Assembly (NCBI GenBank): GCA_031271005.1
Contig: JAISWT010000111.1
Span: 3,428-67,427, forward strand
Direction: 5' to 3'
Origin: Prevotellaceae bacterium
GTDB lineage: Bacteria > Bacteroidota > Bacteroidia > Bacteroidales > Paludibacteraceae
Length of the DNA stretch: 64,000 bases
In this document: positions 1 through 64,000 of the stretch, piece by piece
How the letters are laid out: every line of letters starts with the position of its first letter
Numbering within the stretch: the stretch's first letter is position 1
Made by a program: the position numbers and the translations under genes
Notes under the pieces: model-generated
Database searches by the model: none
Seen by the model: only the letters and a program-made list of their open reading frames with translations
What the model was told of the DNA's origin: nothing

Positions 1-2
1 TT

Positions 3-806
3 ACTCATCAAATAGGCAGAGAATTAACCGTCAGATATGCCACTCAGCGCTGGGGCAGCGACTCTTGGCTTACCGTCGACACTGTGGTTACGGAAACAGT
101 GTACGAAAATTCGATAGAAGTACCTGCGCCACTGACAAATACAAATTTCGATGTACAAGTGTCCGACCGTTTTGCAAACGATTTTGGAATATCCGTATTT
201 TCGGGGCAAAGCGCTACATATCAGGCGTTTGCAGTGAGAAATAAACTTCTTACCAGCACCTTAACTCGCGATGCCGAAAACGAAGACCAGCGACCAGACA
301 ATCCTATCTTTTTGGAGGGTTCTGCGCCGCTTGATATTCACTTTATAGCCAATCCGTCTGCCGCCGTTACACACAATCAGTGGAATGTTTTTAAAGAAAA
401 TCAGTTCTTCTTTGTGCGCAATGAAGCCGATTTTAACTACTCTTTCAGTGAATATGGGCGATATAAAGTGGCGCTTGTGTCGAGCAATGAGCAATGTTCT
501 TACTCAGATTCGGTGGTTGTGGACATTAGCGAGTCCATACTGGAGGCGCCAAACGTTTTTACTCCCAACGGCGATGGCGTCAATGACGAATTTCGCGTTG
601 CGTATCGCTCATTGCGCAGTTTTCAGATGGCGGTTTACAATCGCTGGGGCAACAAAATTTACACATCAAACGACCCACAACACGGCTGGAACGGCAATAT
701 AGGGAATAGAGAAGCCGCAGCAGGACCGTATTTCTACTACATAAAAGCCGAAGGTACGGACGGCAAAAAGTACGTGAAAAAAGGCGATATAAATTTGATA
801 AGATAG
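3..806 (+). CDS. Secreted protein, 3' part only, ending in a T9SS type-B (gliding-motility-associated) C-terminal sorting domain
   Basis: The frame is open from nt 3 with no in-frame stop before the GTG at 84, so the gene starts upstream of the window. The last ~90 aa carry the type-B CTD pattern APNVFTPNGDGVNDEF..MAVYNRWGNKIY..HGWNG..GPYFYYIKA. TAG stop at 804-806. Confidence 0.85.
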   Translation, partial: THQIGRELTVRYATQRWGSDSWLTVDTVVTETVYENSIEVPAPLTNTNFDVQVSDRFANDFGISVFSGQSATYQAFAVRNKLLTSTLTRDAENEDQRPDNPIFLEGSAPLDIHFIANPSAAVTHNQWNVFKENQFFFVRNEADFNYSFSEYGRYKVALVSSNEQCSYSDSVVVDISESILEAPNVFTPNGDGVNDEFRVAYRSLRSFQMAVYNRWGNKIYTSNDPQHGWNGNIGNREAAAGPYFYYIKAEGTDGKKYVKKGDINLIR

Positions 807-857
807 ACAGTAGATAGCAATTAGCAATTAGCAGATAGCAGATAAGGGATAGCGGAC
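802..857. repeat. Tandem heptamer array (AGCAATT / AGCAGAT type, ~8 units)
   Basis: The read gatagac agtagat agcaatt agcaatt agcagat agcagat aagggat has period 7. It starts at the stop codon of the upstream gene. Confidence 0.8.
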
Positions 858-1012
858 TCTTGCGACTTTTGGGGTCGTTTGGGACAATGCCCCTACACAT
901 TGTTAATTGTAAATTGTTAATTATTCACTGCTAAAGTAGCAAAAAGATGAATTTAGTCTGATGATTTGTGTAATTTATGAAAAAAACAGATACTATTTTT
1001 TTGAAGTGTTAC

Positions 1013-1059
1013 AAAAAAAGTATGGCAAAATTTCCTCTATAAATTTTGCCATACTTTTT
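1013..1059. terminator. Bidirectional intrinsic-terminator-like hairpin
   Basis: Perfect 15-bp stem agtatggcaaaattt / aaattttgccatact with a 7-nt loop, an A-run on the 5' side and a T-run on the 3' side. Confidence 0.6.
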
Positions 1060-1092
1060 GACTTGCCGGCATGCAATTTAAATATTTTATAC

Positions 1093-1100
1093 TAATTTTG
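1093..1100 (+). promoter_or_regulatory. Candidate Bacteroidota -7 promoter box (TAATTTTG)
   Basis: Matches TAnnTTTG, 262 bp upstream of the korB ATG. This would imply a long leader. Confidence 0.35.
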
Positions 1101-1361
1101 CACCGCAGATAAATTTCTGCATGGTGTATTGCTTTGCGTTCGCTGTGGCGCTGTGAACAGGAGCGGTGCGAATATTATGCCTGCGTGTTTTTCAGCCGTT
1201 TTGTAGCATCAACCCGGCAAAAAAGCGGTGGTATTAAGAGACAATACCTAAACATCAATCCTAACGGATTGAAACTTTTACGGGTTATTAATTTATTATC
1301 ACTAAGCAGTAATTAAACAAAAGTAATCTTAAAATCTAATATAGAAATAAAGTTATTTATA

Positions 1362-2366
1362 ATGGCAAATGAAGTTATAAATCAGGGTTTTACGCCTAAG
1401 GATTATAAGAGTGATCAGTATGTTCGCTGGTGTCCCGGCTGTGGCGACCACGCGGTTGTGAGCGTTTTGCAAAAAGCGATGGCAGAGTTGGCTATTCCTC
1501 CCCACGAAACTGTTGTGGTTTCCGGTATTGGCTGTTCGAGCCGTTTGCCGTACTACATGAACACTTACGGTTTTCACAGCATCCACGGGCGCGGTGCGGC
1601 TATTGCTACGGGCGTTAAAGGAACTAACCCACGCCTCACTGTTTGGCACGCCACAGGCGATGGCGACTGTCTTGCAATTGGCGGCAATCATTTCATTCAC
1701 AGCCTCCGCCGCAACGTTGATATTAACGTATTGCTGTTCAACAATCAGATTTACGGACTGACCAAAGGACAGTATTCGCCCACTACGCGGCGCGGCGCAA
1801 TAACCAAATCTTCGCCCTTTGGCACAATAGAAGACCCTTTCCGCCCTGCCGAACTCACTTTCGGGGCGCGTGGGACGTTCTTTGCCCGCACACTTGATGT
1901 TGATTTGAAGAACTCGCAGGAATGTATGGTGGCTGCCGCACGACACAAAGGCACATCAGTTGTGGAGGTTCTGGTTAATTGCGTGATATTCAACAATAAA
2001 ACGCACGGTTGGATTAGCGAAAAGGAAAATCGCCTCGACAGAACAATTACGCTCAGGCACGGCAAGCCGATGCTGTTCGGCAAAGACAGCGAAAAAGGGA
2101 TAGCGCTTGATGGTTTTAACCTCAAAGTTGTGAGACTTGGCGAAAACGGGCTTAGCGAAAAAGATGTTCTTGTGCACGATGCACAATGCGAAGACGCCAC
2201 TTTGCACCTGAAACTCGCACTGATGGAAGGACCCCAAATGCCTGTTGCAATGGGAGTTATACGCGATGTAGTCCGTCCTACTTACGATGCTGAACTGGAA
2301 AGTCAGTCGAAAAAACTCCGCAATTTTGACGAGTTAATAGCAAGTGTCGAGCAGTGGGAAGTATGA
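1362..2366 (+). CDS. korB: 2-oxoglutarate/2-oxoacid:ferredoxin oxidoreductase, beta (TPP-binding) subunit
   Basis: 334 aa. Motifs RWCPGCGDH, GIGCSSR and GDGD..GGNH..NN.IYGLTKGQ are typical of KorB-type beta subunits. Confidence 0.9.
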   Translation: MANEVINQGFTPKDYKSDQYVRWCPGCGDHAVVSVLQKAMAELAIPPHETVVVSGIGCSSRLPYYMNTYGFHSIHGRGAAIATGVKGTNPRLTVWHATGDGDCLAIGGNHFIHSLRRNVDINVLLFNNQIYGLTKGQYSPTTRRGAITKSSPFGTIEDPFRPAELTFGARGTFFARTLDVDLKNSQECMVAAARHKGTSVVEVLVNCVIFNNKTHGWISEKENRLDRTITLRHGKPMLFGKDSEKGIALDGFNLKVVRLGENGLSEKDVLVHDAQCEDATLHLKLALMEGPQMPVAMGVIRDVVRPTYDAELESQSKKLRNFDELIASVEQWEV

Positions 2367-2377
2367 TTAAAAGCTTG

Positions 2378-2854
2378 TTATTCAATCTTTTCAACACGCA
2401 AGCCTATGTCGCTGATTCCGCGCAGAATGTCGCAACGCATACCCTGCACAATTTCGTAACGACAGGTATTACTGTCAAAAACAGCGCCTTGCTCAATTAG
2501 CAGGGGCATTTCGTAAGCAGCGCCTATTCCGTTGCCCAGCCATTTTCCCCGTCCGTCTGCGAGGTAACACTCGATTGTATCGGTTGCAAACACGGCAAAA
2601 GTATTGCCGCGTTTGGCAGTTGATTTTTTTATGAAAAACCAAAAATTTTGATACGGGTACTCGCTTGTATTTCTGATATTTACATAAACGTTATAAGTCA
2701 GCGAGGTATCGGCAATTACAAAATCGAACACGAGCGTACTGTCTTTGTCCCAGCCCGATGAGCGAATTTTTTTGTACTTAAAAAAGACATCGCTGTTTGT
2801 GCATCCTGCAATGCAAATCAGTATTATAATAGTGATTATGAAATATTTACGCAT
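2378..2854 (-). CDS. gldH: Gliding motility lipoprotein GldH
   Basis: 158 aa. Lipoprotein signal ..CIAGC, then FKYKKI..GWDKDS..YNVYVNIRNTSEYPYQNFWFFI and a C-terminal ISDIGLRVEKIE, which is the GldH family pattern. It lies next to a PSP1 gene, as in many Bacteroidota. Confidence 0.8.
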   Translation of the reverse strand: MRKYFIITIIILICIAGCTNSDVFFKYKKIRSSGWDKDSTLVFDFVIADTSLTYNVYVNIRNTSEYPYQNFWFFIKKSTAKRGNTFAVFATDTIECYLADGRGKWLGNGIGAAYEMPLLIEQGAVFDSNTCRYEIVQGMRCDILRGISDIGLRVEKIE

Positions 2855-2921
2855 TTATATTATTTTTGTTTCGCGGGTTTAAATTAGTGTTTTTGTTTTC
2901 TGTATTTCGGATGGCAGCGAT

Positions 2922-4133
2922 TTATCTGCCTGTTTCATGTGTTGTTTGGTCTCTTGGCTCTTTTTTTTCAACAACTTGATTTACAGATTTTTCAGTATTA
3001 TTTTCGCCTTGAATTTCGGCTTTCCTTACAATTTTCGGTTTGTTGTTTCGCTTTCTGTTTTTGTCGAAACGGGTAACGCTGTCCTGCCCTACAACATTTT
3101 CATAATCAGAAAGTAGCTCTTCGGTTTTGCTACATTCACCGGGCAGCGTATCCGGTTTTTTTCCGTTTTTGTTCATAGCAATAATTTCTTTTACACGTTC
3201 AACGGAAATTGTAACGAGTTTTTCTGCGTTGCTTCTGTCGGCAGAATATGTCATCAGTCGTTTGAAAACGTCCGTTTTGAAATGAAAAAACGTGCAGTCT
3301 GCGGTTTCGAGCGGAATTTCGCTCGAAGGAATATCTTTTAATGCTTCGAGGTAAGTGTCGAGTTCGTAGTTCATACAGCATTTCAGTTTCCCGCATTGTC
3401 CTGCGAGTTTTTGCGGGTTCAGTGATATATCCTGACAGCGCGCGGCGCTTGTTGAGACGGAATTGAAGCAGGTCATCCAACTTGCGCAGCACAATTGTCG
3501 CCCACACGGACCGATGCCGCCAATGCGCCCAGCCTCTTGCCGCGCTCCTATCTGCTTCATTTCTATGCGCACGTGAAAAGTTTCGGCAAAAATTTTAATC
3601 AACTGACGAAAATCGACCCGCTCATCGGCAATGTAGTAGAATATTGCCTTATTGCCGTCGCCCTGAAACTCTACATCTCCGATTTTCATATCCAGTTTAA
3701 GGTCTTCGGCAATTTTACGCGCCTGAATCATGGCTGGCAGTTCTCTGGCTTTAGCCTCGTTAAACTTCTCAATATCAGTGTCTTTGGCTTTGCGATACAC
3801 GCGCCGCACTTCCATTTTTTGCGGGTTAAAATTGTTTTTGCGCATTTGCAGCAACACGAGCCGTCCTGTCAATGCTACTTCGCCAATATCATGCCCGGTA
3901 GAAGACTCCACAGCAATGATATCGCCTTTTTCGAGCGGGATTTTAGCGCTGTTAATAAAATATCCTTTTCGTGTATTTTTAAATTGTACCTCTACATAAT
4001 CCGTATCTGTCTTTGTGTCGGGCAAATCGCACAGCCAATCGAAAGAGCCTAATTTTTTGCCGGCGTTTTTTCGGCACCCGCAAACTTTCATGCAGCAAGC
4101 TTGTGCTACAACAGGAAATATATCATTTTTCAT
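2922..4133 (-). CDS. PSP1 domain protein (RicT/YaaT-like)
   Basis: 403 aa. Cys-rich N-terminus, PSP1 core (VEFQGDGNKAIFYY..RVDFRQLIK..F..RIEMKQIGARQ) and cysteine cluster GPCGRQLCC..GKLKCC. Confidence 0.85.
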   Translation of the reverse strand: MKNDIFPVVAQACCMKVCGCRKNAGKKLGSFDWLCDLPDTKTDTDYVEVQFKNTRKGYFINSAKIPLEKGDIIAVESSTGHDIGEVALTGRLVLLQMRKNNFNPQKMEVRRVYRKAKDTDIEKFNEAKARELPAMIQARKIAEDLKLDMKIGDVEFQGDGNKAIFYYIADERVDFRQLIKIFAETFHVRIEMKQIGARQEAGRIGGIGPCGRQLCCASWMTCFNSVSTSAARCQDISLNPQKLAGQCGKLKCCMNYELDTYLEALKDIPSSEIPLETADCTFFHFKTDVFKRLMTYSADRSNAEKLVTISVERVKEIIAMNKNGKKPDTLPGECSKTEELLSDYENVVGQDSVTRFDKNRKRNNKPKIVRKAEIQGENNTEKSVNQVVEKKEPRDQTTHETGR

Positions 4134-4166
4134 TTGTAATATTCATTTTTATTGTATTTGAGATTG

Positions 4167-4174
4167 CAAAAGTA
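4167..4174 (-). promoter_or_regulatory. Candidate -7 promoter box (TACTTTTG on minus strand)
   Basis: TAnnTTTG match 34 bp upstream of the PSP1 gene start. Confidence 0.5.
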
Positions 4175-4213
4175 AGGAAAATTTTTCAAGTTTTAAAGAA
4201 AGTTGTCAGTATT

Positions 4214-4298
4214 GAGTTTTCAGTTTTCAGTTTTCAGAAATTACTAATTGCTAATTCTCAATTCTTAATTCTTAATTCTTAATTCTTAATTCTTAATT
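4214..4298. repeat. Tandem heptamer arrays (TTTTCAG x3; TTGCTAA; TTCTTAA x6)
   Basis: Read directly from the sequence. The last four sense codons and the stop of ampG lie inside the TTCTTAA array. Confidence 0.85.
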
Positions 4299-5560
4299 TT
4301 TTTTCCAAAATCCTTTTCTATTTTTAGAAACGGAATAATAGCCCATGTAGTTAGTGAACAGAGCATTATAAAAACAAAGAAATGTTCGTAGCCCATTTTT
4401 TCCTGCAACCATCCCGCTACCATTCCGGGCAGGGACATACTCATTGCCATAAATGCTGTGGCGATAGCATAATGCGCGGTTTTGTGTGCGCCGTCAGAAA
4501 AATAAATCAAATAAAGCATGTAAGCGGTGAACCCAAAACCGTATCCAAACTGCTCTAATGCAACGGCAACATTTATCAAGATAAAATCGGTAGGCTGATA
4601 ATAAGCCAGATATACATATACTATATGTGGCAGCGTTATGCACAAAGCCATCGGCAACAGCCAGTATTTCAGCCCTTTTTGCGAAACGGCAATTCCGCCG
4701 ACAATTCCGCCAAGTGTGAGTGCAATCACGCCCACAGTGCCATAAACGAAACCTACTTTTTCGGTAGATAGTTCCAGCCCGCCGATGTTGCGGGGGTCGA
4801 GCATGAAAAGAGATGAGATTTTTACGAGTAGCGCTTCGCTAAAACGATACAGCAGCATAAACGCGATGGCAACGCCGACCTGTTTTTTGCTGAAAAATGA
4901 AACGAAAGTTTGCTTAAATTCCGAAAATATATTTTTCGCAGACTTGTCAATGCTTGGGCGGTCGGCTACAGGCACAGGCAAGGCAAAGCGGTGATAGGCA
5001 AATATTAACAAAATAATTCCCGCCAGAATGAAAAACGTAATTGACCACGCATATCGAATATTTCCTGTGGATTTTTCCAAAAAACCCGCTAACATTATCA
5101 GCAATCCCTGCCCAAAAATATTTGCAAATCGGTAAAAAGTATTACGAATTCCCACGTAAAACGACTGCTGCGAGTCGTTCAGTTCGAGCATGTAAAATCC
5201 GTCTGCGGCGATGTCGTGCGTGGCGCTGCACAATGCCAGCAGGATAAACATCGCCAGCGTAGCCTGCAAAAAGAAGGGCGCAGGAATTAGCAGCGCGATT
5301 CCGCCCAAGCCTGCGCCAAGAAGCAGTTGCGCGGTCAAAATCCACCAGCGTTTTGTTTTGAGCAAATCTACAAATGGCGACCACAGTCCTTTAAAAACCC
5401 ACACAAAACCAATTAAGCCCGAAAATAACGCCACCTGCGTGTTCGTTAGCCCGCAACGCTTATACATAATTACCGAAACGGTCATCACGGCAACGTATGG
5501 AATACCTTCGGCAAAGTAAAGTGTGGGTATCCACAACCATGGGGAACGGGGTTTATTCAT
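4286..5560 (-). CDS. ampG: AmpG-family MFS muropeptide permease
   Basis: 424 aa polytopic membrane protein. The N-terminus RSPWLWIPTLYFAEGIPYVAVMTVSVIMYKR is characteristic of Bacteroidota AmpG-like MFS transporters. Confidence 0.8.
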   Translation of the reverse strand: MNKPRSPWLWIPTLYFAEGIPYVAVMTVSVIMYKRCGLTNTQVALFSGLIGFVWVFKGLWSPFVDLLKTKRWWILTAQLLLGAGLGGIALLIPAPFFLQATLAMFILLALCSATHDIAADGFYMLELNDSQQSFYVGIRNTFYRFANIFGQGLLIMLAGFLEKSTGNIRYAWSITFFILAGIILLIFAYHRFALPVPVADRPSIDKSAKNIFSEFKQTFVSFFSKKQVGVAIAFMLLYRFSEALLVKISSLFMLDPRNIGGLELSTEKVGFVYGTVGVIALTLGGIVGGIAVSQKGLKYWLLPMALCITLPHIVYVYLAYYQPTDFILINVAVALEQFGYGFGFTAYMLYLIYFSDGAHKTAHYAIATAFMAMSMSLPGMVAGWLQEKMGYEHFFVFIMLCSLTTWAIIPFLKIEKDFGKKIKN

Positions 5561-5583
5561 TTTTAATTGAAAATTATTTTAAA

Positions 5584-5728
5584 TAGTTATTAGTTATTAG
5601 AGTTTAGAGTTTAGAGTTTAGAGTTTAGAGTTTAGAGTTTAGTTATTAGTAGATAAATATCAATTTATAATTTATAATTCGTAATTGCTACTTGCTATCT
5701 GCTACTTGCTATCTGCTACTTGCTAATT
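5584..5728. repeat. Tandem heptamer arrays (TAGTTAT, TAGAGTT x6, then GCTACTT/GCTATCT x6)
   Basis: Read directly. The two halves use unit types that occur in opposite orientation in the full composite cassettes. Confidence 0.85.
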
Positions 5729-5819
5729 AATTTCAAAGTGAAGTCCAACGACAAATAAGCAATTTTCAGGAGTTCCCTGATTAACTTAACACTGATTACC
5801 CTTAATACCTGTATTTTGT

Positions 5820-5846
5820 CTATGCTCTATGCTCTATGCTCTATCT
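5820..5846. repeat. Tandem heptamer array (TATGCTC x3.5)
   Basis: tatgctctatgctctatgctctatc, just downstream of the murF-alr stop. Confidence 0.75.
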
Positions 5847-5864
5847 TCTTGTGTCTTAATTTTT

Positions 5865-8387
5865 TTATTCTTGATAATAAATTCTTTTCACTCTTCGCGA
5901 GATGCCGGTAAGAATTTCGTAAGGAATGGTGTTTATTTTTTGCGCAACTTCTGCAACGGTGATGTTCTCGCCAAAAATTTCTACCTTATCTCCCTCGTTT
6001 ACATCAATTTGGGTAACATCAACCATCATTACGTCCATACATATATTTCCAACTGTTTTGGCGCGTTTTCCGTTGATAAGCACTTCTCCGATTCCGTTTC
6101 CCAGCCGGCGGTCGTAGCCGTCAGCATATCCTACGGGCAGTACAGCGATGCGCGAATCTTTGCTAATCAGTCCGTTGCGGCTGTAGCCCACCGTTTGCCC
6201 CGCCTCTACATTGCGAATTTGCAATACTATTGTTTTCAAAGCACATACATTGCTTATTTTCAGGTTGTTAAGTGCGCTGATACCATAAAATCCTATTCCC
6301 AAACGCACCATATCAAACTGATATTCGGGGAAACGCTCAATGCCCGCCGAATTGAGAACGTGCAGCAAAACAGGGTGCGCAAAAGCCGCCTGAATTTGTT
6401 TGGCGCAATCAGTGAAAGCGCTGATTTGCAAGCGTGTAAACTTATCGAACTGTTCATTGTCAGCGCCTGCCAGGTGAGAAAAAACCGAGCGTACTTTCAC
6501 CTGCGACTGATTTTGCAGTTTCTCTATTAACAGAGGCACATCTTTGGGGTCAAAACCAAGTCGGTGCATACCGCTGTCTATTTTAATATGAACGGGATAG
6601 TCGGTAATAGCGAGTTTCTCGGCGGCAGCAATAAAACTGTCGAGCAGGCGGAAACTGTAAATCTCCGGCTCAAGCATATTGTCTAAAACAGTTGAAAATG
6701 AGCGCTTTTCGGGGTTCATCACCATAATTGGCAAAGAAATTCCTGCTCGGCGCAATTCGGCGCCTTCGTCGGCTAACGCAACAGCCAGATAGTCGGCGCG
6801 ATGGTGCTGCAAAGTCCGCACAACTTCCACAGAGCCAGCCCCATACGCAAAGGCTTTGACCATGCATACAACTTTGGTTTCGGGGCGCAATTGCGAACGG
6901 AAATAATTGAAATTATCAATCAGCGCATTCAGATTGACCTCTAAAACTGTTTCGTGTGCCGCAGATTCGAGTGTGGCAGAAATGGTTTCAAAATGAAATA
7001 TCCGCGCACCTTTCAGAAGCACTATTGAATTTTCAAACTCGTTGATTACAGGCGAGTTAAGAAAATCGGTTACATTTTCAAAGAAATAACTGTCTATTTC
7101 CGCAAAATTGTTCTTATGTTTGCCAATTTCTGTTCCAATTCCTATAAAATGATGTATGTTCTTTATTTTCAACATTTTAGCAACTTCTTCGTACAGTTCA
7201 TTATTCGCTTGTCCGCTTTGCAAAATGTCTGACAGGACAGCCACCCGCGCCAGATTTGTGAGCGTTGCCTGATGGTTGAGAAAATCGAGCGCAATTTCCA
7301 GCGAATTAAAGTCGGAATTATAGGAATCATTGATAATCAAGCAGTTATTAATGCCCTGCTTTACTTCCAAGCGCATTGCTACCGGCTCAAGTTCGGCGAG
7401 CCGCGCGGCAACCGTTGCAAAATCGTAACCCAAAACAAGCATTGCGCTAAGGCATTGAAGCGCATTTTCCACCGAAGCGTTGTCGCTGAAAGGGATTTTT
7501 ATTTCTGCGGTCAAATCTTCGGAACGCAACTGTTGGCGTTCCTGCGGCACAAAGTTATATCGCTTGCAGGCTGGCTGACGGTGGTATTTTAATCTGACTT
7601 TTGAAGAATTATTTTGGCTTACAACCGAAATTATTTGCAAATTATCAGTCGGTTTTTTACCAAAAGTAAATATTTCGGCGCTAAAAGTATATTTTTTTAT
7701 ACAATCAGTAATTATTTGATAATCGGAACAGTAGATTAAGATTTCGGAATCTGTGAAGAGTTTCAATTTTTCTTCGCATTTTTGCTCCAAACTGTCAAAA
7801 CCTTCCTGATGTGCAATTCTGAGATTTGTAAATATGCCTATTGTTGGACGTATAATCGGCTGTAAATGAGCCATTTCGTTGGGTTGCGAAATTCCCGCCT
7901 CAAAGATTCCGAGTTGCGCGTTTTGCGTCAAGTTCCAAACTGACAGCGGAACGCCGATTTGCGAATTGTAACTGCGTGGCGAGCGCGTAATGCGTAAGTC
8001 GTTGTGCAGCAACTGATAAAGCCATTCTTTTACAATGGTTTTGCCGTTGCTGCCCGTAATGCCAACAACAGGAACATTGTACTTATTTCTGTGATATTCA
8101 GTAAGTTGCTGCAAAGCAAGTAAAGTGTTTTCAACCAACAAAAATTCTGCATTTGCAAACTGTTTGAATTCATCGCGCAATTCACTGACAACAAAACACC
8201 TGACCCCATATTCGTACAAATCGGCAATATAACGATGCCCGTCGTTGCGACCGGTTTTCAGCGCAAAAAACAGAGTTTCCGAAGGGAACGACAAATTTCT
8301 GCTGTCGGTCAATAATCTGCTGATATTGTGGTTATTACCAACAGTATTTTTATTCTTTATAATATTTGATATTTCAAAAAGATTCAT
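5865..8387 (-). CDS. murF: Bifunctional UDP-N-acetylmuramoyl-tripeptide--D-alanyl-D-alanine ligase (MurF) / alanine racemase
   Basis: 840 aa. The N-terminal Mur ligase part has the P-loop GITGSNGKT. The C-terminal ~370 aa are alanine racemase (PLP lysine motif VKAFAYGAG, ..YGISA..VGYADGY..). This fusion is common in Bacteroidota. Confidence 0.9.
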   Translation of the reverse strand: MNLFEISNIIKNKNTVGNNHNISRLLTDSRNLSFPSETLFFALKTGRNDGHRYIADLYEYGVRCFVVSELRDEFKQFANAEFLLVENTLLALQQLTEYHRNKYNVPVVGITGSNGKTIVKEWLYQLLHNDLRITRSPRSYNSQIGVPLSVWNLTQNAQLGIFEAGISQPNEMAHLQPIIRPTIGIFTNLRIAHQEGFDSLEQKCEEKLKLFTDSEILIYCSDYQIITDCIKKYTFSAEIFTFGKKPTDNLQIISVVSQNNSSKVRLKYHRQPACKRYNFVPQERQQLRSEDLTAEIKIPFSDNASVENALQCLSAMLVLGYDFATVAARLAELEPVAMRLEVKQGINNCLIINDSYNSDFNSLEIALDFLNHQATLTNLARVAVLSDILQSGQANNELYEEVAKMLKIKNIHHFIGIGTEIGKHKNNFAEIDSYFFENVTDFLNSPVINEFENSIVLLKGARIFHFETISATLESAAHETVLEVNLNALIDNFNYFRSQLRPETKVVCMVKAFAYGAGSVEVVRTLQHHRADYLAVALADEGAELRRAGISLPIMVMNPEKRSFSTVLDNMLEPEIYSFRLLDSFIAAAEKLAITDYPVHIKIDSGMHRLGFDPKDVPLLIEKLQNQSQVKVRSVFSHLAGADNEQFDKFTRLQISAFTDCAKQIQAAFAHPVLLHVLNSAGIERFPEYQFDMVRLGIGFYGISALNNLKISNVCALKTIVLQIRNVEAGQTVGYSRNGLISKDSRIAVLPVGYADGYDRRLGNGIGEVLINGKRAKTVGNICMDVMMVDVTQIDVNEGDKVEIFGENITVAEVAQKINTIPYEILTGISRRVKRIYYQE

Positions 8388-8426
8388 TTTTTATTTATAA
8401 TTTTTCTAACCAAAAAAATATGCAAT

Positions 8427-9173
8427 CTACACAGAATTTGCATTGCGCCCAAAACTGCGGTAAGCGTCTTTTTCTATTTCAACATTCGGCTCAATTAATT
8501 CATCTTTTGGAGTCAATGCAAAAGCAATGTATTTAATTGATATTCCTCTGCTTAACCATTGCTGCTCGTAAAATGTTTTGATTTCGAGCGCAGGGTTTGG
8601 CAAAGGCGCGGCATATAAATTGTCTGTCTGCGCAATTATTTGATAATCATTGATTTTAATCATTTCTTTGGTGTATGTAAAAAGAAAATCGCTGTCGGTT
8701 TTCAAATGTATAATTCCGTCTGTTTGAACAAATTGCCGGTAGCGCCGCATAAAATTTACGGACGTAAGCCGTTTGTTTACTTTTTTCATTTGCGGGTCGG
8801 GGAACGTGAGCCATATTTCGCTGATTTCCGAGGGCGCAAAAAAACGGTTAATCATCTCAATATCAGTGCGAATGAATGCCACGTTTTTCATCCCTGCCTC
8901 AAAACTTCGCTTTGCGCCTGTCCATATCCGAGCGCCTTTTATGTCAACGCCAATAAAATTGCGGTCGGGGCAGCGGTGCGCAAGTTCAACTGTGTATTCG
9001 CCTTTGCCGCAGCCGAGTTCCAACACAATCGGATTGTTGTTTTTGAAAACGTTGAGGCTCCAGTTTCCCTGAAAATCAAGCGTTTCGCCTCCCAGAACTT
9101 TAGCGGAAGGAAACTGAAATACGTGCGGAAAAGTTGAGAGTTCGGCAAATTTTGCGAGTTTGTTTTTACTCAT
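8427..9173 (-). CDS. trmB: tRNA (guanine46-N7)-methyltransferase
   Basis: 248 aa. NKLAKFAE.. N-terminus, SAM motif [10 protein letters not shown], and FPDPQ..KRL. Confidence 0.88.
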
Positions 9174-9297
9174 TTTTTATTTCGCGTGAAATTTTAAACT
9201 GTTCGCTTCGCTCTAATACAACCATAACTATTTCAATAAAAAAATAATGCCCGATATAGTATTTGTGCGAAGATTTTCTCCATTAATAAATTTTATG

Positions 9298-9305
9298 CAA
9301 AATTA
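9298..9305 (-). promoter_or_regulatory. Candidate -7 promoter box (TAATTTTG on minus strand)
   Basis: TAnnTTTG match 125 bp upstream of the trmB start. Confidence 0.4.
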
Positions 9306-9469
9306 GTATTAAATTTTTATATTACACACAGAGAAACAAAAAGAATAAGACTTGTCCCGTCAAAGCGAGAGACACAAGGTTAAAGCACGAAAGCATTAAG
9401 CGCTAACAATAATGTACAGACTCAATGCATTGTGTTTCAATAGATTAAAAAGAATAAACATAAACCGCA

Positions 9470-9519
9470 CGCCCTCACTCCCACTCTCCCTTTGGGGAGG
9501 AGCAAGGGCCGGGGTGAAC
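9470..9519. repeat. REP-like GC-rich palindromic element
   Basis: cgccctcactcccactctccctttggggaggagcaagggccggggtgaac is homologous to the elements at 12281-12321 and 12489-12529, with an internal stem ctcc(c)..tttgg..ggagg. Confidence 0.7.
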
Positions 9520-9560
9520 CGAAAACTTCTTGCGCGTTTGGCAAACTCACGTTTTTTATA

Positions 9561-9568
9561 TATTTTTG
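9561..9568 (+). promoter_or_regulatory. Candidate -7 promoter box (TATTTTTG)
   Basis: TAnnTTTG match 141 bp upstream of the yidC ATG. Confidence 0.4.
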
Positions 9569-9708
9569 CGCTTTGTTTTAAAATTTGGCAGTGTAGCAGG
9601 TTTTGGGCATTAAGAAAAGCGCAGCCTCGCAGCCCCAAAAAACAATTTCTATAAATATTAACAGTAATAAAAAAATTAACAAACAGGAAATAAAGATAAA
9701 ATATATTA

Positions 9709-11637
9709 ATGGACAAAAACACAATTCTTGCATTCGCGCTTATCGCGCTTATTTTCATCGGTTTTACGTGGTTGGGCAAGCCCTCTGAAGAGGAAATTGC
9801 ACGCACACAACAGTACAACGATTCTATCGCGTCTGTTGAGCGTCAACGCCTTGCATCACAGGAGTTTAATGAAAGTTTAACGCCTGTTGCCTCCGACACT
9901 TTGACTGCAACTTCAACAAGCACAGACAGCGCAACCCTGACTGCCAAATACAGTACATTCGGCGTGGCGGCACAAGGAACAGAAACTTTTCATACTCTTG
10001 AAAACGAATTGATTAAGGTTGTAATTTCGAGCAAAGGCGGACGTATATACAGCGCGGAACTCAAGCAATATAAAACCCACAACAAACAGCCTCTTATACT
10101 GTTCGACAATGACGAAAGCGACATGAGTTTCACGTTTGCCACAATAGACAACCGCGTAATAAACACATCTGAACTGTATTTTGACATAGTTGATGACGCA
10201 CCGGCTCCGACCGATAAAAAAGACGGTCAAAATTTGGTTATGCGTTTGAAAACCGCAACAGATGCGTTCCTCGACATTGTGTATACACTGCCGGATAACG
10301 ATTATATGCTGTCATTCGCATTGAAAGGGACCGGCTTGAATCAGATTGTATCGCCCAATACAAATACATTAGACTTGCACTGGGCAGCAAAAATTCGCCA
10401 GCAGGAACACGGCAGAACGTTTGAAAACCGCTATGCAAAACTGGAATACAAGTTTAGCGGCAGAGACGTACAGGAACTTGGCAACACCAAAAACGTGCAA
10501 AAAAACGAGTTGGCAAAAATCAAGTGGATAGCCTTCAAAGACCAGTTCTTTAGCAGCGTACTGATTGCAGACGAATGGTTCTCCGACTCCAAACTTGTAA
10601 ATAACATGGAAGACGAAACATCGCCCTATCTGAAATCTTATGATGTTACAACTTCCATACCGTTTGATATAACAGGCGCCAAGCCAACAAATTTCAGAAT
10701 GTTTCTGGGTCCCAATCAGTACAAAATCTTCAGCAAATATGACCGGGGCTTGCCCACACCTGACAAGTTGTATCTCAACCGTTTGATACCTTTGGGATGG
10801 GGATTTTTCCTGTTCCAATGGGTTAATCGCTTCTTTATTATTCCTGTTTTCAACTTTTTAAGCCAGTTTATAGGCAATTTCGGAATAATTATACTTATTT
10901 TAACATTATTAGTGAAAACTCTGCTTTTCCCGCTTACATTCAAATCATATATGTCGGGGGCTAAAATGCGCGTTCTCAAACCCGAACTTGACGAAATAAA
11001 TGCCAAAATTCCCGCCGACAAGCCACAGGAACGCCAAAAAGCAATGATGAGTTTGTACAACAAAGTGGGCGTAAGTCCAATGGGCGGCTGCCTGCCAATG
11101 CTGATACAAATGCCCGTACTGGTGGCGCTGTTCTACTTTTTCCCCGCAGCAATAGAACTCAGGCAGGAAAGTTTTTTGTGGGCAAAAGACCTCTCTTCAT
11201 ACGACTCAATTCTAACTTTGCCTTTCAGCATCCCGTTTGGATATGGAAATCACGTCAGTCTGTTCTGTCTGCTGATGACGGCAGCCACCATAATGTCGAC
11301 CAAACTGAACCAGCAGACCCAACCGATGTCTTCCAATCAGCCCGGAATGGGAATGATGAAATGGATGATGTATCTGATGCCTGTATTCTTCCTGTTTATT
11401 TTCAACGGCTACGCATCAGGATTGACATTCTATTATTTCGTTTCGACACTGATTTCGGTTATCACCATCTACATCTGTCGCGCTATGGTTGACGAGAAGA
11501 AAGTGCTGGCACAACTGCACGCAAAACGCGCTCAACGCGCCAAAAACCCGGTCGCTGCAAAAAAAATGACCTTCATGGAACGCCTCGAAGCAATGCAGAG
11601 AGAACAGATAAAAAACACGCAGAAAAAGAGAAAATAA
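9709..11637 (+). CDS. yidC: Membrane protein insertase YidC
   Basis: 642 aa. N-terminal TM segment, large periplasmic domain, and a conserved C-terminal 60 kDa insertase core (..LLVKTLLFPLT.KSY.S.AKMR.LKPE..GVSPMGGCLPMLIQMPVL.ALF). Confidence 0.92.
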   Translation: MDKNTILAFALIALIFIGFTWLGKPSEEEIARTQQYNDSIASVERQRLASQEFNESLTPVASDTLTATSTSTDSATLTAKYSTFGVAAQGTETFHTLENELIKVVISSKGGRIYSAELKQYKTHNKQPLILFDNDESDMSFTFATIDNRVINTSELYFDIVDDAPAPTDKKDGQNLVMRLKTATDAFLDIVYTLPDNDYMLSFALKGTGLNQIVSPNTNTLDLHWAAKIRQQEHGRTFENRYAKLEYKFSGRDVQELGNTKNVQKNELAKIKWIAFKDQFFSSVLIADEWFSDSKLVNNMEDETSPYLKSYDVTTSIPFDITGAKPTNFRMFLGPNQYKIFSKYDRGLPTPDKLYLNRLIPLGWGFFLFQWVNRFFIIPVFNFLSQFIGNFGIIILILTLLVKTLLFPLTFKSYMSGAKMRVLKPELDEINAKIPADKPQERQKAMMSLYNKVGVSPMGGCLPMLIQMPVLVALFYFFPAAIELRQESFLWAKDLSSYDSILTLPFSIPFGYGNHVSLFCLLMTAATIMSTKLNQQTQPMSSNQPGMGMMKWMMYLMPVFFLFIFNGYASGLTFYYFVSTLISVITIYICRAMVDEKKVLAQLHAKRAQRAKNPVAAKKMTFMERLEAMQREQIKNTQKKRK

Positions 11638-11640
11638 AGA

Positions 11641-11677
11641 AGAGTAAAGACGGATTGCGGGTTAAAATCTCTACTCT
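11641..11677 (+). terminator. Possible yidC terminator hairpin
   Basis: agagtaaaga / tctctactct stem (one mismatch), followed by the T-rich ttattcttcgtttt. Confidence 0.3.
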
Positions 11678-11692
11678 TTATTCTTCGTTTTA

Positions 11693-11765
11693 CACAAAGA
11701 GATTATAGAGTTATCTGTTAGTGGTTAGATAGCAACTAACTTGATAACTTTGTAATCTCTCTGTG
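11693..11765. repeat. Imperfect long palindrome (23-nt arms, 3 mismatches)
   Basis: cacaaagagattatagagttatc ... gataactttgtaatctctctgtg. The loop contains TTAG-type units. Confidence 0.7.
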
Positions 11766-11844
11766 TTTCTCTGTGTTTCTCTGTGAAAGAATGTATTTTT
11801 TTGTTACACAGAGTGACACAGAGGATACGCAGAGTTACACAGAG
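11757..11844. repeat. Hairpin-forming word-repeat element (CTCTGTG)n - loop - (CACAGAG)n
   Basis: Left arm ctctctgtgtttctctgtgtttctctgtg; right arm cacagagtgacacagaggatacgcagagttacacagag. Confidence 0.8.
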
Positions 11845-11870
11845 GTTCTTCGCGCCTTCGTGCTTTTTTT

Positions 11871-11878
11871 TATATTTG
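11871..11878 (+). promoter_or_regulatory. Candidate -7 promoter box (TATATTTG) facing the 21-bp array
   Basis: TAnnTTTG match in an AT-rich stretch, 49 bp before the first 21-bp unit. No ORF follows. Confidence 0.3.
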
Positions 11879-11926
11879 TAAGAAAAATTTTAAAAATACT
11901 TTAAATTTAATATAAATGCACGTCAT

Positions 11927-12121
11927 TTGATATTAAATTTGGCGGTCTTGATATTGAATTCGCCAATCTTGATATTGAATTTGCCTTTTTTAATATTAAA
12001 TTTGCCAATCTTGATATTAAATTCGCCAGTCTTGATATTAAATTTGGCAATCTCGATATCAAATTCGCCAATCTTGATATTGAATTCGGCAATCTCGATA
12101 TTAAATTCGCCACATTTGATT
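11927..12121. repeat. 21-bp tandem repeat, 9 full units plus a partial one (iteron-like)
   Basis: Units TTGATATTRAATTYGSCAATC sit exactly at 11927, 11948, 11969, 11990, 12011, 12032, 12053, 12074 and 12095. Each unit contains ATTG-N7-CAAT half sites. Confidence 0.95.
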
Positions 12122-12280
12122 AAAGGAGGCTGTGTCGCGCAAAACAACTAAATTTATTGTCCTTTGTGCAACCTCCCACTTTGGCGGGAGAAAAAATATC
12201 AAATAATTAACAATTAATGATAGAAATGGTATTATTTAAAAATGGAGTAAAAGAATTAGCAATTCTCAATTCTCAATTAA

Positions 12281-12321
12281 CCACCTCACCCCCCAGCCCC
12301 CTCTCCAAAAGAGAGGGGGAG
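12281..12321. repeat. REP-like element, copy a
   Basis: ccacctcaccccccagccccctctccaaaagagagggggag is the exact reverse complement of 12489-12529. Confidence 0.9.
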
Positions 12322-12414
12322 AAGGGCGCAAAATTGTGGGAGCGCATATATGGGCAAAAGAAATGAAGGAATTAATTATTATTGATAGAACATAGAACAT
12401 AGACAAAAGACGTT

Positions 12415-12443
12415 GTAGAGACGCCCAATTTGGGCGTCTCTAC
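12415..12443. repeat. GTAG...CTAC hairpin (REP-like)
   Basis: gtagagacgccc aattt gggcgtctctac, a perfect 12-14 bp stem. Confidence 0.85.
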
Positions 12444-12488
12444 TACTGACCACTAACAATTAACCAGTAACATCAGCCGTACGCCCTA

Positions 12489-12529
12489 CTCCCCCTCTCT
12501 TTTGGAGAGGGGGCTGGGGGGTGAGGTGG
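12489..12529. repeat. REP-like element, copy a' (inverted)
   Basis: ctccccctctcttttggagagggggctggggggtgaggtgg, a perfect 41-nt reverse complement of 12281-12321. Confidence 0.9.
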
Positions 12530-12667
12530 AGAGTGTCGAAGTCAGGTGAAAACGGCTGCGCAGGGAAAAAAATTAACTGCAGAAATCAGCCCTAATTTTT
12601 TTGAGCAAAAAAATGTTTAGCGGACAGGAAAAATCGAAAATGGGGAAATGATATTGAATTGGCGTCC

Positions 12668-12695
12668 GTAGGGGCGAAAAATTTTTCGCCCCTAC
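12668..12695. repeat. GTAG...CTAC perfect palindrome (REP-like)
   Basis: gtaggggcgaaaaa/tttttcgcccctac, a 28-bp perfect palindrome. Confidence 0.9.
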
Positions 12696-12838
12696 TTACA
12701 ACGGCTCTTTTTTTGTCCCCGCTATCCATCACGCGCAAGCCTTCGCGCCCTGAAAGTCCAAAATCAAATGACCGACAGGGCGTTGACGCAACAATGATTA
12801 CGCCCCGTTGGGGCTTGTGTATTATTCGCGTTCTGTTC

Positions 12839-12857
12839 CGTAGGACGTTGTCCTACG
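12839..12857. repeat. Short GTAG...CTAC hairpin
   Basis: cgtaggac gtt gtcctacg. Neighbouring mini-hairpins are gcccc gtt ggggc and cggct ttc agccg. Confidence 0.7.
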
Positions 12858-13029
12858 CTATTGATTGTACGGCTTTCAGCCGTTTGCCCTGCCGAATAAT
12901 TAGCAGTTAGCAATTCTCAATTCTCAATTAAAAAAAAACAGTCCGCCTTTTATAGACGAACTGTTTTTCTTTTGAGAATTATTGCAGTTTTTATTCTGCT
13001 ACTTGCTAATTACTAATTGCCGCAAACGC

Positions 13030-15921
13030 TTAATCCTGCGAATGGTCGCGGTTATGAGCGGCATATTCTATTGCCCAAGCCAGATAGTTGCAGAACAGAT
13101 ATGAGTTATACACATTGCCTGCGCTAGTTGTCGGGTGACCGCCAGTGCCGCTAAAGTTTTTGGCGCGCGGCTTATAATCCGAAGTGGTAACAAGCGGGTA
13201 TGTAACTGTGGAAGTATTATCCCACGTGTTACTTGCCAGCCATCCTCCATCTCCGCAATAGAGCAATCCTTTTGTAGGATCGAAGAACATAAATACACCG
13301 CCATTGCTGCGCGTTGCCATCACCACTCCATTTGGCGCTGCGGCAGCAAGCGCGGCGGGACTCGTAATATAACTGCCCGTGCCATTATCGTTACCAACTG
13401 CCGTAATATCTACACCCTGACTGAATGGACCGTTGAGTATAGGATTGTTTTCGTAGTCGGCAGTACCCGGCGTCTGCAGAATGCCAAACTTGTAACGTCC
13501 GCCTTCATACGCCGCAGTGAGATTGCTTACGCCATATATTGTATTCATTATGCCTTCTATGTAAGAACCGGGCGTTTCGCATGAATACATCAACGCGCCG
13601 CCTCTTTGCAGGAACTCGGCAAGCACCTTAGCGCGGTTATTGCCGGGATTTCCGAATCCATTTACATATTGAATCAACACAATGTCTGCATCTCTGATAG
13701 CAGTATTCAGTTCCGCCTCTGTGTCAACATCCGTAGCGCTGGTAATGCGCGTTAAAGTAACGCCGCCTACAGGCACTGTGCCGTTGTAACCAAAGTTCAC
13801 ATCGGAGCCAAGCAGCGAATATCCTACAGAATTTGGATTATTCAGCGAAAAGTCGGCGCTGCCTAAGGATACTATCTTCATTGCACGGTAGCCAAACCAT
13901 AATGGTACCTCTATCGTTCCTGTCATTATGCCCGAAGATGGATCATCGGCAGATGTATAATAATAAATAACATCAGTGTATTTGCCCGGCGTTACCGTAA
14001 TAGGCAATGGATTTCCGGTTCTTGTATTCCAAACATACTGGGCAGGGTCTGTGGTTTTGTTTCCGCCTGCATCCACAAAGTCTCCGTCTTCGTCTATCTT
14101 AAACGGTGCAAGTGTAATTGTGGCAGCGCCAAGAGTATGTCCGCCCGGCAGCGGTGGCAATTCTCCTTTTGCCACATAGACAATTGTATCTGCTCCTTCG
14201 CCAAATTTCACGCGGAAATTATAGTCGCCCGGTATCGAGTAACTTGTCGTCAGGTTTATGCCTGATACAGGCGTATTGCCTGCCGCATCAATGGTATAGA
14301 CGCCCTGAGTTGCTGCGTTCATACTTGCAGTAGTATAATTACCTGCTATGGCAGTGTTGTACAGGTATCTCATTCCGTTAGCATGAGCGTTTATTCCTGA
14401 TGTTGGCGCCTGCTGTGCCAGTGTGATGTCTGCAAAACGCGCCACCGAAGGTTTAACCACTATTGCCGGTCGGCAGAACAGGTCTTCGGTATAATACCCG
14501 CTTTCACTTGACCAGTCATCTGCGTTGCCTGCTATTCCGTCCGGTCCGTCGGCATCGCCCGCACTGAACATGAGTTCTATAGGCGTATCGTACACAGTAG
14601 TATTCGTCTTTCTGTTCGCATTTGAAGCGTCTTTTGCTCCCACAGGATAAAGCGTCAGCGTATTGGTAGTGGATAGCAGCGTAACTTGGCTTGCGGTATA
14701 ACTCGTTCCGTTGTCTGTACAGGTAGCAAACTGCACGCCTGCAAAGTTAGCATACACTATATATTGTCCGGGCGCAGTTACCTCAATCGGTATTTTGATA
14801 TACGCATCGCTAACAAACTCCTCGCCGTTGCGCACGGTATCGGTATCAAACAGCGCACTAACCAAAGACAGATGTATAATCAAATTCGGGTCGGAGCATT
14901 GTACGCGGTTGAGTTTGAAGCCGCCCTTGCTCAGTTGAATATTGAACTCATAGTTACTTGCGGTTTTGCTTGTAGTTGTACTCATCAAAAAGTGGTCGCT
15001 GCCTGTGCCATACACATTAGCCTGTCCGGCAGCCACAGGTACAAGCACAGTAACTGTTTGCGGGAAACTGCCTGCGGGGTTGTAGCCCTGCGCATTGGCA
15101 GTTTCGCCTGTTGCGGCAAACGAGTATCCGTTCACTTCCGAAGTGGTAAGCCCCCAGGTACCCGGATTGTATACCAGCAGTTTAACCATCACTTTTTTTG
15201 TTCCGTCATCAAGCGGAGTAAGGATATTCCATTTCGGGTCCATCTGTTCCACGCTCAGAATAATATAGTCGGGGTCTCGCGGCAGCACGGTAATCGGAAT
15301 ATCGCAGGTTTGCAATACGCCGTTCATAGTAACATTTGCCGTATGGTTGCCTGACGTTGCCGGAAAGCCTGCTCCCGGCACAATAACATCAAAATAACCA
15401 GCCTTGGGAAAAATGCCTTTTGTGCTGAAATAATAGGTTTCACTGTTATTGCCGGCATCTTTCACGGCTGCCTCAATGCTGTAAGTACCGGGCTGGCTCA
15501 CATTTACAGGTATCCTCAAATAGTTGTTCACCGTCAGTGGCTCGTCAATAAGGTATGTTCCTATTGCTTGTGCATTGCTACAGTCGGCAAGTTCAAACAC
15601 TGCCGGTGGCGGCGTTCCGCAAAGATTCCACCAGCGTGCATCAGAGAGGTTATAGTATCTGAAGCAACTGCTGATGGTATCGTAGAACATCAGCCCGTCG
15701 TTATTAACGCCAACCATACTGTCAGGTTTTACTGCCACCACATCCTCAATAGTGATATTGCTTTCATTGGATTCCGGAAATTTTACTCCCTGAATTTCTC
15801 CTTCTTTTGATTTTATCTCAAGTACGGCATTGGGGCGTGGATTATCAGTATTAATACCCACCTGTGCATTCGCTGACACTGCCGTCAATGCTATTGCTAT
15901 ATACATTATTATTTTTTTCAT
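13030..15921 (-). CDS. Large secreted repeat-module protein of uncharacterised family (paralog A)
   Basis: 963 aa. Signal peptide MKKIIMYIAIALTAVSANA/QV, head motif VGINTDNPRPNAVLEI..DGLMFYDT..CFRYYN..W.NLCGTPPPAV, several Cys-bounded beta-rich modules (..VNVSQPGTYSIEA..YYFSTKGIFP..), and a conserved C-terminal ~250 aa domain. Clear paralog of 16123-18603. Confidence 0.85.
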   Translation of the reverse strand: MKKIIMYIAIALTAVSANAQVGINTDNPRPNAVLEIKSKEGEIQGVKFPESNESNITIEDVVAVKPDSMVGVNNDGLMFYDTISSCFRYYNLSDARWWNLCGTPPPAVFELADCSNAQAIGTYLIDEPLTVNNYLRIPVNVSQPGTYSIEAAVKDAGNNSETYYFSTKGIFPKAGYFDVIVPGAGFPATSGNHTANVTMNGVLQTCDIPITVLPRDPDYIILSVEQMDPKWNILTPLDDGTKKVMVKLLVYNPGTWGLTTSEVNGYSFAATGETANAQGYNPAGSFPQTVTVLVPVAAGQANVYGTGSDHFLMSTTTSKTASNYEFNIQLSKGGFKLNRVQCSDPNLIIHLSLVSALFDTDTVRNGEEFVSDAYIKIPIEVTAPGQYIVYANFAGVQFATCTDNGTSYTASQVTLLSTTNTLTLYPVGAKDASNANRKTNTTVYDTPIELMFSAGDADGPDGIAGNADDWSSESGYYTEDLFCRPAIVVKPSVARFADITLAQQAPTSGINAHANGMRYLYNTAIAGNYTTASMNAATQGVYTIDAAGNTPVSGINLTTSYSIPGDYNFRVKFGEGADTIVYVAKGELPPLPGGHTLGAATITLAPFKIDEDGDFVDAGGNKTTDPAQYVWNTRTGNPLPITVTPGKYTDVIYYYTSADDPSSGIMTGTIEVPLWFGYRAMKIVSLGSADFSLNNPNSVGYSLLGSDVNFGYNGTVPVGGVTLTRITSATDVDTEAELNTAIRDADIVLIQYVNGFGNPGNNRAKVLAEFLQRGGALMYSCETPGSYIEGIMNTIYGVSNLTAAYEGGRYKFGILQTPGTADYENNPILNGPFSQGVDITAVGNDNGTGSYITSPAALAAAAPNGVVMATRSNGGVFMFFDPTKGLLYCGDGGWLASNTWDNTSTVTYPLVTTSDYKPRAKNFSGTGGHPTTSAGNVYNSYLFCNYLAWAIEYAAHNRDHSQD

Positions 15922-16122
15922 TATTATTTTTTATAAAATTAATAAATAGGCTTCGTTTTAAGCCTTTCCCAAAAGGAAAGTTAAATTGTAATTATCTCAT
16001 TTGCGCGATGCTGTTTTAGCATCGGCAATATGCGCTAACTCTGCACGCACAAATTTTCGTACAATTTTTACAGTCTGTTCTGTTCCTTTTCAGGAATGGC
16101 TTAATAACAAAGTTGTTTTCCT

Positions 16123-18603
16123 TTACGGAATAATAGCGCTTGTGTTACAGTTTGCAGCCGCCCAGTCTATCGCCCATGCCAGCGCGTTTCCAAAGAGGAA
16201 ACTGTTTTGTACCATATTGCCGCCACTGTAAGGTTTCTCTTTCGGCGTATTGTCCGAATTAATCTGCAAGGGGTAAATCGTTGTACTGCTTACAGAGGCT
16301 GTAGGGTGTCCTGCCAGCCAGCCCGAATCGCAAATATACAGGAAGCCTTTGGTTTCATGGCGGAACGCCCATACGTTGCCTGTCGACTGCACTTTTATCA
16401 ACGATTTTAATGGCGCAGACACGGTTGGCTGTTGAACAGGCATCGCATTCGCCACGTCATTGCCTATGGCTTTCCCTCGCAAATCCCCAAACTTACCGTT
16501 AGTAACGGGGTCGTCTATACTTTCCACAGTATTAATATATGAGTTGCCGCCGCCGCCTAAACCAAGAGGCAGCGTGACGCCGCAAATTTTGTTTATCAGG
16601 TCTTGTGCATAATTCGGATATAATTCCGAAGAGAAAATCAACGCGCCGCCTTTATTATTTACAAAATTTGCAAGAATTTGGCGGTCGCCTTCCTGATTTG
16701 GCTGATAGTTGTATCCCACAACGATAATATCAATTTTATTGTTATTTATAAGATTTCTCAGGGTGCTTGTACTGGGCGTTGTGCCTCCGTTGAATGCTTT
16801 GAGCGACTGTACGCCAACTGTTCCGTTAGGACCAAAGTTGTTTGCCGAACTCCACAGTTTGCGTGCATTATAAGTAGCGCTGTAACCGCTGTACGGGTCG
16901 CCGCCAAGGAACAGAATGTTCATTGAACGCTGTACAAAATATACCGTTTGCGAGTTGGTTACAGATGAACCGCTTGGACCTGTGTATGAAAGGGACACAG
17001 ATTTAGGACCCGAACTTGCAGGACGATTGGTTGCAGGGTCAACAGGTTTCAATGTTATGGTAGAATTTCCTGCATTAACATTGCCCTGACCTGACCACGT
17101 AACGCCATTTACGGTTGTCGTAAGGTTGTATTCGCCTGCCATATCCACCTGAACGGAAAGCACCATATCGCAAGGCGCATCTACGCCGCCCGGAAAAGGA
17201 TTCATAATATACTGATTCTGATTGGAGAATGTAGTAATAGAAATGTTGCGGAACGATGCTGTTGCAGGGGCAACGGTAACCAACTTCGGATAGGCGCACT
17301 TTTCGTAACCACCTTTGGAACTGGCAATATTAATGGGAAATTCACCCGCCTGATTCGGCTTCTGACCAAGCGTTACCGGATAGAGCGTAACAGTGTTGGG
17401 ACCGCTATTAAGCGTTACTTCGCCCGGCGAGCCTGCCGCGCCTGTAGAGAACGATAGTCCTGCAAAGTTTGCAGTAATCTGCGTTGTGCCGCCTGTAGAA
17501 GCAGTTACAGGAAGCGTAATTACAGAACCGTCCGGAATAGCCACGCCCTGCTTTAGCGTTCCGAAATTACCCAGTGTAATAGCCTGACAATCTATGCTAA
17601 AAGCAACTTCTGCCAGCGTAATGGTCAGCGGATAAACGGTGTTACAGAGGTTCGCGCCCACCGAAGTAACCTGAAAGGTGTTAGTATGCGGGCTGTTACT
17701 GGTCGCCTTTTTGCCTGCCACTACAGGAATATTTACCATAACCGTTTGCGGAAAATTGCCGTTAGGGTTATAGCCCGATGCCTGTGAGAGTTGTCCTGTG
17801 CCGCTAAAATCATATCCGTTTATTTCGGAAGTGGTAATAGTATACGGACCCGGTTTATTAACCTGCAATGTAACTTCGGCATAATAGTTAGGATTAAACT
17901 CCTGATTTATGGGCCATGGCGTAGATGGAATTTGCTTTGCTCCGATAATACAGAAATCGGGCGTGCCTTCCTTAATCTCAAGCGGGAAGTCGCAAGTCTG
18001 TTCCATTCCGTTAAACACAAATTTGATTATGTTTGTACCCGCAACATCGGGCATTCCTGCGCCCTGAATATTTACCGTATATGTTCCCGTGCGCGGAAAA
18101 GTGCCATTGGTTGAGAAATAATAGCCGTTGCCATTATTTTCGCTTGTTGAAGCGGTAATGCTGTACGTGCCGGGCGAGGTAACATCAATTTTGACCTGTA
18201 AATAGTTGTTTATACCAAATACTTGATCTTCGATATACACGCCAACGGCGGTAATACTGGTACATTCTATTGTTCCCACAGCGGGAGGCGGCGTTCCGCA
18301 AAGCGAGTACCAACTGGAGGAAGATACCTTGTAATAGTTGAAACAGCCTGTCTGCATATTATACAGCGTTAACCCGTCCGCATCAAAGGGGTCGCCAAGA
18401 GCGTCTAAACCATTTAATACTACGTCGCCAAGCGACACGTCTGACGGCGCTTGAGGAAGAATAACGCCTTTATCGGAGTTCGGGGCTGTTATATGCAATG
18501 CGGAATTGGGACTTGGAACTTCGGTGTTAATGGCTACCTGAGCATTAACGTTACAAATACTGAAAAGAATTATTATTATGGATAAGATTTTTTTTGTTTT
18601 CAT
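16123..18603 (-). CDS. Large secreted repeat-module protein of uncharacterised family (paralog B)
   Basis: 826 aa. Signal peptide ..CNVNA/QV, head VAINTEVPSPNSALHI..DGLTLYNM..CFNYYK..WYSLCGTPPPAV, modules ..IDVTSPGTYSITA..YYFSTNGTFP.. and EINGYDFSGTG..GYNPNGNFPQTV. C-terminus GGALIFSSE..GFLYICDSGWLAG..FLFGNALAWAIDWAA matches paralog A. Confidence 0.85.
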   Translation of the reverse strand: MKTKKILSIIIILFSICNVNAQVAINTEVPSPNSALHITAPNSDKGVILPQAPSDVSLGDVVLNGLDALGDPFDADGLTLYNMQTGCFNYYKVSSSSWYSLCGTPPPAVGTIECTSITAVGVYIEDQVFGINNYLQVKIDVTSPGTYSITASTSENNGNGYYFSTNGTFPRTGTYTVNIQGAGMPDVAGTNIIKFVFNGMEQTCDFPLEIKEGTPDFCIIGAKQIPSTPWPINQEFNPNYYAEVTLQVNKPGPYTITTSEINGYDFSGTGQLSQASGYNPNGNFPQTVMVNIPVVAGKKATSNSPHTNTFQVTSVGANLCNTVYPLTITLAEVAFSIDCQAITLGNFGTLKQGVAIPDGSVITLPVTASTGGTTQITANFAGLSFSTGAAGSPGEVTLNSGPNTVTLYPVTLGQKPNQAGEFPINIASSKGGYEKCAYPKLVTVAPATASFRNISITTFSNQNQYIMNPFPGGVDAPCDMVLSVQVDMAGEYNLTTTVNGVTWSGQGNVNAGNSTITLKPVDPATNRPASSGPKSVSLSYTGPSGSSVTNSQTVYFVQRSMNILFLGGDPYSGYSATYNARKLWSSANNFGPNGTVGVQSLKAFNGGTTPSTSTLRNLINNNKIDIIVVGYNYQPNQEGDRQILANFVNNKGGALIFSSELYPNYAQDLINKICGVTLPLGLGGGGNSYINTVESIDDPVTNGKFGDLRGKAIGNDVANAMPVQQPTVSAPLKSLIKVQSTGNVWAFRHETKGFLYICDSGWLAGHPTASVSSTTIYPLQINSDNTPKEKPYSGGNMVQNSFLFGNALAWAIDWAAANCNTSAIIP

Positions 18604-18681
18604 TATTATTTTTTATTAATTATTATTATTTTTTTTAAAAAAAATGACTGCCTGTAATTATTATCCGAAAGTTTATTTAGC

Positions 18682-18721
18682 GGAGACTTCTAAAAATCAG
18701 ATTATTTTCAGGAGTTCCCTG
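18682..18721. repeat. Dispersed ~40-bp motif, copy i
   Basis: ggagacttctaaaaatcagattattttcaggagttccctg. Its left half recurs at 18960, 20779 and 28766 (rc), and its right half at 5763-5779. Confidence 0.75.
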
Positions 18722-18959
18722 TTGTTTAATTAACAAATAATTATATAACCAACCGCTACGACACGATAATTATGTCTGTTGTAATAAATACGGTTGCCGT
18801 CAGATAGTATTCGGCATTTCATTAAGATTGAAAATTGTTTTTACAAACACATGTAATTTTACCGGGAATATGCGCTGCACTATGTTTTGTACAGTCCCGC
18901 AATTCTGCGCAAAAAACAATATATGCGCAATATTGCAAAACCTGTTGGTTTTAATTTAT

Positions 18960-18997
18960 GGGAACTTCTAAAAATCAGATTATTTCATTAGTTCTCT
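18960..18997. repeat. Dispersed motif, copy ii
   Basis: gggaacttctaaaaatcagattatttcattagttctct. Confidence 0.7.
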
Positions 18998-19063
18998 CAT
19001 TTTTAAAAATAAATTTCGCCTTTTTGCTGCAAAATTTCAAAACGCGCCGTTTCCAAACCTTTT

Positions 19064-19684
19064 TTATGACTGTAAAATTACGGAACGTGGTGCAGGAGGC
19101 GGTAAATTACCCTGTGCAGAAGCAGTAGCATTGTTGTTAGAAAAGAAAAGGTAGTAATTTTTAGATAAGCGCTTTATGGGGATATATAAAGCATTAAAAC
19201 AGATATTGTTTTTATTTTTTATTATGTGTTTTTGCAGTTTCTTATTGCTGCTGTTTTGCGGAGGCAATATGCCTGTAATGTGAACTGTGCCGCCGCTTAA
19301 AGTCGCATTGTTAAAAGGCAAAAACAGATTGCAAACAACTTCTTTGTGTATCTTTTCGGCTTTTGCATCAGCCTCTGATTTCTGTTTGCGTGCATGGTCG
19401 TAAATTTTTGACTGAACGCCAGACAATGCCCTATGCTGTTCAATAACAAAGCGAATAGTTTTGTCTTTTCCTGCCGACAACTGTTGATTGTTGAAAATCT
19501 GCGCGTCTTTGCTGATAAAAACGGTAATGCTGTTTTCTCCGCTATCGTTATTTTCGATTTGCGCGAAAATATGAGCGAAACAAACCTGCAAAATACTCAC
19601 AACCGAAAGCAGTACAAAAAATTTGCACTGTATTACCAAATTTAAAAATTTTCTAAATATGTGAAACGGTTTTCTTTCGTTCAT
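19064..19684 (-). CDS. Small membrane-anchored/secreted protein of unknown function (paralog 1)
   Basis: 206 aa from the ATG at 19684 (the track ORF starts earlier at a TTG). Basic N-terminus, hydrophobic segment KFFVLLSVVSILQVCFA, and conserved blocks DAQIFNNQQL and NLFLPFNNA..ILPPQNSSNKKLQKHIIKNKNNICF..YLFFSNNN..QGNLPPP shared with 21209-21847. Confidence 0.7.
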   Translation of the reverse strand: MNERKPFHIFRKFLNLVIQCKFFVLLSVVSILQVCFAHIFAQIENNDSGENSITVFISKDAQIFNNQQLSAGKDKTIRFVIEQHRALSGVQSKIYDHARKQKSEADAKAEKIHKEVVCNLFLPFNNATLSGGTVHITGILPPQNSSNKKLQKHIIKNKNNICFNALYIPIKRLSKNYYLFFSNNNATASAQGNLPPPAPRSVILQS

Positions 19685-19779
19685 ATAAGTATTGTATGCG
19701 TATTCAACTGCTAACTCAACTGTTTTTTTTAACAAAAAAATATGCGAAAAACGTAATTAACAAGGTTTTATACAAATAC

Positions 19780-19882
19780 TGTTAGTAGTTGTTAGTTGTT
19801 AGTTGCTAATTGCTAATTACTAATTGCTAATTGCTACTTGCTACTTGCTAATTGCTAATTGCCACTTGCTAATTGCTAATTG
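19780..19882. repeat. Tandem heptamer arrays (GTTAGTT, then TTGCTAA/TTGCTAC x ~11)
   Basis: Read directly from the sequence. Confidence 0.85.
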
Positions 19883-19919
19883 TTTTCTGGGATGAGGGGT
19901 GAGGTATAAACATAAAATT

Positions 19920-20025
19920 GGCGTGGAACTAACCCTTCTGATAATCAGGTTTCCACGCCCACAACGTCCGATAAGTCGTTCCACGCCGCACACGCGGCAC
20001 CTCGCGAACTTACTCTTGACGTTGT
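19920..20025. ncRNA. Candidate structured RNA element or leader (strand unresolved)
   Basis: ggcgtggaa (19920-28) can pair with either ttccacgcc copy (19951-59 or 19979-87). Nested stems are acaacgtc/gacgttgt (19961-68 / 20018-25) and gccgc acac gcggc (19985-98). No family recognised. Confidence 0.3.
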
Positions 20026-20085
20026 TACTTAAATATAAGTTGTGGAATTGATTATCAAGAATAATGCAAAATGCTAAATTTTTAT

Positions 20086-20112
20086 CTTACGCACGCTTGC
20101 GTAACTCTTTTT
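20086..20112 (+). terminator. Terminator-like hairpin on plus strand
   Basis: ttacgca cgct tgcgtaa followed by ctcttttta. Confidence 0.3.
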
Positions 20113-20195
20113 ATCAATTATTTATTTGTAAAAATATAAAACAAATTGATAAACTTTTTTACTATATCTGCCTGTTTATAAGCACATTAGCGCGG

Positions 20196-20203
20196 CAAAG
20201 TTA
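20196..20203 (-). promoter_or_regulatory. Candidate -7 promoter box (TAACTTTG on minus strand)
   Basis: TAnnTTTG match 512 bp upstream of the 19684 start. The leader would span the structured region and the heptamer array. Confidence 0.3.
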
Positions 20204-20778
20204 CAAAACTTATTTGGAATAAATAATATTTTTTTAAAAAAAGTAACTTTTTTTTCTTAAAAGTTGTTTACAACAACGAGAGGGCGAGAAGGCGAAACCT
20301 GTAATTTCATGTAAATTGTGTTAATTCTATAAAATAAAAAAACTTAAAACTGAGTCAGGAAAATTGCACATCACAATCGTATATGCCAAACAGATACGCC
20401 TACCGCCGGATATTATTTGCGGTATTCGATTGATAATTAGGTATTATGTATCAGCCTGTTCGCTCACGAAATCCCTTAAATTATTTCGCAAACGACATAA
20501 CTGTATTTTAATTCCTGTTTTACTGTAAAAACAGAATAATGTGTGAAATTTCAAAGAACTCTTGTCATTTGTAAACTATCTTATGACACAGTTTTACACC
20601 GTAAGGTGCAAACGAACGTTTTAAGCAGCGAGAGCAGAGGCAAAACGCATATTGAGCGAAAGCGAAAAATAAGTTTTGGCTCTGCCGAGTCGCGCAAAAC
20701 GACTAAATTTATTGAACTGTTGTTACAAATTTGTAACTAACTTATGATAATCAATTGGGGAATTAATTTTTTATAAAT

Positions 20779-20806
20779 GGGGAGTTCTAAAAATTAGATT
20801 TTTTTT
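20779..20806. repeat. Dispersed motif, copy iii
   Basis: ggggagttctaaaaattagatttttttt. Confidence 0.6.
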
Positions 20807-21208
20807 GGGCAGACATATTTGAAAAAGCGCAAGTTTATATCGTGTAAATCTATGGTTTTTCAAAAACGTAGCCCCACAACAAAAAAAGCAATTTTTAGGG
20901 GTACATAACTGTAATTCCATTGGGGAATGCCAATGCCACACAATCCTGCAATCGCTGGTGCACAGTGATAAGTACGCAACCTTTTGTATACAAGTTAATT
21001 ATATTCAATAACCCGACTGTAATAAACAGATAAAACAAAGGATTGTACGGAGAAAATACTTGATGTTGCGGCGCACTCCGCGCCTCTTTATGAGTGGAAA
21101 TCACTCAACGTGGTATTTATTTTTTAAAGGCAGGAAAAACGGTTTAATTTTTATTGTTAGTGTTGTCTTTTTTTTGCAGCGCAAATATTATTCTGCGCTG
21201 CAAAATGC

Positions 21209-21847
21209 TCAAACGCGGTTTCCCAGTTTAATCACAAAGTTCACAGAGGTATCCGGGGGAGGTAAATTGCCTTGCGAATATGCAAGACCGTTGTCGTTAG
21301 AAAAGAAGAGATAAGTGTTTTTGGAAAGATACTTTGTTGGGATAGACAAAGTACTGAAGCAAATATTGTTTCTATTTTTGATTGCGTGTTTTTGCAGTTT
21401 TTTATTGCTGTTGTTTTGCTGTGGCAATATGGCTGCGTAACCTGTGCTGCTGCCAACGAAAACAGCATTGTCGAAAGGTAAAAACAAGTTGTAAGAACTT
21501 TCTTTGCAAGTCTTTTTTATTTTCGCATCGGTTTGCAGGTTCTGTTCATCGCATTTGCTTTGCACGTTTCTGTGAGTTCGCGAGCGCGGTTGTGCTTTGG
21601 ATTCATAAACAATGTGTACACTCCCGCCTCCGCCTGTCAGCAACTGCTGATTGTTGAAAATCTGCGCGTTTTTGCCAACATAAACGGTAACTTCATCCTC
21701 GCTTACACTCGCATCGTTTGTTTGCGCAGCAACGGAAGCAAAACAGCCTTGCACTATACTCACAACAAAGAACAGTACAAAGTATTTACTCCGTATCTTC
21801 AAATTGAAAATTTTTCCAAATATGTAAAACAGTCTGTTGCCGGTCAT
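21209..21847 (-). CDS. Small membrane-anchored/secreted protein of unknown function (paralog 2)
   Basis: 212 aa. The N-terminus MTGNRLFYIFGKIFNLKIRSKYFVLFFVVSIVQGCFA and blocks NAQIFNNQQL and NLFLPFDNA..ILPQQNNSNKKLQKHAIKNRNNICF..YLFFSNDN..QGNLPPP align with 19064-19684. Confidence 0.7.
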   Translation of the reverse strand: MTGNRLFYIFGKIFNLKIRSKYFVLFFVVSIVQGCFASVAAQTNDASVSEDEVTVYVGKNAQIFNNQQLLTGGGGSVHIVYESKAQPRSRTHRNVQSKCDEQNLQTDAKIKKTCKESSYNLFLPFDNAVFVGSSTGYAAILPQQNNSNKKLQKHAIKNRNNICFSTLSIPTKYLSKNTYLFFSNDNGLAYSQGNLPPPDTSVNFVIKLGNRV

Positions 21848-22038
21848 ACGATAAACACGAGATTTTTTTCAACTGCCAACTTTACTTAAATTTACAATTG
21901 TTATGCAAACTTCCGACTGAAAAGAAAAAAGAATTATAAACAACTTTTTTTATCGACTTTTAAACTGCATATTAATTTATAAAAATGTGATAATCAGTGT
22001 TTTAATGCAAATTTTATTTTCAATAAATTCAGTCGGTA

Positions 22039-22046
22039 CAAATGTA
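22039..22046 (-). promoter_or_regulatory. Candidate -7 promoter box (TACATTTG on minus strand)
   Basis: TAnnTTTG match 192 bp upstream of the 21847 start. Confidence 0.35.
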
Positions 22047-22450
22047 CAACATAAAATTGAGAAAAAAAATTTTTAAGGTAATTTTTGCTAAATTATTTTT
22101 ATGTTTTTTAAAAAATATTAATTCAAAGGTTACATTCTAACGGAATACAGGTTTTTGATTAATATTTTTTTCTACGAAACTCCATATCCTAACAGATTGA
22201 AACACAAATTCTTCCGTTAAGAAATTAATATCAGTTTTCAGAATGTAGTTATTATTCACTGTTCGCTGTTTCGCCTGCAAAGGCGTTATTCTATTGATAA
22301 TCAAACTATTACAAATATAAATCAATATTTAACTCAAAACTGCTAAATTTCATTTATAAAAAAAATGCGGGCAAAAAAAGAGGGTTGAAAATCTCTCGAT
22401 TTTCAACCCCACACATATTACATCTACTGGTACATAATGTCGTTCACTTC

Positions 22451-23914
22451 TTATTCGTTGCTGAAATGGAACTCAGCACGCCTGTTGATTCTGTATTTCG
22501 AAGGCGGTTCGAGCAGTCGTCCATTGCCGTTTGCAACGATGCGGTCTGCACTGATTCCATATACTTTAACGAGTTCCTCTTTGACGCGGTTAGCGCGGTT
22601 GACACTCAACTGTTTGTTGTACTTGTCGCTGCCAACGTAGTCGCAGTAAGCGCGTACTTCGCACAACACGTTCGGGTTCTGCTTCATCAGTTGTGCTGCT
22701 TTATACACTTCCTGCTGTGCCGTTTCGTCAAGGTTGTACTTGTCGAAGTCGAAGAACACTGCCGGCAACTGGTCAACTTTGCCCTGTTCGCTGATTGTCC
22801 GTCCGTAGAAATCCACAAGCACATTAGGTGGTGTGTTGGGTTCGAGGTCGCGGATGTTTGGCACTCCGTCTCCGTCATCGTCTGGCCCGTCAGGACTCAT
22901 ATATTCGCGCAGTTGGTCTATGTCGCCTCTGATAGAATCAATCTGGTCTTGCAGATTGCGAATTTCGTCATCGTAACTCTTTGGCATAACAGTTTGCTTG
23001 CGCAGCGCTTCTTGAGCGGTAGCAAGCGCTTCGTTATCGTATTCGCGCCATGTTATATTACGTGTGTGCGGACGCTGCGAATTAAATTTCCAGCGCAGAT
23101 TTACAAAGCCTGAAGCGATAAAATCGTTTGTAACGCCGCCATAATTCAACCCCAATCCGCTCTCTAATTTCTCTTTGCTGCCTTCCAAATCGTCGCGGTT
23201 GTAAGAGGTGTAATTAAACTTCAACCCTAAAGCCAAATTCTTGGTAAAGTTGTACTCTATGTTCACACCAACGGGTACAATTACTGCCCATGCATTATGC
23301 ACATCGGCGCCGTGGGCATCCAAGAAATATGTACTTGCATCATCAATCTGTGGCTGGTCGGCATGGTTTGCACCGGCGCTCGGCGCAACGATACATTTGT
23401 ATCCTTCGGCGCCCTGCTGCTTGCTCGTGCGTTGAAAGCCCCAATAGTCTACATTAAAATATGCAGCGCCCAAGCCAATGTTAGCCCAAATACCCCAATG
23501 TGTTGTGATATTTTTGTTGAAAACGCGCAGCAAATTGGCGCTTGCAAACAAATATCCCTGATGGTGAATACCTTCAGAAATTTGATACTTGTTAGCTTCT
23601 ATTTCTCTGTAGCGAAGTTCGCTGTTTGCCTGAACAGGCAAGTAGTAATACTGCAACCCAAGACTGACGGTCGGGTTAAACGTGTGTTCCAATGCCACAC
23701 CACCCGACAGTTTTCCACGAACAGACTCGAAGAAATTCTTATCGTATTGAGTTACATCGCCATCGAAAGCGTTCAGACCACCTTCCAAACTAATGGACCA
23801 GCGCGTAAAATCAAAATAACTTCTGTATTTTACCTGACTGGTATTTCCGCTGGTTTGTGCCACAGCAGCAAGCACAAAACACGACATCAAGAAAACTGAA
23901 ATACTTTTTCTCAT
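22451..23914 (-). CDS. OmpA-family outer membrane protein
   Basis: 487 aa. Signal peptide, beta-barrel-like N-terminal half, thrombospondin-type Asp-rich repeat DDDGDGVPNIRD, and a C-terminal OmpA domain (FDFDKYNL..LSVNRANRVKE..NRRAEF). Confidence 0.88.
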   Translation of the reverse strand: MRKSISVFLMSCFVLAAVAQTSGNTSQVKYRSYFDFTRWSISLEGGLNAFDGDVTQYDKNFFESVRGKLSGGVALEHTFNPTVSLGLQYYYLPVQANSELRYREIEANKYQISEGIHHQGYLFASANLLRVFNKNITTHWGIWANIGLGAAYFNVDYWGFQRTSKQQGAEGYKCIVAPSAGANHADQPQIDDASTYFLDAHGADVHNAWAVIVPVGVNIEYNFTKNLALGLKFNYTSYNRDDLEGSKEKLESGLGLNYGGVTNDFIASGFVNLRWKFNSQRPHTRNITWREYDNEALATAQEALRKQTVMPKSYDDEIRNLQDQIDSIRGDIDQLREYMSPDGPDDDGDGVPNIRDLEPNTPPNVLVDFYGRTISEQGKVDQLPAVFFDFDKYNLDETAQQEVYKAAQLMKQNPNVLCEVRAYCDYVGSDKYNKQLSVNRANRVKEELVKVYGISADRIVANGNGRLLEPPSKYRINRRAEFHFSNE

Positions 23915-24084
23915 AAGTTCAATAAATTTTTGTTATTTTTCAATATCATTATGTTAAATTATTATTTATCAGTTATTTCCCTAAATTAAAGAAGTGTAAA
24001 AACACCTGATTTTATCTCTCGGCAAAAACCGTACCAAATTTTTTCTTACAAAAAATAATTGGTTTCTGTTCCGCAAATTCGATG

Positions 24085-24092
24085 CAAAGTTA
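24085..24092 (-). promoter_or_regulatory. Candidate -7 promoter box (TAACTTTG on minus strand)
   Basis: TAnnTTTG match 171 bp upstream of the OmpA-family gene start. Confidence 0.4.
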
Positions 24093-24243
24093 CAACTTTT
24101 TTATTTTCTGTCTAATTTTTTTAACATAAATTTTTATTTTTTTTCCTTAAAATGTCATGCCTAAACAGTTAAATTTTTGATATTCAATGATTTATATTGT
24201 AATTTTTTTTCAAAAAAAATATTGCATTTTGAATAAAAAACAT

Positions 24244-24251
24244 TAATTTTG
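24244..24251 (+). promoter_or_regulatory. Candidate -7 promoter box (TAATTTTG)
   Basis: TAnnTTTG match 19 bp before the ATG at 24270, implying a near-leaderless mRNA. Confidence 0.5.
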
Positions 24252-24269
24252 CGCAAATTTTTATCATAT

Positions 24270-24815
24270 ATGAATAAAACATCTTACGAATTTGACGAGG
24301 TAATAAAAACTTGCCGCTCTGTTTTTGAGAAAAAACTGGTTGATTATGGGACTTCGTGGCGCATCATGCGTCCGCAATCGGTTACCGACCAGATATTTAT
24401 CAAGGCGAGCCGCATTCGCAGCATCCAAACAAAAGGCATGCAGCGCGTTGCCGAAGATATTAGAGCCGAACTGATTGCCATTGTGAATTACGGAATTATA
24501 GGGCTTATACAACTTGAATGCGGATTTGCAGACACAGCAAAGGATATGAGCAGCGCCCGCGCTTTGACCTTATATAATAAGTACGCCGAGGCAGCGAAAA
24601 AACTTATGCTTGATAAAAACCACGACTACGACGAGGCATGGCGGCTAATGAGAATTGAATCGTACATTGATGTGATTTTAATGAAAATTAACCGTACAAA
24701 AGAAATAGAAAGCAACGCCGGACAAACGCTGGTGTCCGAAGGAATTGACGCTAATTATTACGATATGATAAATTATGCAGTATTTGCACTGATAAGAAGC
24801 GATATTAGTGGTTAG
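24270..24815 (+). CDS. DUF1599 domain protein
   Basis: 181 aa from the ATG at 24270 (the track ORF begins at an upstream TTG). YGTSWRIMRP.S.TDQIFIKA.RIRSIQ and NHDYDEAWR.MR resemble the Bacteroidota DUF1599 family. The TAG stop lies in the first TAGTGGT repeat unit. Confidence 0.7.
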   Translation: MNKTSYEFDEVIKTCRSVFEKKLVDYGTSWRIMRPQSVTDQIFIKASRIRSIQTKGMQRVAEDIRAELIAIVNYGIIGLIQLECGFADTAKDMSSARALTLYNKYAEAAKKLMLDKNHDYDEAWRLMRIESYIDVILMKINRTKEIESNAGQTLVSEGIDANYYDMINYAVFALIRSDISG

Positions 24816-25121
24816 TGGTTAGTGGTTAGTGGTTAGTGGTTAGTGGTTAGTGGTTAATTAAGAAATGAAGAAATGAAGAAATGAAGAAATGAAGAAATGA
24901 AGAAATGAAGAAATGATGAAATTGAGAATTGAGAATTGAGAATTATATTCAATTACGAATTAAAAATTACGAATTACGATTTGCTAATTGCTAATTGCTA
25001 ATTGCTAATTGATTAAAGTTTCTAACTATACCTAACTAAACTCTAAACTCTAAACTCTAATAACTGCTATCTGCTATCTGCTATCTGCTATCTGCTATCT
25101 GCTAATTGCTAATTATTAATT
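24806..25121 (+). repeat. Composite short-tandem-repeat cassette, full copy 1
   Basis: Ordered modules: (TAGTGGT)x7, (AAGAAATG)x7, (GAGAATT)x3, CGAATTA-like bits, (TTGCTAA)x4, CTAAC-rich linker, (AAACTCT)x3, (CTGCTAT)x5, (TTGCTAA)x2. The cassette fills the whole DUF1599-ABC spacer. Confidence 0.95.
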
Positions 25122-25126
25122 GATGT

Positions 25127-26017
25127 ATGATGATTTTTGCAAAGAACATATCAAAGGTTTATCGCCAAAAGTTTCGGGAAATCAGCGCGTTAGAAAATGT
25201 TTCGCTGGAAATTCGGAAGGGCGAACTTTTCGGGCTTGTCGGTCCTGACGGCGCAGGCAAGACTTCGCTTTTCCGTATTCTTACCACGCTGATACAGCCC
25301 GACGGGGGCGTGGCTACGGTTTGCGGCTTCGATGTGATGAAAGATTTGGCGGAAATAAGACGCCGCATTGGATATATGCCGGGGCGGTTTTCGCTGTATC
25401 AGGATTTGAGCGTGGAGGAAAATCTGAATTTCTTTGCCGACATTTTCGGTACAACCGTAGAGGCAAACTACGATGTTATCCGCGATATTTATGTGCAGAT
25501 TGAGCCGTTCAAGACGCGGCGCGCGGGCAAGCTGTCGGGCGGAATGAAGCAAAAACTCGCGCTGTGCTGCGCCCTTGTGCATAAACCCGAAGCGCTGTTC
25601 CTCGACGAGCCTACAACAGGAGTAGACCCCGTGAGCCGCAAAGAATTTTGGGCAATACTAAGGAAACTGATTGACGCAGGAATTACAATTATGGTAAGTA
25701 CGCCATATATGGACGAAGCAAGTCTGTGTCAGCGAATTGCATTGATTCAAAATGGGAAAATATTGTCCGTCGACACACCGCAAAATATTGTAAATCAGAA
25801 TAATAATACAATATTTGAAATACGGTCGCCCAACAATTACGCACTACAGCAATCATTGAGAGAGCGTGCAGATGTTGCTTCGTGCTACATGTTTGGCGAC
25901 ACTCTGCATCTGGTTTTTCAAAATAATATTTTACCCGATAACTTGCCACAAGACATTGATATTCGGAGAATAATGCCTGCTATAGAGGATTGCTTTATTG
26001 AATTAATGAAACAATAG
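25127..26017 (+). CDS. ABC transporter ATP-binding protein (ABC-2 type)
   Basis: 296 aa. Walker A GPDGAGKTS, signature LSGGMKQK, Walker B LFLDEPTTGVD. No permease gene is adjacent. Confidence 0.9.
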   Translation: MMIFAKNISKVYRQKFREISALENVSLEIRKGELFGLVGPDGAGKTSLFRILTTLIQPDGGVATVCGFDVMKDLAEIRRRIGYMPGRFSLYQDLSVEENLNFFADIFGTTVEANYDVIRDIYVQIEPFKTRRAGKLSGGMKQKLALCCALVHKPEALFLDEPTTGVDPVSRKEFWAILRKLIDAGITIMVSTPYMDEASLCQRIALIQNGKILSVDTPQNIVNQNNNTIFEIRSPNNYALQQSLRERADVASCYMFGDTLHLVFQNNILPDNLPQDIDIRRIMPAIEDCFIELMKQ

Positions 26018-26022
26018 AAACA

Positions 26023-26066
26023 GTTAGCAATTAGCAATTAGCAAGTAGCAATTAGCAATTAGCATT
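26023..26066. repeat. Tandem heptamer array (TTAGCAA x6)
   Basis: gttagcaattagcaattagcaagtagcaattagcaattagca, starting 6 bp after the ABC gene stop. Confidence 0.85.
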
Positions 26067-26118
26067 AAAAATTAAAAATTTTTCAAAAAAATTATCATAA
26101 AAAAAACAAATAAAAAAG

Positions 26119-27327
26119 ATGAGTAAAGTTATAGTAATCGGTGCGGGCGGAGTAGGTACTGTGGTGGTGCATAAACTTGCGCAAAACGCAGATGTTTTTA
26201 CCGACATACTGCTGGCGAGCCGCACCAAGTCCAAGTGCGACCTTATTGCCGCAGATATTAAGCAGCGTTATAATATTGACATTAAGACTGCTGCCGTTGA
26301 TGCCGACAATTTGCCCGATTTGGTTAATCTTTTTAACGGGTTCAAGCCGAAAATTGTTATCAATGTAGCATTGCCGTACCAGGATTTGACAATTATGGAC
26401 GCTTGCCTTGCCTGCGGAGTGAACTATTTGGACACCGCCAATTACGAACCCGAAGACGATGCACATTTTGAATACTCGTGGCAATGGGCGTATCAGGAGA
26501 AGTTCAAAGACGCAGAATTGACGGCAATTTTGGGCTGCGGCTTTGACCCGGGCGTAACCGGCGTCTTCACCGCCTATGCAGCAAAACACTATTTTGATGA
26601 AATGCATAGCCTTGACATTGTGGACTGCAACGCCGGCGACCACGGCAAAGCATTTGCTACCAACTTCAACCCCGAAATTAACATCCGCGAAATAACACAG
26701 GAAGGCAAGTTTTGGGAAAACGGACAGTGGCACCGTACAGAACCGCTGGCGGTACACCGCACTTTGAATTACCCCGAAATTGGCGAAAGAGACTCGTATT
26801 TACTGTTCCACGAAGAACTGGAAAGTCTGGTAAAGAATTTTCCCACCCTGAAACGGGCGCGTTTCTGGATGACATTCGGGCAGGAATATTTAACGCATTT
26901 GCGTGTGATCCAAAACATTGGTATGGCTCGCATTGACGAAGTGGATTATAACGGACAAAAAATTGTACCCATTCGGTTCCTGAAAGCCGTATTGCCCAAC
27001 CCGCAAACTTTGGGCGAAAACTACACCGGATGGACATCAATAGGCTGCCGCATTCGCGGGGTCAAAGATGGCAACCCGCTAACATTCTGCATCTATAACA
27101 ACTGCTCGCACCAAGCGGCTTACAGGGAAACAGGCACACAGGCAGTGAGTTACACAACAGGAGTACCTGCAATGACAGGAGCATACATGTTCCTCACAGG
27201 TAAATGGCAGGGCGCAGGCGTGTTCAATGTGGAAGAGTTTGACCCAGACCCGTTCCTCGAAAAACTTGCAGAAAGCGGCTTGCCATACAAGTTTGAAATA
27301 AACGGAGATTTGGAATTTGACGCCTGA
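26119..27327 (+). CDS. Saccharopine dehydrogenase family protein, probable carboxynorspermidine synthase/dehydrogenase
   Basis: 402 aa. Rossmann motif VIGAGGVGTVV and the LDTANYEPEDDAHFEYSWQWAY block, typical of carboxy(nor)spermidine dehydrogenases. Confidence 0.8.
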   Translation: MSKVIVIGAGGVGTVVVHKLAQNADVFTDILLASRTKSKCDLIAADIKQRYNIDIKTAAVDADNLPDLVNLFNGFKPKIVINVALPYQDLTIMDACLACGVNYLDTANYEPEDDAHFEYSWQWAYQEKFKDAELTAILGCGFDPGVTGVFTAYAAKHYFDEMHSLDIVDCNAGDHGKAFATNFNPEINIREITQEGKFWENGQWHRTEPLAVHRTLNYPEIGERDSYLLFHEELESLVKNFPTLKRARFWMTFGQEYLTHLRVIQNIGMARIDEVDYNGQKIVPIRFLKAVLPNPQTLGENYTGWTSIGCRIRGVKDGNPLTFCIYNNCSHQAAYRETGTQAVSYTTGVPAMTGAYMFLTGKWQGAGVFNVEEFDPDPFLEKLAESGLPYKFEINGDLEFDA

Positions 27328-27419
27328 TTTTTGAATTGTTTTTTCAGTTGCTAAAAAAAATAATTCAAAATACTGCTGTTAAACATAAAAAAAAAAATTG
27401 CCTATCAAAAAAAATGTTG

Positions 27420-27427
27420 TAACTTTG
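27420..27427 (+). promoter_or_regulatory. Candidate -7 promoter box (TAACTTTG)
   Basis: TAnnTTTG match 97 bp upstream of the greA ATG. Confidence 0.45.
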
Positions 27428-27523
27428 CAGCAGTAATATTTTGATTAGTGAGGGTACCGATGAGGATATCGGTATTCTTTTTTGTTTAACTTTTTTGTAA
27501 AATATAAAAAAAAAGAGAAATTT

Positions 27524-27994
27524 ATGGCTGCTATTTATATGACCGAAGATGGTTATCGTAAATTGATGGAAGAACTCAGCGAAATGGAGAGCGTTCAACG
27601 CCCTGCTATTTCCAAGCAAATTGCAGATGCCCGCGACAAGGGCGACCTTTCGGAGAACGCCGAGTACGACGCTGCTCGCGAGGCTCAGGGCTTGCTCGAG
27701 ATGAAAATCGCGATACTTAAAGACAAGATTGCCAATGCGCGTATGATTGACGAGTCGAAGATTAAGACCGACAAGGTCCAGATTCTGACAAAAGTTAAAA
27801 TCCGCAATACCAAGACCGCGCAGGAGATGATTTACACGCTTGTTTCGGAGAGCGAGGCGAACTTCAAGGAGGGCAAACTGTCGGTAACAACGCCGATAGC
27901 GCAGGGGCTTCTGGGCAAGGAAGTAGGTCAAAAAGCGCTTGTGCGCGTCCCGTCCGGCGAAATGGAATTTGAGGTTCTCGAAATCGGTTTATAA
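27524..27994 (+). CDS. greA: Transcription elongation factor GreA
   Basis: 156 aa from the ATG at 27524. YMTEDGY.KL..EL......RP.I...I..AR..GDLSENAEYDAA.E.Q is the GreA N-terminal coiled-coil signature. Confidence 0.92.
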   Translation: MAAIYMTEDGYRKLMEELSEMESVQRPAISKQIADARDKGDLSENAEYDAAREAQGLLEMKIAILKDKIANARMIDESKIKTDKVQILTKVKIRNTKTAQEMIYTLVSESEANFKEGKLSVTTPIAQGLLGKEVGQKALVRVPSGEMEFEVLEIGL

Positions 27995-28034
27995 TTTTTT
28001 TTTATTTGTCAAACTTATTAATTACTAATTGATT

Positions 28035-28430
28035 ATGACTGTTTTCAGTAAAATTGCTTCCGGCGAACTGCCTTCGTACAAGGTAGCCGAAGACGACAAT
28101 TTTTTTGCGTTTTTGGATATTAGACCGCTTACAGCGGGGCATACGCTTGTTGTCCCGCGAAAAACAGAGAACGATTATCTGTTTTCGCTTGATAATGAGA
28201 CATATAGCGGGTTGCTGCTGTTTGCAAAGCGGGTGGCAGCGGCATTGGAAAAGGCTGTGCCGTGTCGCCGAATAGGAATGATGGTTTTAGGAATGGAAGT
28301 GCCGCACGCTCACATTCATCTCGTGCCTCTGCAAAAAGAGAGCGACATGAACTTGATTAACAAGAAGTTGAACTTGTCGCCGGAGGAAATGCAGGCTATT
28401 GCCGAAAAAATTTTTAAAAATTTTTCTTGA
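28035..28430 (+). CDS. HIT family (histidine triad) protein
   Basis: 131 aa from the ATG at 28035. FSKIASGELPSYKV.ED..F.AFLDI.P...GHTLVVPRK and histidine triad HAHIHLVP. Confidence 0.9.
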   Translation: MTVFSKIASGELPSYKVAEDDNFFAFLDIRPLTAGHTLVVPRKTENDYLFSLDNETYSGLLLFAKRVAAALEKAVPCRRIGMMVLGMEVPHAHIHLVPLQKESDMNLINKKLNLSPEEMQAIAEKIFKNFS

Positions 28431-28459
28431 AAAAGTTTTTTTATTTTAAAAAAAAATTA

Positions 28460-28467
28460 TACATTTG
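28460..28467 (+). promoter_or_regulatory. Candidate -7 promoter box (TACATTTG)
   Basis: TAnnTTTG match 42 bp upstream of the small ORF at 28509. Confidence 0.45.
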
Positions 28468-28508
28468 CCGCACTAATTTTTTTATAAACTAATATAAATT
28501 TTTAAGAA

Positions 28509-28679
28509 ATGAAAACAAATGCACCGAAATTTATCACCTTAGTTATTGCCGTTATTTTGGCAGTAGTGGGTTTGGTTGGGCTGCTGGTTCCCGCGCTTCA
28601 TCTTGGTTGTTGTGCTGCGTGGCTTGTAGTGGCAGGATTTGTAGTTCTGCTCGCCGGCAATTTGCTCAAAGGGCTATAA
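28509..28679 (+). CDS. Small (56 aa) two-helix membrane protein, not in the ORF track
   Basis: My own translation is MKTNAPKFITLVIAVILAVVGLVGLLVPALHLGCCAAWLVVAGFVVLLAGNLLKGL. It has two hydrophobic helices, its own -7 box upstream and a strong terminator 25 bp downstream. Confidence 0.5.
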   Translation: MKTNAPKFITLVIAVILAVVGLVGLLVPALHLGCCAAWLVVAGFVVLLAGNLLKGL

Positions 28680-28704
28680 CTGTTTGATGGTTACAGAAGA
28701 AAAG

Positions 28705-28743
28705 CAAGGTCGTTCAAATAATGATGAACGACCTTGTTTTTTT
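28705..28743. terminator. Intrinsic terminator (usable by both convergent genes)
   Basis: Perfect 12-bp stem caaggtcgttca / tgaacgaccttg with an 8-nt loop, followed by T7. The 5' side is A/G-rich. Confidence 0.75.
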
Positions 28744-28765
28744 GCTTTGCTTTTGGATTTTTTTT

Positions 28766-28790
28766 AAAAATCTGATTTTTATAAGTTTCT
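28766..28790. repeat. Dispersed motif, copy iv (reverse orientation)
   Basis: aaaaatctgatttttataagtttct is the reverse complement of agaaacttataaaaatcagattttt. Confidence 0.55.
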
Positions 28791-28792
28791 TT

Positions 28793-29548
28793 TTAAAAAA
28801 TTCTGTAACTCAAAGTGAATGTCATCTGAGGATACACAGCGAGAGTAACCATGTCTAAAACTGTTTTATAACCGTCGTTTGCTTCGCCAACTTTCGAGTC
28901 GTCAAGTGTAAATTTGCCGCCTGCATTGTCGCTGTACAACCCGAATTTACCCTGATAAATCATTCCCAGGTCCCAACGGAAGCCCACGCGCTTGTTAGGA
29001 ATGGTTTTGCCAAGTCCAATGCCTATATAAGGCTTAATAACGCTACCCATAGAAATGTGTCCTTTGAAAGTACCATCCGCATTGGGTTTTATTTTGACGC
29101 CTTCAAAAGAGAAGTCGCCGTCTGCCTTTCCAGACACGTTCACTCTGTCAGTACCGATGAACACACCGCCCGTAATTGAGAAAACAGTGTTGCCGCCAAA
29201 GGGATAATAGTCGGCAAGAATGCTTCCATTAATCATTGCTATACCGGCTTTATTAATCTCACCGGAAACAGACTCTGCTTGCGTTCCATCGTAACTGTCG
29301 GCTTCAAAGGATTGCTCTTTAATAAGAGAAGGAACAAGCCCAAGCCCGAAATAGTTCAACCCTACTCTTGCTTTGAGTATAGGCAAAAGAGAGAAATGTA
29401 CGGAAATACCCTCGCCTTTGAGGAAAGAGTAATTAAGACCCACTCCCAAATGATCCATAAATCCACCTTCGGAAGCGTTTTGCGCCTTTATGCCATTTGC
29501 AGAGCATAAGAGAGCGGCAGCAAATAAAATACTAAAAACTTTTTTCAT
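28793..29548 (-). CDS. Outer membrane beta-barrel protein (porin-family/OmpW-like size)
   Basis: 251 aa. Signal peptide MKKVFSILFAAALLCSANGIKA/Q, alternating-hydrophobicity strands rich in G/Y, and a C-terminal aromatic residue (..TLSYRIF). Confidence 0.7.
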   Translation of the reverse strand: MKKVFSILFAAALLCSANGIKAQNASEGGFMDHLGVGLNYSFLKGEGISVHFSLLPILKARVGLNYFGLGLVPSLIKEQSFEADSYDGTQAESVSGEINKAGIAMINGSILADYYPFGGNTVFSITGGVFIGTDRVNVSGKADGDFSFEGVKIKPNADGTFKGHISMGSVIKPYIGIGLGKTIPNKRVGFRWDLGMIYQGKFGLYSDNAGGKFTLDDSKVGEANDGYKTVLDMVTLAVYPQMTFTLSYRIF

Positions 29549-29944
29549 GATTTTTTAAATTAAAAATTTTTGAATTAAAAATATTAAAATTTGTTTTCTT
29601 CTTCCGCAAATATTATGCCATAAAATATTTCTTAAACGGTTAATTCTTTTTTTGAGGCGCTATTATACCTCACACAGTTATACACACCGGTCAATATCAC
29701 GCCGATTTTCAATTCAGGACAAGCTAACATCAACTGATGCGCAATGAGTTACTAATTTTTAGGCTTCTTAAATATATTAAAAAAGGCAATAGTACCTCAA
29801 AAAAAAATTTAACCTGAATTTATACGAATTATTTTTAAAGAATAAAGATTTTTTCGCTCCTTTGCGGTAAAAAAAATATTTAACCGCAAGGGGCGCAAGA
29901 TTTTTTGCAAAGAACGCAAGACTTGTCCCGCCAAAGCGGGAATG

Positions 29945-30033
29945 TTTTGTGCCCTTTGTGAATTTCTTTGTGTTCTTTGTGGTGAGAAAAATTTACCACA
30001 AGGGACACAAAGGTTGCACAAAGAGCACAAAGA
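29945..30033. repeat. Hairpin-forming word-repeat element (CTTTGTG)n - loop - (CACAAAG)n
   Basis: Left arm ttttgtgccctttgtgaatttctttgtgttctttgtggt; right arm accacaagggacacaaaggttgcacaaagagcacaaagaa. Same architecture as 11757-11844. Confidence 0.8.
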
Positions 30034-30054
30034 ATGACCTGCCCTGTGTTATTC

Positions 30055-30110
30055 ACTAACCACTAACCACTAACCACTAACCACTAATAACTGACCACTA
30101 ATAACTAAGC
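30055..30110. repeat. Tandem heptamer array (CTAACCA x4, then CTAATAA variants)
   Basis: Reverse orientation of the TAGTGGT unit. Confidence 0.85.
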
Positions 30111-30246
30111 GCTGACCCCTACATTAACCAATTTGTCCCCCTTGAAAAGTCAAAAAAAGTTATTAGTATTAAAAAAAAATGCCGTAATATTGCGCATTAG
30201 AAAATTAAAATAACATTTAATAACTTTAAATTTAATTATCATAAAC

Positions 30247-33200
30247 ATGAAACAGAGACGAAAAAGTGTTTTTCTGGCAGTTACATTGTTGCTTATTTCG
30301 GTTACGCTTTTTGCGCAGACGCGGACGGTAAGCGGCGTTGTAACCGACCGGCAGGGCGAGCCGCTTGCGGGAGTAACAGTTAAGGCAAAAGGCACAACCA
30401 CAGCCACTATGACTGACGGTAGCGGGCATTATTCACTCAATGTTCCGCAAAACGCAAGCGCACTTGAATCCAGTTATGTTGGCTACAAACCTGCCGAGCA
30501 GCGCATTACGGGCGGCGTTGTAAATTTCGCTTTGCAGGAAGATGTTACCAGCCTTGACGAAGTGGTGGCAATCGGTTATCAGTCTGTGAGGCGTAAAGAT
30601 TTGACAGGCGCAGTAAGTTCGGTTGCCGGCGATGTGTTGAACAAAATCCCAACCTCTTCGGTTCAAGAAGCGCTTACAGGACAGTTAGCCGGCGTGCAAG
30701 TAACAACAAGCGAAGGCTCGCCGGATGCGCAAATTTCTATTCGCGTACGCGGCGGCGGCTCAATTACCCAAAGCAACGAACCGCTGTATATTGTTGACGG
30801 ATTCCCCGTGAGCGACATTTCGAGCATTGCGCCTTCGGACATCGAAACAATTGATGTTTTGAAAGACGCATCCTCCTCTGCTATTTACGGCGCACGCGGT
30901 GCTAATGGCGTAATAATCATTACAACAAAAAGCGCTAAAGCGGGAAAAATTAGGGTGAATTACAATGGCTATTACGGAATCTCAAAAATTGCCAACCCGC
31001 TTAACAGGTTAAATGTACAGGATTATTTGAAATGGCAATATGAACTTTCGTTGTTACGCGACTCAAAATCTGCTTACGAAAAGTATTTTGGCGCATATGA
31101 GGACATGGACATGTATGCTAATTATCAGGGAATTGACTGGTTAGACCAACTTTACGGAAACATTGGGCAAACTTCCAATCACAATGTAAGCGTATCGGGC
31201 GGCTCGGAAACCTTCAATTTTACAGCGAGTTATGCGCACATTGATAACAGCGCGATTATGACAAACTCTTCGTTCAATCGCGATAACTTGGCGTTAAAAT
31301 TAGGAGTAAAATCTTCGGAAAGCACCAAAATTGATTTATCGGCGCGTTATGCAAATACGGGCATCCTTGGCGCAGGTTCAACCGACGGGTCGAAAACCGC
31401 AGTAGGTATGCGCGATTCGCGTACAAAACAGGCAATGCTTTATTCGCCAATACCTTTTCAGGTTGTCAATCTTGATGATGCAGAAGATGATATGAACGAC
31501 AATCTTATTGACCCGCTTGTATCCTTGCGCGACAACGACCGCAGACAGCGCAGAGAGGCATTGAATATTGCCGGCGGCTTCTCATGGGAAATTTTCAAGA
31601 ATTTTACGGCTCGCACAGAGGTCGGATTAGACAGATACAACGGCAAAGATACGCGCTTTTACGGTACTACTTCCTACAATTCAAGAAATACCGCTAACGG
31701 CACGCAGGGAATGCCTATGATAACTGTTACAAATGCTTGGCGGAATGTTTTCAGAAATACCAATACCATTAACTACGATTTCAAAGCGTTGCTGCCCGAA
31801 ACCCATTCGCTTAATATGATTGCAGGCGAAGAAACAATTACAGGCAACAGTGAAACATTGACGAACACGGCAACAGACTATCCTGTTGAATTTACCTTTG
31901 AAGATTGTATAAACTTGACAGGACAGGGTAAAGCGCTGCCTTTCGACAATAAGTTTGCCGCAACCGATAGACTGATTTCGTTTTTTGGGCGCATTAATTA
32001 CAGTTATAACGACAGATATTTGCTGTCGGCATCATTTCGCGCCGACGGCTCTTCCAAATTTCCCCGCGGAAACAGATGGGGCTATTTCCCCTCGGCTGCG
32101 GTTGCGTGGCGCATTTCCGAAGAAGGTTTTATGGACGGAATTAAAGATGCTGTCAGCAATCTTAAAATCAGAGCAAGTTTTGGGCAAGCCGGAAACAACC
32201 AAATCCCGTCAGGGACAATGTTTCAGGATTACAACAGAACAACATCGAACACAGGTTGGCTGTACGACACTAATATTTGGGCGCCCAATCAGGAGATTAT
32301 GGCAAATCCGAAATCAAAATGGGAAGTCATCACCACGCGAAATGCAGGTTTAGACTTTGGGTTCATAAAAAATAAACTTTATGGAACACTCGATGTTTAC
32401 TGGAACACAACAGACGATTTGTTCATTCGTTATCCGGTTACGGGCAGCGGTTACAAATATCAATACATTAATGTTGGTCAAACCGAAAACAAAGGTGTGG
32501 AAGCAACGGTTAACTGGATTGCGCTTGACAAGAAAAATTACGGCTTAAATTTAAGTTTCAATATTGGTTTCAACAAAAACAAAGTAAATTCTTTGGGCGG
32601 ACTTGACCAAATCACAACGCAAGCCTATTGGAACTCCGAAGTGCTTGACGATTATATTGTAAAAGTTGGCGGACAAATCGGCGAAATATACGGCTATCTG
32701 TCCAACGGGCGTTATGAAGCAGACGATTTTGTGGGTTACAACGAGGGTACTAAAAAATGGATTCTGAAAGACGGACAACCAACCTACTCCGATATTTTGG
32801 ATGCGGATATTCGCCCCGGATCAATTAAATTGCAGGACATGGACGGCGACGGCAAAATAACCACTGCCGACAAGCGCGTTATAGGCAATGCAAATCCCCT
32901 CCATGTGGGCGGCTTCACCATCAACGGAAGACTCTACGGATTTGACTTAACGGCAATGTTCAATTACAGTTACGGAAATCAGGTGTACAACGCCAATAAA
33001 ATTGAATATACTTCTACCAGTAAATACAATTACCGTAATATGATTGACATAATGGCAGAAGGCAATCGCTGGACAAATCTTCTTCCGGACGGAACGCTTT
33101 CGACAGATTTGGACCAACTGCGCGAAATGAATAAAAACACTACAATGTGGTCGCCATACATGAAGAATTACATTTTGACCGACTGGGCAGTGGAAGATGC

Positions 33201-33450
33201 TTCTTTTCTGCGCCTGAACACACTCACTTTGGGCTATTCGTTGCCTGTTGATATCGTAAGGCGTGCAAAATTGCAACAAGTGCGCTTCTACATTTCGGCA
33301 TACAACGTTTTCTGCCTGACAAACTACACAGGATTTGACCCCGAAGTTTCAACCCGCTCATCTTCGGCAGACATGCCAACGCCGGGAGTTGATTACGCTG
33401 CCTATCCCAAAAGCAGACAATTTTTGTTTGGTGTTAATTTAACTTTTTAA
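30247..33450 (+). CDS. SusC/RagA-family TonB-dependent outer membrane transporter
   Basis: 1067 aa. Signal peptide, carboxypeptidase-regulatory-like domain (VSGVVTDRQGEPLAGVTV), plug motif IDVLKDASSSAIYGARGANGVIIITTK, and a C-terminal barrel ending ..FGVNLTF. No STN signalling domain. Confidence 0.93.
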   Translation: MKQRRKSVFLAVTLLLISVTLFAQTRTVSGVVTDRQGEPLAGVTVKAKGTTTATMTDGSGHYSLNVPQNASALESSYVGYKPAEQRITGGVVNFALQEDVTSLDEVVAIGYQSVRRKDLTGAVSSVAGDVLNKIPTSSVQEALTGQLAGVQVTTSEGSPDAQISIRVRGGGSITQSNEPLYIVDGFPVSDISSIAPSDIETIDVLKDASSSAIYGARGANGVIIITTKSAKAGKIRVNYNGYYGISKIANPLNRLNVQDYLKWQYELSLLRDSKSAYEKYFGAYEDMDMYANYQGIDWLDQLYGNIGQTSNHNVSVSGGSETFNFTASYAHIDNSAIMTNSSFNRDNLALKLGVKSSESTKIDLSARYANTGILGAGSTDGSKTAVGMRDSRTKQAMLYSPIPFQVVNLDDAEDDMNDNLIDPLVSLRDNDRRQRREALNIAGGFSWEIFKNFTARTEVGLDRYNGKDTRFYGTTSYNSRNTANGTQGMPMITVTNAWRNVFRNTNTINYDFKALLPETHSLNMIAGEETITGNSETLTNTATDYPVEFTFEDCINLTGQGKALPFDNKFAATDRLISFFGRINYSYNDRYLLSASFRADGSSKFPRGNRWGYFPSAAVAWRISEEGFMDGIKDAVSNLKIRASFGQAGNNQIPSGTMFQDYNRTTSNTGWLYDTNIWAPNQEIMANPKSKWEVITTRNAGLDFGFIKNKLYGTLDVYWNTTDDLFIRYPVTGSGYKYQYINVGQTENKGVEATVNWIALDKKNYGLNLSFNIGFNKNKVNSLGGLDQITTQAYWNSEVLDDYIVKVGGQIGEIYGYLSNGRYEADDFVGYNEGTKKWILKDGQPTYSDILDADIRPGSIKLQDMDGDGKITTADKRVIGNANPLHVGGFTINGRLYGFDLTAMFNYSYGNQVYNANKIEYTSTSKYNYRNMIDIMAEGNRWTNLLPDGTLSTDLDQLREMNKNTTMWSPYMKNYILTDWAVEDASFLRLNTLTLGYSLPVDIVRRAKLQQVRFYISAYNVFCLTNYTGFDPEVSTRSSSADMPTPGVDYAAYPKSRQFLFGVNLTF

Positions 33451-33491
33451 TAAAAAAAATAATGTTTAACAATATTAAAATTATTTATAAC

Positions 33492-35351
33492 ATGAAAAAT
33501 ATAAAATATTTAATAATAGCATTCCTCACCATCTCCCTCTTTGGCTGCGAAGATTATTTGGATTCTAAATCCAAATCAACGCTTGATTCGGGAGTGATAT
33601 ATTCAATTCCTACCCTTGCCGAAGGCGCGGTAAATGGAATATTATATCCGTTGGCAGAAACAAATGCTTACAGAGGACGTTTCCTTCCTTATTATGGACT
33701 GAATACCGACTGTGAATGGTGGAACGTGCCAAACATATCATCCACTGCTACTTCGGACCTTTCCCAATACAACACAAAATCCAACAACAGCAATATGAAC
33801 ACAGCGGGGACTCCCAACGCATGGGATTTTATGTACGTTGCTATTGAGAGAGCAAATATGGCTATTCAGGGTTTGCGTCAGACGGGCGAAGCCACAGCAG
33901 GAACAGATTTAGGCGCATTGCTCGGAACAGCATTAACCTATCGAGCAATTATTTACGCCGACTTGGTAAAAGCGTGGGGAGACATACCGGCGCGTTTTGA
34001 AACGGTTTCATCAGAATCTATTTATATTCCTAAAACCGACAGAGACCAGATTTACAAACAAATTATTGCCGACCTCAAAGAGGCAGAAGATTTGGTATCG
34101 TGGCCTCTGGAGCACAAATACACACAAACTGTTCACGGGATTAACAAAACATTTGTCAAAGCATATCGTGCGCGTTTGTGCCTGAACGCCTGCGGCTATT
34201 CGCAGCGACCGGACGGAAGCGTCCGCCTCAGCAATGACCCCGAACTGTCGCCTGACATTATGCTGCCTGTTGCAAAGCAGGAACTTGACGAAATTGTGGC
34301 AGAAGGCGCACGGGCAGGCAAAATGGAAAGTTCTTTTGAAACGGTTTTTCGCAAACTATCGGGCGAGGATTACACCGCAGGCGGCGAGTCGCTGTGGCAA
34401 CTACCCTTTGGGCAGGGACGCGGACGCATCGCATTCCATTTTGCACCACGCCATTTTAATAATGATAAATATTTTCAAATGGGTAGCGCGCGCGGCGGCG
34501 ATATTGGACCCGTATCCACATTATTCTACGATTACGCTTCGGGCGATTTGCGCCGAGACGTAACAATTGTGCCCTATCAGTGGCGCAACGGAAAGCAGGA
34601 ACTGATAAGAGATGGCGACAAAGGCGACGGTGATTTTCAAGTTGCATCAAAATGGTATTTTGGAAAATATCGTTTTGAATGGATGAAACGGGTGGCTACA
34701 AGTACCAACGATGACGGCTTGCAAAAACAGTACATGCGCTTTTCGGAGATTTATTTGATGCTGGCAGAAATCAACTTCAAATTGGGAAACACTGCGGAGG
34801 CTCGACAGAATCTGCTTAAAGTGCGTGCAAGGGCTTTTGATGGCAATGAGGCAACAGCCGCAAGCACAATGAACGCAGATTTGTGGGGTGCAATAATGGA
34901 CGAAAACAAGTACGAATTTGCAGGCGAAATGTTCCGCAAAGAGCAGTTAATCCGCTGGAACAAACTTGGCGAAAACCTGAAAGAAACCAAAGAACGCCTG
35001 AGAGAATTGATAAATATAGGTGCAGATGGCGAAGTACACCCCACAGGTCGCTACGCCGATGTTCCTGTTGATGTTTTCTACAAGGCAGCAAACGATGAAG
35101 ACGGCACCCTGTCGTTCTACGGACTTAACAGAGGCGAAACCGCTGCAAATGCGCCCGCAGGATATACACAGATACGATGGCTCGATGCTAACAGATTTTC
35201 ACCCGTAAAAAATGCTGATGAAACAATTGCTTCGTTTAATCAAATTGACGCGCTGTTTATAAACGACCCCGATACAAAACAGTTTTGGCCCATTTGGGAT
35301 TACATTATCAGCAACAGTAACGGAACCTTGAAAAACGATTACGGATATTAA
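33492..35351 (+). CDS. SusD/RagB-family nutrient-binding outer membrane lipoprotein
   Basis: 619 aa from the ATG at 33492. Lipoprotein signal ..ISLFGC, TPR-like SusD body. It immediately follows SusC. Confidence 0.9.
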   Translation: MKNIKYLIIAFLTISLFGCEDYLDSKSKSTLDSGVIYSIPTLAEGAVNGILYPLAETNAYRGRFLPYYGLNTDCEWWNVPNISSTATSDLSQYNTKSNNSNMNTAGTPNAWDFMYVAIERANMAIQGLRQTGEATAGTDLGALLGTALTYRAIIYADLVKAWGDIPARFETVSSESIYIPKTDRDQIYKQIIADLKEAEDLVSWPLEHKYTQTVHGINKTFVKAYRARLCLNACGYSQRPDGSVRLSNDPELSPDIMLPVAKQELDEIVAEGARAGKMESSFETVFRKLSGEDYTAGGESLWQLPFGQGRGRIAFHFAPRHFNNDKYFQMGSARGGDIGPVSTLFYDYASGDLRRDVTIVPYQWRNGKQELIRDGDKGDGDFQVASKWYFGKYRFEWMKRVATSTNDDGLQKQYMRFSEIYLMLAEINFKLGNTAEARQNLLKVRARAFDGNEATAASTMNADLWGAIMDENKYEFAGEMFRKEQLIRWNKLGENLKETKERLRELINIGADGEVHPTGRYADVPVDVFYKAANDEDGTLSFYGLNRGETAANAPAGYTQIRWLDANRFSPVKNADETIASFNQIDALFINDPDTKQFWPIWDYIISNSNGTLKNDYGY

Positions 35352-35388
35352 TTTTATTAATTTTTAAGATTTAAAATTTAAAATAAAA

Positions 35389-36966
35389 ATGAAAAACATA
35401 TTTTCAAAACTAATGGTTGTGATTGCCGCAAGCGCATTTCTGTTTGCTTGCGATGACAAAGAACCTCTTCCGGGCAGCCCTGAATACGACAGACTGTTTT
35501 CGCCCACAGGTGTCAGTGCAGTGATACTAAACTCCACTCATGCCGATATAACTTGGAAAAACGTTGATGGCGCAGAACTCTACGTTGTTGAAATATACAC
35601 AGGAAAAGATATATTTGAACCTGCAAATCTCGTTTTACAGAATGAAGTTACGGGCAATCGTTACAGTTTTGACGGACAAAGCGACATGACTTATACCGTC
35701 CGCGTGATGGCAAAAGGAGAGAAAGCCGATTCCAAATGGTACTCAAACAACTTCACAACGCTTGTGCCCGATGCGTTTCTGCCTTACATTCTTGGCGATA
35801 TTGGCGCAGATTTTGCAACAATGCACTGGGACAATGCTGTAACCGAGGCTGTAAAACTCGTATTTACAGCAAATGATGGCAGCCAAAGCATTGATTATGA
35901 ACTTCAACAAGAGGATATTGCAGCAGGTGAGGCTACCGTAACAGAGTTGCAGGCAGGAACTGCCTATACCGTAGTGCTTTATGCCGGCGACAGAAGATAT
36001 GCACGCCGCGAAATCACAACTTTGGCAGACGGAACGATTGTTGTAAATGAGGGCGAAGATTTGAAACAGATAATCGCAGACGCACCCGACGGCGCAACAA
36101 TCATTTGCGCACCCGGCGTTTATGCAACAAATAAAATTGTACTCAGCAAGAGCATTACGCTTATGGGCTTTGGCGCAGATTATATGCCTGTGATAGAAGG
36201 ACAGTTGGAATGCTCCTCCGAAGTTAGCGCAATTACTGTTAAATGGATGGTGTTTGACGGCAACGGAATAGACGTTTCGCCGGATGACGACGCCGTAACA
36301 AAACTCGGACAGTTTTTCAACGTTGGCGATGCTGCCTGCAATCTCGATGTGTTGACTATTGACGGATGCGAAATACGCGATTATAACAACAATTTCCTGT
36401 ACAACAACAAATCAGGAGCAGTAAACACTATTGTTGTTACAAATTCGTTGGTACATCATATTTACGGCTCCGGCGGCGACTATATTGACTGGCGCGGCGG
36501 AACGCTCGGCAAACTTGACGTAAACAACACCACTTTCCACAGCGGCTCGCGGGCATTCCTGCGCATGCAAGTGGAATGTGATGCTAAATTTGTCAATTGC
36601 ACAATGTATAAAATTGCCAATCTGGACAACAGCAACAATTCAGGGCTGTTTCGTATGAGCGGCGGCGGCAAATTTGAAGTAAGCAAATGTTTGTTTGTAG
36701 AAACAGGTGTGGACAATCCGACAAACGCCTCATCAGGAAATTTCTGTAAAAATTCAGGAAATATGATATTAGGCAGCACCGAATCTCCTGTTTATTCGAG
36801 TAACATTGTGTGGAGTTGTTACAATATTTGGGTAGGACTTTATACAGACCCCGGGCAGGTGGGCGCAACCGAAGTTGACCCCGGATTTGCCGACGCTGAA
36901 AATGGCGATTTTCACGTTGCCAATACTGCGGTGAGAGGAATTATCGGCGACCCGCGCTGGTGGTAG
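35389..36966 (+). CDS. Surface lipoprotein with Fn3-like plus right-handed beta-helix-like region (DUF4957/DUF5123-like)
   Basis: 525 aa. Lipobox FLFAC, Fn3-like N-terminal repeats, later Gly/Asn-rich beta-helix-like repeats, and a terminal ..GDPRWW motif. It sits after SusD, as in pectin PULs. Confidence 0.6.
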   Translation: MKNIFSKLMVVIAASAFLFACDDKEPLPGSPEYDRLFSPTGVSAVILNSTHADITWKNVDGAELYVVEIYTGKDIFEPANLVLQNEVTGNRYSFDGQSDMTYTVRVMAKGEKADSKWYSNNFTTLVPDAFLPYILGDIGADFATMHWDNAVTEAVKLVFTANDGSQSIDYELQQEDIAAGEATVTELQAGTAYTVVLYAGDRRYARREITTLADGTIVVNEGEDLKQIIADAPDGATIICAPGVYATNKIVLSKSITLMGFGADYMPVIEGQLECSSEVSAITVKWMVFDGNGIDVSPDDDAVTKLGQFFNVGDAACNLDVLTIDGCEIRDYNNNFLYNNKSGAVNTIVVTNSLVHHIYGSGGDYIDWRGGTLGKLDVNNTTFHSGSRAFLRMQVECDAKFVNCTMYKIANLDNSNNSGLFRMSGGGKFEVSKCLFVETGVDNPTNASSGNFCKNSGNMILGSTESPVYSSNIVWSCYNIWVGLYTDPGQVGATEVDPGFADAENGDFHVANTAVRGIIGDPRWW

Positions 36967-37000
36967 AAATCATAACAACTAAAATATTTTAATGATTGAT

Positions 37001-37107
37001 AGCCTGAGTTTTGGAACGGATAATTTTTTAAAGGATTAAAGAGGGATTTATATGATATTTATCTGATTATCAGATTATTATGCAATTTCTTATCCAAAAC
37101 TCAGGCT
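37001..37107. repeat. Long intergenic hairpin (MITE- or attenuator-like)
   Basis: agcctgagttttgga(acg)gataa at 37001-37023 pairs with ttatccaaaactcaggct at 37090-37107. The inner palindrome atctgat t atcagat lies at 37061-37075. Confidence 0.7.
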
Positions 37108-37194
37108 GTTAATTTATGGTAACCCTTGTTCAGTTATGTTGATAAGCAAGGGCGGGGCTTTTATAGTTTTTTGTTAAAAAAAATTTTATTAAAA

Positions 37195-38736
37195 ATGAAG
37201 ATTAAAAATCAATTTATTTTATTTTTATTAGTAATAATTTCTTTTTCGTGTAAAAATGGCATAAAAAACGCAAATTATTTTGATTATTTATATAAAGATT
37301 TGCCGTTTGAAATGCCGAGGCTGACAAAGCCGACTTTCCCTGCCAAGACGGTTTCTATTGTTGATTTTGGGGGCGTGGGTAATGGCATAACGCTCAATAC
37401 CGATGCTTTTGCCAAAGCAATGGACGCCCTGTCGGCACAAGGCGGCGGAACGTTGCGCGTACCGTCGGGAGTGTGGTATACGGGTCCTGTTATTTTCAAA
37501 TCGAATATAAATTTGCATATAGAAAAAGGCGCGCTGATACTGTTCTCGCCCGATTTTTCGCTCTATCCGCTTGTAGAGACAGTGTTTGAAGGGCTTGACA
37601 CCCGCCGCTGCCAGTCGCCAATTTCGGGGAAAAACCTCGAAAACATTGCGATTACGGGCGAAGGCGCAATTGACGGTTCGGGTGAATTTTGGCGACCTCT
37701 CAAAAGAGACAAGGTTACCGAAAGTCAGTGGAAGGCAATTGTTTCCACAGGCGGCGTTATTAAAGACGGCACAACCTGGTACCCGTCCGAAGGCTCAATG
37801 AAAGGCGCGGCAATTGCTGATATGAACGTGCCGCGAGGCGACTATTCACCCGAACAATGGCTCGAAATAAAAGACTTTTTGCGTCCGGTGATGATTAGTT
37901 TTATGGAATGTAAAAACGTGCTGATTGAAGATATTTTAGTGGAAAACACTCCATGCTGGGCTATTCATCCTTTAATGTGCGAAAACGTGATTATTGATGG
38001 CGTTATGGTTCGCAATCCCGCCTACGCGCAAAACGGAGACGGTATAGACTTGGAGTCGTGCAAAAATTCCATCATTATCAATTGTGTTCTCGACGTGGGC
38101 GATGATGCAATTTGCATCAAATCGGGCAAGGACGCAGACGGACGTAAACGCGCCCGCCCCACCGAAAACCTGATTGTGGACAACTGCAAAGTGTTCAACG
38201 GTCATGGCGGCTTTGTAGTGGGCAGCGAAATGAGCGGCGGCGTGCGCAATATTTCTGTATCCAACTGCGTATTTATGGGTACGGATGTGGGTTTGCGCTT
38301 TAAAAGCAAGCGCGGACGCGGCGGAGTTGTCGAAAATATTTACGCCAGCAATATAAATATGTTCAATATTGCCACCGAACCATTCCTGTTCGACCTTTAC
38401 TACGGCGGCAAATCGGCTGTAGAAGCCCTGTCGGATACTGTCAGCACACCAAAAACAGACAAAATTCCTGCCGCTGACGAAACAACGCCCGCTTTCCGTA
38501 ATATCAACGTCAAAAATCTCACGGCACGCAACGCACGCAGAGCAATGTTTTTCAACGGCTTGCCCGAAATGCCTATCGACAGCATCAATGTGGAAAACGC
38601 ATTTATTACAGCAACCTACGGAGCAACGCTGTCGGAATGTAAAAACATTGTGTTTAAAAATATTGTAATAAAACAGAAAGAAGGCGAAGCATTCAATCTG
38701 AACAATGTGGAAAATATTCAAACAATTAGCAATTAG
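37195..38736 (+). CDS. Glycoside hydrolase family 28 (polygalacturonase-like)
   Basis: 513 aa from the ATG at 37195. GH28 catalytic blocks NGDGIDLESC, GDDAICIKSG, NGHGGFVVGSE and LRFKSKRGRGG. The TAG stop is inside a TTAGCAA repeat. Confidence 0.9.
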   Translation: MKIKNQFILFLLVIISFSCKNGIKNANYFDYLYKDLPFEMPRLTKPTFPAKTVSIVDFGGVGNGITLNTDAFAKAMDALSAQGGGTLRVPSGVWYTGPVIFKSNINLHIEKGALILFSPDFSLYPLVETVFEGLDTRRCQSPISGKNLENIAITGEGAIDGSGEFWRPLKRDKVTESQWKAIVSTGGVIKDGTTWYPSEGSMKGAAIADMNVPRGDYSPEQWLEIKDFLRPVMISFMECKNVLIEDILVENTPCWAIHPLMCENVIIDGVMVRNPAYAQNGDGIDLESCKNSIIINCVLDVGDDAICIKSGKDADGRKRARPTENLIVDNCKVFNGHGGFVVGSEMSGGVRNISVSNCVFMGTDVGLRFKSKRGRGGVVENIYASNINMFNIATEPFLFDLYYGGKSAVEALSDTVSTPKTDKIPAADETTPAFRNINVKNLTARNARRAMFFNGLPEMPIDSINVENAFITATYGATLSECKNIVFKNIVIKQKEGEAFNLNNVENIQTISN

Positions 38737-38958
38737 CAGATAGCAGATATTAGAGTTTAGAGTTTAGAGTTTAGTTAGGAATTGTTAGGAATTGTTAGGA
38801 ATTGTTAGGAATAGTTAGATGTTGTTTTAATTCTCAATTCTCAATTCTTAATTCTCAATTCTTAATTCTCAATTCTTAATTCTCAATTCTTAATTTCTTA
38901 ATTTCTTAATTTCTTAATTTCTTAATTAACTATTAATCACTAATCACTAATCACTAAT
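38726..38958 (-). repeat. Composite short-tandem-repeat cassette, full copy 2 (inverted)
   Basis: The reverse complement reads (AGTGATT)x3, (TTAAGAAA)x4, (AAGAATT/GAGAATT)x9, aaaacaacatctaactatt, (CCTAACAATT)x3, (AAACTCT)x3, CTGCTAT, TTGCTAA. This is the same order and the same junctions as copies 1 and 3. Confidence 0.95.
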
Positions 38959-38980
38959 TTGGTTTTACAAAAAATTATAT

Positions 38981-38988
38981 TAATTTTG
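38981..38988 (+). promoter_or_regulatory. Candidate -7 promoter box (TAATTTTG)
   Basis: TAnnTTTG match 38 bp upstream of the 39026 start. Confidence 0.5.
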
Positions 38989-39025
38989 CAAAACCAAATT
39001 ATTAATAATAAGTAAGTGTTTTTTT

Positions 39026-40270
39026 ATGAAACGATTTTTGTTGGCGCATCTGATATTTATCGTTACTTTAAGTTCTAATTCTCAAACAATTAAGGTAACA
39101 GATTCTACACAAATATCCCTAATCACATGTTCGCCTTCCCGGAGTGCTGTGTATGCACAATTTGGACACTCAGGTATGCGAATCTATGATGCCATGCAAA
39201 AAATTGACTGGATGTTCAATTGGGGTGTATTTTCGTTTAACACCAGTAATTTCTATTTGAAATTTATCAGTGGTTATACCGACTATCAGTTGGGCGTGGT
39301 GGAGACGCCATATTTTTTGGAGGACTACCACAGACGCGGGTCGAGTGTTACAGAGCAGGTTCTGGATCTTAATTTGACAGAAAAAAACAATCTCATATAT
39401 TTGTTGATGCAAAATTATCAGCCCGAGAACCGCGTGTATCGCTATAATTTTGTGTTCGACAACTGCGCCACACGTCCGGGCGACTTGATAATGACTGCTA
39501 TCAATTCGTACCACGAGCATATATGTTTCAACGATGCCAAGTATACGCCCCTCTCTTACCGAGAGTTAATTGCGCAATACGTGGGCAAACATACTTGGCT
39601 TATGTTTGGAATCGACCTCGTTTTTGGCGCCGAATCGGACGAGGCGCCCGATGAAGACACCGCAATGTTTTTGCCCGAAATTATGAAGGAGAGATTTGCA
39701 CATTCAACCATTGTGTCCAACGTGCTGCCCGAACGCAGTCTGATATTGTCGCAAAATATTCTGGTGCCAAAAAGCGGAGAAGATTTCAATGTCAACGCAC
39801 GCAAAATGTCTGTTCCTTTTCTGTTTTTCTTAGTCCTTTTTATTGCACGCGCTTTTTTACTGGTAAAAGAAATTAAAGTTTTAAGGAAAAAATATTTGAA
39901 CCTTGACTCTGTTTTGCTCATTTCCGTGGGAGTAATCGGAATTATTGCTTTTTTCCTGACCTTTATATCCATACATCCAATGGTGGGGTGCAACTACAAT
40001 CTCCTTTGGCTAATGCCGCTCAATGTGATTGCAGGCATACTGATTTGGTACAAGCCTATGCGAAAATTCTTGTTCTTCTATTTTGTGTTCTATGCAACGC
40101 TCATTATAGTTGCGTGGATTATATACGCTGCCGGTATTCAATCAATTAACTACGCATTTATACCATTGATTTTAACCATGATGCTTGTTGCTACAAGTTG
40201 GATAATACGTTGCTCGCGTACGGTTCCGTTAAAAAGACTGCGAAGAATTTCCAAACATTCAAAACCCTGA
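39026..40270 (+). CDS. DUF4105 (Lnb N-terminal periplasmic domain) protein with C-terminal multi-TM region
   Basis: 414 aa. ISLITCSP...VYA.FGHS..R and FNWGVF resemble DUF4105. The C-terminal ~150 aa contain 4-5 hydrophobic helices. Confidence 0.6.
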   Translation: MKRFLLAHLIFIVTLSSNSQTIKVTDSTQISLITCSPSRSAVYAQFGHSGMRIYDAMQKIDWMFNWGVFSFNTSNFYLKFISGYTDYQLGVVETPYFLEDYHRRGSSVTEQVLDLNLTEKNNLIYLLMQNYQPENRVYRYNFVFDNCATRPGDLIMTAINSYHEHICFNDAKYTPLSYRELIAQYVGKHTWLMFGIDLVFGAESDEAPDEDTAMFLPEIMKERFAHSTIVSNVLPERSLILSQNILVPKSGEDFNVNARKMSVPFLFFLVLFIARAFLLVKEIKVLRKKYLNLDSVLLISVGVIGIIAFFLTFISIHPMVGCNYNLLWLMPLNVIAGILIWYKPMRKFLFFYFVFYATLIIVAWIIYAAGIQSINYAFIPLILTMMLVATSWIIRCSRTVPLKRLRRISKHSKP

Positions 40271-40282
40271 CGGCCGCAAGAA

Positions 40283-40359
40283 TTAGTGGTTAGTGGTTAA
40301 TTGTTAGTGGTTAGTGGTTAATTGCTATCTGCTATCTGCTAATTGCTAATTGCTAATTG
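40283..40359. repeat. Tandem heptamer arrays (TAGTGGT, CTGCTAT, TTGCTAA); truncated cassette
   Basis: attagtggttagtggttaattgttagtggttagtggttaattgctatctgctatctgctaattgctaattgctaattg. Confidence 0.85.
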
Positions 40360-40546
40360 AAATTCTTTTTTTGGAAAAAATTATGTCTATTTCGCACATA
40401 TTTTTAAAATGCAATTTATAAAAGTATTTTTTTAAAATATTAATAAAAATTAAGGTAAATAAATAATAATTTAAAAGAAATAATTTTATCAAACAATCAA
40501 ATATAGTTTTTTTGCCTGAAATAAAAGTTATTTTAATCATTTTGTC

Positions 40547-40554
40547 TAATTTTG
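40547..40554 (+). promoter_or_regulatory. Candidate -7 promoter box (TAATTTTG)
   Basis: TAnnTTTG match 80 bp upstream of the glutamine synthetase ATG. Confidence 0.5.
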
Positions 40555-40633
40555 CAACCAAAATCAAGTAAAATAATGTGATTTAATTATTTTTTATCAT
40601 AACATTATAACACCGTTTTCAAAAAAAAAAATT

Positions 40634-42829
40634 ATGTCTTTATTAAGGTTTAAGGTTGTAGAAGATGCTTTCAAGAAGAAAGCGATTGCAGTAGAGGCGC
40701 CCGGCAAAGCAGTGTCCGACTATTATGGTAAGTATGTTTTTAATCGCGAGCAGATGGCAAAATACCTTTCCGGCGAAACGATTAAAATCATTCTCAATGC
40801 CATTGACAAAGGCGAGGTTCTTAACAGAGACGTTGCCGACCATGTTGCCGCAGGAATGAAAATGTGGGCTATGGAAATGGGCGCAACGCACTACACGCAC
40901 TGGTTTCACCCGCTCACAGACGGCACCGCAGAGAAGCACGATGCCTTCATTGAGTACGAAACCCGCGCAGGCGGGCGTGTAATCGAAGAATTTACGGGGA
41001 AATTGCTTGCGCAGCAGGAGCCGGACGCATCAAGTTTCCCCAGCGGCGGCATCCGAAATACATTTGAAGCACGCGGATACACTGCTTGGGACCCCTCATC
41101 GCCGGCATTCGTTGTTGACGACACCCTTTGCATACCCACAGTTTTTATCTCGTACACAGGCGAAGCGCTCGACTACAAAACGCCGCTACTGAAATCATTG
41201 TCGGCGATTGATAAAGCCGCCACTGCCGTAGCGCAGATTTTTGACAGCAAAGTTAAAAAAGTTTATTCCTACCTGGGCTGGGAACAGGAATATTTCCTTG
41301 TTGATGACGGGCTGTATGCTGCGCGTCCCGACCTCGTGATGACACAGCGCACGCTGATGGGACACGAGAGCGCGAAAAATCAGCAGTTGGAAGACCACTA
41401 TTTCGGCGCAATACCAACGCGCGTGCAGGCATTCATGAAAGATATTGAATATGAGGCATATAAATATGCAATTCCCGTTAAGACTCGCCACAACGAAGTT
41501 GCGCCGAATCAATTTGAACTTGCCCCGATTTTTGGCGAAACCAATCTTTCCAACGACCAGAACCTGCTTATTATGGCTATTATGAAGCGCGTTGCACGGC
41601 GGCACGGCTTCCGCGTCCTGCTGCACGAGAAACCGTTTGCAGGCATCAATGGCAGCGGAAAGCACAACAATTGGTCATTAGGGACAGACACCGGCGTAGG
41701 ACTGTTCACTCCGGGCAGAACACCCGAAGAGAACCTGCAATTCATTACCTTTCTGGTAAATACGCTGGTAGCGGTGCATAGAAACAACGCATTGCTCAAG
41801 GCTTCAATCATGTCGGCAAACAATGCCCACCGCCTTGGCGCCAACGAAGCGCCGCCTGCTATTATCTCCGTGTTTCTGGGAACGCAAATTTCGGGCGTAT
41901 TAGATAAACTCGAAAAATCAACATCCGAAGAAGCAATAGTTGTAGATGCCAAAAAGAAAATGAAACTCGGCATAGCACATATTCCGGAAGTGCTTTTGGA
42001 CAATACCGACCGCAACCGAACATCGCCTTTTGCATTCACAGGCAACAGATTTGAGTTTCGCGCTGTAGGCTCCTCGGCAAACTGCGCTTCTGCAATGACG
42101 GCCATCAATACGGCTGTGGCGTATCAACTCGCCGAATTTAAGAAAGAATATGACGCAAAAATCACATCGGGAGTAACCAAAGAGAAGGCAGTTTTTGATT
42201 TGCTAAAAAAATACATAAAAGAATCGAAAGCGATTCGTTTTGACGGCAACGGCTACAGCAATCAGTGGAAAGAAGATGCGAAGAAACGCGGACTGGACTG
42301 CCAAACAAGCGTGCCGCGCATTTTCGAGGCATATACATCGGAAGAAAGCATAAAACTGTTTACCCAAACAGGAGTGTTAAGCCAAAAAGAACTGCACGCC
42401 CGCAATGAAGTGAAATGGGAAACTTATACAAAGAAAATTCAAATAGAGGCGCGTGTTTTGGGCGATTTGGCGCTGAACCACATCGTTCCTGTTGCATCGA
42501 AATATCAATCGCTGCTACTGGACAATATTACAAGAGTTAAAGCCGTGTTCAACGATGAGAAAGCCACCAAAATCAATGCAATAGACATGAATCTGGTGGA
42601 AGAAATAGCCGAGCGTATCAGCGTAATTCAAACCGAAGTAGCCGCAATGATAGACGCACGCAAAAAAGCCAACGTGATAGAACACGAACAGCAAAAAGCA
42701 AACGCCTACCACGACACCGTATCGCCCTATTTTGACAAAATCAGATACCAAATTGACAAACTCGAAGAAGTGGTTGATAATGAGATGTGGCCACTGCCAA
42801 AATACAGGGAATTACTGTTTATCAGGTAG
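40634..42829 (+). CDS. glnN: Glutamine synthetase, type III
   Basis: 731 aa, the length and sequence pattern of Bacteroides-type GSIII (..HYTHWFHPLT.., ..NEVAPNQFELAPIF.., ..HEKPFAGINGSGKHNNWS..). Confidence 0.92.
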   Translation: MSLLRFKVVEDAFKKKAIAVEAPGKAVSDYYGKYVFNREQMAKYLSGETIKIILNAIDKGEVLNRDVADHVAAGMKMWAMEMGATHYTHWFHPLTDGTAEKHDAFIEYETRAGGRVIEEFTGKLLAQQEPDASSFPSGGIRNTFEARGYTAWDPSSPAFVVDDTLCIPTVFISYTGEALDYKTPLLKSLSAIDKAATAVAQIFDSKVKKVYSYLGWEQEYFLVDDGLYAARPDLVMTQRTLMGHESAKNQQLEDHYFGAIPTRVQAFMKDIEYEAYKYAIPVKTRHNEVAPNQFELAPIFGETNLSNDQNLLIMAIMKRVARRHGFRVLLHEKPFAGINGSGKHNNWSLGTDTGVGLFTPGRTPEENLQFITFLVNTLVAVHRNNALLKASIMSANNAHRLGANEAPPAIISVFLGTQISGVLDKLEKSTSEEAIVVDAKKKMKLGIAHIPEVLLDNTDRNRTSPFAFTGNRFEFRAVGSSANCASAMTAINTAVAYQLAEFKKEYDAKITSGVTKEKAVFDLLKKYIKESKAIRFDGNGYSNQWKEDAKKRGLDCQTSVPRIFEAYTSEESIKLFTQTGVLSQKELHARNEVKWETYTKKIQIEARVLGDLALNHIVPVASKYQSLLLDNITRVKAVFNDEKATKINAIDMNLVEEIAERISVIQTEVAAMIDARKKANVIEHEQQKANAYHDTVSPYFDKIRYQIDKLEEVVDNEMWPLPKYRELLFIR

Positions 42830-42866
42830 TTAGCCAGAACTTACTTGTCAGTTGTCAGATAATTAG

Positions 42867-42899
42867 CCGTCCCGCAGGATTTGTAACCTTGCGGGACGG
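42867..42899. terminator. Hairpin between convergent genes
   Basis: ccgtcccgca(gg) ... (cc)ttgcgggacgg, a 10-12 bp GC-rich stem followed by tgaatttta. Confidence 0.5.
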
Positions 42900-42953
42900 T
42901 GAATTTTAGGAATTTGCAAATTCAACAGGCGCGGGGAGAAACATTAATATCTT

Positions 42954-45419
42954 TTATTCCTTCACAAACTTCTTCACAATATTTCCTGCCTTCAAAAAAT
43001 AAACACCTGATGTAAGGCAACTAACATCAATTGTGTGGCTATCTCCTGAGAATTCCGAAGTAATAACGATTTTCCCTGATATGTCATAAATTTCAACTTC
43101 GCAAGTTCCGATACTTAAATCTTTACTCACAATTTTCAGTTTCGCAGTTACCGGATTCGGAAAAATCTGAAAAAATTGATTATTACTATCCACAGAAGGA
43201 ATTTCTGCTGGTATTACATCAAAGGACAGCCCCTCTTCCAGTTTGGCTTCAGGCATCCAGTCAAACAGAAATGACGGGTCGGTAACGTGCTTAAACACAT
43301 TTCCTACTGTGAACAAAGCGGCTTCCGATTCTGATATAACAATGCCTCCATTAGCGCGTTGCGAAAGGTCAGCCCCGCCCTCGCCTATTGTTCCATATTC
43401 TACAAAAACAGGATTAAGCCCTCCGGTCATTGTTGTCCAGCCTTGCGGGTTGAGCGTATTTGGGGCATTGCAACGGATGAAAGCCGCTTTGGGACGCGCT
43501 TGCCACGGGCGACCAAAGTGGAACGAAGTCATGGCATCATCATTAAAATCCAACTCCCCAGACGGAAGAGACCTTAAGTCGCAATCCAAAAAGACCATCC
43601 CGTAGGCAGTAGTTGCTTCGGTTGAAGGCGCAACAATCACACTGTTTTTGCGGTTAGCATAAGTGGTGCAATTATCGAACACACAAGTCTGACGACCGAA
43701 AATAAAATCAACATTCCCTTCAATATAACATTCTTTAAAATAAGCCCTGCCAATGCTGTTACCGAGATAAGTATCCTGATATCCCAGAATATTGCAATGA
43801 TAAAACGCCTGACGGTCGCCCTGTGTTTTCAGTGCAACAGCCTGCTTTGCCTGGAGCGGGTCGATAGTGGCATTTTTGTAAAGATTTTGGAAAGTGATAT
43901 ATGCTGCGGTAAAGTCGTTGCCAAAGACGGCTACTGTCTGCGAATTGCTTGTACCCCAAGTTGAGCCACTTCCGTTATCCATCCCGGCAGCAATACTATC
44001 AACAATGACGGTATGTGCAACGCTGTCTTTCCAATAGCCCACAAGATAGACCTTGTTTTTATTTTGAGCGAGCGTGGGACGTTCTCTGTAAATTCCCGGT
44101 TTCACCCTGATAATATAGTTTCCGAGATAATTTGTGGGAACTGCGTCAAAAGCGTCTTGAATTGTTGTATAATCGCCGTCTCCGTACTTTGATACGGTCT
44201 TTTCCACCTGTGGCTGCGAGGCGAGCGTTGTGGCGCTCACTTGCTCTCCGTAGGACGTACCAACGCTGTTTGTAGCGAAAGCCCTTGCAAAATACGTCTG
44301 CTGCGGTTCCAGATTGCCGGCATAACCGTTGAATGTTCCGATGTCGCTACCCTTCACGCTTTTGAAGTCCGACACGGTAGGATTTTCGGAGGCGCTATAC
44401 ACAACGCCTCTTTCTGTAACCTCTGCGCCGCCCCAGTCGCTAACGTTGCAGTTGTTGATTGCAAAACCGGTGTTGGTAATGCCCGAAACAGCGCCTGTTG
44501 TAACCGTTGGAAGCGACAATTGCGACAATGTGGTGAAAAACATCTGCTCGCTATACCCTGTGCCTGCTTCGTTAGTTGCATAAGACCTGACGTAGTAAGT
44601 TGCATTTGTCTCAAGTTCTTGCAATTGAACTGCAAAATTTCCGTTTTTGGTGTCAGTGTCAACGGTTTTACTTTCAAGGTATATGGTCGGCATTTCCTCA
44701 GTACTCCACACAAATCCGCAAGCGCTGATTGAGCCGCCCCCGTTGTCTAATATGCCGGACGATGTTTTTGCCGAATTGGTTGAGATGTAAGTGGCGGCGG
44801 TTGGGGTTGCAAGCGCGGGAAGTTCTATAACGAGTTCGCCCGGCGTAGTTCCTTTAATGATGATGTCTTTAAGACATATTTGTTTTCCGGTGGAAACATT
44901 TTTATAGTAAGGATATATCCTAAAATATATTTTCCCGCCTGATTCCACCAACAAATTATCCACTTCCTCAACCATTTGCTGAAGTCCTGTGGTGTTGTCT
45001 CTGCCTATTGCCTCGTTTTCGAGATAAGGAATTTTTGTTCTCTGTATGAAATCAGGGTCTGTTGAATAGTAAAAATTAGCCCTCATTTCGCCACCTCCTT
45101 TTCCGCAAAACCAGCCCGAAATTTCAGTAACGGTAAAACTGCCGCCTTCTATCGGTCCAACAGAAAATTGAATGTATTTACCGGCATCTTCGGCTGTGTG
45201 CCAGTCTGTGTTGTCTACAGACTGTACCGAGAGACAGCCATCAGGACCGTCGTATGCCTTAAATTGCAGTCCTGCAAGTTCATAGTTACCATCGCTCAAT
45301 GCCCCAACAATTTCACTGTCGGTATTGCCTACACAAGACCAAGTTGCTCTCGCGGGGATTTGAGAGGACACAAAACACGACACCAATAATGCCGTGATAA
45401 ATAAAGATATTTTTTTCAT
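42954..45419 (-). CDS. Pectin methylesterase (CE8) with N-terminal beta-sandwich repeats and T9SS C-terminal sorting domain
   Basis: 821 aa. CE8 blocks QAVALKTQGDR, GYQDTYLG, GNVDFIFG and FHFGRPWQ. The last ~80 aa (FQIFPNPVTAKLKI...GVYFLKAGN..KKFVKE) fit the Por/T9SS CTD. Confidence 0.88.
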   Translation of the reverse strand: MKKISLFITALLVSCFVSSQIPARATWSCVGNTDSEIVGALSDGNYELAGLQFKAYDGPDGCLSVQSVDNTDWHTAEDAGKYIQFSVGPIEGGSFTVTEISGWFCGKGGGEMRANFYYSTDPDFIQRTKIPYLENEAIGRDNTTGLQQMVEEVDNLLVESGGKIYFRIYPYYKNVSTGKQICLKDIIIKGTTPGELVIELPALATPTAATYISTNSAKTSSGILDNGGGSISACGFVWSTEEMPTIYLESKTVDTDTKNGNFAVQLQELETNATYYVRSYATNEAGTGYSEQMFFTTLSQLSLPTVTTGAVSGITNTGFAINNCNVSDWGGAEVTERGVVYSASENPTVSDFKSVKGSDIGTFNGYAGNLEPQQTYFARAFATNSVGTSYGEQVSATTLASQPQVEKTVSKYGDGDYTTIQDAFDAVPTNYLGNYIIRVKPGIYRERPTLAQNKNKVYLVGYWKDSVAHTVIVDSIAAGMDNGSGSTWGTSNSQTVAVFGNDFTAAYITFQNLYKNATIDPLQAKQAVALKTQGDRQAFYHCNILGYQDTYLGNSIGRAYFKECYIEGNVDFIFGRQTCVFDNCTTYANRKNSVIVAPSTEATTAYGMVFLDCDLRSLPSGELDFNDDAMTSFHFGRPWQARPKAAFIRCNAPNTLNPQGWTTMTGGLNPVFVEYGTIGEGGADLSQRANGGIVISESEAALFTVGNVFKHVTDPSFLFDWMPEAKLEEGLSFDVIPAEIPSVDSNNQFFQIFPNPVTAKLKIVSKDLSIGTCEVEIYDISGKIVITSEFSGDSHTIDVSCLTSGVYFLKAGNIVKKFVKE

Positions 45420-45458
45420 GATAAATTAAATGTGTTAGTTAAATATATATAATTACGA

Positions 45459-45466
45459 CAAAATTA
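45459..45466 (-). promoter_or_regulatory. Candidate -7 promoter box (TAATTTTG on minus strand)
   Basis: TAnnTTTG match 40 bp upstream of the CE8 gene start. Confidence 0.5.
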
Positions 45467-45574
45467 CATGAAAAACACGAGTTTTCCAAATGTATAAAAT
45501 GAAGTTTTTTTTATGTGTTGATTATTTAATTATTTTAAAAAAAAAGATTTTTTTGCTCTCTGAAATTATTTTTA

Positions 45575-45582
45575 TACTTTTG
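45575..45582 (+). promoter_or_regulatory. Candidate -7 promoter box (TACTTTTG)
   Basis: TAnnTTTG match 34 bp upstream of the 45616 start. Confidence 0.5.
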
Positions 45583-45615
45583 CTCTTCCTGAAACACTAA
45601 TTTATTATATAGATA

Positions 45616-45906
45616 ATGTCAGAATTAAAAATTGTAGCAACCGTTGTTGCAAAACCCGAATTTCAGAATGATTTGGAACAAGCGTTTCAAATCGTAGTTG
45701 ATGAAACCCGCAAGGAAGCGGGCAATGTCCTGTACGAACTGAATCGTAACGTAAATAATCCGTTGAAATACATTATATTGGAAACATGGCAATCGCAGGA
45801 AGCCATCAACCTGCATAATGACAGCGCACACTTCAAAGCGTTTGTAAATGCTATTGAAGGAAAAGTAGAAAGTTTGACGGTAGATGTTATACGGAAAGTC
45901 TATTAA
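45616..45906 (+). CDS. ABM-domain (antibiotic biosynthesis monooxygenase / YgiN-like quinol monooxygenase) protein
   Basis: 96 aa. The pattern ...E.GN..Y.L......P..Y.I.E.W.S.EA...H..S.HFKAF is typical of the ABM ferredoxin-like fold. Confidence 0.7.
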   Translation: MSELKIVATVVAKPEFQNDLEQAFQIVVDETRKEAGNVLYELNRNVNNPLKYIILETWQSQEAINLHNDSAHFKAFVNAIEGKVESLTVDVIRKVY

Positions 45907-45975
45907 ATCTGTTACCTGCGCAGCAGAGAGATTTAACAGACTTTAATTGAACCCTAACAAGGTGCGTGCCAAAAG

Positions 45976-47055
45976 ATGAATGGGAAATCAAAATGGAAAG
46001 CCAATTTCCGAATTGTTTTTTTCTTACTGCTTTTGTTCCCAAAAATTAAATTAAAATTTGACATGAACGATTTGGTAGACGAAACAGGAAACGCAGGTGC
46101 AACCTGCACAAACAATACAAACGGAGCAAAACTGCTCTACAAGTCGCAAACGCGCTTTATGTTTCATTCGCACGTAAAAATCAAATTGCCTGCATTCTAC
46201 CCCGACAATTTGTTTGATTCACTGTTCGCTGTTGCCGAAAATTTTGATAAAAATTACAACACATTTTCCAAAAATTCGTTTTTAGATAAAATCAACAAAA
46301 ATTCAGGCAGTTTTACTGACGTTGATACTCAAACAGTTGACTTGTTGCAAAGCGTAATTGCGCTTTGCAACAATTTTGATGGCGAGTATGACATTACGGT
46401 TATGCCGCTACTGCGAGCGTTGGGATTTTTCGAGTCTGAAATCAGCCCGCACCGCAGCAACCGCAGAATGCAGAACTCGTTGGAACAGAGCAAAAAACTT
46501 GTGGATTTCAGGCGCATTGAAATTCGCGGCAATTTTGTAAAAACTGGCAAGCAACAGGAAATTGTAAGTGGCTCATTTCTAAAAGGTTATGCTGTTGATA
46601 AGGTGATTGCGCAAATGAGAGCAGCCGGCATTTCCGACGGCATGGTAAATGCCGGTGGCAGCACACTGTTTGCATTGGCAAACCAGCAGCACAAAAACTG
46701 GCAAATTATTGTTAATCACCCTGCTACAAACAAAAATTTGTTCAATTTAAATATTAAAAATCAATGTTTTTCCACCTCGGCGCAAAATATTATTTTCGTT
46801 GAAAACGGCAATCGTAAGTTCGGACATATTATTAATCCAAAAACGGGATTGCCTTCTGAAAATCAGCAAGTTGGAATAATCTCAAACGATTGTCTCACGG
46901 GCGACGTGTTTTCAACCGCACTGATGAATTTCACCGGAAAAACATTTTTGAAAAAGATAAAACTCTTACGTCAAAACTTTGATATTGAAGGATTTATGCT
47001 CGACAATGATGACAAGTTGTTTTTTTCTGACGGCTTTAAAAATTATTTTTGCTAA
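45976..47055 (+). CDS. apbE: FAD:protein FMN transferase (ApbE family)
   Basis: 359 aa. ApbE-like blocks ..YDITVMPL...GF.., SGSFLKGYAVDKV, ..NAGGS.., GHIINPKTG.P and ..TGDVFSTALM. The start choice (45976 versus an internal ATG) is uncertain. Confidence 0.8.
   Translation: MNGKSKWKANFRIVFFLLLLFPKIKLKFDMNDLVDETGNAGATCTNNTNGAKLLYKSQTRFMFHSHVKIKLPAFYPDNLFDSLFAVAENFDKNYNTFSKNSFLDKINKNSGSFTDVDTQTVDLLQSVIALCNNFDGEYDITVMPLLRALGFFESEISPHRSNRRMQNSLEQSKKLVDFRRIEIRGNFVKTGKQQEIVSGSFLKGYAVDKVIAQMRAAGISDGMVNAGGSTLFALANQQHKNWQIIVNHPATNKNLFNLNIKNQCFSTSAQNIIFVENGNRKFGHIINPKTGLPSENQQVGIISNDCLTGDVFSTALMNFTGKTFLKKIKLLRQNFDIEGFMLDNDDKLFFSDGFKNYFC
47044..47051 (+). promoter_or_regulatory. Candidate -7 promoter box (TATTTTTG) inside the last apbE codons
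   Basis: TAnnTTTG match 95 bp upstream of the rdgB ATG, placing the whole left inverted repeat in the rdgB 5' leader. Confidence 0.4.
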
Positions 47056-47145
47056 ATGAAACGAACACGATTAACAAAACACACAAGGTTATGATTATGT
47101 TGTCGTGTGAGTTCCATCTGACCTTAAAAAATAAAATATAAACAG
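47056..47145 (+). repeat. 90-bp inverted repeat, left copy (abuts the rdgB start codon)
   Basis: atgaaacgaacacgattaacaaaacacacaaggttatgattatgttgtcgtgtgagttccatctgaccttaaaaaataaaatataaacag. Compared with the reverse complement of 49437-49530 it has 1 substitution and a 4-nt indel. Confidence 0.95.
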
Positions 47146-47724
47146 ATGAAACAGATTATTTTTGCTACCGGCAATGCACACAAACTCGAAGAAGCATGCG
47201 CCATTTTGAAGGATTTTAAAATATTGAGTTTGAATCACTTGGGCTTCACCGAAGACATTCCCGAAACTGCCGATACCTTACAAGGGAATGCTTTGCTCAA
47301 GGCGCGTTTCATACACCAAAAATACGGTATGGATTGCTTTTCAGATGATACGGGGCTCGAAATTGCTGCGCTCGGCGGTGCGCCCGGAGTACATTCGGCG
47401 CGGTTTGCAGGCGAGCATAAAAGCCCGATTGACAACATGCGAAAAGTGTTGCAACTGCTTGAGAACCAGCAAAACCGCAGAGCGCAATTTAGAACCGTTA
47501 TCGCACTTATTTTCAACGAAAAAGAATATATTTTTGAAGGAAAAACACAAGGAACAATAATCACTGAACCGCGTGGGTCAGACGGTTTTGGCTACGACCC
47601 TGTTTTTATGCCGGACGGCTACGACAAAAGTTTTGCGCAACTTGCTGCAAACAAAAAAAACGCAATCAGTCATCGCGCTATGGCATTGAAAAAAATGGCA
47701 TATTTTTTATTGAAAAATAAATAA
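47146..47724 (+). CDS. rdgB: Non-canonical purine NTP pyrophosphatase (RdgB/HAM1 family)
   Basis: 192 aa. FATGNAHKLEE, DDTGLEI.AL.G.PGV.SAR, GFGYDPVF and ISHR motifs. Confidence 0.9.
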   Translation: MKQIIFATGNAHKLEEACAILKDFKILSLNHLGFTEDIPETADTLQGNALLKARFIHQKYGMDCFSDDTGLEIAALGGAPGVHSARFAGEHKSPIDNMRKVLQLLENQQNRRAQFRTVIALIFNEKEYIFEGKTQGTIITEPRGSDGFGYDPVFMPDGYDKSFAQLAANKKNAISHRAMALKKMAYFLLKNK

Positions 47725-47780
47725 AAATACTCCTGCCAATATTAAAATAACAGAATATTATTACAAATGGCTGTTTTTTT

Positions 47781-48008
47781 CAATCGCCATATCCATACGA
47801 AAAACAATACTTTTGGCGAGAACATGATGGAGGTTCTCGCCATATCTATACAAAAAACAGTACTTTTGGCGAGAACCTAATAGAGGTTTTCGCCACATCT
47901 ATATAAAAAACAATACTTTTGGCGAGAACCTGATAGAGGTTCTCGCCATATCTATATAAAAAACAGTACTTCTGGCGAGAACCTAATGGAGGTTTTCGCC
48001 ACATCTTA
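47781..48008. repeat. 53-bp tandem repeat with embedded hairpin (3 full units plus partial units at both ends)
   Basis: Units start at 47815, 47868, 47921 and 47974. Unit sequence is ggcgagaacc-N8-ggttctcgcc atatctatacaaaaaacagtactttt. The array lies between the convergent 3' ends of rdgB and the ATPase gene. Confidence 0.92.
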
Positions 48009-48014
48009 TTTTCT

Positions 48015-49436
48015 TTACTTGAACAAATCTGCTAATGTAATTTCCTTTTGTATTGTGCCGTAATACTTGTTTTTTGTTACTCCATAAGTAGTTAGCATGA
48101 GCAAATGTACTGCTTTCTGCGTCTTTGTTTCTGAAATAAGACTGGCAACTTTGTTGCGCAATTTCTCATCATATTCTTTGTTGATAGTGAATTTTGATTT
48201 TGAAAATTTTATTTCGCATAAATCTGTCAAACCGTCTTTGCGGTCGATAATCAGGTCAATTTGTGCAGCGGGCTTTGTACCTTTGCTATTTCGCCACGAG
48301 GCAACCGATGCTTGTATGCCCGCGATACCAAGCGCTTCTTTTACTTCCCTAATGTGCTGCAATACAAGAATTTCAAAGGCAAAACCAGCCCAAGCATTTT
48401 GTTGCGGCGTGTTTTCCGAGTTAGTCCAAAAATGTGTGTCGTTGTACTCGTTGTTCGACAGATATTTGAAATAAAACAGTGTGAACGAGTCAATTAATTG
48501 ATATAAAATATCACGTTTTCTTTTTCCGAACGAAGAATATGAGCGAATAAAACCACTGTTTTCCAAATTTTCCAGCATTGTTGTAAAGCCACCGCCCGTA
48601 CTGATTTTTGTTGCTTTTGATATTTCCTGTCGTGTAAGTCCTTTGGATTTTTTGCTCAATGCCTCAACAATTTTCATATACTCTTCGGAATCTCTGAAAA
48701 GCGACTTGTACAGATTTTTAAATTCGCTTTTTAATTCTGCAAACTTATCAAAAAACAGAAAATCAATATTTTGCGACAAACTCAATTCTTTTTTAATTTT
48801 ACTTAAATAAAACGGTATGCCGCCCAAAATCATATAACATTCGGCAATTTGATATTGTGAGAACTTTATTTTTTGTGATTTTAAATACTTCTCACACTCT
48901 TTCAGTGTGAACGGTTCGAGAAAAATAGAGGCAGTGATTCGATTATGCAATCCGCCGTGATTGTTTATTAACTTATTGATTATCCACGAGGTAGCAGAGC
49001 CGCAAACGATTAAAAAAACGTCTTTTCGGGCGCAAGCCCATCCGTTCCAAAAATGCTCTAACGCCGCGAGAAAACGGGAGCAATGCGTATCTAACCAGGG
49101 AATCTCGTCAATAAAAATGATTTTGCGCTTTTCTTTTGACTTAGAAATGACTGTTATCAGGTCTTCAAAGGCGTAAATCCACGACTTGGCGACAGAAAAT
49201 TCTCCCAAACCAACTTTGTTAAGCGAAATAGTGAAATTGGTTAGTTGTTCTTTGATGTTAGAATTTGCCAATCCTGCCATATCGAAGAAAAATTTTTCTT
49301 TGAATGTCTCCCGTATTAAAAAAGTTTTGCCTACGCGCCTTCTGCCGTAAACCGCCGCAAATTCAGGCTTGGAAGAGTTGTATAAATCAACTAACCGCCT
49401 CTGTTCCTGTACTCTACCAATGATATTTGATTTCAT
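48015..49436 (-). CDS. AAA-type ATP-binding protein (archaeal-ATPase-like N-terminal domain plus DUF234-like C-terminal region)
   Basis: 473 aa. Walker A YGRRRVGKTF and Walker B IIFIDEIPWL. The overall layout is typical of the widespread PF01637/DUF234 ATPases. Confidence 0.8.
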   Translation of the reverse strand: MKSNIIGRVQEQRRLVDLYNSSKPEFAAVYGRRRVGKTFLIRETFKEKFFFDMAGLANSNIKEQLTNFTISLNKVGLGEFSVAKSWIYAFEDLITVISKSKEKRKIIFIDEIPWLDTHCSRFLAALEHFWNGWACARKDVFLIVCGSATSWIINKLINNHGGLHNRITASIFLEPFTLKECEKYLKSQKIKFSQYQIAECYMILGGIPFYLSKIKKELSLSQNIDFLFFDKFAELKSEFKNLYKSLFRDSEEYMKIVEALSKKSKGLTRQEISKATKISTGGGFTTMLENLENSGFIRSYSSFGKRKRDILYQLIDSFTLFYFKYLSNNEYNDTHFWTNSENTPQQNAWAGFAFEILVLQHIREVKEALGIAGIQASVASWRNSKGTKPAAQIDLIIDRKDGLTDLCEIKFSKSKFTINKEYDEKLRNKVASLISETKTQKAVHLLMLTTYGVTKNKYYGTIQKEITLADLFK

Positions 49437-49530
49437 CTGTTTGTTTATATTTTATTTTTTAAGGTCAGATGGAACTCACACGACAACATAATCATAACCT
49501 TGTGTGTTTTGTTAACCGTGTTCGTTTCAT
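49437..49530 (-). repeat. 90-bp inverted repeat, right copy (abuts the ATPase start codon)
   Basis: Reverse complement of the left copy, with G for A at one position and an extra aaca before the start codon. Confidence 0.95.
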
Positions 49531-49554
49531 AAGATAAGGATTTAAACTTCGCTA

Positions 49555-49562
49555 CAAAGTTA
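49555..49562 (-). promoter_or_regulatory. Candidate -7 promoter box (TAACTTTG on minus strand)
   Basis: TAnnTTTG match 119 bp upstream of the ATPase start, just outside the right inverted repeat. Confidence 0.4.
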
Positions 49563-49645
49563 CAAAAAATATTTGTTTTGGCGAAATCTACCCATAGGTT
49601 CTCGCCATATCTATACAAAAAACAGTACTTTTGGCGAGAACCTCT
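49563..49645. repeat. Additional 53-bp repeat units (about 1.5 copies) upstream of the ATPase gene
   Basis: ggcgaaatctacccataggttctcgccatatctatacaaaaaacagtacttttggcgagaacc, in the same orientation as the 47781-48008 array. Confidence 0.85.
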
Positions 49646-49905
49646 CAATTTGCACAAACTTAAAAATATGGAATTTTGTGCATGGGAAACAGTAAGCGCC
49701 TGAAAATCAATTTTTTTTTTCAAAATCTTTGAAATTTCTTTTTACAGTACGCAAACAAGATTAAAAAAAATGTAAGTCGCTGATTACAGGAAATTTGTAA
49801 TGAGACAAGTTACAATATGAGTTAAAATGAACTTGCAAAAATTGAACGAAAAAATAAAAAAAACTGTTTTTTTTTGAAAAAAAATAGAACACATTAAATT
49901 TTTTT

Positions 49906-49913
49906 ATATATTT
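49906..49913 (+). promoter_or_regulatory. Candidate -7 promoter box (TATATTTG)
   Basis: TAnnTTTG match 303 bp upstream of the exbB ATG. Confidence 0.35.
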
Positions 49914-50215
49914 GCAGTCCCATTATATCGCTAAGTTTTTGTGGGTTGCAGTTGCAAAATTGCAGTAAAAATTTGAGGATAGAAACACCCTAAGATAAGG
50001 GAAGTGCGTACAGCAATGTTTTTTTTAACAGACGGATATTTATAGATATTAAGTTTAAATTGTTTTGTCAATTACATTTTTTTTGAGAGACACAATAAAA
50101 ACAGCGTTTTGCAGTTATCTAAAAGATGAACAAACTGCCTTATTATTTGACATGAAAAATAAAACAAAATAATAATAAAAAAAATACATTAAAGTTTTAA
50201 AAAAAAAAGTTTATT

Positions 50216-51013
50216 ATGGAAACTAAAAAACAAAAAGTAAAAAAATCTAATGGCGTATCCGCCGCACTTGTTGTACTCGCCTGCGCAGTAGTAGCATTCG
50301 TGTTTTTCTTTGGATATTGCGGTGCAGCATCGCATTTTGATGCAAAAGGTCACCCAATTGACTTCTTTGGAATGTACTTTCAGGGCGGTTTCGTTGTGCC
50401 AATCATCATCACTTTGTTATTGACGGTAATAGTGCTTTCAGTAGAACGCGCCATTGCTTTGAGCAAAGCCAAGGGCAAAAAGAAACTTTTGGGTTTTGTA
50501 GAAGCCGTTAACGCCAAACTTGGCAGTGACGATCTTGCCGGCGCACGCAAATTGTGCGACGAACAGGGTGGCAGCGTGGCAAACATTTTGACCTCTGCTC
50601 TGCTTCGTTACGAAGACATTGACCGCAAAGACATTTCTAATGATGAAAAGGAAGAAATGGTACGCAAAGAAATAGAAGATGCAACTACACTCGAAATGCC
50701 AACTCTGGAACAAAACATGAGCGTTATTGCAACAATTTCTACACTCGGTACTCTGATGGGATTGTTTGGGACTGTGCTTGGTATGATTCGCTCCTTTGGC
50801 GCTATGGGACAGGAAGGCGCACCCGACTCCACCGCTTTGGCTGTTGGTATATCAGAAGCCCTTTATAATACTGCCACAGGTATCGGCACAGGCGCTTTGG
50901 CTATCGTTTCTTATGGATATTTTTCCGGCAAAATTCAAGATATTACTAACGCTGTAGATGAAATCGGCTTCACAATAGGTCAAACATTTACAAAACGCTC
51001 GTTGAAAAAGTAA
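50216..51013 (+). CDS. exbB: MotA/TolQ/ExbB proton-channel family protein
   Basis: 265 aa. Three TM segments and the conserved ..TLGTLMGLFGTVLGMIRSF.. and ..GISEALYNTATGI.. blocks. First gene of an exbB-exbD-exbD-tonB cluster. Confidence 0.9.
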   Translation: METKKQKVKKSNGVSAALVVLACAVVAFVFFFGYCGAASHFDAKGHPIDFFGMYFQGGFVVPIIITLLLTVIVLSVERAIALSKAKGKKKLLGFVEAVNAKLGSDDLAGARKLCDEQGGSVANILTSALLRYEDIDRKDISNDEKEEMVRKEIEDATTLEMPTLEQNMSVIATISTLGTLMGLFGTVLGMIRSFGAMGQEGAPDSTALAVGISEALYNTATGIGTGALAIVSYGYFSGKIQDITNAVDEIGFTIGQTFTKRSLKK

Positions 51014-51118
51014 AGCCCTTGCCCGCAATAGCGGCAAGTACGAGCAGAACAAAGCCAAATCCTTATTTGTGAGGGATTTAGCAATTGTAGTATTTTAATT
51101 TATTTAAAGGAAAAAAAA

Positions 51119-51766
51119 ATGTCAAAAATAAAACAGAAAAAACACAGTACGTTTATTGACATGACGGCAATGAGTGACGTTACTGTCCTTCTGCTTACGT
51201 TCTTTATGAGTACGGCAACGTTTTTGCCCAAAGAGCCGATACAGGTAACATCGCCGGGGTCGGTAATGGAAATCAAAATTCCGGACGCTTTTATCACCAC
51301 CATTCTTATAAGACCGGATGGGAAAGCATACGTGAATTTTGACCGCCCAAACGACCGTAGAGCCATATTGAACAAGATAGGAAAGGACTACAACATCACT
51401 TTCAGCAAGGACCAGACCAATGCGTTCTTGAATCAGCCATCCATAGGCGTACCCATCAACAACACCACGTTTCCAAAGTTCCTTGACCTGTCGCTCACCG
51501 AGCAGGACGAGTACCTGAAAACACACGGGCTCGCTACCGACAGCGCAGACAATCAACTTAAAACGTGGCTAACAACGGCTATCAACGTTGCAAGAGAGGA
51601 CGGCGAAGAATATGCAAAAAAATATAACATCGCAATAAAAGCCGACAGGGGAACACCCTACGACAATGTTGCACCTGTTATTTCTACTTTGCAGGATTTG
51701 CACCTGAACCGCTTCAACCTGATAACCACTTTGGAGCAGATGCCAAATCTTTTGGCTACCAATTAA
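51119..51766 (+). CDS. exbD: ExbD/TolR family biopolymer transport protein
   Basis: 215 aa. N-terminal DMTAMSDVTVLLLTFFM anchor typical of ExbD; located after exbB. Confidence 0.85.
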   Translation: MSKIKQKKHSTFIDMTAMSDVTVLLLTFFMSTATFLPKEPIQVTSPGSVMEIKIPDAFITTILIRPDGKAYVNFDRPNDRRAILNKIGKDYNITFSKDQTNAFLNQPSIGVPINNTTFPKFLDLSLTEQDEYLKTHGLATDSADNQLKTWLTTAINVAREDGEEYAKKYNIAIKADRGTPYDNVAPVISTLQDLHLNRFNLITTLEQMPNLLATN

Positions 51767-51799
51767 TTTTTAACATAAAGAAAAAGAAAGGAAAATAAA

Positions 51800-52456
51800 A
51801 TGGCAGAAGTAAATACCGGCAGCGAAGAACCCAAAAAAGGAAAGCCGCAAAAAAGAACCCTGCGTGTGGATTTTACCCCGATGGTGGATATGAACATGCT
51901 ACTCATCACGTTCTTTATGTTTTGTACAACATTGAGTAAGCCCCAAATGATGAACCTGGTGGTGCCCGCAAAAGATAAGAATATAGAAATCAAAGACCCG
52001 CCAAAAATAGACAAAGAGAGGACGGTTACAGTCATTCTTGGAGCCGACAACAAATGTTACTACTATATTGGCGACCCGAATTATGCCGATTGGCAATCTT
52101 TGCACGAAACGGACTATTCACCTGCCGGGCTACGCGCGTTGCTGGTGGAGAAGAACGTGAAAGCGGTCAGGGAAATAGTTGACCTGCGCAACAAACAGGC
52201 ACGCAACGAAATACCCGACTCTACGTTCAAGAAGCAGTCGGCAGAGGTCAAAGACGCCAAAGACGCATGGAACGTTATGATAAAGCCCACAAGCGGCGCA
52301 ACGTTCAACAATCTGGTGGCTGTGCTTGACGAAATGCAAATTTGCGCTATCGGACGATATGCGATTATTGACATGACAGACGGTGATAATTTCCTCGTGA
52401 AAAACTATCAGGAAAAAGGAGCGCTTAGCCAGCAGGCAGGACTTGCGCCAAAATAA
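51800..52456 (+). CDS. exbD: ExbD/TolR family biopolymer transport protein (second copy)
   Basis: 218 aa. VDFTPMVDMNMLLITFFM anchor motif. Confidence 0.85.
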   Translation: MAEVNTGSEEPKKGKPQKRTLRVDFTPMVDMNMLLITFFMFCTTLSKPQMMNLVVPAKDKNIEIKDPPKIDKERTVTVILGADNKCYYYIGDPNYADWQSLHETDYSPAGLRALLVEKNVKAVREIVDLRNKQARNEIPDSTFKKQSAEVKDAKDAWNVMIKPTSGATFNNLVAVLDEMQICAIGRYAIIDMTDGDNFLVKNYQEKGALSQQAGLAPK

Positions 52457-52556
52457 GCAAAAAGAGATATGGTAAATAAAGTTATAAAATTTGCAATTCC
52501 ATAATTAATAATTTTTATAACTTTCATCTTTAAACTTTACAATTAAAATAATAATT

Positions 52557-53393
52557 ATGGCAAAAGATATTTATTTAAATTCTCAGGAATGGTCAGACTT
52601 GGTCTTCGAGAACAAGAACAAGGCATACGGAGCATATCAGATGCGTCTTGGGTCGTCACGCCGACATATTTGGGCTTTCCTGATTGTTTTGATAGCAGCA
52701 GCAGTTATTGCAATTGTGCCAATGATATACAGCACAGTACGCAAAGCCTTTATTCAGCAACAGGGTATTGATGCTTCCGTAGAACTGGCTAATTTGCAGG
52801 ATGCGGAAGAAGAGCAAAAGCAGGACGAGCAACTTATCAAGCCGGAGGCGCCGCCGCCGCCGCCGTTGAAAACCACAATTCAGTTTGTGCCGCCCAAAAT
52901 GGTTGATGCAAGCGAACTCACAGAAGACAATCAACTGAAATCGCAGGAGACCTTGCAGGAAACCAAAGAACAGATTTCGCTCGAAACAGTGAAAGGGGTA
53001 GATGATATTAACGCTATCGACAAGGCAGACCTCGAAACGCATCAGGTTATTGCCGAGAAGCCCAAAGAAGAGGAAATATTTGTAAGCGTAGAGCAAAATG
53101 CAGAGTTCCCCGGTGGTACGCCGGAATTGTATAAATTTGTTCAAAACAATTTGCGATATCCCGCCATTGCTCAGGAGAATGGGATTCAGGGAAGAACAAC
53201 GGTACGCTTTGTTGTGGAAAAAGACGGCTCAGTATCAGATGTAACCGTAATGCGCGGTTTTGATAGCAATTGCGACAAGGAAGCGGTGCGTGTAGTAAAA
53301 ATGCTGCCCAAATTCCAGCCCGGACGCCAAAACGGACGCGCTGTACGTCAGTATTTTACACTCCCTGTAACTTTCAAGTTGCAGCAACAGTAA
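52557..53393 (+). CDS. tonB: Energy transducer TonB
   Basis: 278 aa. N-terminal TM, Pro/Glu/Lys-rich linker (KPEAPPPPPLK), and a C-terminal TonB domain (AEFPGG...YP..A.ENGIQGR..V.FVV.KDG...). Confidence 0.9.
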   Translation: MAKDIYLNSQEWSDLVFENKNKAYGAYQMRLGSSRRHIWAFLIVLIAAAVIAIVPMIYSTVRKAFIQQQGIDASVELANLQDAEEEQKQDEQLIKPEAPPPPPLKTTIQFVPPKMVDASELTEDNQLKSQETLQETKEQISLETVKGVDDINAIDKADLETHQVIAEKPKEEEIFVSVEQNAEFPGGTPELYKFVQNNLRYPAIAQENGIQGRTTVRFVVEKDGSVSDVTVMRGFDSNCDKEAVRVVKMLPKFQPGRQNGRAVRQYFTLPVTFKLQQQ

Positions 53394-53430
53394 AAAATTT
53401 GTTTCGTATTTGAAAAAATATTAACAAATT

Positions 53431-53438
53431 TATTTTTG
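53431..53438 (+). promoter_or_regulatory. Candidate -7 promoter box (TATTTTTG)
   Basis: TAnnTTTG match 145 bp upstream of the flippase ATG. It overlaps the left arm of a 17-bp hairpin (53438-53478). Confidence 0.35.
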
Positions 53439-53582
53439 CAAGGATATTTCCGACCCTCGCTGTCGGAAGTGTCCTTGCAAGTTGCGCAGACAACCATTAT
53501 AAGTCATTAATTTCTTATCACTAAATAACAGTTGCCCCCCAAAGGCTGATAAAAGTAAATTACCGAATTTGAACGCAACTCA

Positions 53583-55085
53583 ATGGCAGGAAAGCAAATA
53601 AAGTCGCTTGCAAAAGACACTGCAATCTATGGCTTGAGCAACATTATAGGGAAATCTATCAACTGGTTGCTGGTGCCTCTTTACACGCGCACTTTGGCGA
53701 GTCCGTCTGATTACGGCGTTGTTACCAACCTGTATTCGTGGACAGCGCTGTTGCTCGTTATTCTCACGTATGGAATGGAGACGGGCTTTTTTCGCTTTAT
53801 CAACAATGGCAAAGACGCTCCTAACCGCATTTACAGTACCTCAATGATTTCGGTAGGCAGCACGTCCTTGCTGTTTGCCGTGCTGATTGTTGCTTTGGCG
53901 CCCCAGTGTGCCACATTGCTCAAATTGCCGGCGCACCCCGAATACATTCGCATGCTTGGCATCTCCGTTGCCCTCGATGCCTTTGCCAGCATCCCGTTTG
54001 CCTATTTGCGTTACTGCAAAATGCCGATACGCTTTGCCGCTATAAAATTGATATATGTAGTACTGAACGTACTTATAAATCTGTTTTTCTTTGTTGCCTG
54101 TCCGTATCTGCTCAAGCACGCGCCCGCCTCTGTCCAATGGTTTTACGACCCCAGTTATGGCGTTGGTTATGTGTTCGTTGCAAATATTATTTCAACAATC
54201 ATTCAAACGCTTTTCCTTGTTCGGTATATAGTTGTTGTGAGGTTTGAGTTTGACAAGGCGCTGTTGCGTAGAATTTTGCGCTACTCGCTGCCACTCTTGC
54301 TCTTGGGCATTGCAGGGACAATGAACCAGACGCTCGACAAAATTCTCTATCCATACCTGCGGGCAGGCATTGGCGGCGATATTGAATTGGGTATATACGG
54401 CGCTACATCCAAAGTGGCGCTTATAATGCTGATGTTCACCCAAGCCTTTCGCTTTGCATACGAGCCGTTTGTGTTTGCCCAAAAACGCTCCCCGAAACAC
54501 CACGACAGTTATATCCAAGCCATGAATTTTTTTGTAGTGGTGTCGTGGTTTATTTTTTTGGGAATGATTTTTTATATAGATATTTTTAAACTTATTATAC
54601 CGGAACAATACTGGTCAGGATTTGACGCGGTGCCGATAATTCTTGTTTCGTTCATATTTCAGGGCATATATTTCAATCTTTCTATATGGTACAAACTTTC
54701 GGACAGGACGATGTTTGGGGCGTGGTTTTCCGTTGCCGGCACTGCCGTTATCGTGGCTGGCAATATGTTGCTTGTGCCTCGCTTTGGTTATTACGGTTGT
54801 GCGTGGGCGGCTTTTGCCTGCTATTTTTTGGTAATGCTGCTTTCGTATTTCTTCGGACAAAAATACATGCCAATAGCCTATAATCTGAAAAAAATTGGGT
54901 TTTACACTTTGATAGCATTAATACTGTTTGTACTCTCATTCTTAATAAAAACCTCTTACGAATGGTTAAATTATTTTATTAAAACAATTTTAGTTATAAT
55001 TTATCTTTTAATATTTATAAAAAACGATTTGCCTGTAAAAAAAATTCCTGTTTTGAATAAATTATTTAAAGAAATTAAGAATTGA
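53583..55085 (+). CDS. Polysaccharide biosynthesis protein / oligosaccharide flippase (MOP/Wzx-like)
   Basis: 500 aa with about 12-14 TM helices. N-terminus LAKDTAIYGLSNIIGKSINWLLVPLYTR is typical of Bacteroidota Wzx-like flippases. The TGA stop lies in an AAGAATT/GAGAATT repeat. Confidence 0.8.
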   Translation: MAGKQIKSLAKDTAIYGLSNIIGKSINWLLVPLYTRTLASPSDYGVVTNLYSWTALLLVILTYGMETGFFRFINNGKDAPNRIYSTSMISVGSTSLLFAVLIVALAPQCATLLKLPAHPEYIRMLGISVALDAFASIPFAYLRYCKMPIRFAAIKLIYVVLNVLINLFFFVACPYLLKHAPASVQWFYDPSYGVGYVFVANIISTIIQTLFLVRYIVVVRFEFDKALLRRILRYSLPLLLLGIAGTMNQTLDKILYPYLRAGIGGDIELGIYGATSKVALIMLMFTQAFRFAYEPFVFAQKRSPKHHDSYIQAMNFFVVVSWFIFLGMIFYIDIFKLIIPEQYWSGFDAVPIILVSFIFQGIYFNLSIWYKLSDRTMFGAWFSVAGTAVIVAGNMLLVPRFGYYGCAWAAFACYFLVMLLSYFFGQKYMPIAYNLKKIGFYTLIALILFVLSFLIKTSYEWLNYFIKTILVIIYLLIFIKNDLPVKKIPVLNKLFKEIKN

Positions 55086-55152
55086 GAATTAAGAATTGAG
55101 AATTAAAACAATACCTAACTAAACTCTAAACTCTAATAACTAATAACTAATT
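55075..55152 (+). repeat. Truncated composite cassette
   Basis: aagaattgagaattaagaattgagaattaaaacaatacctaactaaactctaaactctaataactaataactaa shares the gagaattaaaaca..cctaactaaactctaaactcta junctions of the full copies. Confidence 0.85.
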
Positions 55153-55256
55153 CAAAACTATACCTAACTGTATTCAATGAACAATTAATTGTTTTTTTTC
55201 TATAAAATTTTGCGAAACAATTTTACCGGTTGGCGTGTAATTTAAAAATTTAATGT

Positions 55257-55264
55257 TATCTTTG
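55257..55264 (+). promoter_or_regulatory. Candidate -7 promoter box (TATCTTTG)
   Basis: TAnnTTTG match 40 bp upstream of tRNA-Gly. Confidence 0.5.
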
Positions 55265-55303
55265 CAGGCTGATAAAGTTCATGTTTTCTTAATTTTTACA
55301 AAC

Positions 55304-55376
55304 GCGGCAATGGCTCAGTTGGTAGAGCATTGGCTTCCCAAGCCGAGGGTCGCGGGTTCGAGTCCCGTTTGCCGCT
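55304..55376 (+). tRNA. tRNA-Gly (anticodon CCC)
   Basis: Hand-folded cloverleaf: acceptor GCGGCAA/TTGCCGC, D arm GCTC-AGTTGGTA-GAGC, anticodon stem TTGGC/GCCGA with loop TT-CCC-AA (anticodon 55337-55339), T arm GCGGG-TTCGAGT-CCCGT, discriminator T. CCA is not encoded. Confidence 0.9.
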
Positions 55377-55391
55377 CATACGCATTGATGA

Positions 55392-55436
55392 AGTAAATTG
55401 CTGATATACAATAGTATAACAGCAATTACTGTTTTT
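55392..55436 (+). terminator. Terminator-like hairpin after tRNA-Gly
   Basis: agtaa(a)ttgctg ... cagcaattact stem followed by gttttt. Confidence 0.55.
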
Positions 55437-55597
55437 AAGACATGCAGTATATAACAAATTGCAAACAGCAAAAATGAACAGTATGCGTAATATACATTTT
55501 TTAGTCTTTTCCATAATATTTTATTGAAAATTTTTGGATAATCTCTAATATTTTTAATGATTTTTCGTTATATTCTAATAATTTTCACATCATTTGT

Positions 55598-56176
55598 GTG
55601 CTAAGAAATAATTTTGAGCAGGATATTAAGCAGTGTATCAAAGTTTTGCGCGAAGGCGGTACAATTCTTTATCCAACGGACACTGTTTGGGGAATTGGGT
55701 GCGATGCAACAAACGAGGCAGCCGTGCAAAAGGTTTTTTCAATAAAACGCAGGGCAGATTCAAAGTCGTTGATTTTGCTCACCGACAGCGCCGCCAAACT
55801 GTCGGTCTATGCGGAATTTGTACCTGACATTGCTTACGATTTGGTTGAGATTTCGGAAAAGCCTGTAAGCATTGTTTATTCGGGTGCGCGTAATTTGGCA
55901 AAAAATGTGATTGCTGCTGACGGCTCTGTGGCTCTGCGTGTTACACGCGAAAAGTTTTCCAGAGAACTTTGCATGCGGTTTCGTAAGCCTGTTGTGTCTA
56001 CTTCGGCTAATATCAGCGGCATGCATGCACCTGCAAATTTTGCAGAAATAGCAGAAAATATCATCGCATCGGTGGATTATGTTGTAAAATTCAGACAGAA
56101 CGAACTTGTAATGTCAGCGCCTTCTTCAATCATAAAATTGAGTAAAAATGCTGAATTTCAATTAATTAGAATATAA
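55598..56176 (+). CDS. tsaC: L-threonylcarbamoyladenylate synthase (TsaC/YrdC family)
   Basis: 192 aa with a GTG start. ILYPTDTVWGIGCDA, the R.KP block and STSANISG are typical of the YrdC domain. Confidence 0.85.
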   Translation: MLRNNFEQDIKQCIKVLREGGTILYPTDTVWGIGCDATNEAAVQKVFSIKRRADSKSLILLTDSAAKLSVYAEFVPDIAYDLVEISEKPVSIVYSGARNLAKNVIAADGSVALRVTREKFSRELCMRFRKPVVSTSANISGMHAPANFAEIAENIIASVDYVVKFRQNELVMSAPSSIIKLSKNAEFQLIRI

Positions 56177-56196
56177 AAAAATAAGAGGAAAATGTA

Positions 56197-57594
56197 GTGG
56201 AAAAAACTTTACTTCGATATCGTTATATTGTTTCCGATTTTGTTGCTGCCTTTTTGGTGTGGGTGGCATTTATGTATTTCAGGCAAATTGTGAACGACAA
56301 TATTCTGTTCGAGAATGTGCGCATTTTCATCCCCAAGTACAATTTTATATCGAGCATTGTGGTGTATCCTTTTGTTTGTTTGTTTGTTCATTGGCTATCA
56401 GGCATTTACTTGCATCCGATGGCGCAAACCGGCGTGTCTGTTTTTCTTGCCACAGTTGCGTCTTCGGTTGTGATTTCGTTTGTAATTTTTTTCGCCTTAA
56501 TGCTTGATGATGTGGTAGTTACATACGAATATTATTATTATTCTCTTTTAGTACTTTTAGGTTTAAACATTGTTATTATATTGATTTTCAGACTGTTCAT
56601 TGTTTCGTATGTAAAACGTAATTTTAAGACTAAAAAATGGGCGATAGATACAGCCATTATTGGGCTTGGCGAAAATGCGAGAAAGATTTCGCGCGAACTC
56701 GCTTTTTCTACAACTGACGAATTTGCGGGATTTATTTCGCCAAACGGGATGCCAAAACATTCAAAGGAAAAAATATTAGGGTCGTTTCACGAAATAGGCT
56801 CATTGATAGACAATTATCAAATCAAAAAAATTATTATTGCACTTGACAGTCCTGATGATTATACGCTTTTTTCTATTATTAACAAACTTTTCAACTTCAA
56901 TATAGAAATAAGTTTTACTCCACGTATCAACGAAATTATTACAGGCAGCGCCAAAATGAACAGTCCGAAGTTCAGCCCGCTTGTAAGCGTTACGCACTCG
57001 TCAATGTCTGACTGGCAAGTGTGTGTTAAGCGGTTCTGTGATATTTTATTTTCTATTATTGCGCTGATAATATGCACTTTACCAATGATTGCTATTGCCA
57101 TTGCGATAAAAAAGGATTCTTCGGGCAGCGTTTTTTTCAGGCAGGAAAGAATAGGTAGATATGGAGTTCCATTTAAAATGCTTAAATTCAGAACAATGCG
57201 CAACAATGCCGAAAACGGATTGCCTCAATTGAGCAACGCAAGAGACGAGCGGATTACAAAAATCGGATATTTTTTACGCAAGTACCGTCTGGATGAAATC
57301 CCGCAGTTTATCAACATTTTGCGCGGCGAAATGAGTTTGGTTGGACCGCGCCCCGAACGCGCTTTTTTCATCAAAAAAATCACCGAAGATGCGCCATACT
57401 ACTGCCTGCTATACAGGATACAGCCCGGATTAACCTCGTGGGGACCTATCAGAATAGGATATTCCGACACGATAGAAAAAATGATTGAGCGCCTCAACTA
57501 CGACATTATTTACATGGATAACATGTCGCTTTTTGTGGATATGAAAATTCTGATTTATACTTTTGAAATAATTTTCAAAGGAAAAGGGGTATGA
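56197..57594 (+). CDS. Polyprenyl-phosphate glycosyl-1-phosphate transferase (bacterial sugar transferase, WbaP-like)
   Basis: 465 aa. N-terminal TM helices and a C-terminal sugar-transferase domain (KRF.D...S..AL...LP......IKKDS.G.VFF.QERIG..G..F...KFRTM, DE.PQF.N.L.GEMSLVGPRPE). Confidence 0.88.
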   Translation: MEKTLLRYRYIVSDFVAAFLVWVAFMYFRQIVNDNILFENVRIFIPKYNFISSIVVYPFVCLFVHWLSGIYLHPMAQTGVSVFLATVASSVVISFVIFFALMLDDVVVTYEYYYYSLLVLLGLNIVIILIFRLFIVSYVKRNFKTKKWAIDTAIIGLGENARKISRELAFSTTDEFAGFISPNGMPKHSKEKILGSFHEIGSLIDNYQIKKIIIALDSPDDYTLFSIINKLFNFNIEISFTPRINEIITGSAKMNSPKFSPLVSVTHSSMSDWQVCVKRFCDILFSIIALIICTLPMIAIAIAIKKDSSGSVFFRQERIGRYGVPFKMLKFRTMRNNAENGLPQLSNARDERITKIGYFLRKYRLDEIPQFINILRGEMSLVGPRPERAFFIKKITEDAPYYCLLYRIQPGLTSWGPIRIGYSDTIEKMIERLNYDIIYMDNMSLFVDMKILIYTFEIIFKGKGV

Positions 57595-57668
57595 TCCCCC
57601 TATCCTATCCGTCTGAGAAATGCAAACAGATGTTTTTCCTGTTCTGTTACCCGTTTTTATACCCGTTT

Positions 57669-60449
57669 TTATCTTGGCGGTCTGTTGCCGAATGGCGGCT
57701 GTCCGGGACGTTGTTCGCTTTTCTGAGTGTGTTCCTGCGCTTCGGAAGCCGTCATTCCCGAAAAGCGGTTAAATTTATACGAAAAACTTAACATAACGTA
57801 CGATTGGAGCGTGTTGTATTTCGTGTTTTGAATGTAGTTGTCGCCTATTTGCTGGCGAATGTTTAGGCGTTGCTGCAAAATATCGAAGGCTTTTAGCGTC
57901 AGCGTTGCCGCTCCTTTGAAAAGGGTTTTGTCGATAGAGGCGTTCCACAGCACTTCTTTTTGGTCGAATTCGCTGCTGTAGCCGCGCCGTGTGGTGTAGT
58001 TAATGTCTGATGACAGCGTGAAATTCTTGGGCAGGTGAAAAACCACGTTGCCGCCGGCTGTCCAGTCGTATGTTTCCACATTGCCACTGCTTACGTTCAT
58101 GTTGCTTTTGGCGTTGGAGTATTGCAGTCCGCCATTAGCGCCAACCTCTATGAAGTCGTTGGTAAAAGTTAGCGACAGCCGCTCGCCGAGCCGCAGGTTC
58201 TGACTTTCACTCAAATCGCCGAGTTTGAGATTGTTAATATCTATTTCGTCAGATTTGACATTGCGCGCATTGTAACCATATTGCCTATTGAACATCAGGT
58301 TGGTGTTGGTATTGAATTGCAGGCGTTTTTTTACAAGTGGCGTGTTGAAATTCACATTTGCACCGCTTATGAAGGGCAAAACGCCGATAGCGTTGATTGT
58401 TTGCGAATAGCGTTTGCCCGCCGCGTCATAAATAGTGTTGTTTAGGAGCGCGTTTTGGGTCAAATTGGCAAACATCATCATTGTGAATGACGAGAAAGTA
58501 TTTTGATTGAACGCGCTGTACATCAGGCGTAAATTGTGTGCAAAAGAGGGGTTCAGAGTGGGATTGCCAACAGTTTGGCTCATCAAGTTTGAATTATCTT
58601 TCACCGGTTGCATCTGGTCGATTGACGGCTGCGAGGTGCGCCCGCGATAATCTACTCGGACAAATTTTTTCGTTTCAAAATTATATTGGAAGCGTAAATT
58701 CGGCGCAAAATTAACTACTGAATTTTGAAATTCGCGGGCGCCAAAACTGACGGTTTGCGAGGGTTCGATTTTCATTCCCAAAGTTAAATTATAGAGTTTT
58801 TGGGTAAATCGATAGTTCAATTCAAAGGCTTCTTTGTAGAAATTAGTACGGAAGTTGTTGCTGTATGCAGTGTCCAAGTCGGTATAATCGCCTGCGACAT
58901 CTCTTCGGTACTGATTTTTTTCCGATTTATTAAAATTTCCTTCAATGTCAGCCACAATTTCGAGTAAATTATTGACATTCCACAGCGGTTCAACCCACGA
59001 CATACGCAGGTCAAAGTTCTGTCGGCTCGTGGAGTTGAATATTTTTTGGTTAATATTATTGTCGGTCAAAATTTCGTTAGTTTGCTCATTTATAGTTTCG
59101 CGGTCGGTTTTGTTAACTCCCAAAACGAGCCGTGCTGTGAGTGTGCGCCCCTTTTTCTGAAATTTGTGGTTGTAAGTAGTGCGTAAGTTCGCGCCGTAGG
59201 CAGTGTTTTCGCCGTTATTTACGGTTCTGCCTTGCGAAGTGGTGTCGTTTTGCGTTAAGTAATAAAAATCATTGGAACTGTCTGTAAATGTTTTACTTAA
59301 ATTAAAATTCGGCTGAAAAAGAAAAGTATTCATAGAATCAGGTTTCCATTCCGCTTCGAGCCGAACATTTGTGCGCCACATATTATTTACGCTGTAATTT
59401 TTGGAGTAATTATAATAAGTTGCCGAATCTAAATAAGTTGTTCGGTCGTTTTCGGTATCTTGTGTGTTTCGCGTGTGGCTTGCCGACACATCGCCCCCAA
59501 TGTTCAATTTAGGATTTACCTCGCCACTCAAATTGTATCCGAGGTTCTGATTTTCGGTAATTCCGGTGTTCATATTAAATCCTCCGCGCCCGCGCGAAGT
59601 CCGTGCCGTATTCACATTGTTGGCGCCTGCGGTGATTGTTTGCTGATAATCGCCATTTACTATATTTAAGAAGCCGTTTGCATCGTAACGAAATTCTCCG
59701 TCATTAACATCTGCGCCCGCTCCAGCGGTAAAATTACCGAATTGCCCTTTTTTGCGGTTCTTCTTAAATGTCAGATTTATAATGCGCTCGGTGTCGCCGT
59801 CTTCAAAGCCTGTCAGTTGCGCCATCTCCGACTTCTGGTCGAGCACCTGCACCTTTTCTATGGCATCGGCAGGGATATTTTTTGTTGTCATTTCAATATC
59901 GCCGTCAAAGAATTTTTTGCCGTCAATGCGAATATTTTTTATTTCTTCGCCGTTAACCGTAATTTTTCCGTCTGCGGTGATTTCTACGCCCGGCATTTTT
60001 TTCAAGAGGTCTTCCACAACCGCGTTCTCGTTGGTTTTGAACGCTGCTGCGTTGTATTCCAGCGTGTCGCCTTTGACGGTCATTTGCGCTGCCGTGCCTT
60101 TGACAACAACTTCTTTGAGCAGTTGCACATCTTCAACCAAATGAAACGCCCGCAGCACAACGTTTTTGTCAGCCACCGTAACATTCACAGTTTGAGACAT
60201 ATAGCCCACAAAACTTACTTCGAGAATGTAGTGTCCGCTCGGAACTTTTGGCAGTGAAAATTCGCCCTTATCGCCGGTTTGCGTCCCGTTGATATACGCA
60301 GAATCTTTCGCCAAAAGCAAGCGCACGCCTACGCCTTCCATTGCTCCACCATTTGTATAGTCAAACACGGAAGACGAAATTGAATACTGAGAAAAAACAT
60401 TTAAAGAAAAGAAAATCAGTGAAATAAGTAAAAATATTTTACGACTCAT
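57669..60449 (-). CDS. Outer membrane beta-barrel protein with carboxypeptidase-regulatory-like N-domain (TonB-dependent-receptor-like, OMP_b-brl_3 type)
   Basis: 926 aa. Signal peptide, CarboxypepD_reg-like segment (GVRLLLAKDS..GEFSLPKVPSGHYILEVSFVGY), plug-like region, long barrel, and a Gly/Pro/Arg-rich tail. Confidence 0.8.
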   Translation of the reverse strand: MSRKIFLLISLIFFSLNVFSQYSISSSVFDYTNGGAMEGVGVRLLLAKDSAYINGTQTGDKGEFSLPKVPSGHYILEVSFVGYMSQTVNVTVADKNVVLRAFHLVEDVQLLKEVVVKGTAAQMTVKGDTLEYNAAAFKTNENAVVEDLLKKMPGVEITADGKITVNGEEIKNIRIDGKKFFDGDIEMTTKNIPADAIEKVQVLDQKSEMAQLTGFEDGDTERIINLTFKKNRKKGQFGNFTAGAGADVNDGEFRYDANGFLNIVNGDYQQTITAGANNVNTARTSRGRGGFNMNTGITENQNLGYNLSGEVNPKLNIGGDVSASHTRNTQDTENDRTTYLDSATYYNYSKNYSVNNMWRTNVRLEAEWKPDSMNTFLFQPNFNLSKTFTDSSNDFYYLTQNDTTSQGRTVNNGENTAYGANLRTTYNHKFQKKGRTLTARLVLGVNKTDRETINEQTNEILTDNNINQKIFNSTSRQNFDLRMSWVEPLWNVNNLLEIVADIEGNFNKSEKNQYRRDVAGDYTDLDTAYSNNFRTNFYKEAFELNYRFTQKLYNLTLGMKIEPSQTVSFGAREFQNSVVNFAPNLRFQYNFETKKFVRVDYRGRTSQPSIDQMQPVKDNSNLMSQTVGNPTLNPSFAHNLRLMYSAFNQNTFSSFTMMMFANLTQNALLNNTIYDAAGKRYSQTINAIGVLPFISGANVNFNTPLVKKRLQFNTNTNLMFNRQYGYNARNVKSDEIDINNLKLGDLSESQNLRLGERLSLTFTNDFIEVGANGGLQYSNAKSNMNVSSGNVETYDWTAGGNVVFHLPKNFTLSSDINYTTRRGYSSEFDQKEVLWNASIDKTLFKGAATLTLKAFDILQQRLNIRQQIGDNYIQNTKYNTLQSYVMLSFSYKFNRFSGMTASEAQEHTQKSEQRPGQPPFGNRPPR

Positions 60450-60561
60450 AATAAAAATAACTAATACATAAAAAAAAAGAGACTGATAATTTTGCTTAGT
60501 AATTGCTTTTTGACAGAAAAAAAAGGAAAAGGTTTATTTTTGGAAAAAATACTTTTTTGAA

Positions 60562-60794
60562 TAGTGATTAATTAAGAAATGAAGAAATGAATGAATTAAG
60601 AAATTGAGAATTGAGAATTGAAACAAGATCTAACCATACCTAACTATTTCTAACAATTTCTAACAGTTTCTAACAATTTCTAACTACACCTAACTAAACT
60701 CTAAACTCTAAACTCTAAACTCTAAACTCTAAACTCTAATATCTGCTAATTGCTATCTGCTATCTGCTAATTGCTAATTGCTAATTGCTAATTG
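60562..60794 (+). repeat. Composite short-tandem-repeat cassette, full copy 3
   Basis: tagtgatta, (AAGAAATG)x2+, (GAGAATT)x2, gaaacaagatctaaccatacctaactat, (TTCTAACAAT)x4, cctaactaa, (ACTCTAA)x6, then CTGCTAT/TTGCTAA x8. It lies in a divergent promoter region. Confidence 0.95.
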
Positions 60795-60817
60795 AAAACT
60801 GTGGTCTGTTTTTGAAA

Positions 60818-60825
60818 TATTTTTG
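60818..60825 (+). promoter_or_regulatory. Candidate -7 promoter box (TATTTTTG)
   Basis: TAnnTTTG match 82 bp upstream of the ATG at 60907. Confidence 0.4.
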
Positions 60826-60906
60826 GGCATAAAATTGCAATTTTTCGTTTTTTTGAAAAATAAAACAGTAAAATTTTCGTTTAACTTTTTGTTCAAAGAA
60901 GAAACA

Positions 60907-61575
60907 ATGAGAATTAAAGTTTTTACTATATTGCTAATCAATGTATTGGCAATGACGAGTATTTTCGCGGGCTATGGTCAGCAGTCATTTTACCGCATGG
61001 AGTTGGGCGCTTTTGGTGGCGTGGGGGCTGAAACGTCAAAAACGATGTACAAAGAGCTGCGTCCTGCCTTTGGTGGGATAGTGCGTTTTAAGTTTGACAA
61101 GCGGTGGTCGCTGCGGTTGACCGGTGGCGGCTACAATCTTTATTCGGCGGTGAATGATGGCGTTGCGCAGCAATCTCTGCAATATACTAATACGCTGATT
61201 GTTAGCGACTTGGTAGGGGAGTTTAATTTTTTTGATTTTGAAATAAATGAGTTCAATCGCAAGGCTCGGCGTTTTTCTCCCTACATTTTTGCGGGCATTG
61301 GCGGCACAATGTATCGTTTTGAGTCGCAGAGCGACATAGAGCCGCTTGTAGCCTTTGGCGTGGGTATCAAGTACAAACTTGCGCCGCGCTGGAATTTGAA
61401 CGCTCAATATGTTCATCATCTGAGTTTTACCGACCGTCTTGAGGGCGTTTGCGAACTCAGTGATATTTACGGAGTAAAGGGGTCAAATTTTTTGAATAAA
61501 GATATGCTTTCGGCAATAACGGTTGGTATTACCTTTGATTTTTGGCTTGATGCAGGGCATTGTTATTGCAAATAA
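60907..61575 (+). CDS. Small outer membrane beta-barrel protein (DUF6089-like)
   Basis: 222 aa from the ATG at 60907. Signal peptide MRIKVFTILLINVLAMTSIFA, and Gly/aromatic-rich alternating strands (ELGAFGGVG, FAGIGGTMY, AFGVGIKYK). Confidence 0.55.
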   Translation: MRIKVFTILLINVLAMTSIFAGYGQQSFYRMELGAFGGVGAETSKTMYKELRPAFGGIVRFKFDKRWSLRLTGGGYNLYSAVNDGVAQQSLQYTNTLIVSDLVGEFNFFDFEINEFNRKARRFSPYIFAGIGGTMYRFESQSDIEPLVAFGVGIKYKLAPRWNLNAQYVHHLSFTDRLEGVCELSDIYGVKGSNFLNKDMLSAITVGITFDFWLDAGHCYCK

Positions 61576-61581
61576 CCTTTA

Positions 61582-61622
61582 ATAGTGGTTAGTGGTTAGT
61601 GTTTAGAGTTTAGAGTTTAGTT
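61582..61622. repeat. Tandem heptamer arrays (TAGTGGT x2.5, TAGAGTT x2.5)
   Basis: atagtggttagtggttagtgtttagagtttagagtttagtt. Confidence 0.8.
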
Positions 61623-61716
61623 GACAGATATCAGGAGTTCGTTGACATCAACGACTTAATTTTTTTTTCAAAACCTCTCTAATGGTTTGTGAGAGAGGAC
61701 TTTGAAAAGAAAAAAC

Positions 61717-61838
61717 GTTGTTAGTTGTTAGTGATTAGTGGTTAATTGCTAATTGTTAATTCAAAATTCAACGCCTAACTATTTCTAACTATACCTAACT
61801 CTATTCAATTCTCAATTCTCCACTAACAACTAACCACT
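61717..61838. repeat. Mixed-orientation TTAG-type unit cluster (scrambled cassette)
   Basis: gttgttagttgttagtgattagtggttaattgctaattgttaatt ... cctaactatttctaactatacctaactctattcaattctcaattctccactaacaactaaccac. Confidence 0.8.
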
Positions 61839-61839
61839 G

Positions 61840-64000
61840 CTAAATATCGCCTTCGTCCGAGTAGTATTTTTTGCGCTGTTCTATTTCGCGTTTTCTCGAT
61901 TTTGAGAAATAATAATATCCGTAACCGTATGCCCCATATTCGCCGTATTTACCATATTTGCCGTAATAGTTTATTCTGTCAATATCCGCATCGTTGAGTA
62001 CGGAATATATTCTGCTTATTTTGTCGGCTTTCAACTGCATAAGAATACGCTTTGTAAAGATTTTGTTAGTTTTGTTTTGTCGCACAACGAACAGGTTAAT
62101 GTCTGCCACAGTTGTCATCAGCGAATATGCGTCGGCAACGAGTCCTACCGGACTTGTGTCCATGATTATAAAATCGTATCGTTCTCTGAGTATATCAAAC
62201 AGTTCTCTAAGTTTTTCAGAGCGGACTAACTCTCCCGGGTTTGGCGGGATTGTTCCGCCGGGCAATATATCGAAGTCAATTCCTTTTACTTTTGTGATAG
62301 CCTCGTCCAGCGTACAGTCGCCTATCAGATAGTCGGTGATGCCGAATTTTGAGGTCTCCTTAAACTCTCGCAAAATAGAAGGTTTGCGTATGTCCATGTC
62401 AATCATCAGCGTTTTTTTCTTTGTCATGGCGTAAACCGATGCGAGATTGGTTGAGAAGTATGTTTTTCCATCTCCACTTTCGCTTGATGTTACCAATATC
62501 AGTATGTTTTCTTTTCGCTGGAGAATAAATTCTATTCTGGTGCGTATAACTCTGAACATTTCGGTAAATGAAGAGCGCGGATTTTTGGCAGCCAGAACGG
62601 GGTCTGTCCTTTTAGAATGGCGTACAGAGCCGATATTTGGGAAATATGCGAGTTTTTCAAGTTCGTCACTGTTTCTGATTGTGTTGTTGAACAGTTCTTT
62701 TACAATGATTAGAACCAGCGGTATAAGCAATCCTATTGCCAGCCCTGTGCTGGTGTTTCTTGAGCGTTCTCTGCCGTTGGTCATATTCATTTGGCGTGCG
62801 CGGTCTAATATCGTGTCGTCTGCGCTGTTCGAGGCTTTTTGGATAGATGCTTCTGCTCGTTTTTGCAGGAAGTATGTGTAATAACTGTCGTCTACTTTGT
62901 ACTGCCGTTCAAAACTGCGCATCGTCTGTTCTTTTATCGGCAGAGTAGCCAACTGCTGCTGCGCTTCACTCATTTGACGTTGGAGTGTGTTTTTTTGTAT
63001 ATTCAACGCCACTCGCATTGACCTTATTGCTTCGAGGATGCCGCCTTTTGCCACCTGTATCTCGCGAGTGTATTGTGCATAATACGGGTTGTCTATTTTT
63101 ACGGACTTGCGTTTGATAATCAAATCGTTAATGCGGTCGACCGAGGCGGTGAGCAGTGGTTCTGACCACCCGAAACTCGTTGGTGCACTTATCGAATCCT
63201 GTTGAATATTTTTGCTTAAATAGTCGGCAAGAAAGTTCAGGTAAGTTTCGCGTTGAACCAGTTCGTCCAGCGAGGCGCGTGCGGCTGTCATCTTACCCAT
63301 AACATCGGTTGACATTACAGAGGTGCTGACAATTTGGTTCTCCTGTCGGTATCTGTTAAGGTCGTCTTCCGAAGATGATAGCGAACTTTGTATATTGCTC
63401 ATTTGCTCGTCTATGAAGTTTATGGTGCGTGTTGCTACTTCATTTTTTTTGTCTAATCCGTTGTCGATGTAGACTTGACAAAGTTTGTTAATAAAATCAA
63501 CATCGCGTGCCGGCGTAGCACTTGACATGGACATGGACATAATTGACGAGGCATTGGTGAGCATGTTGACGTTCAGACGCCCCGAAAGTTCGCTGACCAG
63601 ACTTGCACGGTCTCTGAAGCGAAAATATATTTCGCGCTTCTTATCGGAATTTATAAAAACATTAATCACAAAGAGATTGTATCGTATCGGCTCGCCGGAT
63701 TTCCCCTTTAAAGCGAACTTTTTTTCGTTTGACTGCTCTTCGGGGGTGATAACAAATGTGCCGTCGCCGTTGAGTGTCAGTTTAAAATATTTTCCGTATG
63801 CTGTCGGTGCAATATAACTGTAACTGATGTCTACGGGGGAAGCGTTATACAAATTGTTGGTTTTAAAACGTCCGCGACTGAAATATTCGACCGTAAAATT
63901 AGGCAAACTGTCAACAACTCGCCCGATAAAGTCGTGTGAACGAATGATATAACTCTGGTTGTCATATTTTTCATAATTTTGCTGCAGCCCAAAGCCGCGC
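61840..64000 (-). CDS. Polysaccharide biosynthesis tyrosine autokinase (Wzc/GumC-like chain-length determinant plus CpsD-type kinase), 5' end outside window
   Basis: The frame stays open to nt 64000 (..RGFGLQQNYEKYDNQSYIIRSHDFIGRVVDSLPNFTVEY..). Walker A SSESGDGKTYFSTNLA, DMDIRKP, Walker B FIIMDTSPVG, and a C-terminal Tyr cluster YYGKYGKYGEYGAYGYGYYY. Confidence 0.88.
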   Translation of the reverse strand, partial: RGFGLQQNYEKYDNQSYIIRSHDFIGRVVDSLPNFTVEYFSRGRFKTNNLYNASPVDISYSYIAPTAYGKYFKLTLNGDGTFVITPEEQSNEKKFALKGKSGEPIRYNLFVINVFINSDKKREIYFRFRDRASLVSELSGRLNVNMLTNASSIMSMSMSSATPARDVDFINKLCQVYIDNGLDKKNEVATRTINFIDEQMSNIQSSLSSSEDDLNRYRQENQIVSTSVMSTDVMGKMTAARASLDELVQRETYLNFLADYLSKNIQQDSISAPTSFGWSEPLLTASVDRINDLIIKRKSVKIDNPYYAQYTREIQVAKGGILEAIRSMRVALNIQKNTLQRQMSEAQQQLATLPIKEQTMRSFERQYKVDDSYYTYFLQKRAEASIQKASNSADDTILDRARQMNMTNGRERSRNTSTGLAIGLLIPLVLIIVKELFNNTIRNSDELEKLAYFPNIGSVRHSKRTDPVLAAKNPRSSFTEMFRVIRTRIEFILQRKENILILVTSSESGDGKTYFSTNLASVYAMTKKKTLMIDMDIRKPSILREFKETSKFGITDYLIGDCTLDEAITKVKGIDFDILPGGTIPPNPGELVRSEKLRELFDILRERYDFIIMDTSPVGLVADAYSLMTTVADINLFVVRQNKTNKIFTKRILMQLKADKISRIYSVLNDADIDRINYYGKYGKYGEYGAYGYGYYYFSKSRKREIEQRKKYYSDEGDI

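Follow-up and report, generated by a model that had tools for sequence, protein, structure and literature searches.

A tandem pair of paralogous exported proteins with a PTL-type head and an uncatalogued amidotransferase-fold C-terminal domain in a Prevotellaceae bacterium

The gene pair and its neighbourhood

The window, a 64,000-nucleotide stretch of a Prevotellaceae bacterium contig, contains two large tandem genes on the minus strand: P0002 (16123..18603; 826 aa), the first gene of the pair, and P0001 (13030..15921; 963 aa), the second. The initial annotation had described a tandem pair of large paralogous secreted proteins here, and the reading frames were found to be exact as given. The two products are 31% identical over 969 alignment columns (BLASTP, E 1e-97), and BLASTP reproduced all of the aligned blocks that had been quoted as evidence of paralogy (VGINTDNPRPN/VAINTEVPSPN, CF.YY...W..LCGTPPPAV, NNYL..., YYFST.G.FP, E(V/I)NGY.F..TG...GYNP.G.FPQTV, GGAL..S.E, G(L/F)LY..D.GWLA and the ...AWAI..AA tail). 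Domain order is identical in both proteins and runs from a signal peptide through a PTL-type head and a series of Ig-like sandwiches to a C-terminal amidotransferase-fold domain, here called the tip. The genome also encodes a third paralogue (683 aa) on a separate contig.

Both signal peptides are cleavable, as had been annotated. Read from the sequence, they occupy aa 1-21 of P0002 (18541..18603, minus strand; cleavage at VNA/QV) and aa 1-19 of P0001 (15865..15921, minus strand; cleavage at ANA/QV), and alignments show that the Gln at the mature N-terminus is kept across the family. The absence of a lipobox and of a T9SS C-terminal domain, also annotated, was borne out: neither leader has a conserved lipobox Cys, the Cys in the P0002 leader being missing in its orthologues, and neither protein matched type A (Por_Secre_tail) or type B (CHU_C) models from Pfam and NCBIfam at E<=1. 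As a positive control, the CHU_C model matched three other ORFs of the same genome. There was likewise no Pfam match to a FimA/Mfa-type pilin domain in either protein, and no sorting or anchoring signal other than the signal peptide was found in them. Pfam and NCBIfam scans of P0001, P0002 and the two small proteins described below gave nothing significant, and PDB sequence and profile searches with single sequences, a whole-family profile and a tip profile returned no match.

The order of the pair is kept in three other assemblies (L013, L046 and L045), down to 51/41% identity. P0002 orthologues are 70, 66 and 51% identical to P0002, and P0001 orthologues of 969, 972 and 894 aa occupy the same place after the 826-type gene. 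Both paralogues are under purifying selection, with dN/dS of 0.12 for P0002 and 0.18 for P0001 (the latter against the G002 orthologue). Neighbouring genes in the window have housekeeping functions (YidC, tRNA methyltransferase, Mur ligase/alanine racemase, DUF1599 and an ABC ATPase), with no phage structural genes near the pair. In a sister genome the cluster has other chromosomal surroundings, which again lack phage genes. An OmpA-family gene at 22451-23914 was considered as part of the cluster and rejected because it does not lie beside the pair in G002, L045 or L046. No convincing invertible promoter was found, and a scan for sigma-70-type promoters is uninformative for Bacteroidota.

Two genes for small exported proteins, named GNLPPP proteins here, are located upstream of the pair on the same strand. 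Copy 2 (19064..19735), read from the ATG at 19684, encodes 206 aa and copy 1 (21209..21847) 212 aa; the two are 51% identical with a dN/dS of 0.34. That such small upstream genes belong with the large ones, as the initial annotation proposed, was upheld by comparison, as GNLPPP homologues in G001 and G002 are always followed immediately by a PTL-head gene. The genes downstream of them encode PTL-head proteins with four different tips; the GNLPPP protein goes with the head and not with the tip. Because it follows the head, it is a candidate assembly or anchoring partner, and it probably helps to assemble or attach fibres. The family was found in this genus only. The 1.5-kb spacer between the two GNLPPP genes holds no head-gene remnant detectable by tblastn. 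A 215-aa ORF upstream of the L045 pair, ending in ...IRPPP, was tried as a further member and set aside, having no statistical similarity to the family.

Head, stalk and C-terminal domain

The head lies directly behind the signal peptide. In P0002 (aa 22-106; 18286..18540, minus strand) it was assigned from a precomputed match to PF26696 ('PTL_trimer') together with a head HMM, and in P0001 (aa ~20-105; 15607..15864, minus strand) from the head HMM. The precomputed PF26696 match extends to most orthologues, including the 972-aa P0001 orthologue in L046; P0001 itself has none. To avoid circularity, the HMM was trained only on relatives less than 40% identical and was run against 8587 genome ORFs, where it matched aa 20-106 of P0002 (E 4e-13) and aa 18-105 of P0001 (E 1.7e-11). 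The name 'PTL_trimer' is known from precomputed annotations, and literature searches for it found nothing.

Canonical heads of relatives bearing the same tip match phage genes for 'tail protein' or 'minor tail protein' (E 1e-11 to 5e-4) and also PHROG virion and tail-fibre families. The heads of P0001 and P0002 have diverged, with the canonical PR..T..qR stretch gone and PQAPSD.. in its place in P0002. Since these two heads gave no direct phage or PHROG match, their phage link is transitive. A head shared with phage tail proteins points to a predicted three-chain fibre, and the head probably joins the three chains and adjoins the cell envelope. In a monomer AF2 model the P0002 head has a pLDDT of 38-64, which is as expected if it folds only as an oligomer. 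At least 15 ORFs of the genome bear this head; only three of them have the amidotransferase-fold tip, and the others have other tips. The initial annotation had ranked the pair, together with the small upstream genes, as the window's best candidate for an uncharacterised protein system, and it missed that the head is catalogued. With so many head proteins carrying other tips in the genome, the pair represents a single tip class within a large family and is no isolated system.

The Ig-like region spans aa ~107-554 of P0002 (16942..18285, minus strand; about four beta-sandwiches), where an AF2 model and Foldseek support the assignment, and aa ~106-671 of P0001 (13909..15606, minus strand), where alignment to P0002 gives the boundaries and the fold is transferred from the P0002 model. 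The model of P0002 aa 22-345 (ma75251477ed1) shows two sandwiches with block pLDDT mostly of 80-95 and low confidence around model residues 254-260. Foldseek matched the P0002 sandwiches to tandem Ig-like domains of unrelated proteins, such as transglutaminase C-barrels, integrin legs, the adhesin invasin InvE and the S-layer protein SbsC, in agreement with the annotated multi-Ig middle parts. According to the alignment, P0001 has an Asp-rich insert in this region, DADGPDGIAGNADDW, that P0002 is without. The modules had further been described as Cys-bounded. Conserved cysteines are found at C87/C102 in the head, at C114/C204 flanking the first Ig-like module, and at C339; from these positions the description is true of the first module and not of the remaining ones.

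The tip comprises aa ~555-826 of P0002 (16126..16941, minus strand), assigned by AF2 model and Foldseek, and aa ~672-963 of P0001 (13033..13908, minus strand), assigned by similarity. The two tips are 36% identical (E 1.9e-26), and the conserved positions of the family are present in P0001. The AF2 model of the P0002 tip (m7eebccb1994a) has a pLDDT of 90.7 and a pTM of 0.90. Foldseek against the PDB matched it to the glutaminase domains of PabA, TrpG, GuaA, HTS and CTP synthase with E of 1e-6 to 1e-3 (entries for PabA, TrpG, GuaA and CTP synthase: 8hx8, 1qdl, 8rp0 and 2d7j); the best 20 matches were all GATase1-type domains with probability 1.00, at modest TM-scores of 0.40-0.48 by query and about 0.6 by target. 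A structure search of BFVD also returned only amidotransferases, for which reason a phage-tip origin of the domain was rejected. By sequence, the tip has no Pfam, NCBIfam or PDB match and is thus uncatalogued.

ThuA, DUF4350 and ABC_transp_aux belong to the same structural superfamily as class I glutamine-amidotransferase-type domains. The initial annotation had guessed at a flavodoxin-like fold of the ThuA/DUF4350/ABC_transp_aux kind; at fold level this was borne out, the domain being flavodoxin-like alpha/beta of the class I glutamine-amidotransferase type, and membership in the three families was rejected. Their HMMs matched neither P0001 nor P0002 (E<=1), nor any of 62 relatives (E<=0.05). 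In the genome as a whole, the ThuA and ABC_transp_aux HMMs found nothing and the DUF4350 HMM found a different gene, to whose protein hhalign aligned the tip profile with 0.3% probability. The closer functional analogues are non-catalytic members of the fold, for example ThuA, the GldG/IFT52 'GIFT' domain and the GH42 trimerisation domain; none of these matched the tip by profile.

Sequence conservation argues against an amidotransferase active site in the tip. Among 129 relatives the residue at the nucleophile elbow varies (S in 25, T in 18, C in 17, D in 15, Q in 13 and N in 12); P0002 has S there and P0001 has C. The Cys-His-Glu triad is absent, and positions at least 80% identical in this set include no His, Ser or Cys. 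What is conserved instead are D625, D716 and D759 (93-98%) and N800 and N806 (98-100%). An E, Q or D lies beside the elbow, and E/Q/D660 counts with the three aspartates among the conserved carboxylates.

Clustered at 50% identity, the tip-bearing proteins comprise 271 representatives, and in those examined the tip is C-terminal. In 117 of the 129 relatives with near-full-length matches it stops no more than 10 residues short of the C-terminus. Scaffolds of 159 tip-bearing proteins were a PTL head in 111 (about 70%), lipoproteins in about 20-25 and short or fragmentary sequences in 23. Nearly all of the 111 heads start at residue 10-50. Most lipoprotein-type members tested had FimA, Mfa2, Fimbrillin_C or BACON matches, and a stand-alone tip lipoprotein of 295 aa is also present among the relatives. 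The C-terminal position and the variety of scaffolds suggest a displayed binding tip. Since it occurs both on PTL fibres and on type V pilin-like lipoproteins, display scaffolds that are unrelated to each other, the tip may be a portable binding module.

A putative fibre with a binding tip

The explanation that we favour, at somewhat better than even confidence, is that the pair encodes exported, fibre-like PTL-head proteins with an Ig stalk and a non-catalytic, amidotransferase-fold binding tip. Each protein would be exported by Sec and cleaved by signal peptidase I to leave a mature chain beginning with Gln, followed by the head of ~85 residues. As a phage-tail-type module, the head would join three chains beside the cell envelope, and the Ig-like sandwiches, about four in the 826-aa protein and more in the 963-aa protein, would form a stalk that holds out the end domain of ~270 residues. 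Without the triad, this domain may act as a ligand-binding (adhesive) tip, a reading adopted because the same domain ends type V pilin-like and stand-alone lipoproteins and because other PTL-head proteins of the genome bear other tips in its place. The GNLPPP proteins probably assist in fibre assembly or attachment. A bolder version appears rather speculative to us: the GNLPPP proteins and the 826/963 pair would form a self-contained, T9SS-independent system in which fibres of the phage-fibre type, possibly with mixed chains, are assembled or anchored on the Bacteroidales surface by the small partner, and their tip would be a new adhesin or glycan-binding domain exchanged with type V pili.

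The end domain could, alternatively, be an extracellular enzyme, such as a carboxylate-dependent hydrolase or lyase with a polysaccharide or peptide substrate, which head and stalk only present. Its fold is that of an enzyme superfamily, the conserved carboxylates together with N800 and N806 could form an active site, and gut-type metagenomes are the source of the organism's relatives; polymer degradation is common in such habitats. We nevertheless regard catalysis as rather unlikely, given that the canonical nucleophile position is not conserved, that no His, Ser or Cys is highly conserved, that the tip matches no enzyme family by sequence and that it occupies the position of a binding tip on two kinds of adhesive scaffold. 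A different question is whether the heads bring both paralogues, and possibly the GNLPPP protein, together in a single hetero-oligomeric fibre. This would explain why the 826-type gene is followed by the 963-type gene in four assemblies, and it is consistent with purifying selection on both paralogues, with a second tandem pair of the tip family in G015 and with the small protein's tracking of the head. Single-copy family members without a partner exist, however, in G127, in G344 and in the genome itself (P0019), and tandem duplicates are also a simple outcome of gene duplication, so we give co-assembly about one chance in five.

Location has to be weighed as well. With a signal peptide as the sole sorting signal, and with no T9SS partner gene adjacent to the pair in its own genome, the proteins might be structural or envelope-associated components of the periplasm or of the inner face of the outer membrane, and not surface adhesins. 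Yet the same tip is carried by type V pilin-like lipoproteins, a kind of surface structure, and in a Flavobacteriia-type genome a member of the tip family adjoins a CHU_C type-B T9SS protein, PorP/SprF and an OmpA-like protein. Moreover, the analogous fibres of Bdellovibrio described below reach the surface with equally few signals (PMC10769870), and a periplasmic location seems improbable to us. The head module, common to phage tail proteins, could also mark the pair as tail-fibre genes of a prophage or tailocin and not as cellular genes. The Sec signal peptides on both proteins, the housekeeping neighbours, the phage-gene-free surroundings in both genomes and the lack of a phage match for the tip speak against this origin, which we consider very improbable.

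PTL-head proteins are very common in Bacteroidota, and the literature we searched held no study of how they reach or hold the cell surface or of what their tips bind. This locus offers two handles on such attachment and binding: a tip with an enzyme fold but without the enzyme's catalytic residues, covered by no Pfam, NCBIfam or PDB sequence model, and a small protein that follows the head. An answer would apply to a large class of surface proteins of gut and environmental Bacteroidota.

Relation to known systems

In layout the pair resembles the mosaic adhesive trimer (MAT) fibres of Bdellovibrio bacteriovorus, which are related to phage fibres and have a conserved N-terminal domain after the signal peptide, thought to lie next to the cell surface, and variable C-terminal adhesive tips (Caulton et al. 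2024, PMC10769870). MAT fibres are surface-displayed without a known anchor, having only the signal peptide and the conserved N-terminal domain, and their shafts are built as trimeric beta-helices, in many cases with an S74 chaperone (PMC10769870). A domain right after the signal peptide and an exchangeable C-terminal tip are features of both, and the likeness is one of layout only: the pair's stalk consists of Ig-like sandwiches with no Peptidase_S74 match, and the two belong to different phyla.

Some type V pilus (FimA/Mfa) proteins of Bacteroidales carry the same C-terminal domain, together with a lipobox, matches to P_gingi_FimA, Mfa2 or Fimbrillin_C, and a BACON domain. Unlike them, the pair is without lipobox or pilin domain and uses a PTL head and Ig stalk. 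Class I glutamine amidotransferases (PabA, TrpG, GuaA and CTP synthase) share the tip's alpha/beta fold by Foldseek; in contrast to these enzymes, the tip would be extracytoplasmic, has no Cys-His-Glu triad and shows no sequence-level match to them.

The uncharacterised PF26696 'PTL_trimer' proteins of Bacteroidota resemble the pair in having the head right behind the signal peptide, in the variability of their C-terminal parts and in their many paralogues within a genome, and they share its head motif (Q-V-G-I-x-T ... G-L-x-x-Y-N ... C..Y....W..(L)CG). Compared with other members, the pair has an uncatalogued amidotransferase-fold tip, heads without the canonical stretch and a genus-specific small partner gene before the cluster. 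It thus appears to be an unusual variant within a large family of predicted Bacteroidota surface proteins, and what is new here is the tip domain and the small partner.

Two paralogous exported proteins

The two genes, identified by ORF and translation, encode P0001 (963 aa; 13030-15921, minus strand) and P0002 (826 aa; 16123-18603, minus strand). Over their whole length the proteins are 31% identical (E 1e-97), and all alignment blocks described in the initial annotation were found again. Both products carry typical signal peptides that end in Ala-x-Ala and are followed by Gln, as had been proposed. The absence of a lipobox and of a T9SS C-terminal domain was also borne out. The sole leader Cys of the pair, in P0002, is absent as a conserved residue in the orthologues, so both are non-lipoproteins, and no T9SS C-terminal domain model matched either protein in Pfam and NCBIfam scans, whereas the CHU_C model picked up other genes of the same genome. 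The window is a portion of contig C77 in a 2.8-Mb assembly of 245 contigs; the third paralogue, P0019 (683 aa), is encoded on contig C5. Among public records, the nearest relatives carry the labels 'MAG: Paludibacter sp.' and 'Bacteroidia bacterium FACS1894180'.

The same order, an 826-type gene followed by a 963-type gene, is found in a sister genome at 70% and 60% identity (three independent assemblies), in GCA_025999615.1 at 66% and 60%, and on a JGI contig at 51% and 41%, so the refuting condition named in the initial annotation, a gene pair that relatives do not conserve, fails. Flanking genes differ in each assembly. Compared with the sister genome, dN/dS was 0.12 and 0.18, with dS near saturation. 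The gene pair is real, conserved and selected.

Upstream of the pair lies a gene for a 487-aa OmpA-family protein (22451-23914, minus strand). The N-terminal part of the protein is barrel-like, and an Asp-rich stretch, DGPDDDGDGVPNIRD, precedes its OmpA domain. The gene has no conserved place beside the pair in other genomes. In GCA_025999615.1 (locus L046), a divergent gene for a 338-aa membrane protein (1496-2512, minus strand), whose C-terminus resembles a LuxR-type helix-turn-helix by eye, precedes the pair.

Head, stalk and C-terminal tip

Precomputed annotation assigns PF26696 ('PTL_trimer') to the head of P0002, most P0002 relatives and a 972-aa orthologue of P0001; the name and its meaning for the head are based on these labels plus indirect HMM and phage tests. 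An HMM built from 43 heads of relatives, all sharing under 40% identity with the two window heads, was searched against all 8587 ORFs of the genome and matched P0002 at aa 20-106 (E 4e-13) and P0001 at aa 18-105 (E 1.7e-11). Canonical heads in relatives follow the pattern ...KGfLlPRlT..qRdAI....GL.iYNT...C..yW.....W...CG and match phage genes that carry the annotation 'tail protein' or 'minor tail protein' (E 1e-11 to 5e-4) as well as PHROG virion and tail-fibre families. The window's own heads gave no direct match in the phage and PHROG searches, being too diverged, and their relationship to phage proteins is therefore transitive. In the AlphaFold model the head, as a monomer, has a pLDDT of 38-64 and the sandwiches after it mostly 80-95; such low monomer confidence fits, but does not prove, a head that folds only on oligomerisation.

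The multi-Ig character suspected from sequence was recovered in the stalk. The model of P0002 aa 22-345 contains two beta-sandwiches, and Foldseek matched it to tandem Ig-like domains in unrelated proteins (transglutaminase barrels, integrin legs, the invasin InvE and the S-layer protein SbsC). Judged from the alignment, the P0002 stalk has about four Ig-like modules; the stalk of P0001 has a larger number and, in addition, an insert rich in Asp.

P0002 aa 545-826, the tip, was modelled by AlphaFold from a 15-sequence alignment with a pLDDT of 90.7 and a pTM of 0.90. Its top Foldseek matches in the PDB were all class I glutamine-amidotransferase-type domains: PabA (8hx8, E 1.4e-6), TrpG, GuaA, homoserine O-succinyltransferase and CTP synthase, with TM scores of 0.40-0.48 by query and about 0.6 by target. 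A viral structure library again returned amidotransferase-type matches, and no phage tip was among them. The earlier suggestion of a ThuA/DUF4350/ABC_transp_aux-like fold is thus right at the superfamily level and wrong at the family level: the ThuA and ABC_transp_aux HMMs match nothing in the genome, and the DUF4350 HMM matches a different gene, whose protein compared with the tip profile gave 0.3% in hhalign. No Pfam model covered the tip in the two window proteins or 62 relatives, and PDB profile searches gave no matches. Across an alignment of 129 domains, the nucleophile-elbow residue varies (S25, T18, C17, D15, Q13, N12) and no His occurs among positions at least 80% identical, so the Cys-His-Glu triad is absent. 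The positions with at least 86% conservation (at least 91% in all except G567) are G567, N589-F590-G591, D625, G653, G703, F705, G714, D716, D759, G761, P778, P787, N800, N806, W810 and A811.

When 1.84 billion cluster representatives were searched exhaustively with phmmer, the tip was found in 271 proteins at E<=0.001 (110 at E<=1e-10). It is rare: of 400 other genomes drawn from the whole phylum, 2 had it (E<=1e-5), as did 5 of 40 closer relatives. The match lies within 10 residues of the C-terminus in 117 of 129 relatives with near-full-length matches. Among 159 tip proteins examined, 111 have a PTL-type head, starting at residue 10-50 in nearly all; lipoproteins number about 20-25, and a further 23 proteins are short or fragmentary. 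Most tested lipoprotein-type members matched P_gingi_FimA, Mfa2, Fimbrillin_C or BACON, that is, type V pilin-like N-termini, and one 295-aa lipoprotein from a same-family genome (locus L019, 8271-9158; leader ...VVLCAGCGG) is the tip domain alone. In the window's genome at least 15 ORFs have a PTL-type head; the tip ends only three of them, and several others end in ...RCVAE or ...RCIKHS, another tip type. Given its C-terminal placement, its head and lipoprotein carriers and the variety of tips within this genome, the domain looks like a portable cargo or tip, borne distally on two distinct surface scaffolds.

The other PTL-head ORFs of this genome, at least 12, lie on contigs C165, C193, C182, C36, C18, C137, C210 and others, some cut off by contig ends or stops.

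Small GNLPPP proteins and nearby repeats

Upstream of the pair, two genes translate to small proteins of 212 aa (21209-21847, minus strand) and 206 aa (copy 2; 19064-19684, minus strand) that share 51% identity. Each has a basic N-terminus, one hydrophobic segment, an ..A|Q cleavage site and GNLPPP at the end. Homologues turned up in the same genus only, every one immediately preceding genes whose products begin with a PTL head and differ in their C-terminal parts: in one genome (G001), proteins of 243, 274 and 664 aa; in another (G002), proteins of 219 and 241 aa; and also the 843/969 pair. With the head constant and the C-terminal parts varied, the co-occurrence proposed between the small and large proteins holds by gene order for the head and not for the amidotransferase-fold tip. 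No GNLPPP gene lies beside the pair in GCA_025999615.1. The G002 proteins (L030 4309-5229; L031 499-1626) contain two or three internal repeats of an N-terminal unit of about 55 aa (TVFVGDNS.ISN..AI.G.FSFVY..ERKT...), of which the window's copies have one each. From gene order alone, we hypothesise a role in fibre assembly or attachment.

About 17 tandem 7-nt units (TAGTTGT / TAATTGC / TACTTGC) occupy 19772-19889, 37 bp ahead of the TTG start codon of copy 2; slippage in this array could alter promoter spacing, making it a candidate phase-variation switch. Two copies of a 36-nt motif (..GGAGACTTCTAAAAATCAGATTATTT) lie in the 460-bp spacer that precedes the 826-aa gene (18672-18707 and 18950-18985) and a third lies between the small genes (20769-20804); the motif is possibly a shared regulatory or promoter element.

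Proposed arrangement and parallels

In the arrangement we propose, Sec would export the chains and signal peptidase I would cleave them to leave an N-terminal Gln. The head would join chains, probably in threes, and sit beside the envelope, while the Ig-like stalk would project the triad-less amidotransferase-fold domain, which may bind a ligand.

One possible surface route is hinted at by a cluster in a Flavobacteriia-type genome (G127, L036 3997-15459) that holds a family member carrying the tip. There, a 1574-aa PTL-head protein is followed by the 801-aa family member, a 414-aa CHU_C type-B T9SS protein, PorP/SprF and an OmpA/TPR/PD40 protein. A T9SS (SprA, PorP/SprF and CHU_C proteins) is encoded in the window's genome, with none of these genes beside the pair; P0001 and P0002 could instead remain in the periplasm. 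The two paralogues could also co-assemble, and the tip, triad-less as it is, could be a carboxylate-dependent enzyme rather than a binding domain. Prophage origin, which the phage matches of relatives' heads might bring to mind, is very unlikely because the proteins have signal peptides and the neighbours are housekeeping genes. A separate observation concerns the 3' end of a 432-aa ORF (3-806, plus strand), 12 kb away from the pair: its C-terminus matches CHU_C, the sorting domain of type-B T9SS proteins (E 1e-20), and no PorP/SprF gene adjoins it.

The pair is a variant of a large, already catalogued class of PTL-head proteins; the new elements are an uncatalogued tip that also occurs on type V pilin-like proteins and a small partner gene specific to the lineage. 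The layout, read here from genes and monomer models, parallels that of the Bdellovibrio MAT fibres, which are surface-displayed and in which a conserved domain likewise follows the signal peptide at once; their tips vary, and they have no identified anchor (PMC10769870).

Follow-up and report, generated by a model that had tools for sequence, protein, structure and literature searches.

Introduction

Among long simple repeats, heptanucleotide arrays are the most strongly over-represented type in bacteria, and a 2015 study found no detailed literature on them (PMC4692102). Intergenic heptanucleotide SSRs are nonetheless a described bacterial class, and in Bacteroidetes several different heptamers can share a spacer (PMC4679880, PMC4692102), as in Gramella and Aequorivita (PMC4679880). 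Known long SSRs include the heptamers of Calothrix and Nostoc, GGGAATC in Xanthomonas, and TAACTGA in Beggiatoaceae and Bacteroidetes, and polymerase slippage has been proposed as their origin (PMC4692102, PMC4679880). For the TAACTGA heptamers, a role in regulation or binding has been proposed, and CspB reportedly binds heptamer repeats (PMC4679880). Within Bacteroidales, Porphyromonas gingivalis has a MITE, BrickBuilt, that contains a tandem repeat, or minisatellite (PMC4596501).

We analyzed a 64-kb window (the whole stretch of DNA considered here) from a single short-read MAG contig that constitutes the evidence base. The arrays in many of its spacers are the same kind of sequence as cyanobacterial STRR but a different family. 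An initial annotation had interpreted them as copies of one ordered composite cassette and not as independent microsatellites.

Results

The host, represented by a "Prevotellaceae bacterium" MAG, is an uncultured gut-type Bacteroidales bacterium, and the window encodes SusC/D, PorG, and Lnb among its 41 ORFs. Tandem Repeats Finder (TRF), together with direct sequence inspection, detected every array listed in the initial annotation, and the coordinates were borne out (Table 1). The TRF output comprises 27 intergenic arrays of period 7, seven of period 10, and one of period 8; no array of these periods lies inside a coding region of the window, and 12 to 13 spacers are affected. The 64-kb window has 18 perfect arrays of at least three units, compared with none in 74 of 82 related loci, and two-unit tandems of cassette units occur 72 times in the window versus 5 times in 1.45 Mb of other loci. 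The arrays had been assigned to at least 13 intergenic spacers. We count 13 sites but 12 spacers, because those at 61582 and 61717 occupy a single spacer, and additional short tracts lie in the noncoding region 11638-13029. The arrays have a G+C content of 28%, and coding potential was rejected on finding all six frames closed.

Table 1. Positions of the heptamer cassettes, their sub-arrays, shorter arrays, and genes flanking copy 1
Feature	Position	Strand	Detail
Copy 1, full cassette	24805..25121	+	Occupies entire spacer between DUF1599 gene and ABC ATPase gene
Copy 1 sub-array A, (TTAGTGG)7.4	24805-24856	+	
Copy 1 sub-array B, 8-mer (AATGAAGA)8.4	24856-24922	+	
Copy 1 sub-array C, (AATTGAG)3.6, equal to GAGAATT type	24920-24944	+	
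Copy 1 sub-array D, (AATTACG)~4	24951-24979	+	
Copy 1 sub-array E, (TTGCTAA)4.4	24981-25011	+	
Copy 1 sub-array F, (..yCTAAC), tttctaactatacctaac	25019-25036	+	
Copy 1 sub-array G, (CTAAACT)3.6	25036-25060	+	
Copy 1 sub-arrays J/H (CTAATAA, CTGCTAT)	25057-25104	+	(CTGCTAT)5.9 at 25064-25104
Copy 1 terminal E, TTGCTAA x2	25099-25121	+	
Copy 2, full cassette	38723..38958	-	A3-B4-C9-AAAACAA-F4-G3-J-H-E2, reverse orientation
Copy 3, full cassette	60562..60797	+	Divergent spacer; A1-B4-C2-GAAACAA-F6-G6-J-(E/H)7
Partial copy, C4-AAAACAA-F1-G2-(CTAATAA)2	55073..55152	+	Overlaps stop codon of gene 53583-55085
Internally deleted copy, A2-TTAATTG-A2-TTAATTG-H2-E3	40283..40362	+	12 nt past Lnb stop codon
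3' part only, H-E-E-H	802..857	-	Overlaps stop codon of gene 84-806
Rearranged: C6, reversed E-type units, (GAAAACT)3	4201..4298	-	Overlaps stop codon of gene 4286-5560
Rearranged: reversed E/H 14-mer array, D-type units, G6, (CTAATAA)2	5584..5728	-	
Mostly single-type: (GTTAGTT)3, then 11-unit E-type array (TTGCTAA/TTGCTAC)	19780..19885	+	
E-only, 6 units	26023..26066	-	5 nt past ABC ATPase stop codon
A-only, TTAGTGG x4 plus variants	30054..30110	-	136 nt upstream of SusC gene
A drifting into reversed G, one register	61582..61622	+	6 nt past stop codon
Foldback version, N/A-E-F2-reversed C-reversed A	61717..61838	.	Convergent spacer, 1 nt from stop codon
DUF1599-family gene	24249..24815	+	Flanks copy 1; stop codon supplied by A array
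ABC transporter ATP-binding protein gene, NCBI MDR1653160.1	25127..26017	+	ATG at 25127, 5 nt past copy 1

Three long arrays, at 24806-25121 (+), 60562-60797 (+), and 38723-38958 (-), share the order of their sub-arrays and the junctions between them. These are the full cassettes (230 to 316 bp); they are accompanied by three shorter arrays that carry parts of the order and about seven that are single-type or rearranged. As the initial annotation had proposed, the junctions at the three loci are near identical: GAGAATTRAAACAANAYCTAAC, TAGTGRTTAATTAAGAAAT, and CTCTAATAWCTGCTAWYTGCTA each have three matches in the window versus 0.00 to 0.03 expected from shuffles. Its reading of copy 1 stands, except that this copy has aactctaatAActgcta and not ...tatctgcta. 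When module order was permuted, the 20 module adjacencies observed in common (4.1 ± 1.7 expected) were reached in 0 of 20,000 permutations. Among the truncated or rearranged arrays only 7 of 18 adjacencies match the full-cassette order (1.2 expected), so that the order is a strong tendency rather than a strict grammar.

Differences between the copies lie chiefly in how many units they have and in homogenised variants specific to one copy (TGAAGAAA versus TTAAGAAA, TTCCTAAC versus TTTCTAAC, and TTAGTGG versus TTAGTGA), the pattern that internal slippage, also part of the original proposal, would produce. Variant sharing is reticulate: copies 2 and 3 have CTAATAT in common, and copy 2 shares with the array at 55073..55152 both the GAGAATTAAAACAA junction and the 14-nt alternation (TTAAGAA/TTGAGAA) that makes up its C9. 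As A-TTAATTG-H-E at 40283 illustrates, the partial copies are deletion derivatives that remain collinear. Exact stretches common to two arrays reach 51 nt at most, the majority being 30 to 41 nt long. A series of units and junction units thus recurs, in either orientation, in at least three full and at least three partial copies, which derive from one composite.

The initial annotation had treated the components of the cassette as internal modules. This description did not hold: the "modules" belong, as sub-arrays, to a single degenerate heptamer array that keeps its register, with 1 to 3 substitutions or an indel of 1 nt between neighboring units. A cassette forms an almost unbroken array with a period of about 7 nt and stepwise-changing units, and identity at lag 7 over whole cassettes is 0.59 to 0.69. 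The drift G>J>H>E runs in register in all copies (CTAAACT>CTAATAT>CTGCTAT>CTGCTAA>TTGCTAA), with successive units differing at 0 to 3 positions, and the B unit equals the C unit plus one A. A comparable drift is seen in the array at 61582..61622, whose units read TTAGTGG, TTAGTGG, TTAGTGT, TTAGAGT, and TTAGAGT. In view of the mutational closeness of neighboring units, the composite most likely diversified in place and was not assembled from separate modules.

Arrays sit close to gene ends. Of the 13 arrays, 9 lie within -14 to +12 nt of a stop codon; the stop codon of the DUF1599 ORF (24813-24815) falls within the second heptamer of copy 1, and copy 2 overlaps a polygalacturonase-like gene (37126-38736) at its stop codon and is antisense to both neighboring genes. 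The flanking genes are unrelated housekeeping genes, and co-directional, divergent, and convergent spacers are all occupied, as had been noted. The Bacteroidetes -7 promoter motif TAnnTTTG is absent from the 1,616 bp of arrays versus 3.55 occurrences per kb in other intergenic DNA, and a scan around copy 1 for sigma-70 promoters and terminators gave site numbers not above those of shuffles. Compared with Rfam 15 at the gathering score, the cassette arrays matched no curated RNA family, and the sole match in the whole window was tRNA-Gly at 55304-55376. None of the 41 ORFs encodes a transposase, integrase, or reverse transcriptase, and no cognate autonomous element with cassette-like ends was found among them.

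The outer ends are conserved in five arrays (left, TTAGTGR...; right, ...GCTAATTG). The end arrays are mutually inverted, A being TTAGTGG and reversed E being TTAGCAA, and they match at 13 of 21 DNA positions. A-type and E-type end arrays are also found solo, and copy 3 retains only one A unit. Sharp conserved termini were not found, and copies 1 to 3 and the array at 40283 are flanked by no consistent direct repeat that would indicate a target-site duplication, with GAA or TGAA present occasionally. Cruciform or hairpin DNA was rejected as a general feature of the arrays, the single-stranded DNA folds having nonsignificant z scores of -0.6 to -1.9. The RNA fold of copy 1 has a z score of -3.7, its ends paired with G.U. 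On the + strand, the 40283 array forms an RNA hairpin (z = -4.7) in which A pairs with H/E via G.U and which is followed by a T-run; the opposite strand gives z = -0.8. The array at 61717-61838 has true inverted A arrays at its ends and forms a hairpin on both strands (z = -4.2 and -3.7). RNA folds of copies 2 and 3 and of the array at 5584 were not significant. With significant folds in only 3 of 13 arrays, RNA structure was also rejected as a general property.

The closest available relatives (86 to 89% aa; 36 kb, near glutamine synthetase III) have no arrays, and gene order is not conserved there or, in relatives at 86% identity, near carboxynorspermidine synthase. Because they are absent from these relatives, the arrays look like a burst. 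Other Bacteroidales loci, 1.45 Mb in total, contained no cassette arrays, nor did nhmmer with the three full copies match there. A search of 185,579 species-representative genomes for a 23-nt junction gave no hit, and two junction patterns had no match in viral contigs. This junction has two matches in JGI metagenome contigs, L081 and L082, the second of which was rejected as a cassette relative on its unrelated repeat context.

Contig L081 shares with the window an identical 29-nt junction, CCTAACTAAACTCTAAACTCTAATAACTA. Its PorK groups with Tannerella-like MAGs and the window genes with Paludibacteraceae-like MAGs, and the shared junction is therefore a hint of horizontal spread. The tetranucleotide comparison of L081 with the window gives 0.74, a value at the lower edge of the window's own range (0.73 to 0.97). 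The L081 arrays sit within a porP-porK-porL operon, where the porK-porL spacer holds 113 bp of arrays versus 15 to 16 bp in relatives at 87 to 89% identity. In the L081 lineage, three relatives carry short TTAGAGT-type tracts, of 2 to 3 units each, at the orthologous porL 3' end. Together, these tracts and the difference in spacer length show that arrays can be seeded by old short tracts and have expanded only recently.

Discussion

The arrays consist of head-to-tail units of 7 to 10 nt, exceed in length and frequency what composition predicts, and within the window are confined to noncoding DNA at many loci, as expected of long SSRs, whose units are 5 to 11 nt long (typically 7 nt). Like STRR and long SSRs, they are head-to-tail heptanucleotide arrays, near-exclusively intergenic, present at many loci with unit numbers that differ by locus, and sporadic and lineage specific in distribution. 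Unlike these, the cassette is an ordered series of 8 to 10 unit types with junctions, found at several loci and in both orientations; its units are of AT-rich TTAG/CTAA types, neither G-rich nor TAACTGA; and it embeds 8- and 10-nt sub-arrays in an uncultured Bacteroidales host. Earlier work on STRR and long SSRs includes Mazel 1990 and Mrazek 2007. Since the host is a member of the Bacteroidales and not a heterocystous cyanobacterium, and since the units differ from STRR1-3, STRR in the strict sense was rejected.

BrickBuilt resembles the cassette in its Bacteroidales host, its dispersed, intergenic, noncoding copies of a few hundred base pairs, its spacer-less tandem repeats of variable unit number, ends with inverted-repeat character, and its species-restricted distribution, but it has one 23-nt unit, a unique leader and tail, small terminal inverted repeats, and promoter elements (PMC4596501). 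The cassette, in contrast, is made wholly of 7-, 8-, and 10-nt units of many types and has no unique leader or tail and no -7 promoter motif; neither clear terminal inverted repeats nor a target-site duplication was found in it. It shares with MITEs small size, noncoding content, and dispersed copies but not a target-site duplication of fixed length. REP/BIME of enterobacteria, described by Gilson, Bachellier, and colleagues, are extragenic mosaics of short motifs in preferred order; their REP units are imperfect palindromes of 20 to 40 nt that alternate in orientation and are moved by RAYT transposases. They too often lie directly after stop codons and within operons, in either orientation, with variable motif number and many copies. 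The ordered extragenic mosaic near stop codons is a resemblance only, and REP/BIME were rejected, since the cassette units are 7 to 10 nt long, nonpalindromic, and head to tail. The foldback (FB) transposons of Drosophila are kilobase-sized eukaryotic elements with well-paired arms. Like the cassette, they have long inverted ends built from short tandem repeats, with a unit that shifts from one part of an arm to the next, but the arms of the cassette pair weakly, with DNA folds that are not significant and RNA pairing that needs G.U. Phase-variation SSRs were rejected (the arrays lie past housekeeping stop codons, outside reading frames, and lack TAnnTTTG), as was a CRISPR array (the units are contiguous, without spacers). 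The initial annotation knew of no described bacterial element with this architecture, which overstated the case: spacers with multiple heptamers (PMC4679880, PMC4692102) and a MITE with tandem repeats (PMC4596501) had already been described, making the architecture less unprecedented than claimed.

Our preferred explanation, to which we assign a probability of roughly 0.55, is that the region represents a copy of a noncoding, lineage-specific mosaic heptanucleotide satellite that was block-copied after in-place diversification and altered locally by slippage. The series would have arisen once, by point mutation or a 1-nt indel in a unit followed by slippage amplification, and would then have been block-copied into other spacers. 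As the most likely copying route we favor ectopic recombination or gene conversion, anchored on the short heptamer tracts of TTAG type that gene ends commonly carry; the chief competitor is MITE-like transposition. Each copy may then have grown, shrunk, and lost or inverted internal parts via slipped-strand mispairing and template switching. Cassettes probably persist because their positions, past stop codons and upstream of promoters, are harmless. No function would be needed, and transcribed copies would give the mRNA a long stem. Against this explanation, homologous recombination alone cannot seed a spacer without prior similarity, the junction identical in L081 hints at horizontal spread, the arrays are burst-like and missing from the closest available relatives, and the inverted heptamer ends resemble the terminal inverted repeats of mobile elements. 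The view is also limited to 64 kb of one short-read MAG.

Several of these points would fit a non-autonomous MITE-like or foldback-like mobile element that has heptamer-array terminal inverted repeats, depends on a transposase encoded elsewhere, and crosses Bacteroidales lineages. We regard such an element as possible but doubtful. Conserved outer ends in five arrays, RNA ends that pair (z of -3.7 in copy 1, -4.7 at 40283, and about -4 on both strands at 61717), occupation of any spacer type in either orientation, the burst-like distribution, and the precedent of BrickBuilt (PMC4596501) all speak for it, as does the L081 junction, found in a probably different lineage and located within a spacer that measures 15 to 16 bp in the relatives of L081. 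However, the ends match imperfectly as DNA and need G.U to pair, no consistent target-site duplication was seen, copy 3 retains just one A unit, the majority of the short versions are of one type or rearranged and not end-defined, and no transposase lies within the 64 kb. The absence of the 23-nt junction from species-representative genomes and viral contigs counts against mobility as well, because a widely mobile element should have appeared there. Spread as a unit, as originally put forward, is an interpretation that the lack of consistent target-site duplications, of sharp termini, and of a transposase in the window, together with the disordered short versions, does not bear out. We consider it unlikely that the cassette is a new type of bacterial mobile DNA, foldback-like and repeat-only, that lacks a unique core, ends in inverted heptamer arrays, invades spacers by stop codons and has moved horizontally between Paludibacteraceae-like and Tannerella-like lineages; if true, this would explain sudden lineage-specific bursts.

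The arrays could instead be functional cis-elements, either tandem sites for a nucleoid-associated or OB-fold Csp/S1-type protein or RNA structures serving as terminators, insulators, or inter-cistron expression elements. Since copy 1 takes up all of the spacer in front of the ABC ATPase ATG, it must be cotranscribed or else contain a promoter; the L081 arrays lie inside an operon; the 40283 hairpin, sense strand only, stands 12 nt past a stop codon and precedes a T-run; the 61717 foldback separates convergent genes; and TAACTGA heptamers offer a parallel in their suggested role and reported CspB binding (PMC4679880). This seems improbable given the inconsistent orientation to neighboring genes (copy 2 being antisense to both), the scarcity of significant folds, the unrelated housekeeping neighbors, the relatives that manage without arrays, and the freely varying unit number and content. 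Unit numbers of tandem arrays are error-prone in short-read assemblies, and the single MAG contig, with no second assembly of the species found and window proteins that are singletons at 90% identity, clustering with nothing from beyond this contig, raises the question of collapsed or chimeric low-complexity paths whose order came from the assembler. Such an artifact is very improbable: the longest exact match between arrays (51 nt) falls short of the usual read length and of final k-mers, the sub-arrays all stay under 70 bp and have distinctive junctions to their neighbors, the contig crosses 12 array spacers between intact, correctly framed housekeeping genes, and the independent contig L081 contains arrays of this kind together with an identical junction. 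The units are all members of a loose TTAG/CTAA-type family with mutationally close neighbors, so that some recurrence could arise in parallel. Even so, the notion of independent microsatellites reaching the same order by biased mutation, with no inter-locus copying, is close to refuted by the recurrence of identical nonrepeated junction units (TTAATTAA, AAAACAA-yA-yCTAAC, and CTAATAW), by the permutation test, and by relatives without any arrays.

The cassette is an unusual form of a known, poorly understood repeat class, in which the new element is an ordered unit series copied among spacers. A recognizable unit series in many spacers is a built-in marker that makes array birth separable from dispersal and slippage rates measurable copy by copy. 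Spacers of this kind also cause breaks or confusion in short-read assembly and gene calling, and here stop and start codons lie within or against arrays. Should dispersal prove to be transposition or horizontal transfer, the cassette would represent a type of mobile element, made of repeats only, that is undescribed in bacteria.

An ordered heptamer series recurs in three cassettes

The initial annotation had described an ordered composite repeat present in three copies on both strands, and the arrays, junctions, and permutation test supported this description. Copy 1 comprises 316 bases, nearly all of them short tandem units, which Tandem Repeats Finder resolved into sub-arrays labeled by unit type. 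The order A-B-C-F-G-J-H-E recurs in copy 3 on the strand of copy 1 and in copy 2 on the opposite strand, and the sub-arrays are joined by the same short sequences in all three. Three junction patterns (GAGAATTRAAACAANAYCTAAC, TAGTGRTTAATTAAGAAAT, and CTCTAATAWCTGCTAWYTGCTA) each occur exactly three times in the window, versus 0.00 to 0.03 expected from dinucleotide-preserving shuffles of it. With tandem copies collapsed, the skeletons of the three copies align over their full length, as judged by eye; a D-E insert is present only in copy 1, where copies 2 and 3 have AAACAA. Three partial arrays are collinear with the cassettes, and about seven more are rearranged or of a single unit type.

Scoring orientation-aware adjacencies between unit types, we counted 20 that were shared, versus 4.1 ± 1.7 expected, a value reached in 0 of 20,000 permutations. 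The short versions have 18 adjacencies, of which 7 agree with a full cassette (1.2 expected). The proposed module order thus exceeds permutation, but it is a strong preference rather than a strict grammar.

Positions, composition, and RNA folding of arrays and neighboring features (canonical strand, reading A to E)
Sequence	Position	Composition	RNA fold z score (strand)
Window	24806-25121 (+)	Copy 1, in order: A (TTAGTGG)7.4; B, 8-mer (AATGAAGA)8.4; C (AATTGAG)3.6; D (AATTACG) ~4; E (TTGCTAA)4.4; F, two 10-nt ..yCTAAC units; G (CTAAACT)3.6; (J) H (CTGCTAT)5.9; terminal E, TTGCTAA x2	-3.7 (canonical, +; stem formed by end arrays); -0.6 (opposite)
Window	38723-38958 (-)	Copy 2	-1.4 (canonical)
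Window	60562-60797 (+)	Copy 3	-0.5 (canonical, +)
Window	55073-55152	Collinear partial, C-F-G-J	
Window	40283-40362	Collinear partial, A-H-E	-4.7 (+); -0.8 (opposite)
Window	802-857 (-)	Collinear partial, H-E	
Window	61717-61838	True inverted A arrays	-4.2 (+); -3.7 (opposite)
Window	5584-5728		+1.8 (-)
Window	19780-19885	E-type array	
L081	966-1047	TTCAATTA x4	
L081	2485-2597	Reversed G/J + AAACTGA x9	
L081	3633-3663	TATTAGAGTTTAGT x2	
L001	395-436, 7429-7514, 8304-8444, 9940-9990, 16879-17097	Heptamer arrays	
Window	858-897, 12660-12700	G+C-rich hairpin motifs with GTAGGGGC	
Window	11758-11845	10-bp TCTCTGTGTT repeats and inverted ACACAGAG copies	
Window	11927-12120	21-bp tandem repeat TTGATATTAAATTCGCCAATC x9.2	
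Window	12256-12931	651-bp segment between perfect 25-nt direct repeats TTAGCAATTCTCAATTCTCAATTAA (12256-12280, 12907-12931)	
Window	12281-12328, 12482-12529	G+C-rich 48-nt inverted repeats, 98% complementary	
Window	13030-18603 (-)	Adjacent ORFs (963 and 826 aa)	
Window	19064-19735, 21209-21847 (-)	Paralogous ORFs	
Window	47056-47144, 49442-49530	89-nt inverted repeats, 99% complementary	
Window	47784-48006	53-bp x4.2 tandem repeat, two small stem-loops per unit	
Window	49549-49654	72% copy of the repeat of the 47056-49654 region	
Window	55304-55377	tRNA-Gly (CCC)	

The cassette is one drifting array

The notion that the cassette consists of separate modules was not borne out; it is a single drifting array with stepwise, in-register unit changes. 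If the right half of each copy is divided into 7-nt units starting at its first CTAAACT, a single register runs unbroken through CTAAACT, CTAATAT, CTGCTAT, CTGCTAA, and TTGCTAA, with 0 to 3 substitutions between successive units. Adding one A to the 7-mer C (TTAAGAA) gives the 8-mer B (TTAAGAAA), and in the array at 61582, A drifts to reversed G with the register unchanged (TTAGTGG, TTAGTGT, TTAGAGT). Lag-7 identity is 0.59 to 0.69 across whole cassettes, versus ~0.3 at other lags. Homogenized variants are peculiar to each copy (TGAAGAAA versus TTAAGAAA, TTCCTAAC versus TTTCTAAC, TTAGTGG versus TTAGTGA), a pattern typical of satellites that diversify in situ through mutation and slippage, and copy 2 shares a 14-nt TTAAGAA/TTGAGAA alternation with the array at 55073. 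Unit expansion and contraction probably continued after the series had been copied to other sites.

Left units are of the TTAG/TTAA/TTGA type and right units of the CTAA type, so that the two halves are mutually inverted. A (TTAGTGG) and reversed E (TTAGCAA) are three transitions apart, and in canonical-strand RNA A and E pair fully via G.U. RNA folds were significant in only 3 of 13 arrays, and single-stranded DNA folds were not significant (z, -0.6 to -1.9). A foldback character does exist, but it is weak and not common to all copies.

Genomic setting

The window is chromosomal Bacteroidales DNA rich in housekeeping genes (including SusC/SusD, PorG, Lnb, GldH, YidC, a MurF-Alr fusion, glutamine synthetase III, ExbBD/TonB, Ham1, ApbE, carboxynorspermidine synthase, and capsule genes), and no transposase, integrase, or reverse transcriptase was found among its genes. 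The arrays total 1,616 bp at 28% G+C (window, 35 to 47% in 2-kb steps, mostly ~42%) and are closed in all six frames, the longest open stretch being 33 codons. A stop codon lies -14 to +12 nt from the array in 9 of 13 cases, and in several the first unit contains it; copy 1 takes up its entire spacer, beginning at the DUF1599 stop codon and ending 5 nt short of the ATG that starts an ABC ATPase gene. No period-7, -8, or -10 arrays were found within genes of the window. The arrays contain no copy of the Bacteroidetes -7 promoter motif TAnnTTTG, which elsewhere in the intergenic DNA occurs at 3.55 per kb, and visible promoter-like motifs to the right of copies 2 and 3 lie between cassette and start codon. 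Given the stop-codon proximity, the array-free genes, and the lack of TAnnTTTG, the arrays occupy spacer parts where insertion is least harmful, as do REP elements and many MITEs.

Several other repeats and open reading frames were observed. The direct repeats flanking the 651-bp segment are heptamer-array sequence in their own right (reversed E with two reversed C units), and its interior also holds several G+C-rich hairpins; the layout suggests that a heptamer array was interrupted by an insertion or duplicated. The 21-bp repeat, iteron-like in appearance, lies in a 1.4-kb gene-free region with the 10-bp repeats ahead of it. The 2.3-kb segment bracketed by the 89-nt inverted repeats could be invertible or inserted; it carries a Ham1-family gene, the 53-bp tandem repeat and, in the reverse direction, an ATPase_2/AAA gene. 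Between the paralogous ORFs, which have no Pfam match and share ~75% DNA identity across stretches of 181 and 89 nt, lies a 1.47-kb gene-free region that opens with the E-type array; the 963- and 826-aa ORFs had no Pfam match at an E value of ≤1e-5. The tRNA gene lies 151 nt downstream of the partial cassette 55073-55152. Hairpin motifs with GTAGGGGC (3 in the window versus 0.5 expected) adjoin heptamer arrays, and spacers of L081 and L086, two comparison loci, hold similar G+C-rich sequences containing GTAGGGGC or GTAGGGAC.

Distribution in relatives

The window belongs to a 69,795-bp contig, and NCBI labels the source MAG "Prevotellaceae bacterium" (window proteins MDR1653160.1, MDR1653161.1, and MDR1653170.1); for two conserved window proteins, the named relatives were Paludibacteraceae-like, at identities of at most ~80%. 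In the closest available sequences, whose GS III is 86 to 89% identical (L090, the sibling MAG contig L091, and L092; 36 kb), such arrays are essentially absent. No perfect arrays of at least three units were found in 74 of 82 loci (80 genome loci, L081, and L082). Two-unit tandems of cassette units numbered 5 in 1.45 Mb of other Bacteroidales (92 loci), versus 72 in the 64-kb window, and an nhmmer search of that 1.45 Mb with the three full copies gave no match. The Paludibacteraceae MAG RGIG4115 (L001) has many intergenic heptamer arrays, mostly one unit type per spacer. Because their units are unrelated (TCCCTAT, CATTCCT, CCCTATT x31), heptamer bursts appear to recur independently within Bacteroidales.

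The 23-nt F-G junction had no match in 185,579 species-representative genomes or, together with one further pattern, in viral contigs; it matched two JGI metagenome contigs. L081 (Ga0082212_10065783), one of the two, holds a porP-porK-porL operon (PorK 81 to 83% identical to Tannerella-like MAGs) with 7- to 8-nt arrays in each of its spacers. Tetranucleotide usage correlates at 0.74 between L081 and the window, a value near the bottom of the 0.73 to 0.97 seen within the window itself. The L081 porK-porL spacer has 113 bp of (AGTTTTC)n-F-G-J, with 29 nt identical to window positions 55114-55142, versus 15 to 16 bp in the relatives L088 and L089 (87 to 89% identity). All three keep 2 to 3 units of a TTAGAGT-type tract immediately 3' of porL. 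Since this tract is kept and the 113-bp array is not, short tracts at gene ends are old, and the long arrays are recent lineage-specific expansions or insertions.

Origin of the cassettes

On the basis of 64 kb of one short-read MAG contig and one 3.8-kb metagenome contig, the arrays are most likely a lineage-specific heptanucleotide satellite of the STRR/long-SSR kind. The common register and stepwise changes indicate that the unit types of the series arose by in situ diversification of a single array; the shared junction units indicate that this series was then copied as a block into further spacers. Slippage and template switching would subsequently have changed unit numbers in each copy, removed internal parts (A-H-E at 40283), and inverted others (61717). 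For the copying, we favor ectopic recombination or gene conversion, with the common A-type and E-type tracts as anchors, because cassette ends are ragged, copies share variants reticulately, A- and E-type end arrays also stand alone, no transposase lies nearby, and target-site duplications, sought at the cassette ends, were not seen.

A serious rival is that the cassette is a MITE-like or foldback-like mobile element, as its inverted ends, burst-like distribution, and the junction common to the window and L081 would suggest. Its terminal inverted repeats are weak, and no target-site duplication was found. Individual copies may possibly serve as a protein-binding array, a terminator or insulator, or an inter-cistronic RNA structure, but inconsistent orientation, the scarcity of significant folds, and relatives that manage without arrays do not support a dedicated function as a general property. 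That the shared order is an assembly artefact is unlikely: the longest identity between any two arrays is 51 bases, the contig crosses 12 array-bearing spacers between intact genes, and an independent metagenome has the same kind of array.

In BIMEs, motifs outside genes form ordered mosaics, and in Drosophila foldback elements the inverted arms are made of tandem repeats. We rejected REP/BIME because the window units are not palindromic, STRR in the strict sense because host and units differ, and CRISPR and contingency loci because the arrays lack their defining features; those of the general long-SSR class are present. Intergenic heptanucleotide arrays are known in cyanobacteria, Xanthomonas, Beggiatoaceae, and a few Bacteroidetes. 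Single spacers that combine several different heptamers have been reported from Gramella and Aequorivita (PMC4679880), and BrickBuilt is a Bacteroidales MITE built around a minisatellite (PMC4596501). Heptamers are the most overrepresented long SSR class, with slippage proposed as the cause, and a 2015 study could find no detailed account of heptamer arrays in the literature (PMC4692102). What appears to be novel here is the dispersal, in both orientations, of an entire ordered series of unit types, junctions included.

Follow-up and report, generated by a model that had tools for sequence, protein, structure and literature searches.

Two inverted repeats abutting convergent genes are separate copies of a dispersed, start-codon-seeking and probably mobile repeat

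Introduction

In a 64,000-nucleotide stretch of a Prevotellaceae bacterium genome (assembly GCA_031271005.1, contig JAISWT010000111.1; hereafter the window), two nearly identical sequences of about 90 nt lie in opposite orientation, each directly in front of the start codon of one of two convergent genes. This arrangement raises the question of why two genes should share the same leader. The original prediction, made from the sequence alone, offered three possibilities: a cis-regulatory leader coupling the two genes, an invertible 2.3-kb segment whose flipping swaps the promoters of the two genes, or two insertions of a 90-bp MITE-like element. We analyzed the repeat at the locus, throughout the 2.8-Mb genome and across Bacteroidota in order to distinguish between these possibilities.

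Results

The inverted repeat is real and abuts two start codons

We first tested if the repeat and its surroundings were as predicted. A repeat search of the window identified arms at 47056-47144 and 49442-49530, which are 89 nt long, 99% complementary and 2297 nt apart, and a 33-nt piece of the repeat is expected 0.00 times by chance in the window. In an alignment of all genomic copies, the right copy differed from the left by A15G and an extra AAAC/AACA near its 3' end, consistent with the predicted single substitution and 4-nt indel, and both copies run straight into an ATG. The observation itself is confirmed. Pfam searches identified the left gene as Ham1/RdgB (E 6e-65) and the right gene as an ATPase_2/AAA protein (PF01637, E 1e-14); the predicted DUF234 assignment was not recovered, as no such domain was hit at E<=0.001. 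The gene upstream of the left copy is ApbE. The predicted -7 boxes are present outside both copies and fit the Bacteroidetes -7 consensus TAnnTTTG, although their promoter function was not assayed. Folding showed that the predicted interrupted stem is real and extends outward by a GA/GA internal loop and AAC/GTT. Both predicted mini-ORFs exist; however, the 5' uORF varies from 4 to 31 codons, with three of 69 copies having no in-frame stop within the element, and no peptide is conserved across the family. The features of the locus are collected in Table 1.

Table 1. Features of the locus in window coordinates, with the basis for each assignment.
Position	Strand	Feature	Basis
47044..47051	+	TATTTTTG, candidate Bacteroidetes -7 promoter box inside the 3' end of apbE, 4 nt upstream of the left copy	Sequence inspection
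47053..47055	+	TAA stop of apbE, directly abutting the element; before insertion it would have abutted the rdgB ATG	Sequence, ORF map and Pfam
47056..47145	+	Left copy of the repeat (90 nt), identical to the genome consensus	Repeat search and alignment of genomic copies
47056..47062	+	The element's own 5' core ATGAAAC, which also opens a non-conserved 12-codon uORF	Motif ATGAAACGAACACG occurs 36 times in the genome; one full copy reads AAGAAAC instead
47060..47113	+	Hairpin P1: AAC / GA.GA internal loop / ACACGA-TT-AACA ... TGTT-G-TCGTGT / GTT	Fold; base of the helix supported by compensatory changes
47111..47122	+	Invariant block GTTCCATCTGAC (internal 'guide'), complementary to the joined element ends CAG|ATGAAAC (10 bp, one A.C mismatch = G.T on the other strand)	Complementarity read directly from the sequence; no covariation available
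47115..47148	+	Predicted helix P2: CATCTG (47115-47120) pairs with CAGATG (43-48), enclosing the A-rich tract 47121-47142; in RNA it would cover the rdgB start codon	Predicted in all five folds and by RNAalifold; pairs invariant, so not proven by covariation
47146..47724	+	rdgB/Ham1; its ATGAAA is the insertion target of the left copy	Pfam; orthologues in both same-genus genomes (G001 and G002) start at the same codon and have no element
47784..48006	.	4.2 tandem copies of a 53-nt unit containing the palindrome TGGCGAGAACC..GGTTCTCGCCA; not part of the element	Repeat search; unit found only on this contig
48015..49436	-	ATPase_2/AAA gene; its ATGAAA (49436-49431) is the insertion target of the right copy	ORF map and Pfam
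49437..49530	-	Right copy of the repeat (94 nt): A15G plus a 4-nt duplication relative to the consensus	Repeat search and alignment of genomic copies
49555..49562	-	TAACTTTG, candidate -7 box 24 nt upstream of the right copy	Sequence inspection

The repeat is dispersed through the genome and sits in front of ATGAA(A/T)

We next tested if the repeat was specific to this locus. The same 90-mer occurred in 36 full and about 6 partial copies in the genome, each 0-5 changes from the consensus in a star-like pattern, and several copies were identical to the consensus. All full copies start ATGAAAC, with the one mutated exception listed in Table 1, and every one is followed at once by ATGAA(A/T). Furthermore, the base before the element was T in 31 of 36 copies, whereas T occupies that position at 33% of ordinary ATGAA(A/T) gene starts and 23% of intergenic sites. 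Between 21 and 24 of the 36 copies sit on the first ATG of a long ORF, while 12 of 36 precede no gene. To determine if start codons are preferred, we removed the elements in silico and counted occupied sites: 21/658 start sites, 11/1270 intergenic sites and 4/3305 in-gene sites were occupied (start versus intergenic, odds ratio 3.8, p=2.7e-4; start versus all other sites, odds ratio 10, p=8e-11). The excess over other intergenic sites is only about 4-fold and rests on a crude ORF-based gene map, and part of it could come from purifying selection or from the T|ATGAAA and A-rich context being commoner at real starts. The original prediction would have been contradicted by a high-copy dispersed repeat placed at random relative to start codons; this held only by half, as the 90-mer is high-copy and dispersed but its position relative to start codons is far from random.

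The downstream genes are functionally unrelated. By Pfam they include RdgB, two ATPase_2 proteins, a PKD-domain protein, an SDR dehydrogenase, CotH and an FGE-sulfatase-domain protein, and by inspection of the sequences also a penicillin-binding protein, histidine ammonia-lyase, an S41 peptidase and CdsA. Thus, a leader shared by the two genes of the locus is true only trivially, since about 22 unrelated genes would carry it as well, and there is no specific coupling.

Diverged relatives with a conserved architecture occur across Bacteroidota

To determine how widely the element occurs, we searched other genomes. Full-length copies 74-78% identical were found in other genera and families but not in the two same-genus genomes. 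The motif GTTCCATCTGAC-N18-30-ACAGATGA hit at least 118 loci, nearly all in Bacteroidota, and was carried by 43 of 401 genomes of the order, with 0 hits to the reversed control; counts within one genus ranged from 0 to 62. The diverged relatives share one architecture, namely ATGAAAC, a covarying hairpin, the invariant block, an A-rich tract and then CAG|ATGAAA. In 60 diverse family members the base of the hairpin keeps pairing through compensatory changes: 75% of cells were paired versus 24-35% with slid partners, and 56 double-change cells were observed versus 18.9 +/- 3.8 in shuffles, with 0 of 500 reaching the observed value. Furthermore, one orthologous Labilibaculum gene carries 1, 2 or 3 tandem units in three species, each added exactly at ATGAAA. 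A covariance-model search against Rfam 15 gave no hit to the element at E<=10 in 46900-49750, the only gathering-level hit in the window being a tRNA, and we found no description of the element.

The element has no terminal inverted repeats and makes no target duplication at the one informative site

Since ATGAAA is present on both sides of nearly every copy, we tested if it represents a target-site duplication. At one locus of this genome (G000), C107, the 3' hexamer is ATGAAT, and the orthologues in both same-genus genomes also start ATGAAT AAA and lack the element, while the 5' end of the element still reads ATGAAAC. So the 5' core belongs to the element and no target duplication is made. 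This inference rests on one young copy plus diverged orthologues (about 80% protein identity), and a post-insertion AAA>AAT change cannot be fully excluded, though it would have to recreate the ancestral codon. Terminal inverted repeats are also lacking: the 5' end ATGAAACGAAC and the reverse complement of the 3' end CTGTTTAT share nothing, and likewise the 5' end ATGAAACGAACACG and the reverse complement of the 3' end, CTGTTTATATTT, show no complementarity. A genuine MITE with terminal inverted repeats in the same genome looks quite different.

Candidate enzymes

We then asked if the distribution of Y1 (HUH), integron-integrase, Ssn-type GIY-YIG or IS110 enzymes follows that of the element. 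Y1 HUH transposase genes (PF01797) were present in all 6 element-rich genomes tested, but also in 4 of 5 element-free relatives; their flanks contained no consistent element motif, and the G000 enzyme was equally distant (22-38% identity) from those of element-rich and element-free genomes, so that these data do not decide for or against a cognate Y1 enzyme. The single Y1 gene of G000, at C37, is flanked by a different palindrome, CCCCCAGATAAATCTGGGGG, tandem units of which precede it, and no copy of the element lies in its 3.3-kb locus. No copy of the element carrying a tnpA gene was found. No match to the integron integrase family (TIGR02249) reached its 265-bit cut-off in any of 13 genomes; the best score was 128 bits, as expected for non-integron tyrosine recombinases such as Xer, and matches below the cut-off occurred in all 13 genomes and in all 14 control genomes. 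Small stand-alone GIY-YIG genes were missing from G000, which has only UvrC (628 aa) and one weak 205-aa hit, and from five other element-rich genomes, whereas genes of about 100 aa occurred only in G424, G425 and the element-free G353. Finally, no IS110-type DEDD transposase (PF01548) was matched in G000 or in the element-rich genomes G084, G119, G193 and G425, although draft assemblies could hide a copy. Thus, no mobilising enzyme was identified.

Discussion

Comparison with known systems

IS200/IS605-family elements and their non-autonomous derivatives (PATEs), moved by Y1 HUH TnpA as in IS608 and ISDra2 (PMC3597680), likewise have no terminal inverted repeats, make no target duplication and insert in strict orientation next to a short specific AT-rich sequence. 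Read on the antisense strand, the present element inserts 3' of (A/T)TTCAT, compared with TTAC and TTGAT for the known elements, and all 36 copies obey this orientation. The known elements also have a subterminal hairpin and a short internal sequence just 5' of the hairpin foot that is complementary to the cleavage sites, to which the hairpin and guide block of the present element may correspond. However, here one hairpin serves both ends rather than one per end, and the guide complementarity is up to 10 nt, not 4. On the antisense strand the block complementary to both ends lies 2 nt 5' of the hairpin foot, but as it is invariant it offers no covariation test, and whether the PATE arrangement of hairpins and guide applies is left undecided by these observations.

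REP/BIME/REPIN elements are also short hairpin repeats at high copy, thought to be mobilised in trans by a domesticated Y1 HUH enzyme (RAYT, TnpA-REP), with lineage-specific bursts (PMC8266576, PMC3479197); REPs cluster around their RAYT gene and lie mostly after genes, with no start-codon target, whereas the present element is absent from the G000 Y1 locus. Ssn GIY-YIG single-strand nucleases, which are small and site-specific, are paired with a dispersed hairpin repeat family (NTS/SRM; Chenal et al. 2025, PMC11893778), but SRM repeats are 20-50-nt palindromes with another consensus. MIRUs (mycobacterial interspersed repetitive units) are small dispersed repeats that lie in gene junctions in one orientation and, like the present element, overlap the stop and start signals of the flanking genes so that these remain expressed; they are 40-100-bp units of Actinobacteria, often in variable tandem arrays, have no sequence relation to the element, and no conserved hairpin-plus-guide architecture or ATGAAA target has been reported for them. 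Correia (CREE/NEMIS) elements, RUP, ERIC and Rickettsia palindromic elements are small non-coding mobile repeats that land close to or inside genes and can change their expression. Correia elements have terminal inverted repeats and a TA duplication, Rickettsia palindromic elements insert in frame within coding sequences, and none is reported to target the start codon itself.

Alternative explanations

We considered if the element is mainly a cis-regulatory RNA leader, such as a translational riboregulator, thermosensor or uORF device, that co-regulates the two genes. P2 covers the AUG in every fold and in the alifold consensus, the A-rich tract resembles a Bacteroidetes initiation region without a Shine-Dalgarno sequence, the hairpin folds a little better on the sense strand, and candidate -7 boxes lie just outside both copies. 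However, a third of the copies precede no gene, the downstream genes are unrelated, the uORF is not conserved, units stack in tandem, copy number varies widely among congeners and there is no Rfam match. Moreover, copies are near-identical within one genome but about 75% identical between genera, which is the pattern of proliferation and not of a conserved regulon. We therefore regard this reading as unlikely, while an incidental effect on translation, which was not measured, remains likely. Inversion of 47146-49436 is, in our view, very unlikely: the arms are long enough for RecA-dependent inversion and candidate -7 boxes lie outside both, but two hits of a 40-copy repeat on two convergent ATGAAA starts explain the arrangement, no recombinase gene is adjacent, no integron integrase is present, and the assembly holds a single orientation and no alternative junction. 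Sequencing reads were not examined and the metagenome collection searched held no close relative, so that inversion is neither supported nor excluded.

Movement by a tyrosine recombinase acting on a folded, attC-like single-stranded site, either a host Xer-type enzyme, as for IMEX elements, or an unknown integrase, is possible but doubtful. ATGAAAC pairs with GTTCCAT as a 7-bp box closing a hairpin, followed by a small internal loop and a variable, structure-conserved stem, which is the layout of the R box, spacer, L box and variable loop of integron attC sites, where the site is recognised as a folded single strand. As in attC, only the short terminal boxes are conserved in sequence, and a constant core at the left junction with a target-derived core at the right is the topology of attC x attI insertion. 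However, beyond the AAC/GTT closing pairs the boxes depart from the consensus RYYYAAC / GTTRRRY, the boundary lies before ATG and not at the crossover sequence G|TT, there is no cassette ORF, and copies are dispersed rather than in arrays. Tyrosine-recombinase matches, all below the integron-integrase cut-off, occur in every genome tested, so their presence or absence does not test this idea. A classical MITE, moved by a DDE transposase with ATGAAA as a 6-bp target-site duplication, is very unlikely: size and copy number are MITE-like, but the lack of terminal inverted repeats and the differing hexamers at C107 argue against it.

Two probable independent insertions at convergent start codons

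Taken together, the original interpretation was supported in part: its third possibility, two insertions of a MITE-like element, was essentially right, although the element is not a MITE in the strict sense. With good confidence, we conclude that each arm is an independent insertion of a roughly 90-nt, gene-less, non-autonomous mobile repeat, which begins with its own ATGAAAC and ends in ...AAACAG, and which is inserted in one orientation only, immediately 5' of ATGAA(A/T), preferentially T|ATGAAA. The analysis demonstrates the dispersal of the element, its boundaries, target, orientation and recent burst, the covariation of its hairpin, and its presence or absence between relatives. How it moves is, in contrast, an inference from complementarity and conservation only: the element would move as folded single-stranded DNA, with the invariant block next to the hairpin foot pairing with the joined element ends and with the target, in the manner of IS200/IS605-type 'peel and paste' elements, by an enzyme supplied in trans. 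The two strand indicators disagree, as the hairpin folds slightly better on the gene-sense strand whereas the guide-junction duplex is better on the antisense strand, and no excision product or exact empty site from a near-identical strain was examined. The target sequence is most often the start codon plus second codon of a gene, which keeps its start codon and receives the A-rich tract of the element as a new leader. In this window, rdgB and the ATPase gene each happened to start with ATGAAA and were hit separately; because they converge, the two copies form an inverted repeat, and the leader they share is a by-product of insertion.

The inverted repeat abuts two start codons

We first tested if the inverted repeat described in the original prediction could be recovered from the sequence. 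A repeat search returned a near-perfect inverted repeat with arms of 89 nt that are 99% complementary and lie 2297 nt apart, and a 33-nt piece of it is expected 0.00 times by chance. When the arms were extended to the start codons, the left copy and the right copy differed by A15G and a 4-nt duplication near the 3' end, and both copies ran directly into an ATG. The left ATG opens a Ham1/RdgB gene and the right ATG opens an ATPase_2/AAA gene; the latter had been proposed to be of the DUF234 type, but no DUF234 domain was hit. The gene upstream of the left copy is ApbE, and its TAA stop touches the element. Thus, the observation itself was described correctly.

Coordinates of the features (G000 is the genome containing the window; C, its contigs; L, an extracted locus; positions without a contig are those of the window)
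Feature	Position	Strand	Size or copies
Left arm of the inverted repeat	47056-47144		89 nt
Right arm of the inverted repeat	49442-49530		89 nt
Left copy of the element, extended to the start codon	47056-47145	+	90 nt
Right copy of the element, extended to the start codon	49437-49530	-	94 nt
Tandem 53-nt unit just after the ATPase gene's stop	47784-48006		4.2 copies
53-nt unit just upstream of the ATPase gene's promoter region	49549-49654		about two copies
Heptanucleotide tandem arrays (examples)	19789-19882, 24805-25111, 38750-38958, 60622-60801		
TIR-bearing MITE splitting one copy of the element	G000:C194:8481-8634 and G000:C161:5700-5963		about 113 nt
Ends in the window related to this MITE	5763-5777, 18705-18719, 18960-18974		
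Locus of the only intact Y1 transposase gene	L139 (G000:C37:3459-6800)		
Y1 transposase gene	C37:4947-5393		
Stacked units, Labilibaculum manganireducens	L043:7230-7700		two units
Stacked units, L. euxinus	L245		one unit
Stacked units, Labilibaculum sp. K2S	L244		three units
Element copies with near-identical flanks	G000:C40:39465-39554 and G000:C100:2580-2668		

The element is a dispersed repeat with the pattern of a recent burst

A genome-wide count of the 90-mer had been proposed in advance as a check on whether the arms belong to a dispersed repeat, and we therefore searched all 245 contigs of the 2.8-Mb genome. The 90-mer matched at least 40 places, of which 36 are full length. The copies differ from their consensus by 0-5 changes, mostly private to one copy, and several are identical to the consensus, including the left copy in the window. 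This is the star-like pattern of a recent burst, and only one subfamily is present in this genome. Two copies that precede no gene, on contigs C40 and C100, have near-identical flanks on both sides (...aatcattgataatgaaatat, then the element, then atgaaaattYaccccgtgattcgca...), so that either the element sits inside another repeat or the composite was duplicated as a whole.

The genome also contains other repeats. One copy of the element is itself interrupted by a different element, a true MITE with terminal inverted repeats GGGAACTCCTAAAAA...TTTTTAGGAGTTCCC, which has at least 69 near-full copies on 78 contigs and breaks contigs at the nested site. A 53-nt unit containing the palindrome TGGCGAGAACC..GGTTCTCGCCA lies on both sides of the ATPase gene, so the gene plus its element copy is bracketed by direct repeats; the unit was found nowhere else in the genome. 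The ATPase family is multi-copy and sits at contig ends in G001, a genome of the same genus. This may be a mobile or duplicated cassette. Heptanucleotide tandem arrays (units such as TTGCTAA, AATTCTC and TTAGAGT) are very abundant: TRF found 758 period-7 arrays (about 33 kb) in the 2.8-Mb genome, dominated by three or four unit families, which recalls the STRR repeats of cyanobacteria and is unexplained here.

Anatomy of the element

The element consists of a 5' ATGAAAC, a hairpin (P1), an invariant GTTCCATCTGAC, an A-rich tract of about 22 nt and AAACAG, and is followed by the flanking ATGAAA. P1 is closed by AAC/GTT, usually followed by a tandem G.A/A.G internal loop or by Watson-Crick pairs in its place, and then by a variable stem and loop. 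In predicted folds CATCTG pairs with CAGATG (helix P2), which would cover the start codon in RNA. Reading the sequence directly, the joined ends CAG-ATGAAAC are complementary to GTTCCATCTG over 10 positions, with one A.C mismatch that becomes a G.T wobble on the other strand. The energy asymmetry between the folded strands is weak and conflicts with this G.T versus A.C argument. There are no terminal inverted repeats.

The element lies immediately upstream of ATGAA(A/T), most often at gene starts

We next analyzed the insertion sites. Every full copy is followed by ATGAA(A/T), and the base before the element is T in 31 of 36 copies, whereas T occupies this position at 33% of ordinary ATGAA(A/T) gene starts and 23% of intergenic sites. 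In 24 of 36 copies an ORF of at least 100 codons follows from that ATG. A high-copy dispersed repeat at random positions relative to start codons, together with reads in a single orientation, had been named beforehand as evidence against the original prediction. We removed the elements in silico and classified all ATGAA(A/T) sites with a crude ORF map. Occupancy was 21/658 at first-ATG gene starts, 11/1270 at intergenic sites and 4/3305 inside ORFs; start versus intergenic sites gave an odds ratio of 3.8 (p=2.7e-4) and start versus all other sites an odds ratio of 10 (p=8e-11). The four cases inside ORFs are probably mis-called starts. Part of the excess must reflect loss of disruptive insertions, and the rest may reflect the extended target T-ATGAAA+A.

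The genes hit are unrelated. By Pfam they include RdgB, two ATPase_2 proteins, a PKD-domain protein, an SDR dehydrogenase, CotH and an FGE-sulfatase-domain protein, and by inspection of the sequences also a penicillin-binding protein, histidine ammonia-lyase, an S41 peptidase and CdsA. There is no regulon, and no recombinase is among them.

To determine which of the two flanking hexamers belongs to the element, we examined a copy on contig C107 that begins ATGAAAC but is followed by ATGAAT AAA AGA (MNKRK...). The orthologues in both same-genus genomes, G001 and G002 (79-80% protein identity), begin ATGAAT AAA AAA and carry no element. Thus, at this site the 5' ATGAAA is the element's own and the 3' hexamer is the gene's, insertion is immediately 5' of the target, and no target duplication is made. 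The same pattern, a 5' ATGAAAC with a 3' ATGAAT, ATGAAG, ATGACA or ATGATA, recurs in other genomes. For rdgB, the orthologues in G001 and G002 start at the same codon (ATGGAA and ATGAGA) without the element; however, their upstream synteny differs, so this is not an exact empty site.

A structurally conserved family in Bacteroidota

Full-length copies 74-78% identical occur in other genera and families of the order, whereas none was found in the two same-genus genomes. An exact-pattern scan of species-representative genomes returned at least 118 loci, nearly all from Bacteroidota (Paludibacter, Labilibaculum, Flavobacteriaceae, Chitinophagaceae, Sphingobacteriaceae, Saprospiraceae and others), plus one uncultured Ignavibacteriales genome. 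About three quarters of these copies precede a long ORF, and some form tandem arrays that share ATGAAAC. In a 401-genome sample of the order, 43 genomes have the motif and none matches the reversed control, and congeneric genomes range from 0 to 62 copies. One orthologous Labilibaculum gene (MKRYISAYFEDEE...) carries one, two or three stacked units in three species whose flanks are 88-92% identical, and each extra unit is added exactly at ATGAAA. The stacked units belong to different subfamilies, and each of these genomes has dozens of copies, which makes the cultured strains good experimental carriers.

We also tested if the predicted helices were supported by covariation. RNAalifold on a MAFFT alignment recovered only the invariant P2 helix, and P1 was therefore tested on 60 diverse copies anchored at both ends. 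The eight basal pairs of P1 were 75% paired, against 24-35% when the partners were slid, and there were 56 double-change cells against 18.9 +/- 3.8 in shuffles, with 0 of 500 shuffles reaching the observed value. P2 and the guide block (the invariant block complementary to the joined ends) are invariant, partly because of how the copies were ascertained, and are supported by conservation and complementarity only; variants of the guide are rare and look like decay. The 5' uORF runs 4-31 codons, with three of 69 copies having no in-frame stop within the element, and shows no conserved peptide. No Rfam family matched.

None of four enzyme families tracks the element

To identify an enzyme that might move the element, we compared element-rich genomes (G000, G247, G084, G119, G330, G193, and for three of the four families also G424 and G425) with element-free relatives (G353, G216, G326, G001, G002). 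A Y1 HUH transposase was present in all six rich genomes tested, but also in four of five free ones, and its flanks lack the element's motifs. The Y1 gene of G000, the only intact one (IS200-like/RAYT-like) in that genome, is preceded by about six tandem units of roughly 50 nt, each containing the palindrome CCCCCAGATAAATCTGGGGG or a close variant, a REPtron-like arrangement unrelated to the start-codon repeat. This gene is 22-38% identical to the seven other Y1 loci that matched, from rich and free genomes alike. No integron integrase passed its family cut-off in any genome tested, small Ssn-type GIY-YIG genes were absent from six rich genomes and present in one free genome, and an IS110 transposase was absent from five rich genomes. 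Thus, none of the four families separates element-rich from element-free genomes; a Y1 enzyme acting in trans remains possible but unsupported, and the other three are unlikely.

No autonomous copy was seen. The partial copies on contigs C194 and C161 are one copy split by the nested MITE, not a longer element. A search for long-range arm pairs was uninformative because the matcher was too crude, and a search for ORFs ending at the guide block, among the 23 family loci that lack a proximal 5' core, found none.

Implications for the locus and for the element

We interpret the two arms as separate hits: rdgB and the ATPase gene both began with ATGAAA and were hit independently. The left hit is very recent, as that copy is identical to the consensus, and it split what had been an abutting apbE stop and rdgB start (TAA-ATG). 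The interpretation offered in the original prediction, which listed a shared regulatory leader, an invertible segment and two insertions of a MITE-like element, was supported in part. Both genes now share a 90-nt leader, but so do about 22 other genes, and any effect on translation, whether through P2 over the AUG, the A-rich tract or the short uORF, is plausible but unmeasured. The two copies could support occasional homologous inversion of the 2.3-kb segment; sequencing reads were not examined for this, and a metagenome search with RdgB for a flipped arrangement or an exact empty site returned nothing closer than 62% protein identity. Nothing indicates a designed switch.

The element works most like IS200/IS605-type single-strand elements, with which it shares oriented insertion beside a fixed short target, no duplication and no TIRs. 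It also has a hairpin with an adjacent sequence complementary to the cleavage sites, but there is one hairpin only and the complementarity is not backed by covariation. Its genomic behaviour resembles that of MIRUs. It fails the defining tests for MITEs, REP/RAYT, attC/IntI, Ssn/SRM and IS110. Literature searches found no description of it, and the single TTTCAT hit was an unrelated probe sequence. While the dispersal, the boundaries and target, the burst and the covarying P1 rest on the sequence comparisons, the use of the internal sequence to choose a target is inferred. A tentative reading, which we consider somewhat less likely than not, is that this is a previously undescribed class of bacterial mobile DNA: a roughly 90-nt gene-less element that recognises the start of genes (T-ATGAAA) through an internal sequence complementary to its own joined ends and to the target, inserts without duplication, rebuilds a working translation start, and is moved by an enzyme that is none of the ones tested here, which could be a ubiquitous host enzyme or a new transposase family.

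Such repeats have practical consequences, as they break short-read assemblies (this genome is in 245 contigs), create look-alike "conserved leaders" that can be mistaken for riboswitches or regulons, and create inverted repeats that can be mistaken for invertible switches, as happened here. A target chosen by pairing with an internal guide would be reprogrammable in principle, the property that made IS200/IS605 and bridge-RNA systems interesting as tools. An element that homes to start codons and replaces the gene's leader without killing the gene is an unusual, gene-sparing parasitic strategy. Moreover, it rewrites the 5' untranslated region of dozens of unrelated genes at once, in a phylum that initiates translation without Shine-Dalgarno pairing, and is therefore a natural experiment on what a Bacteroidota leader needs.
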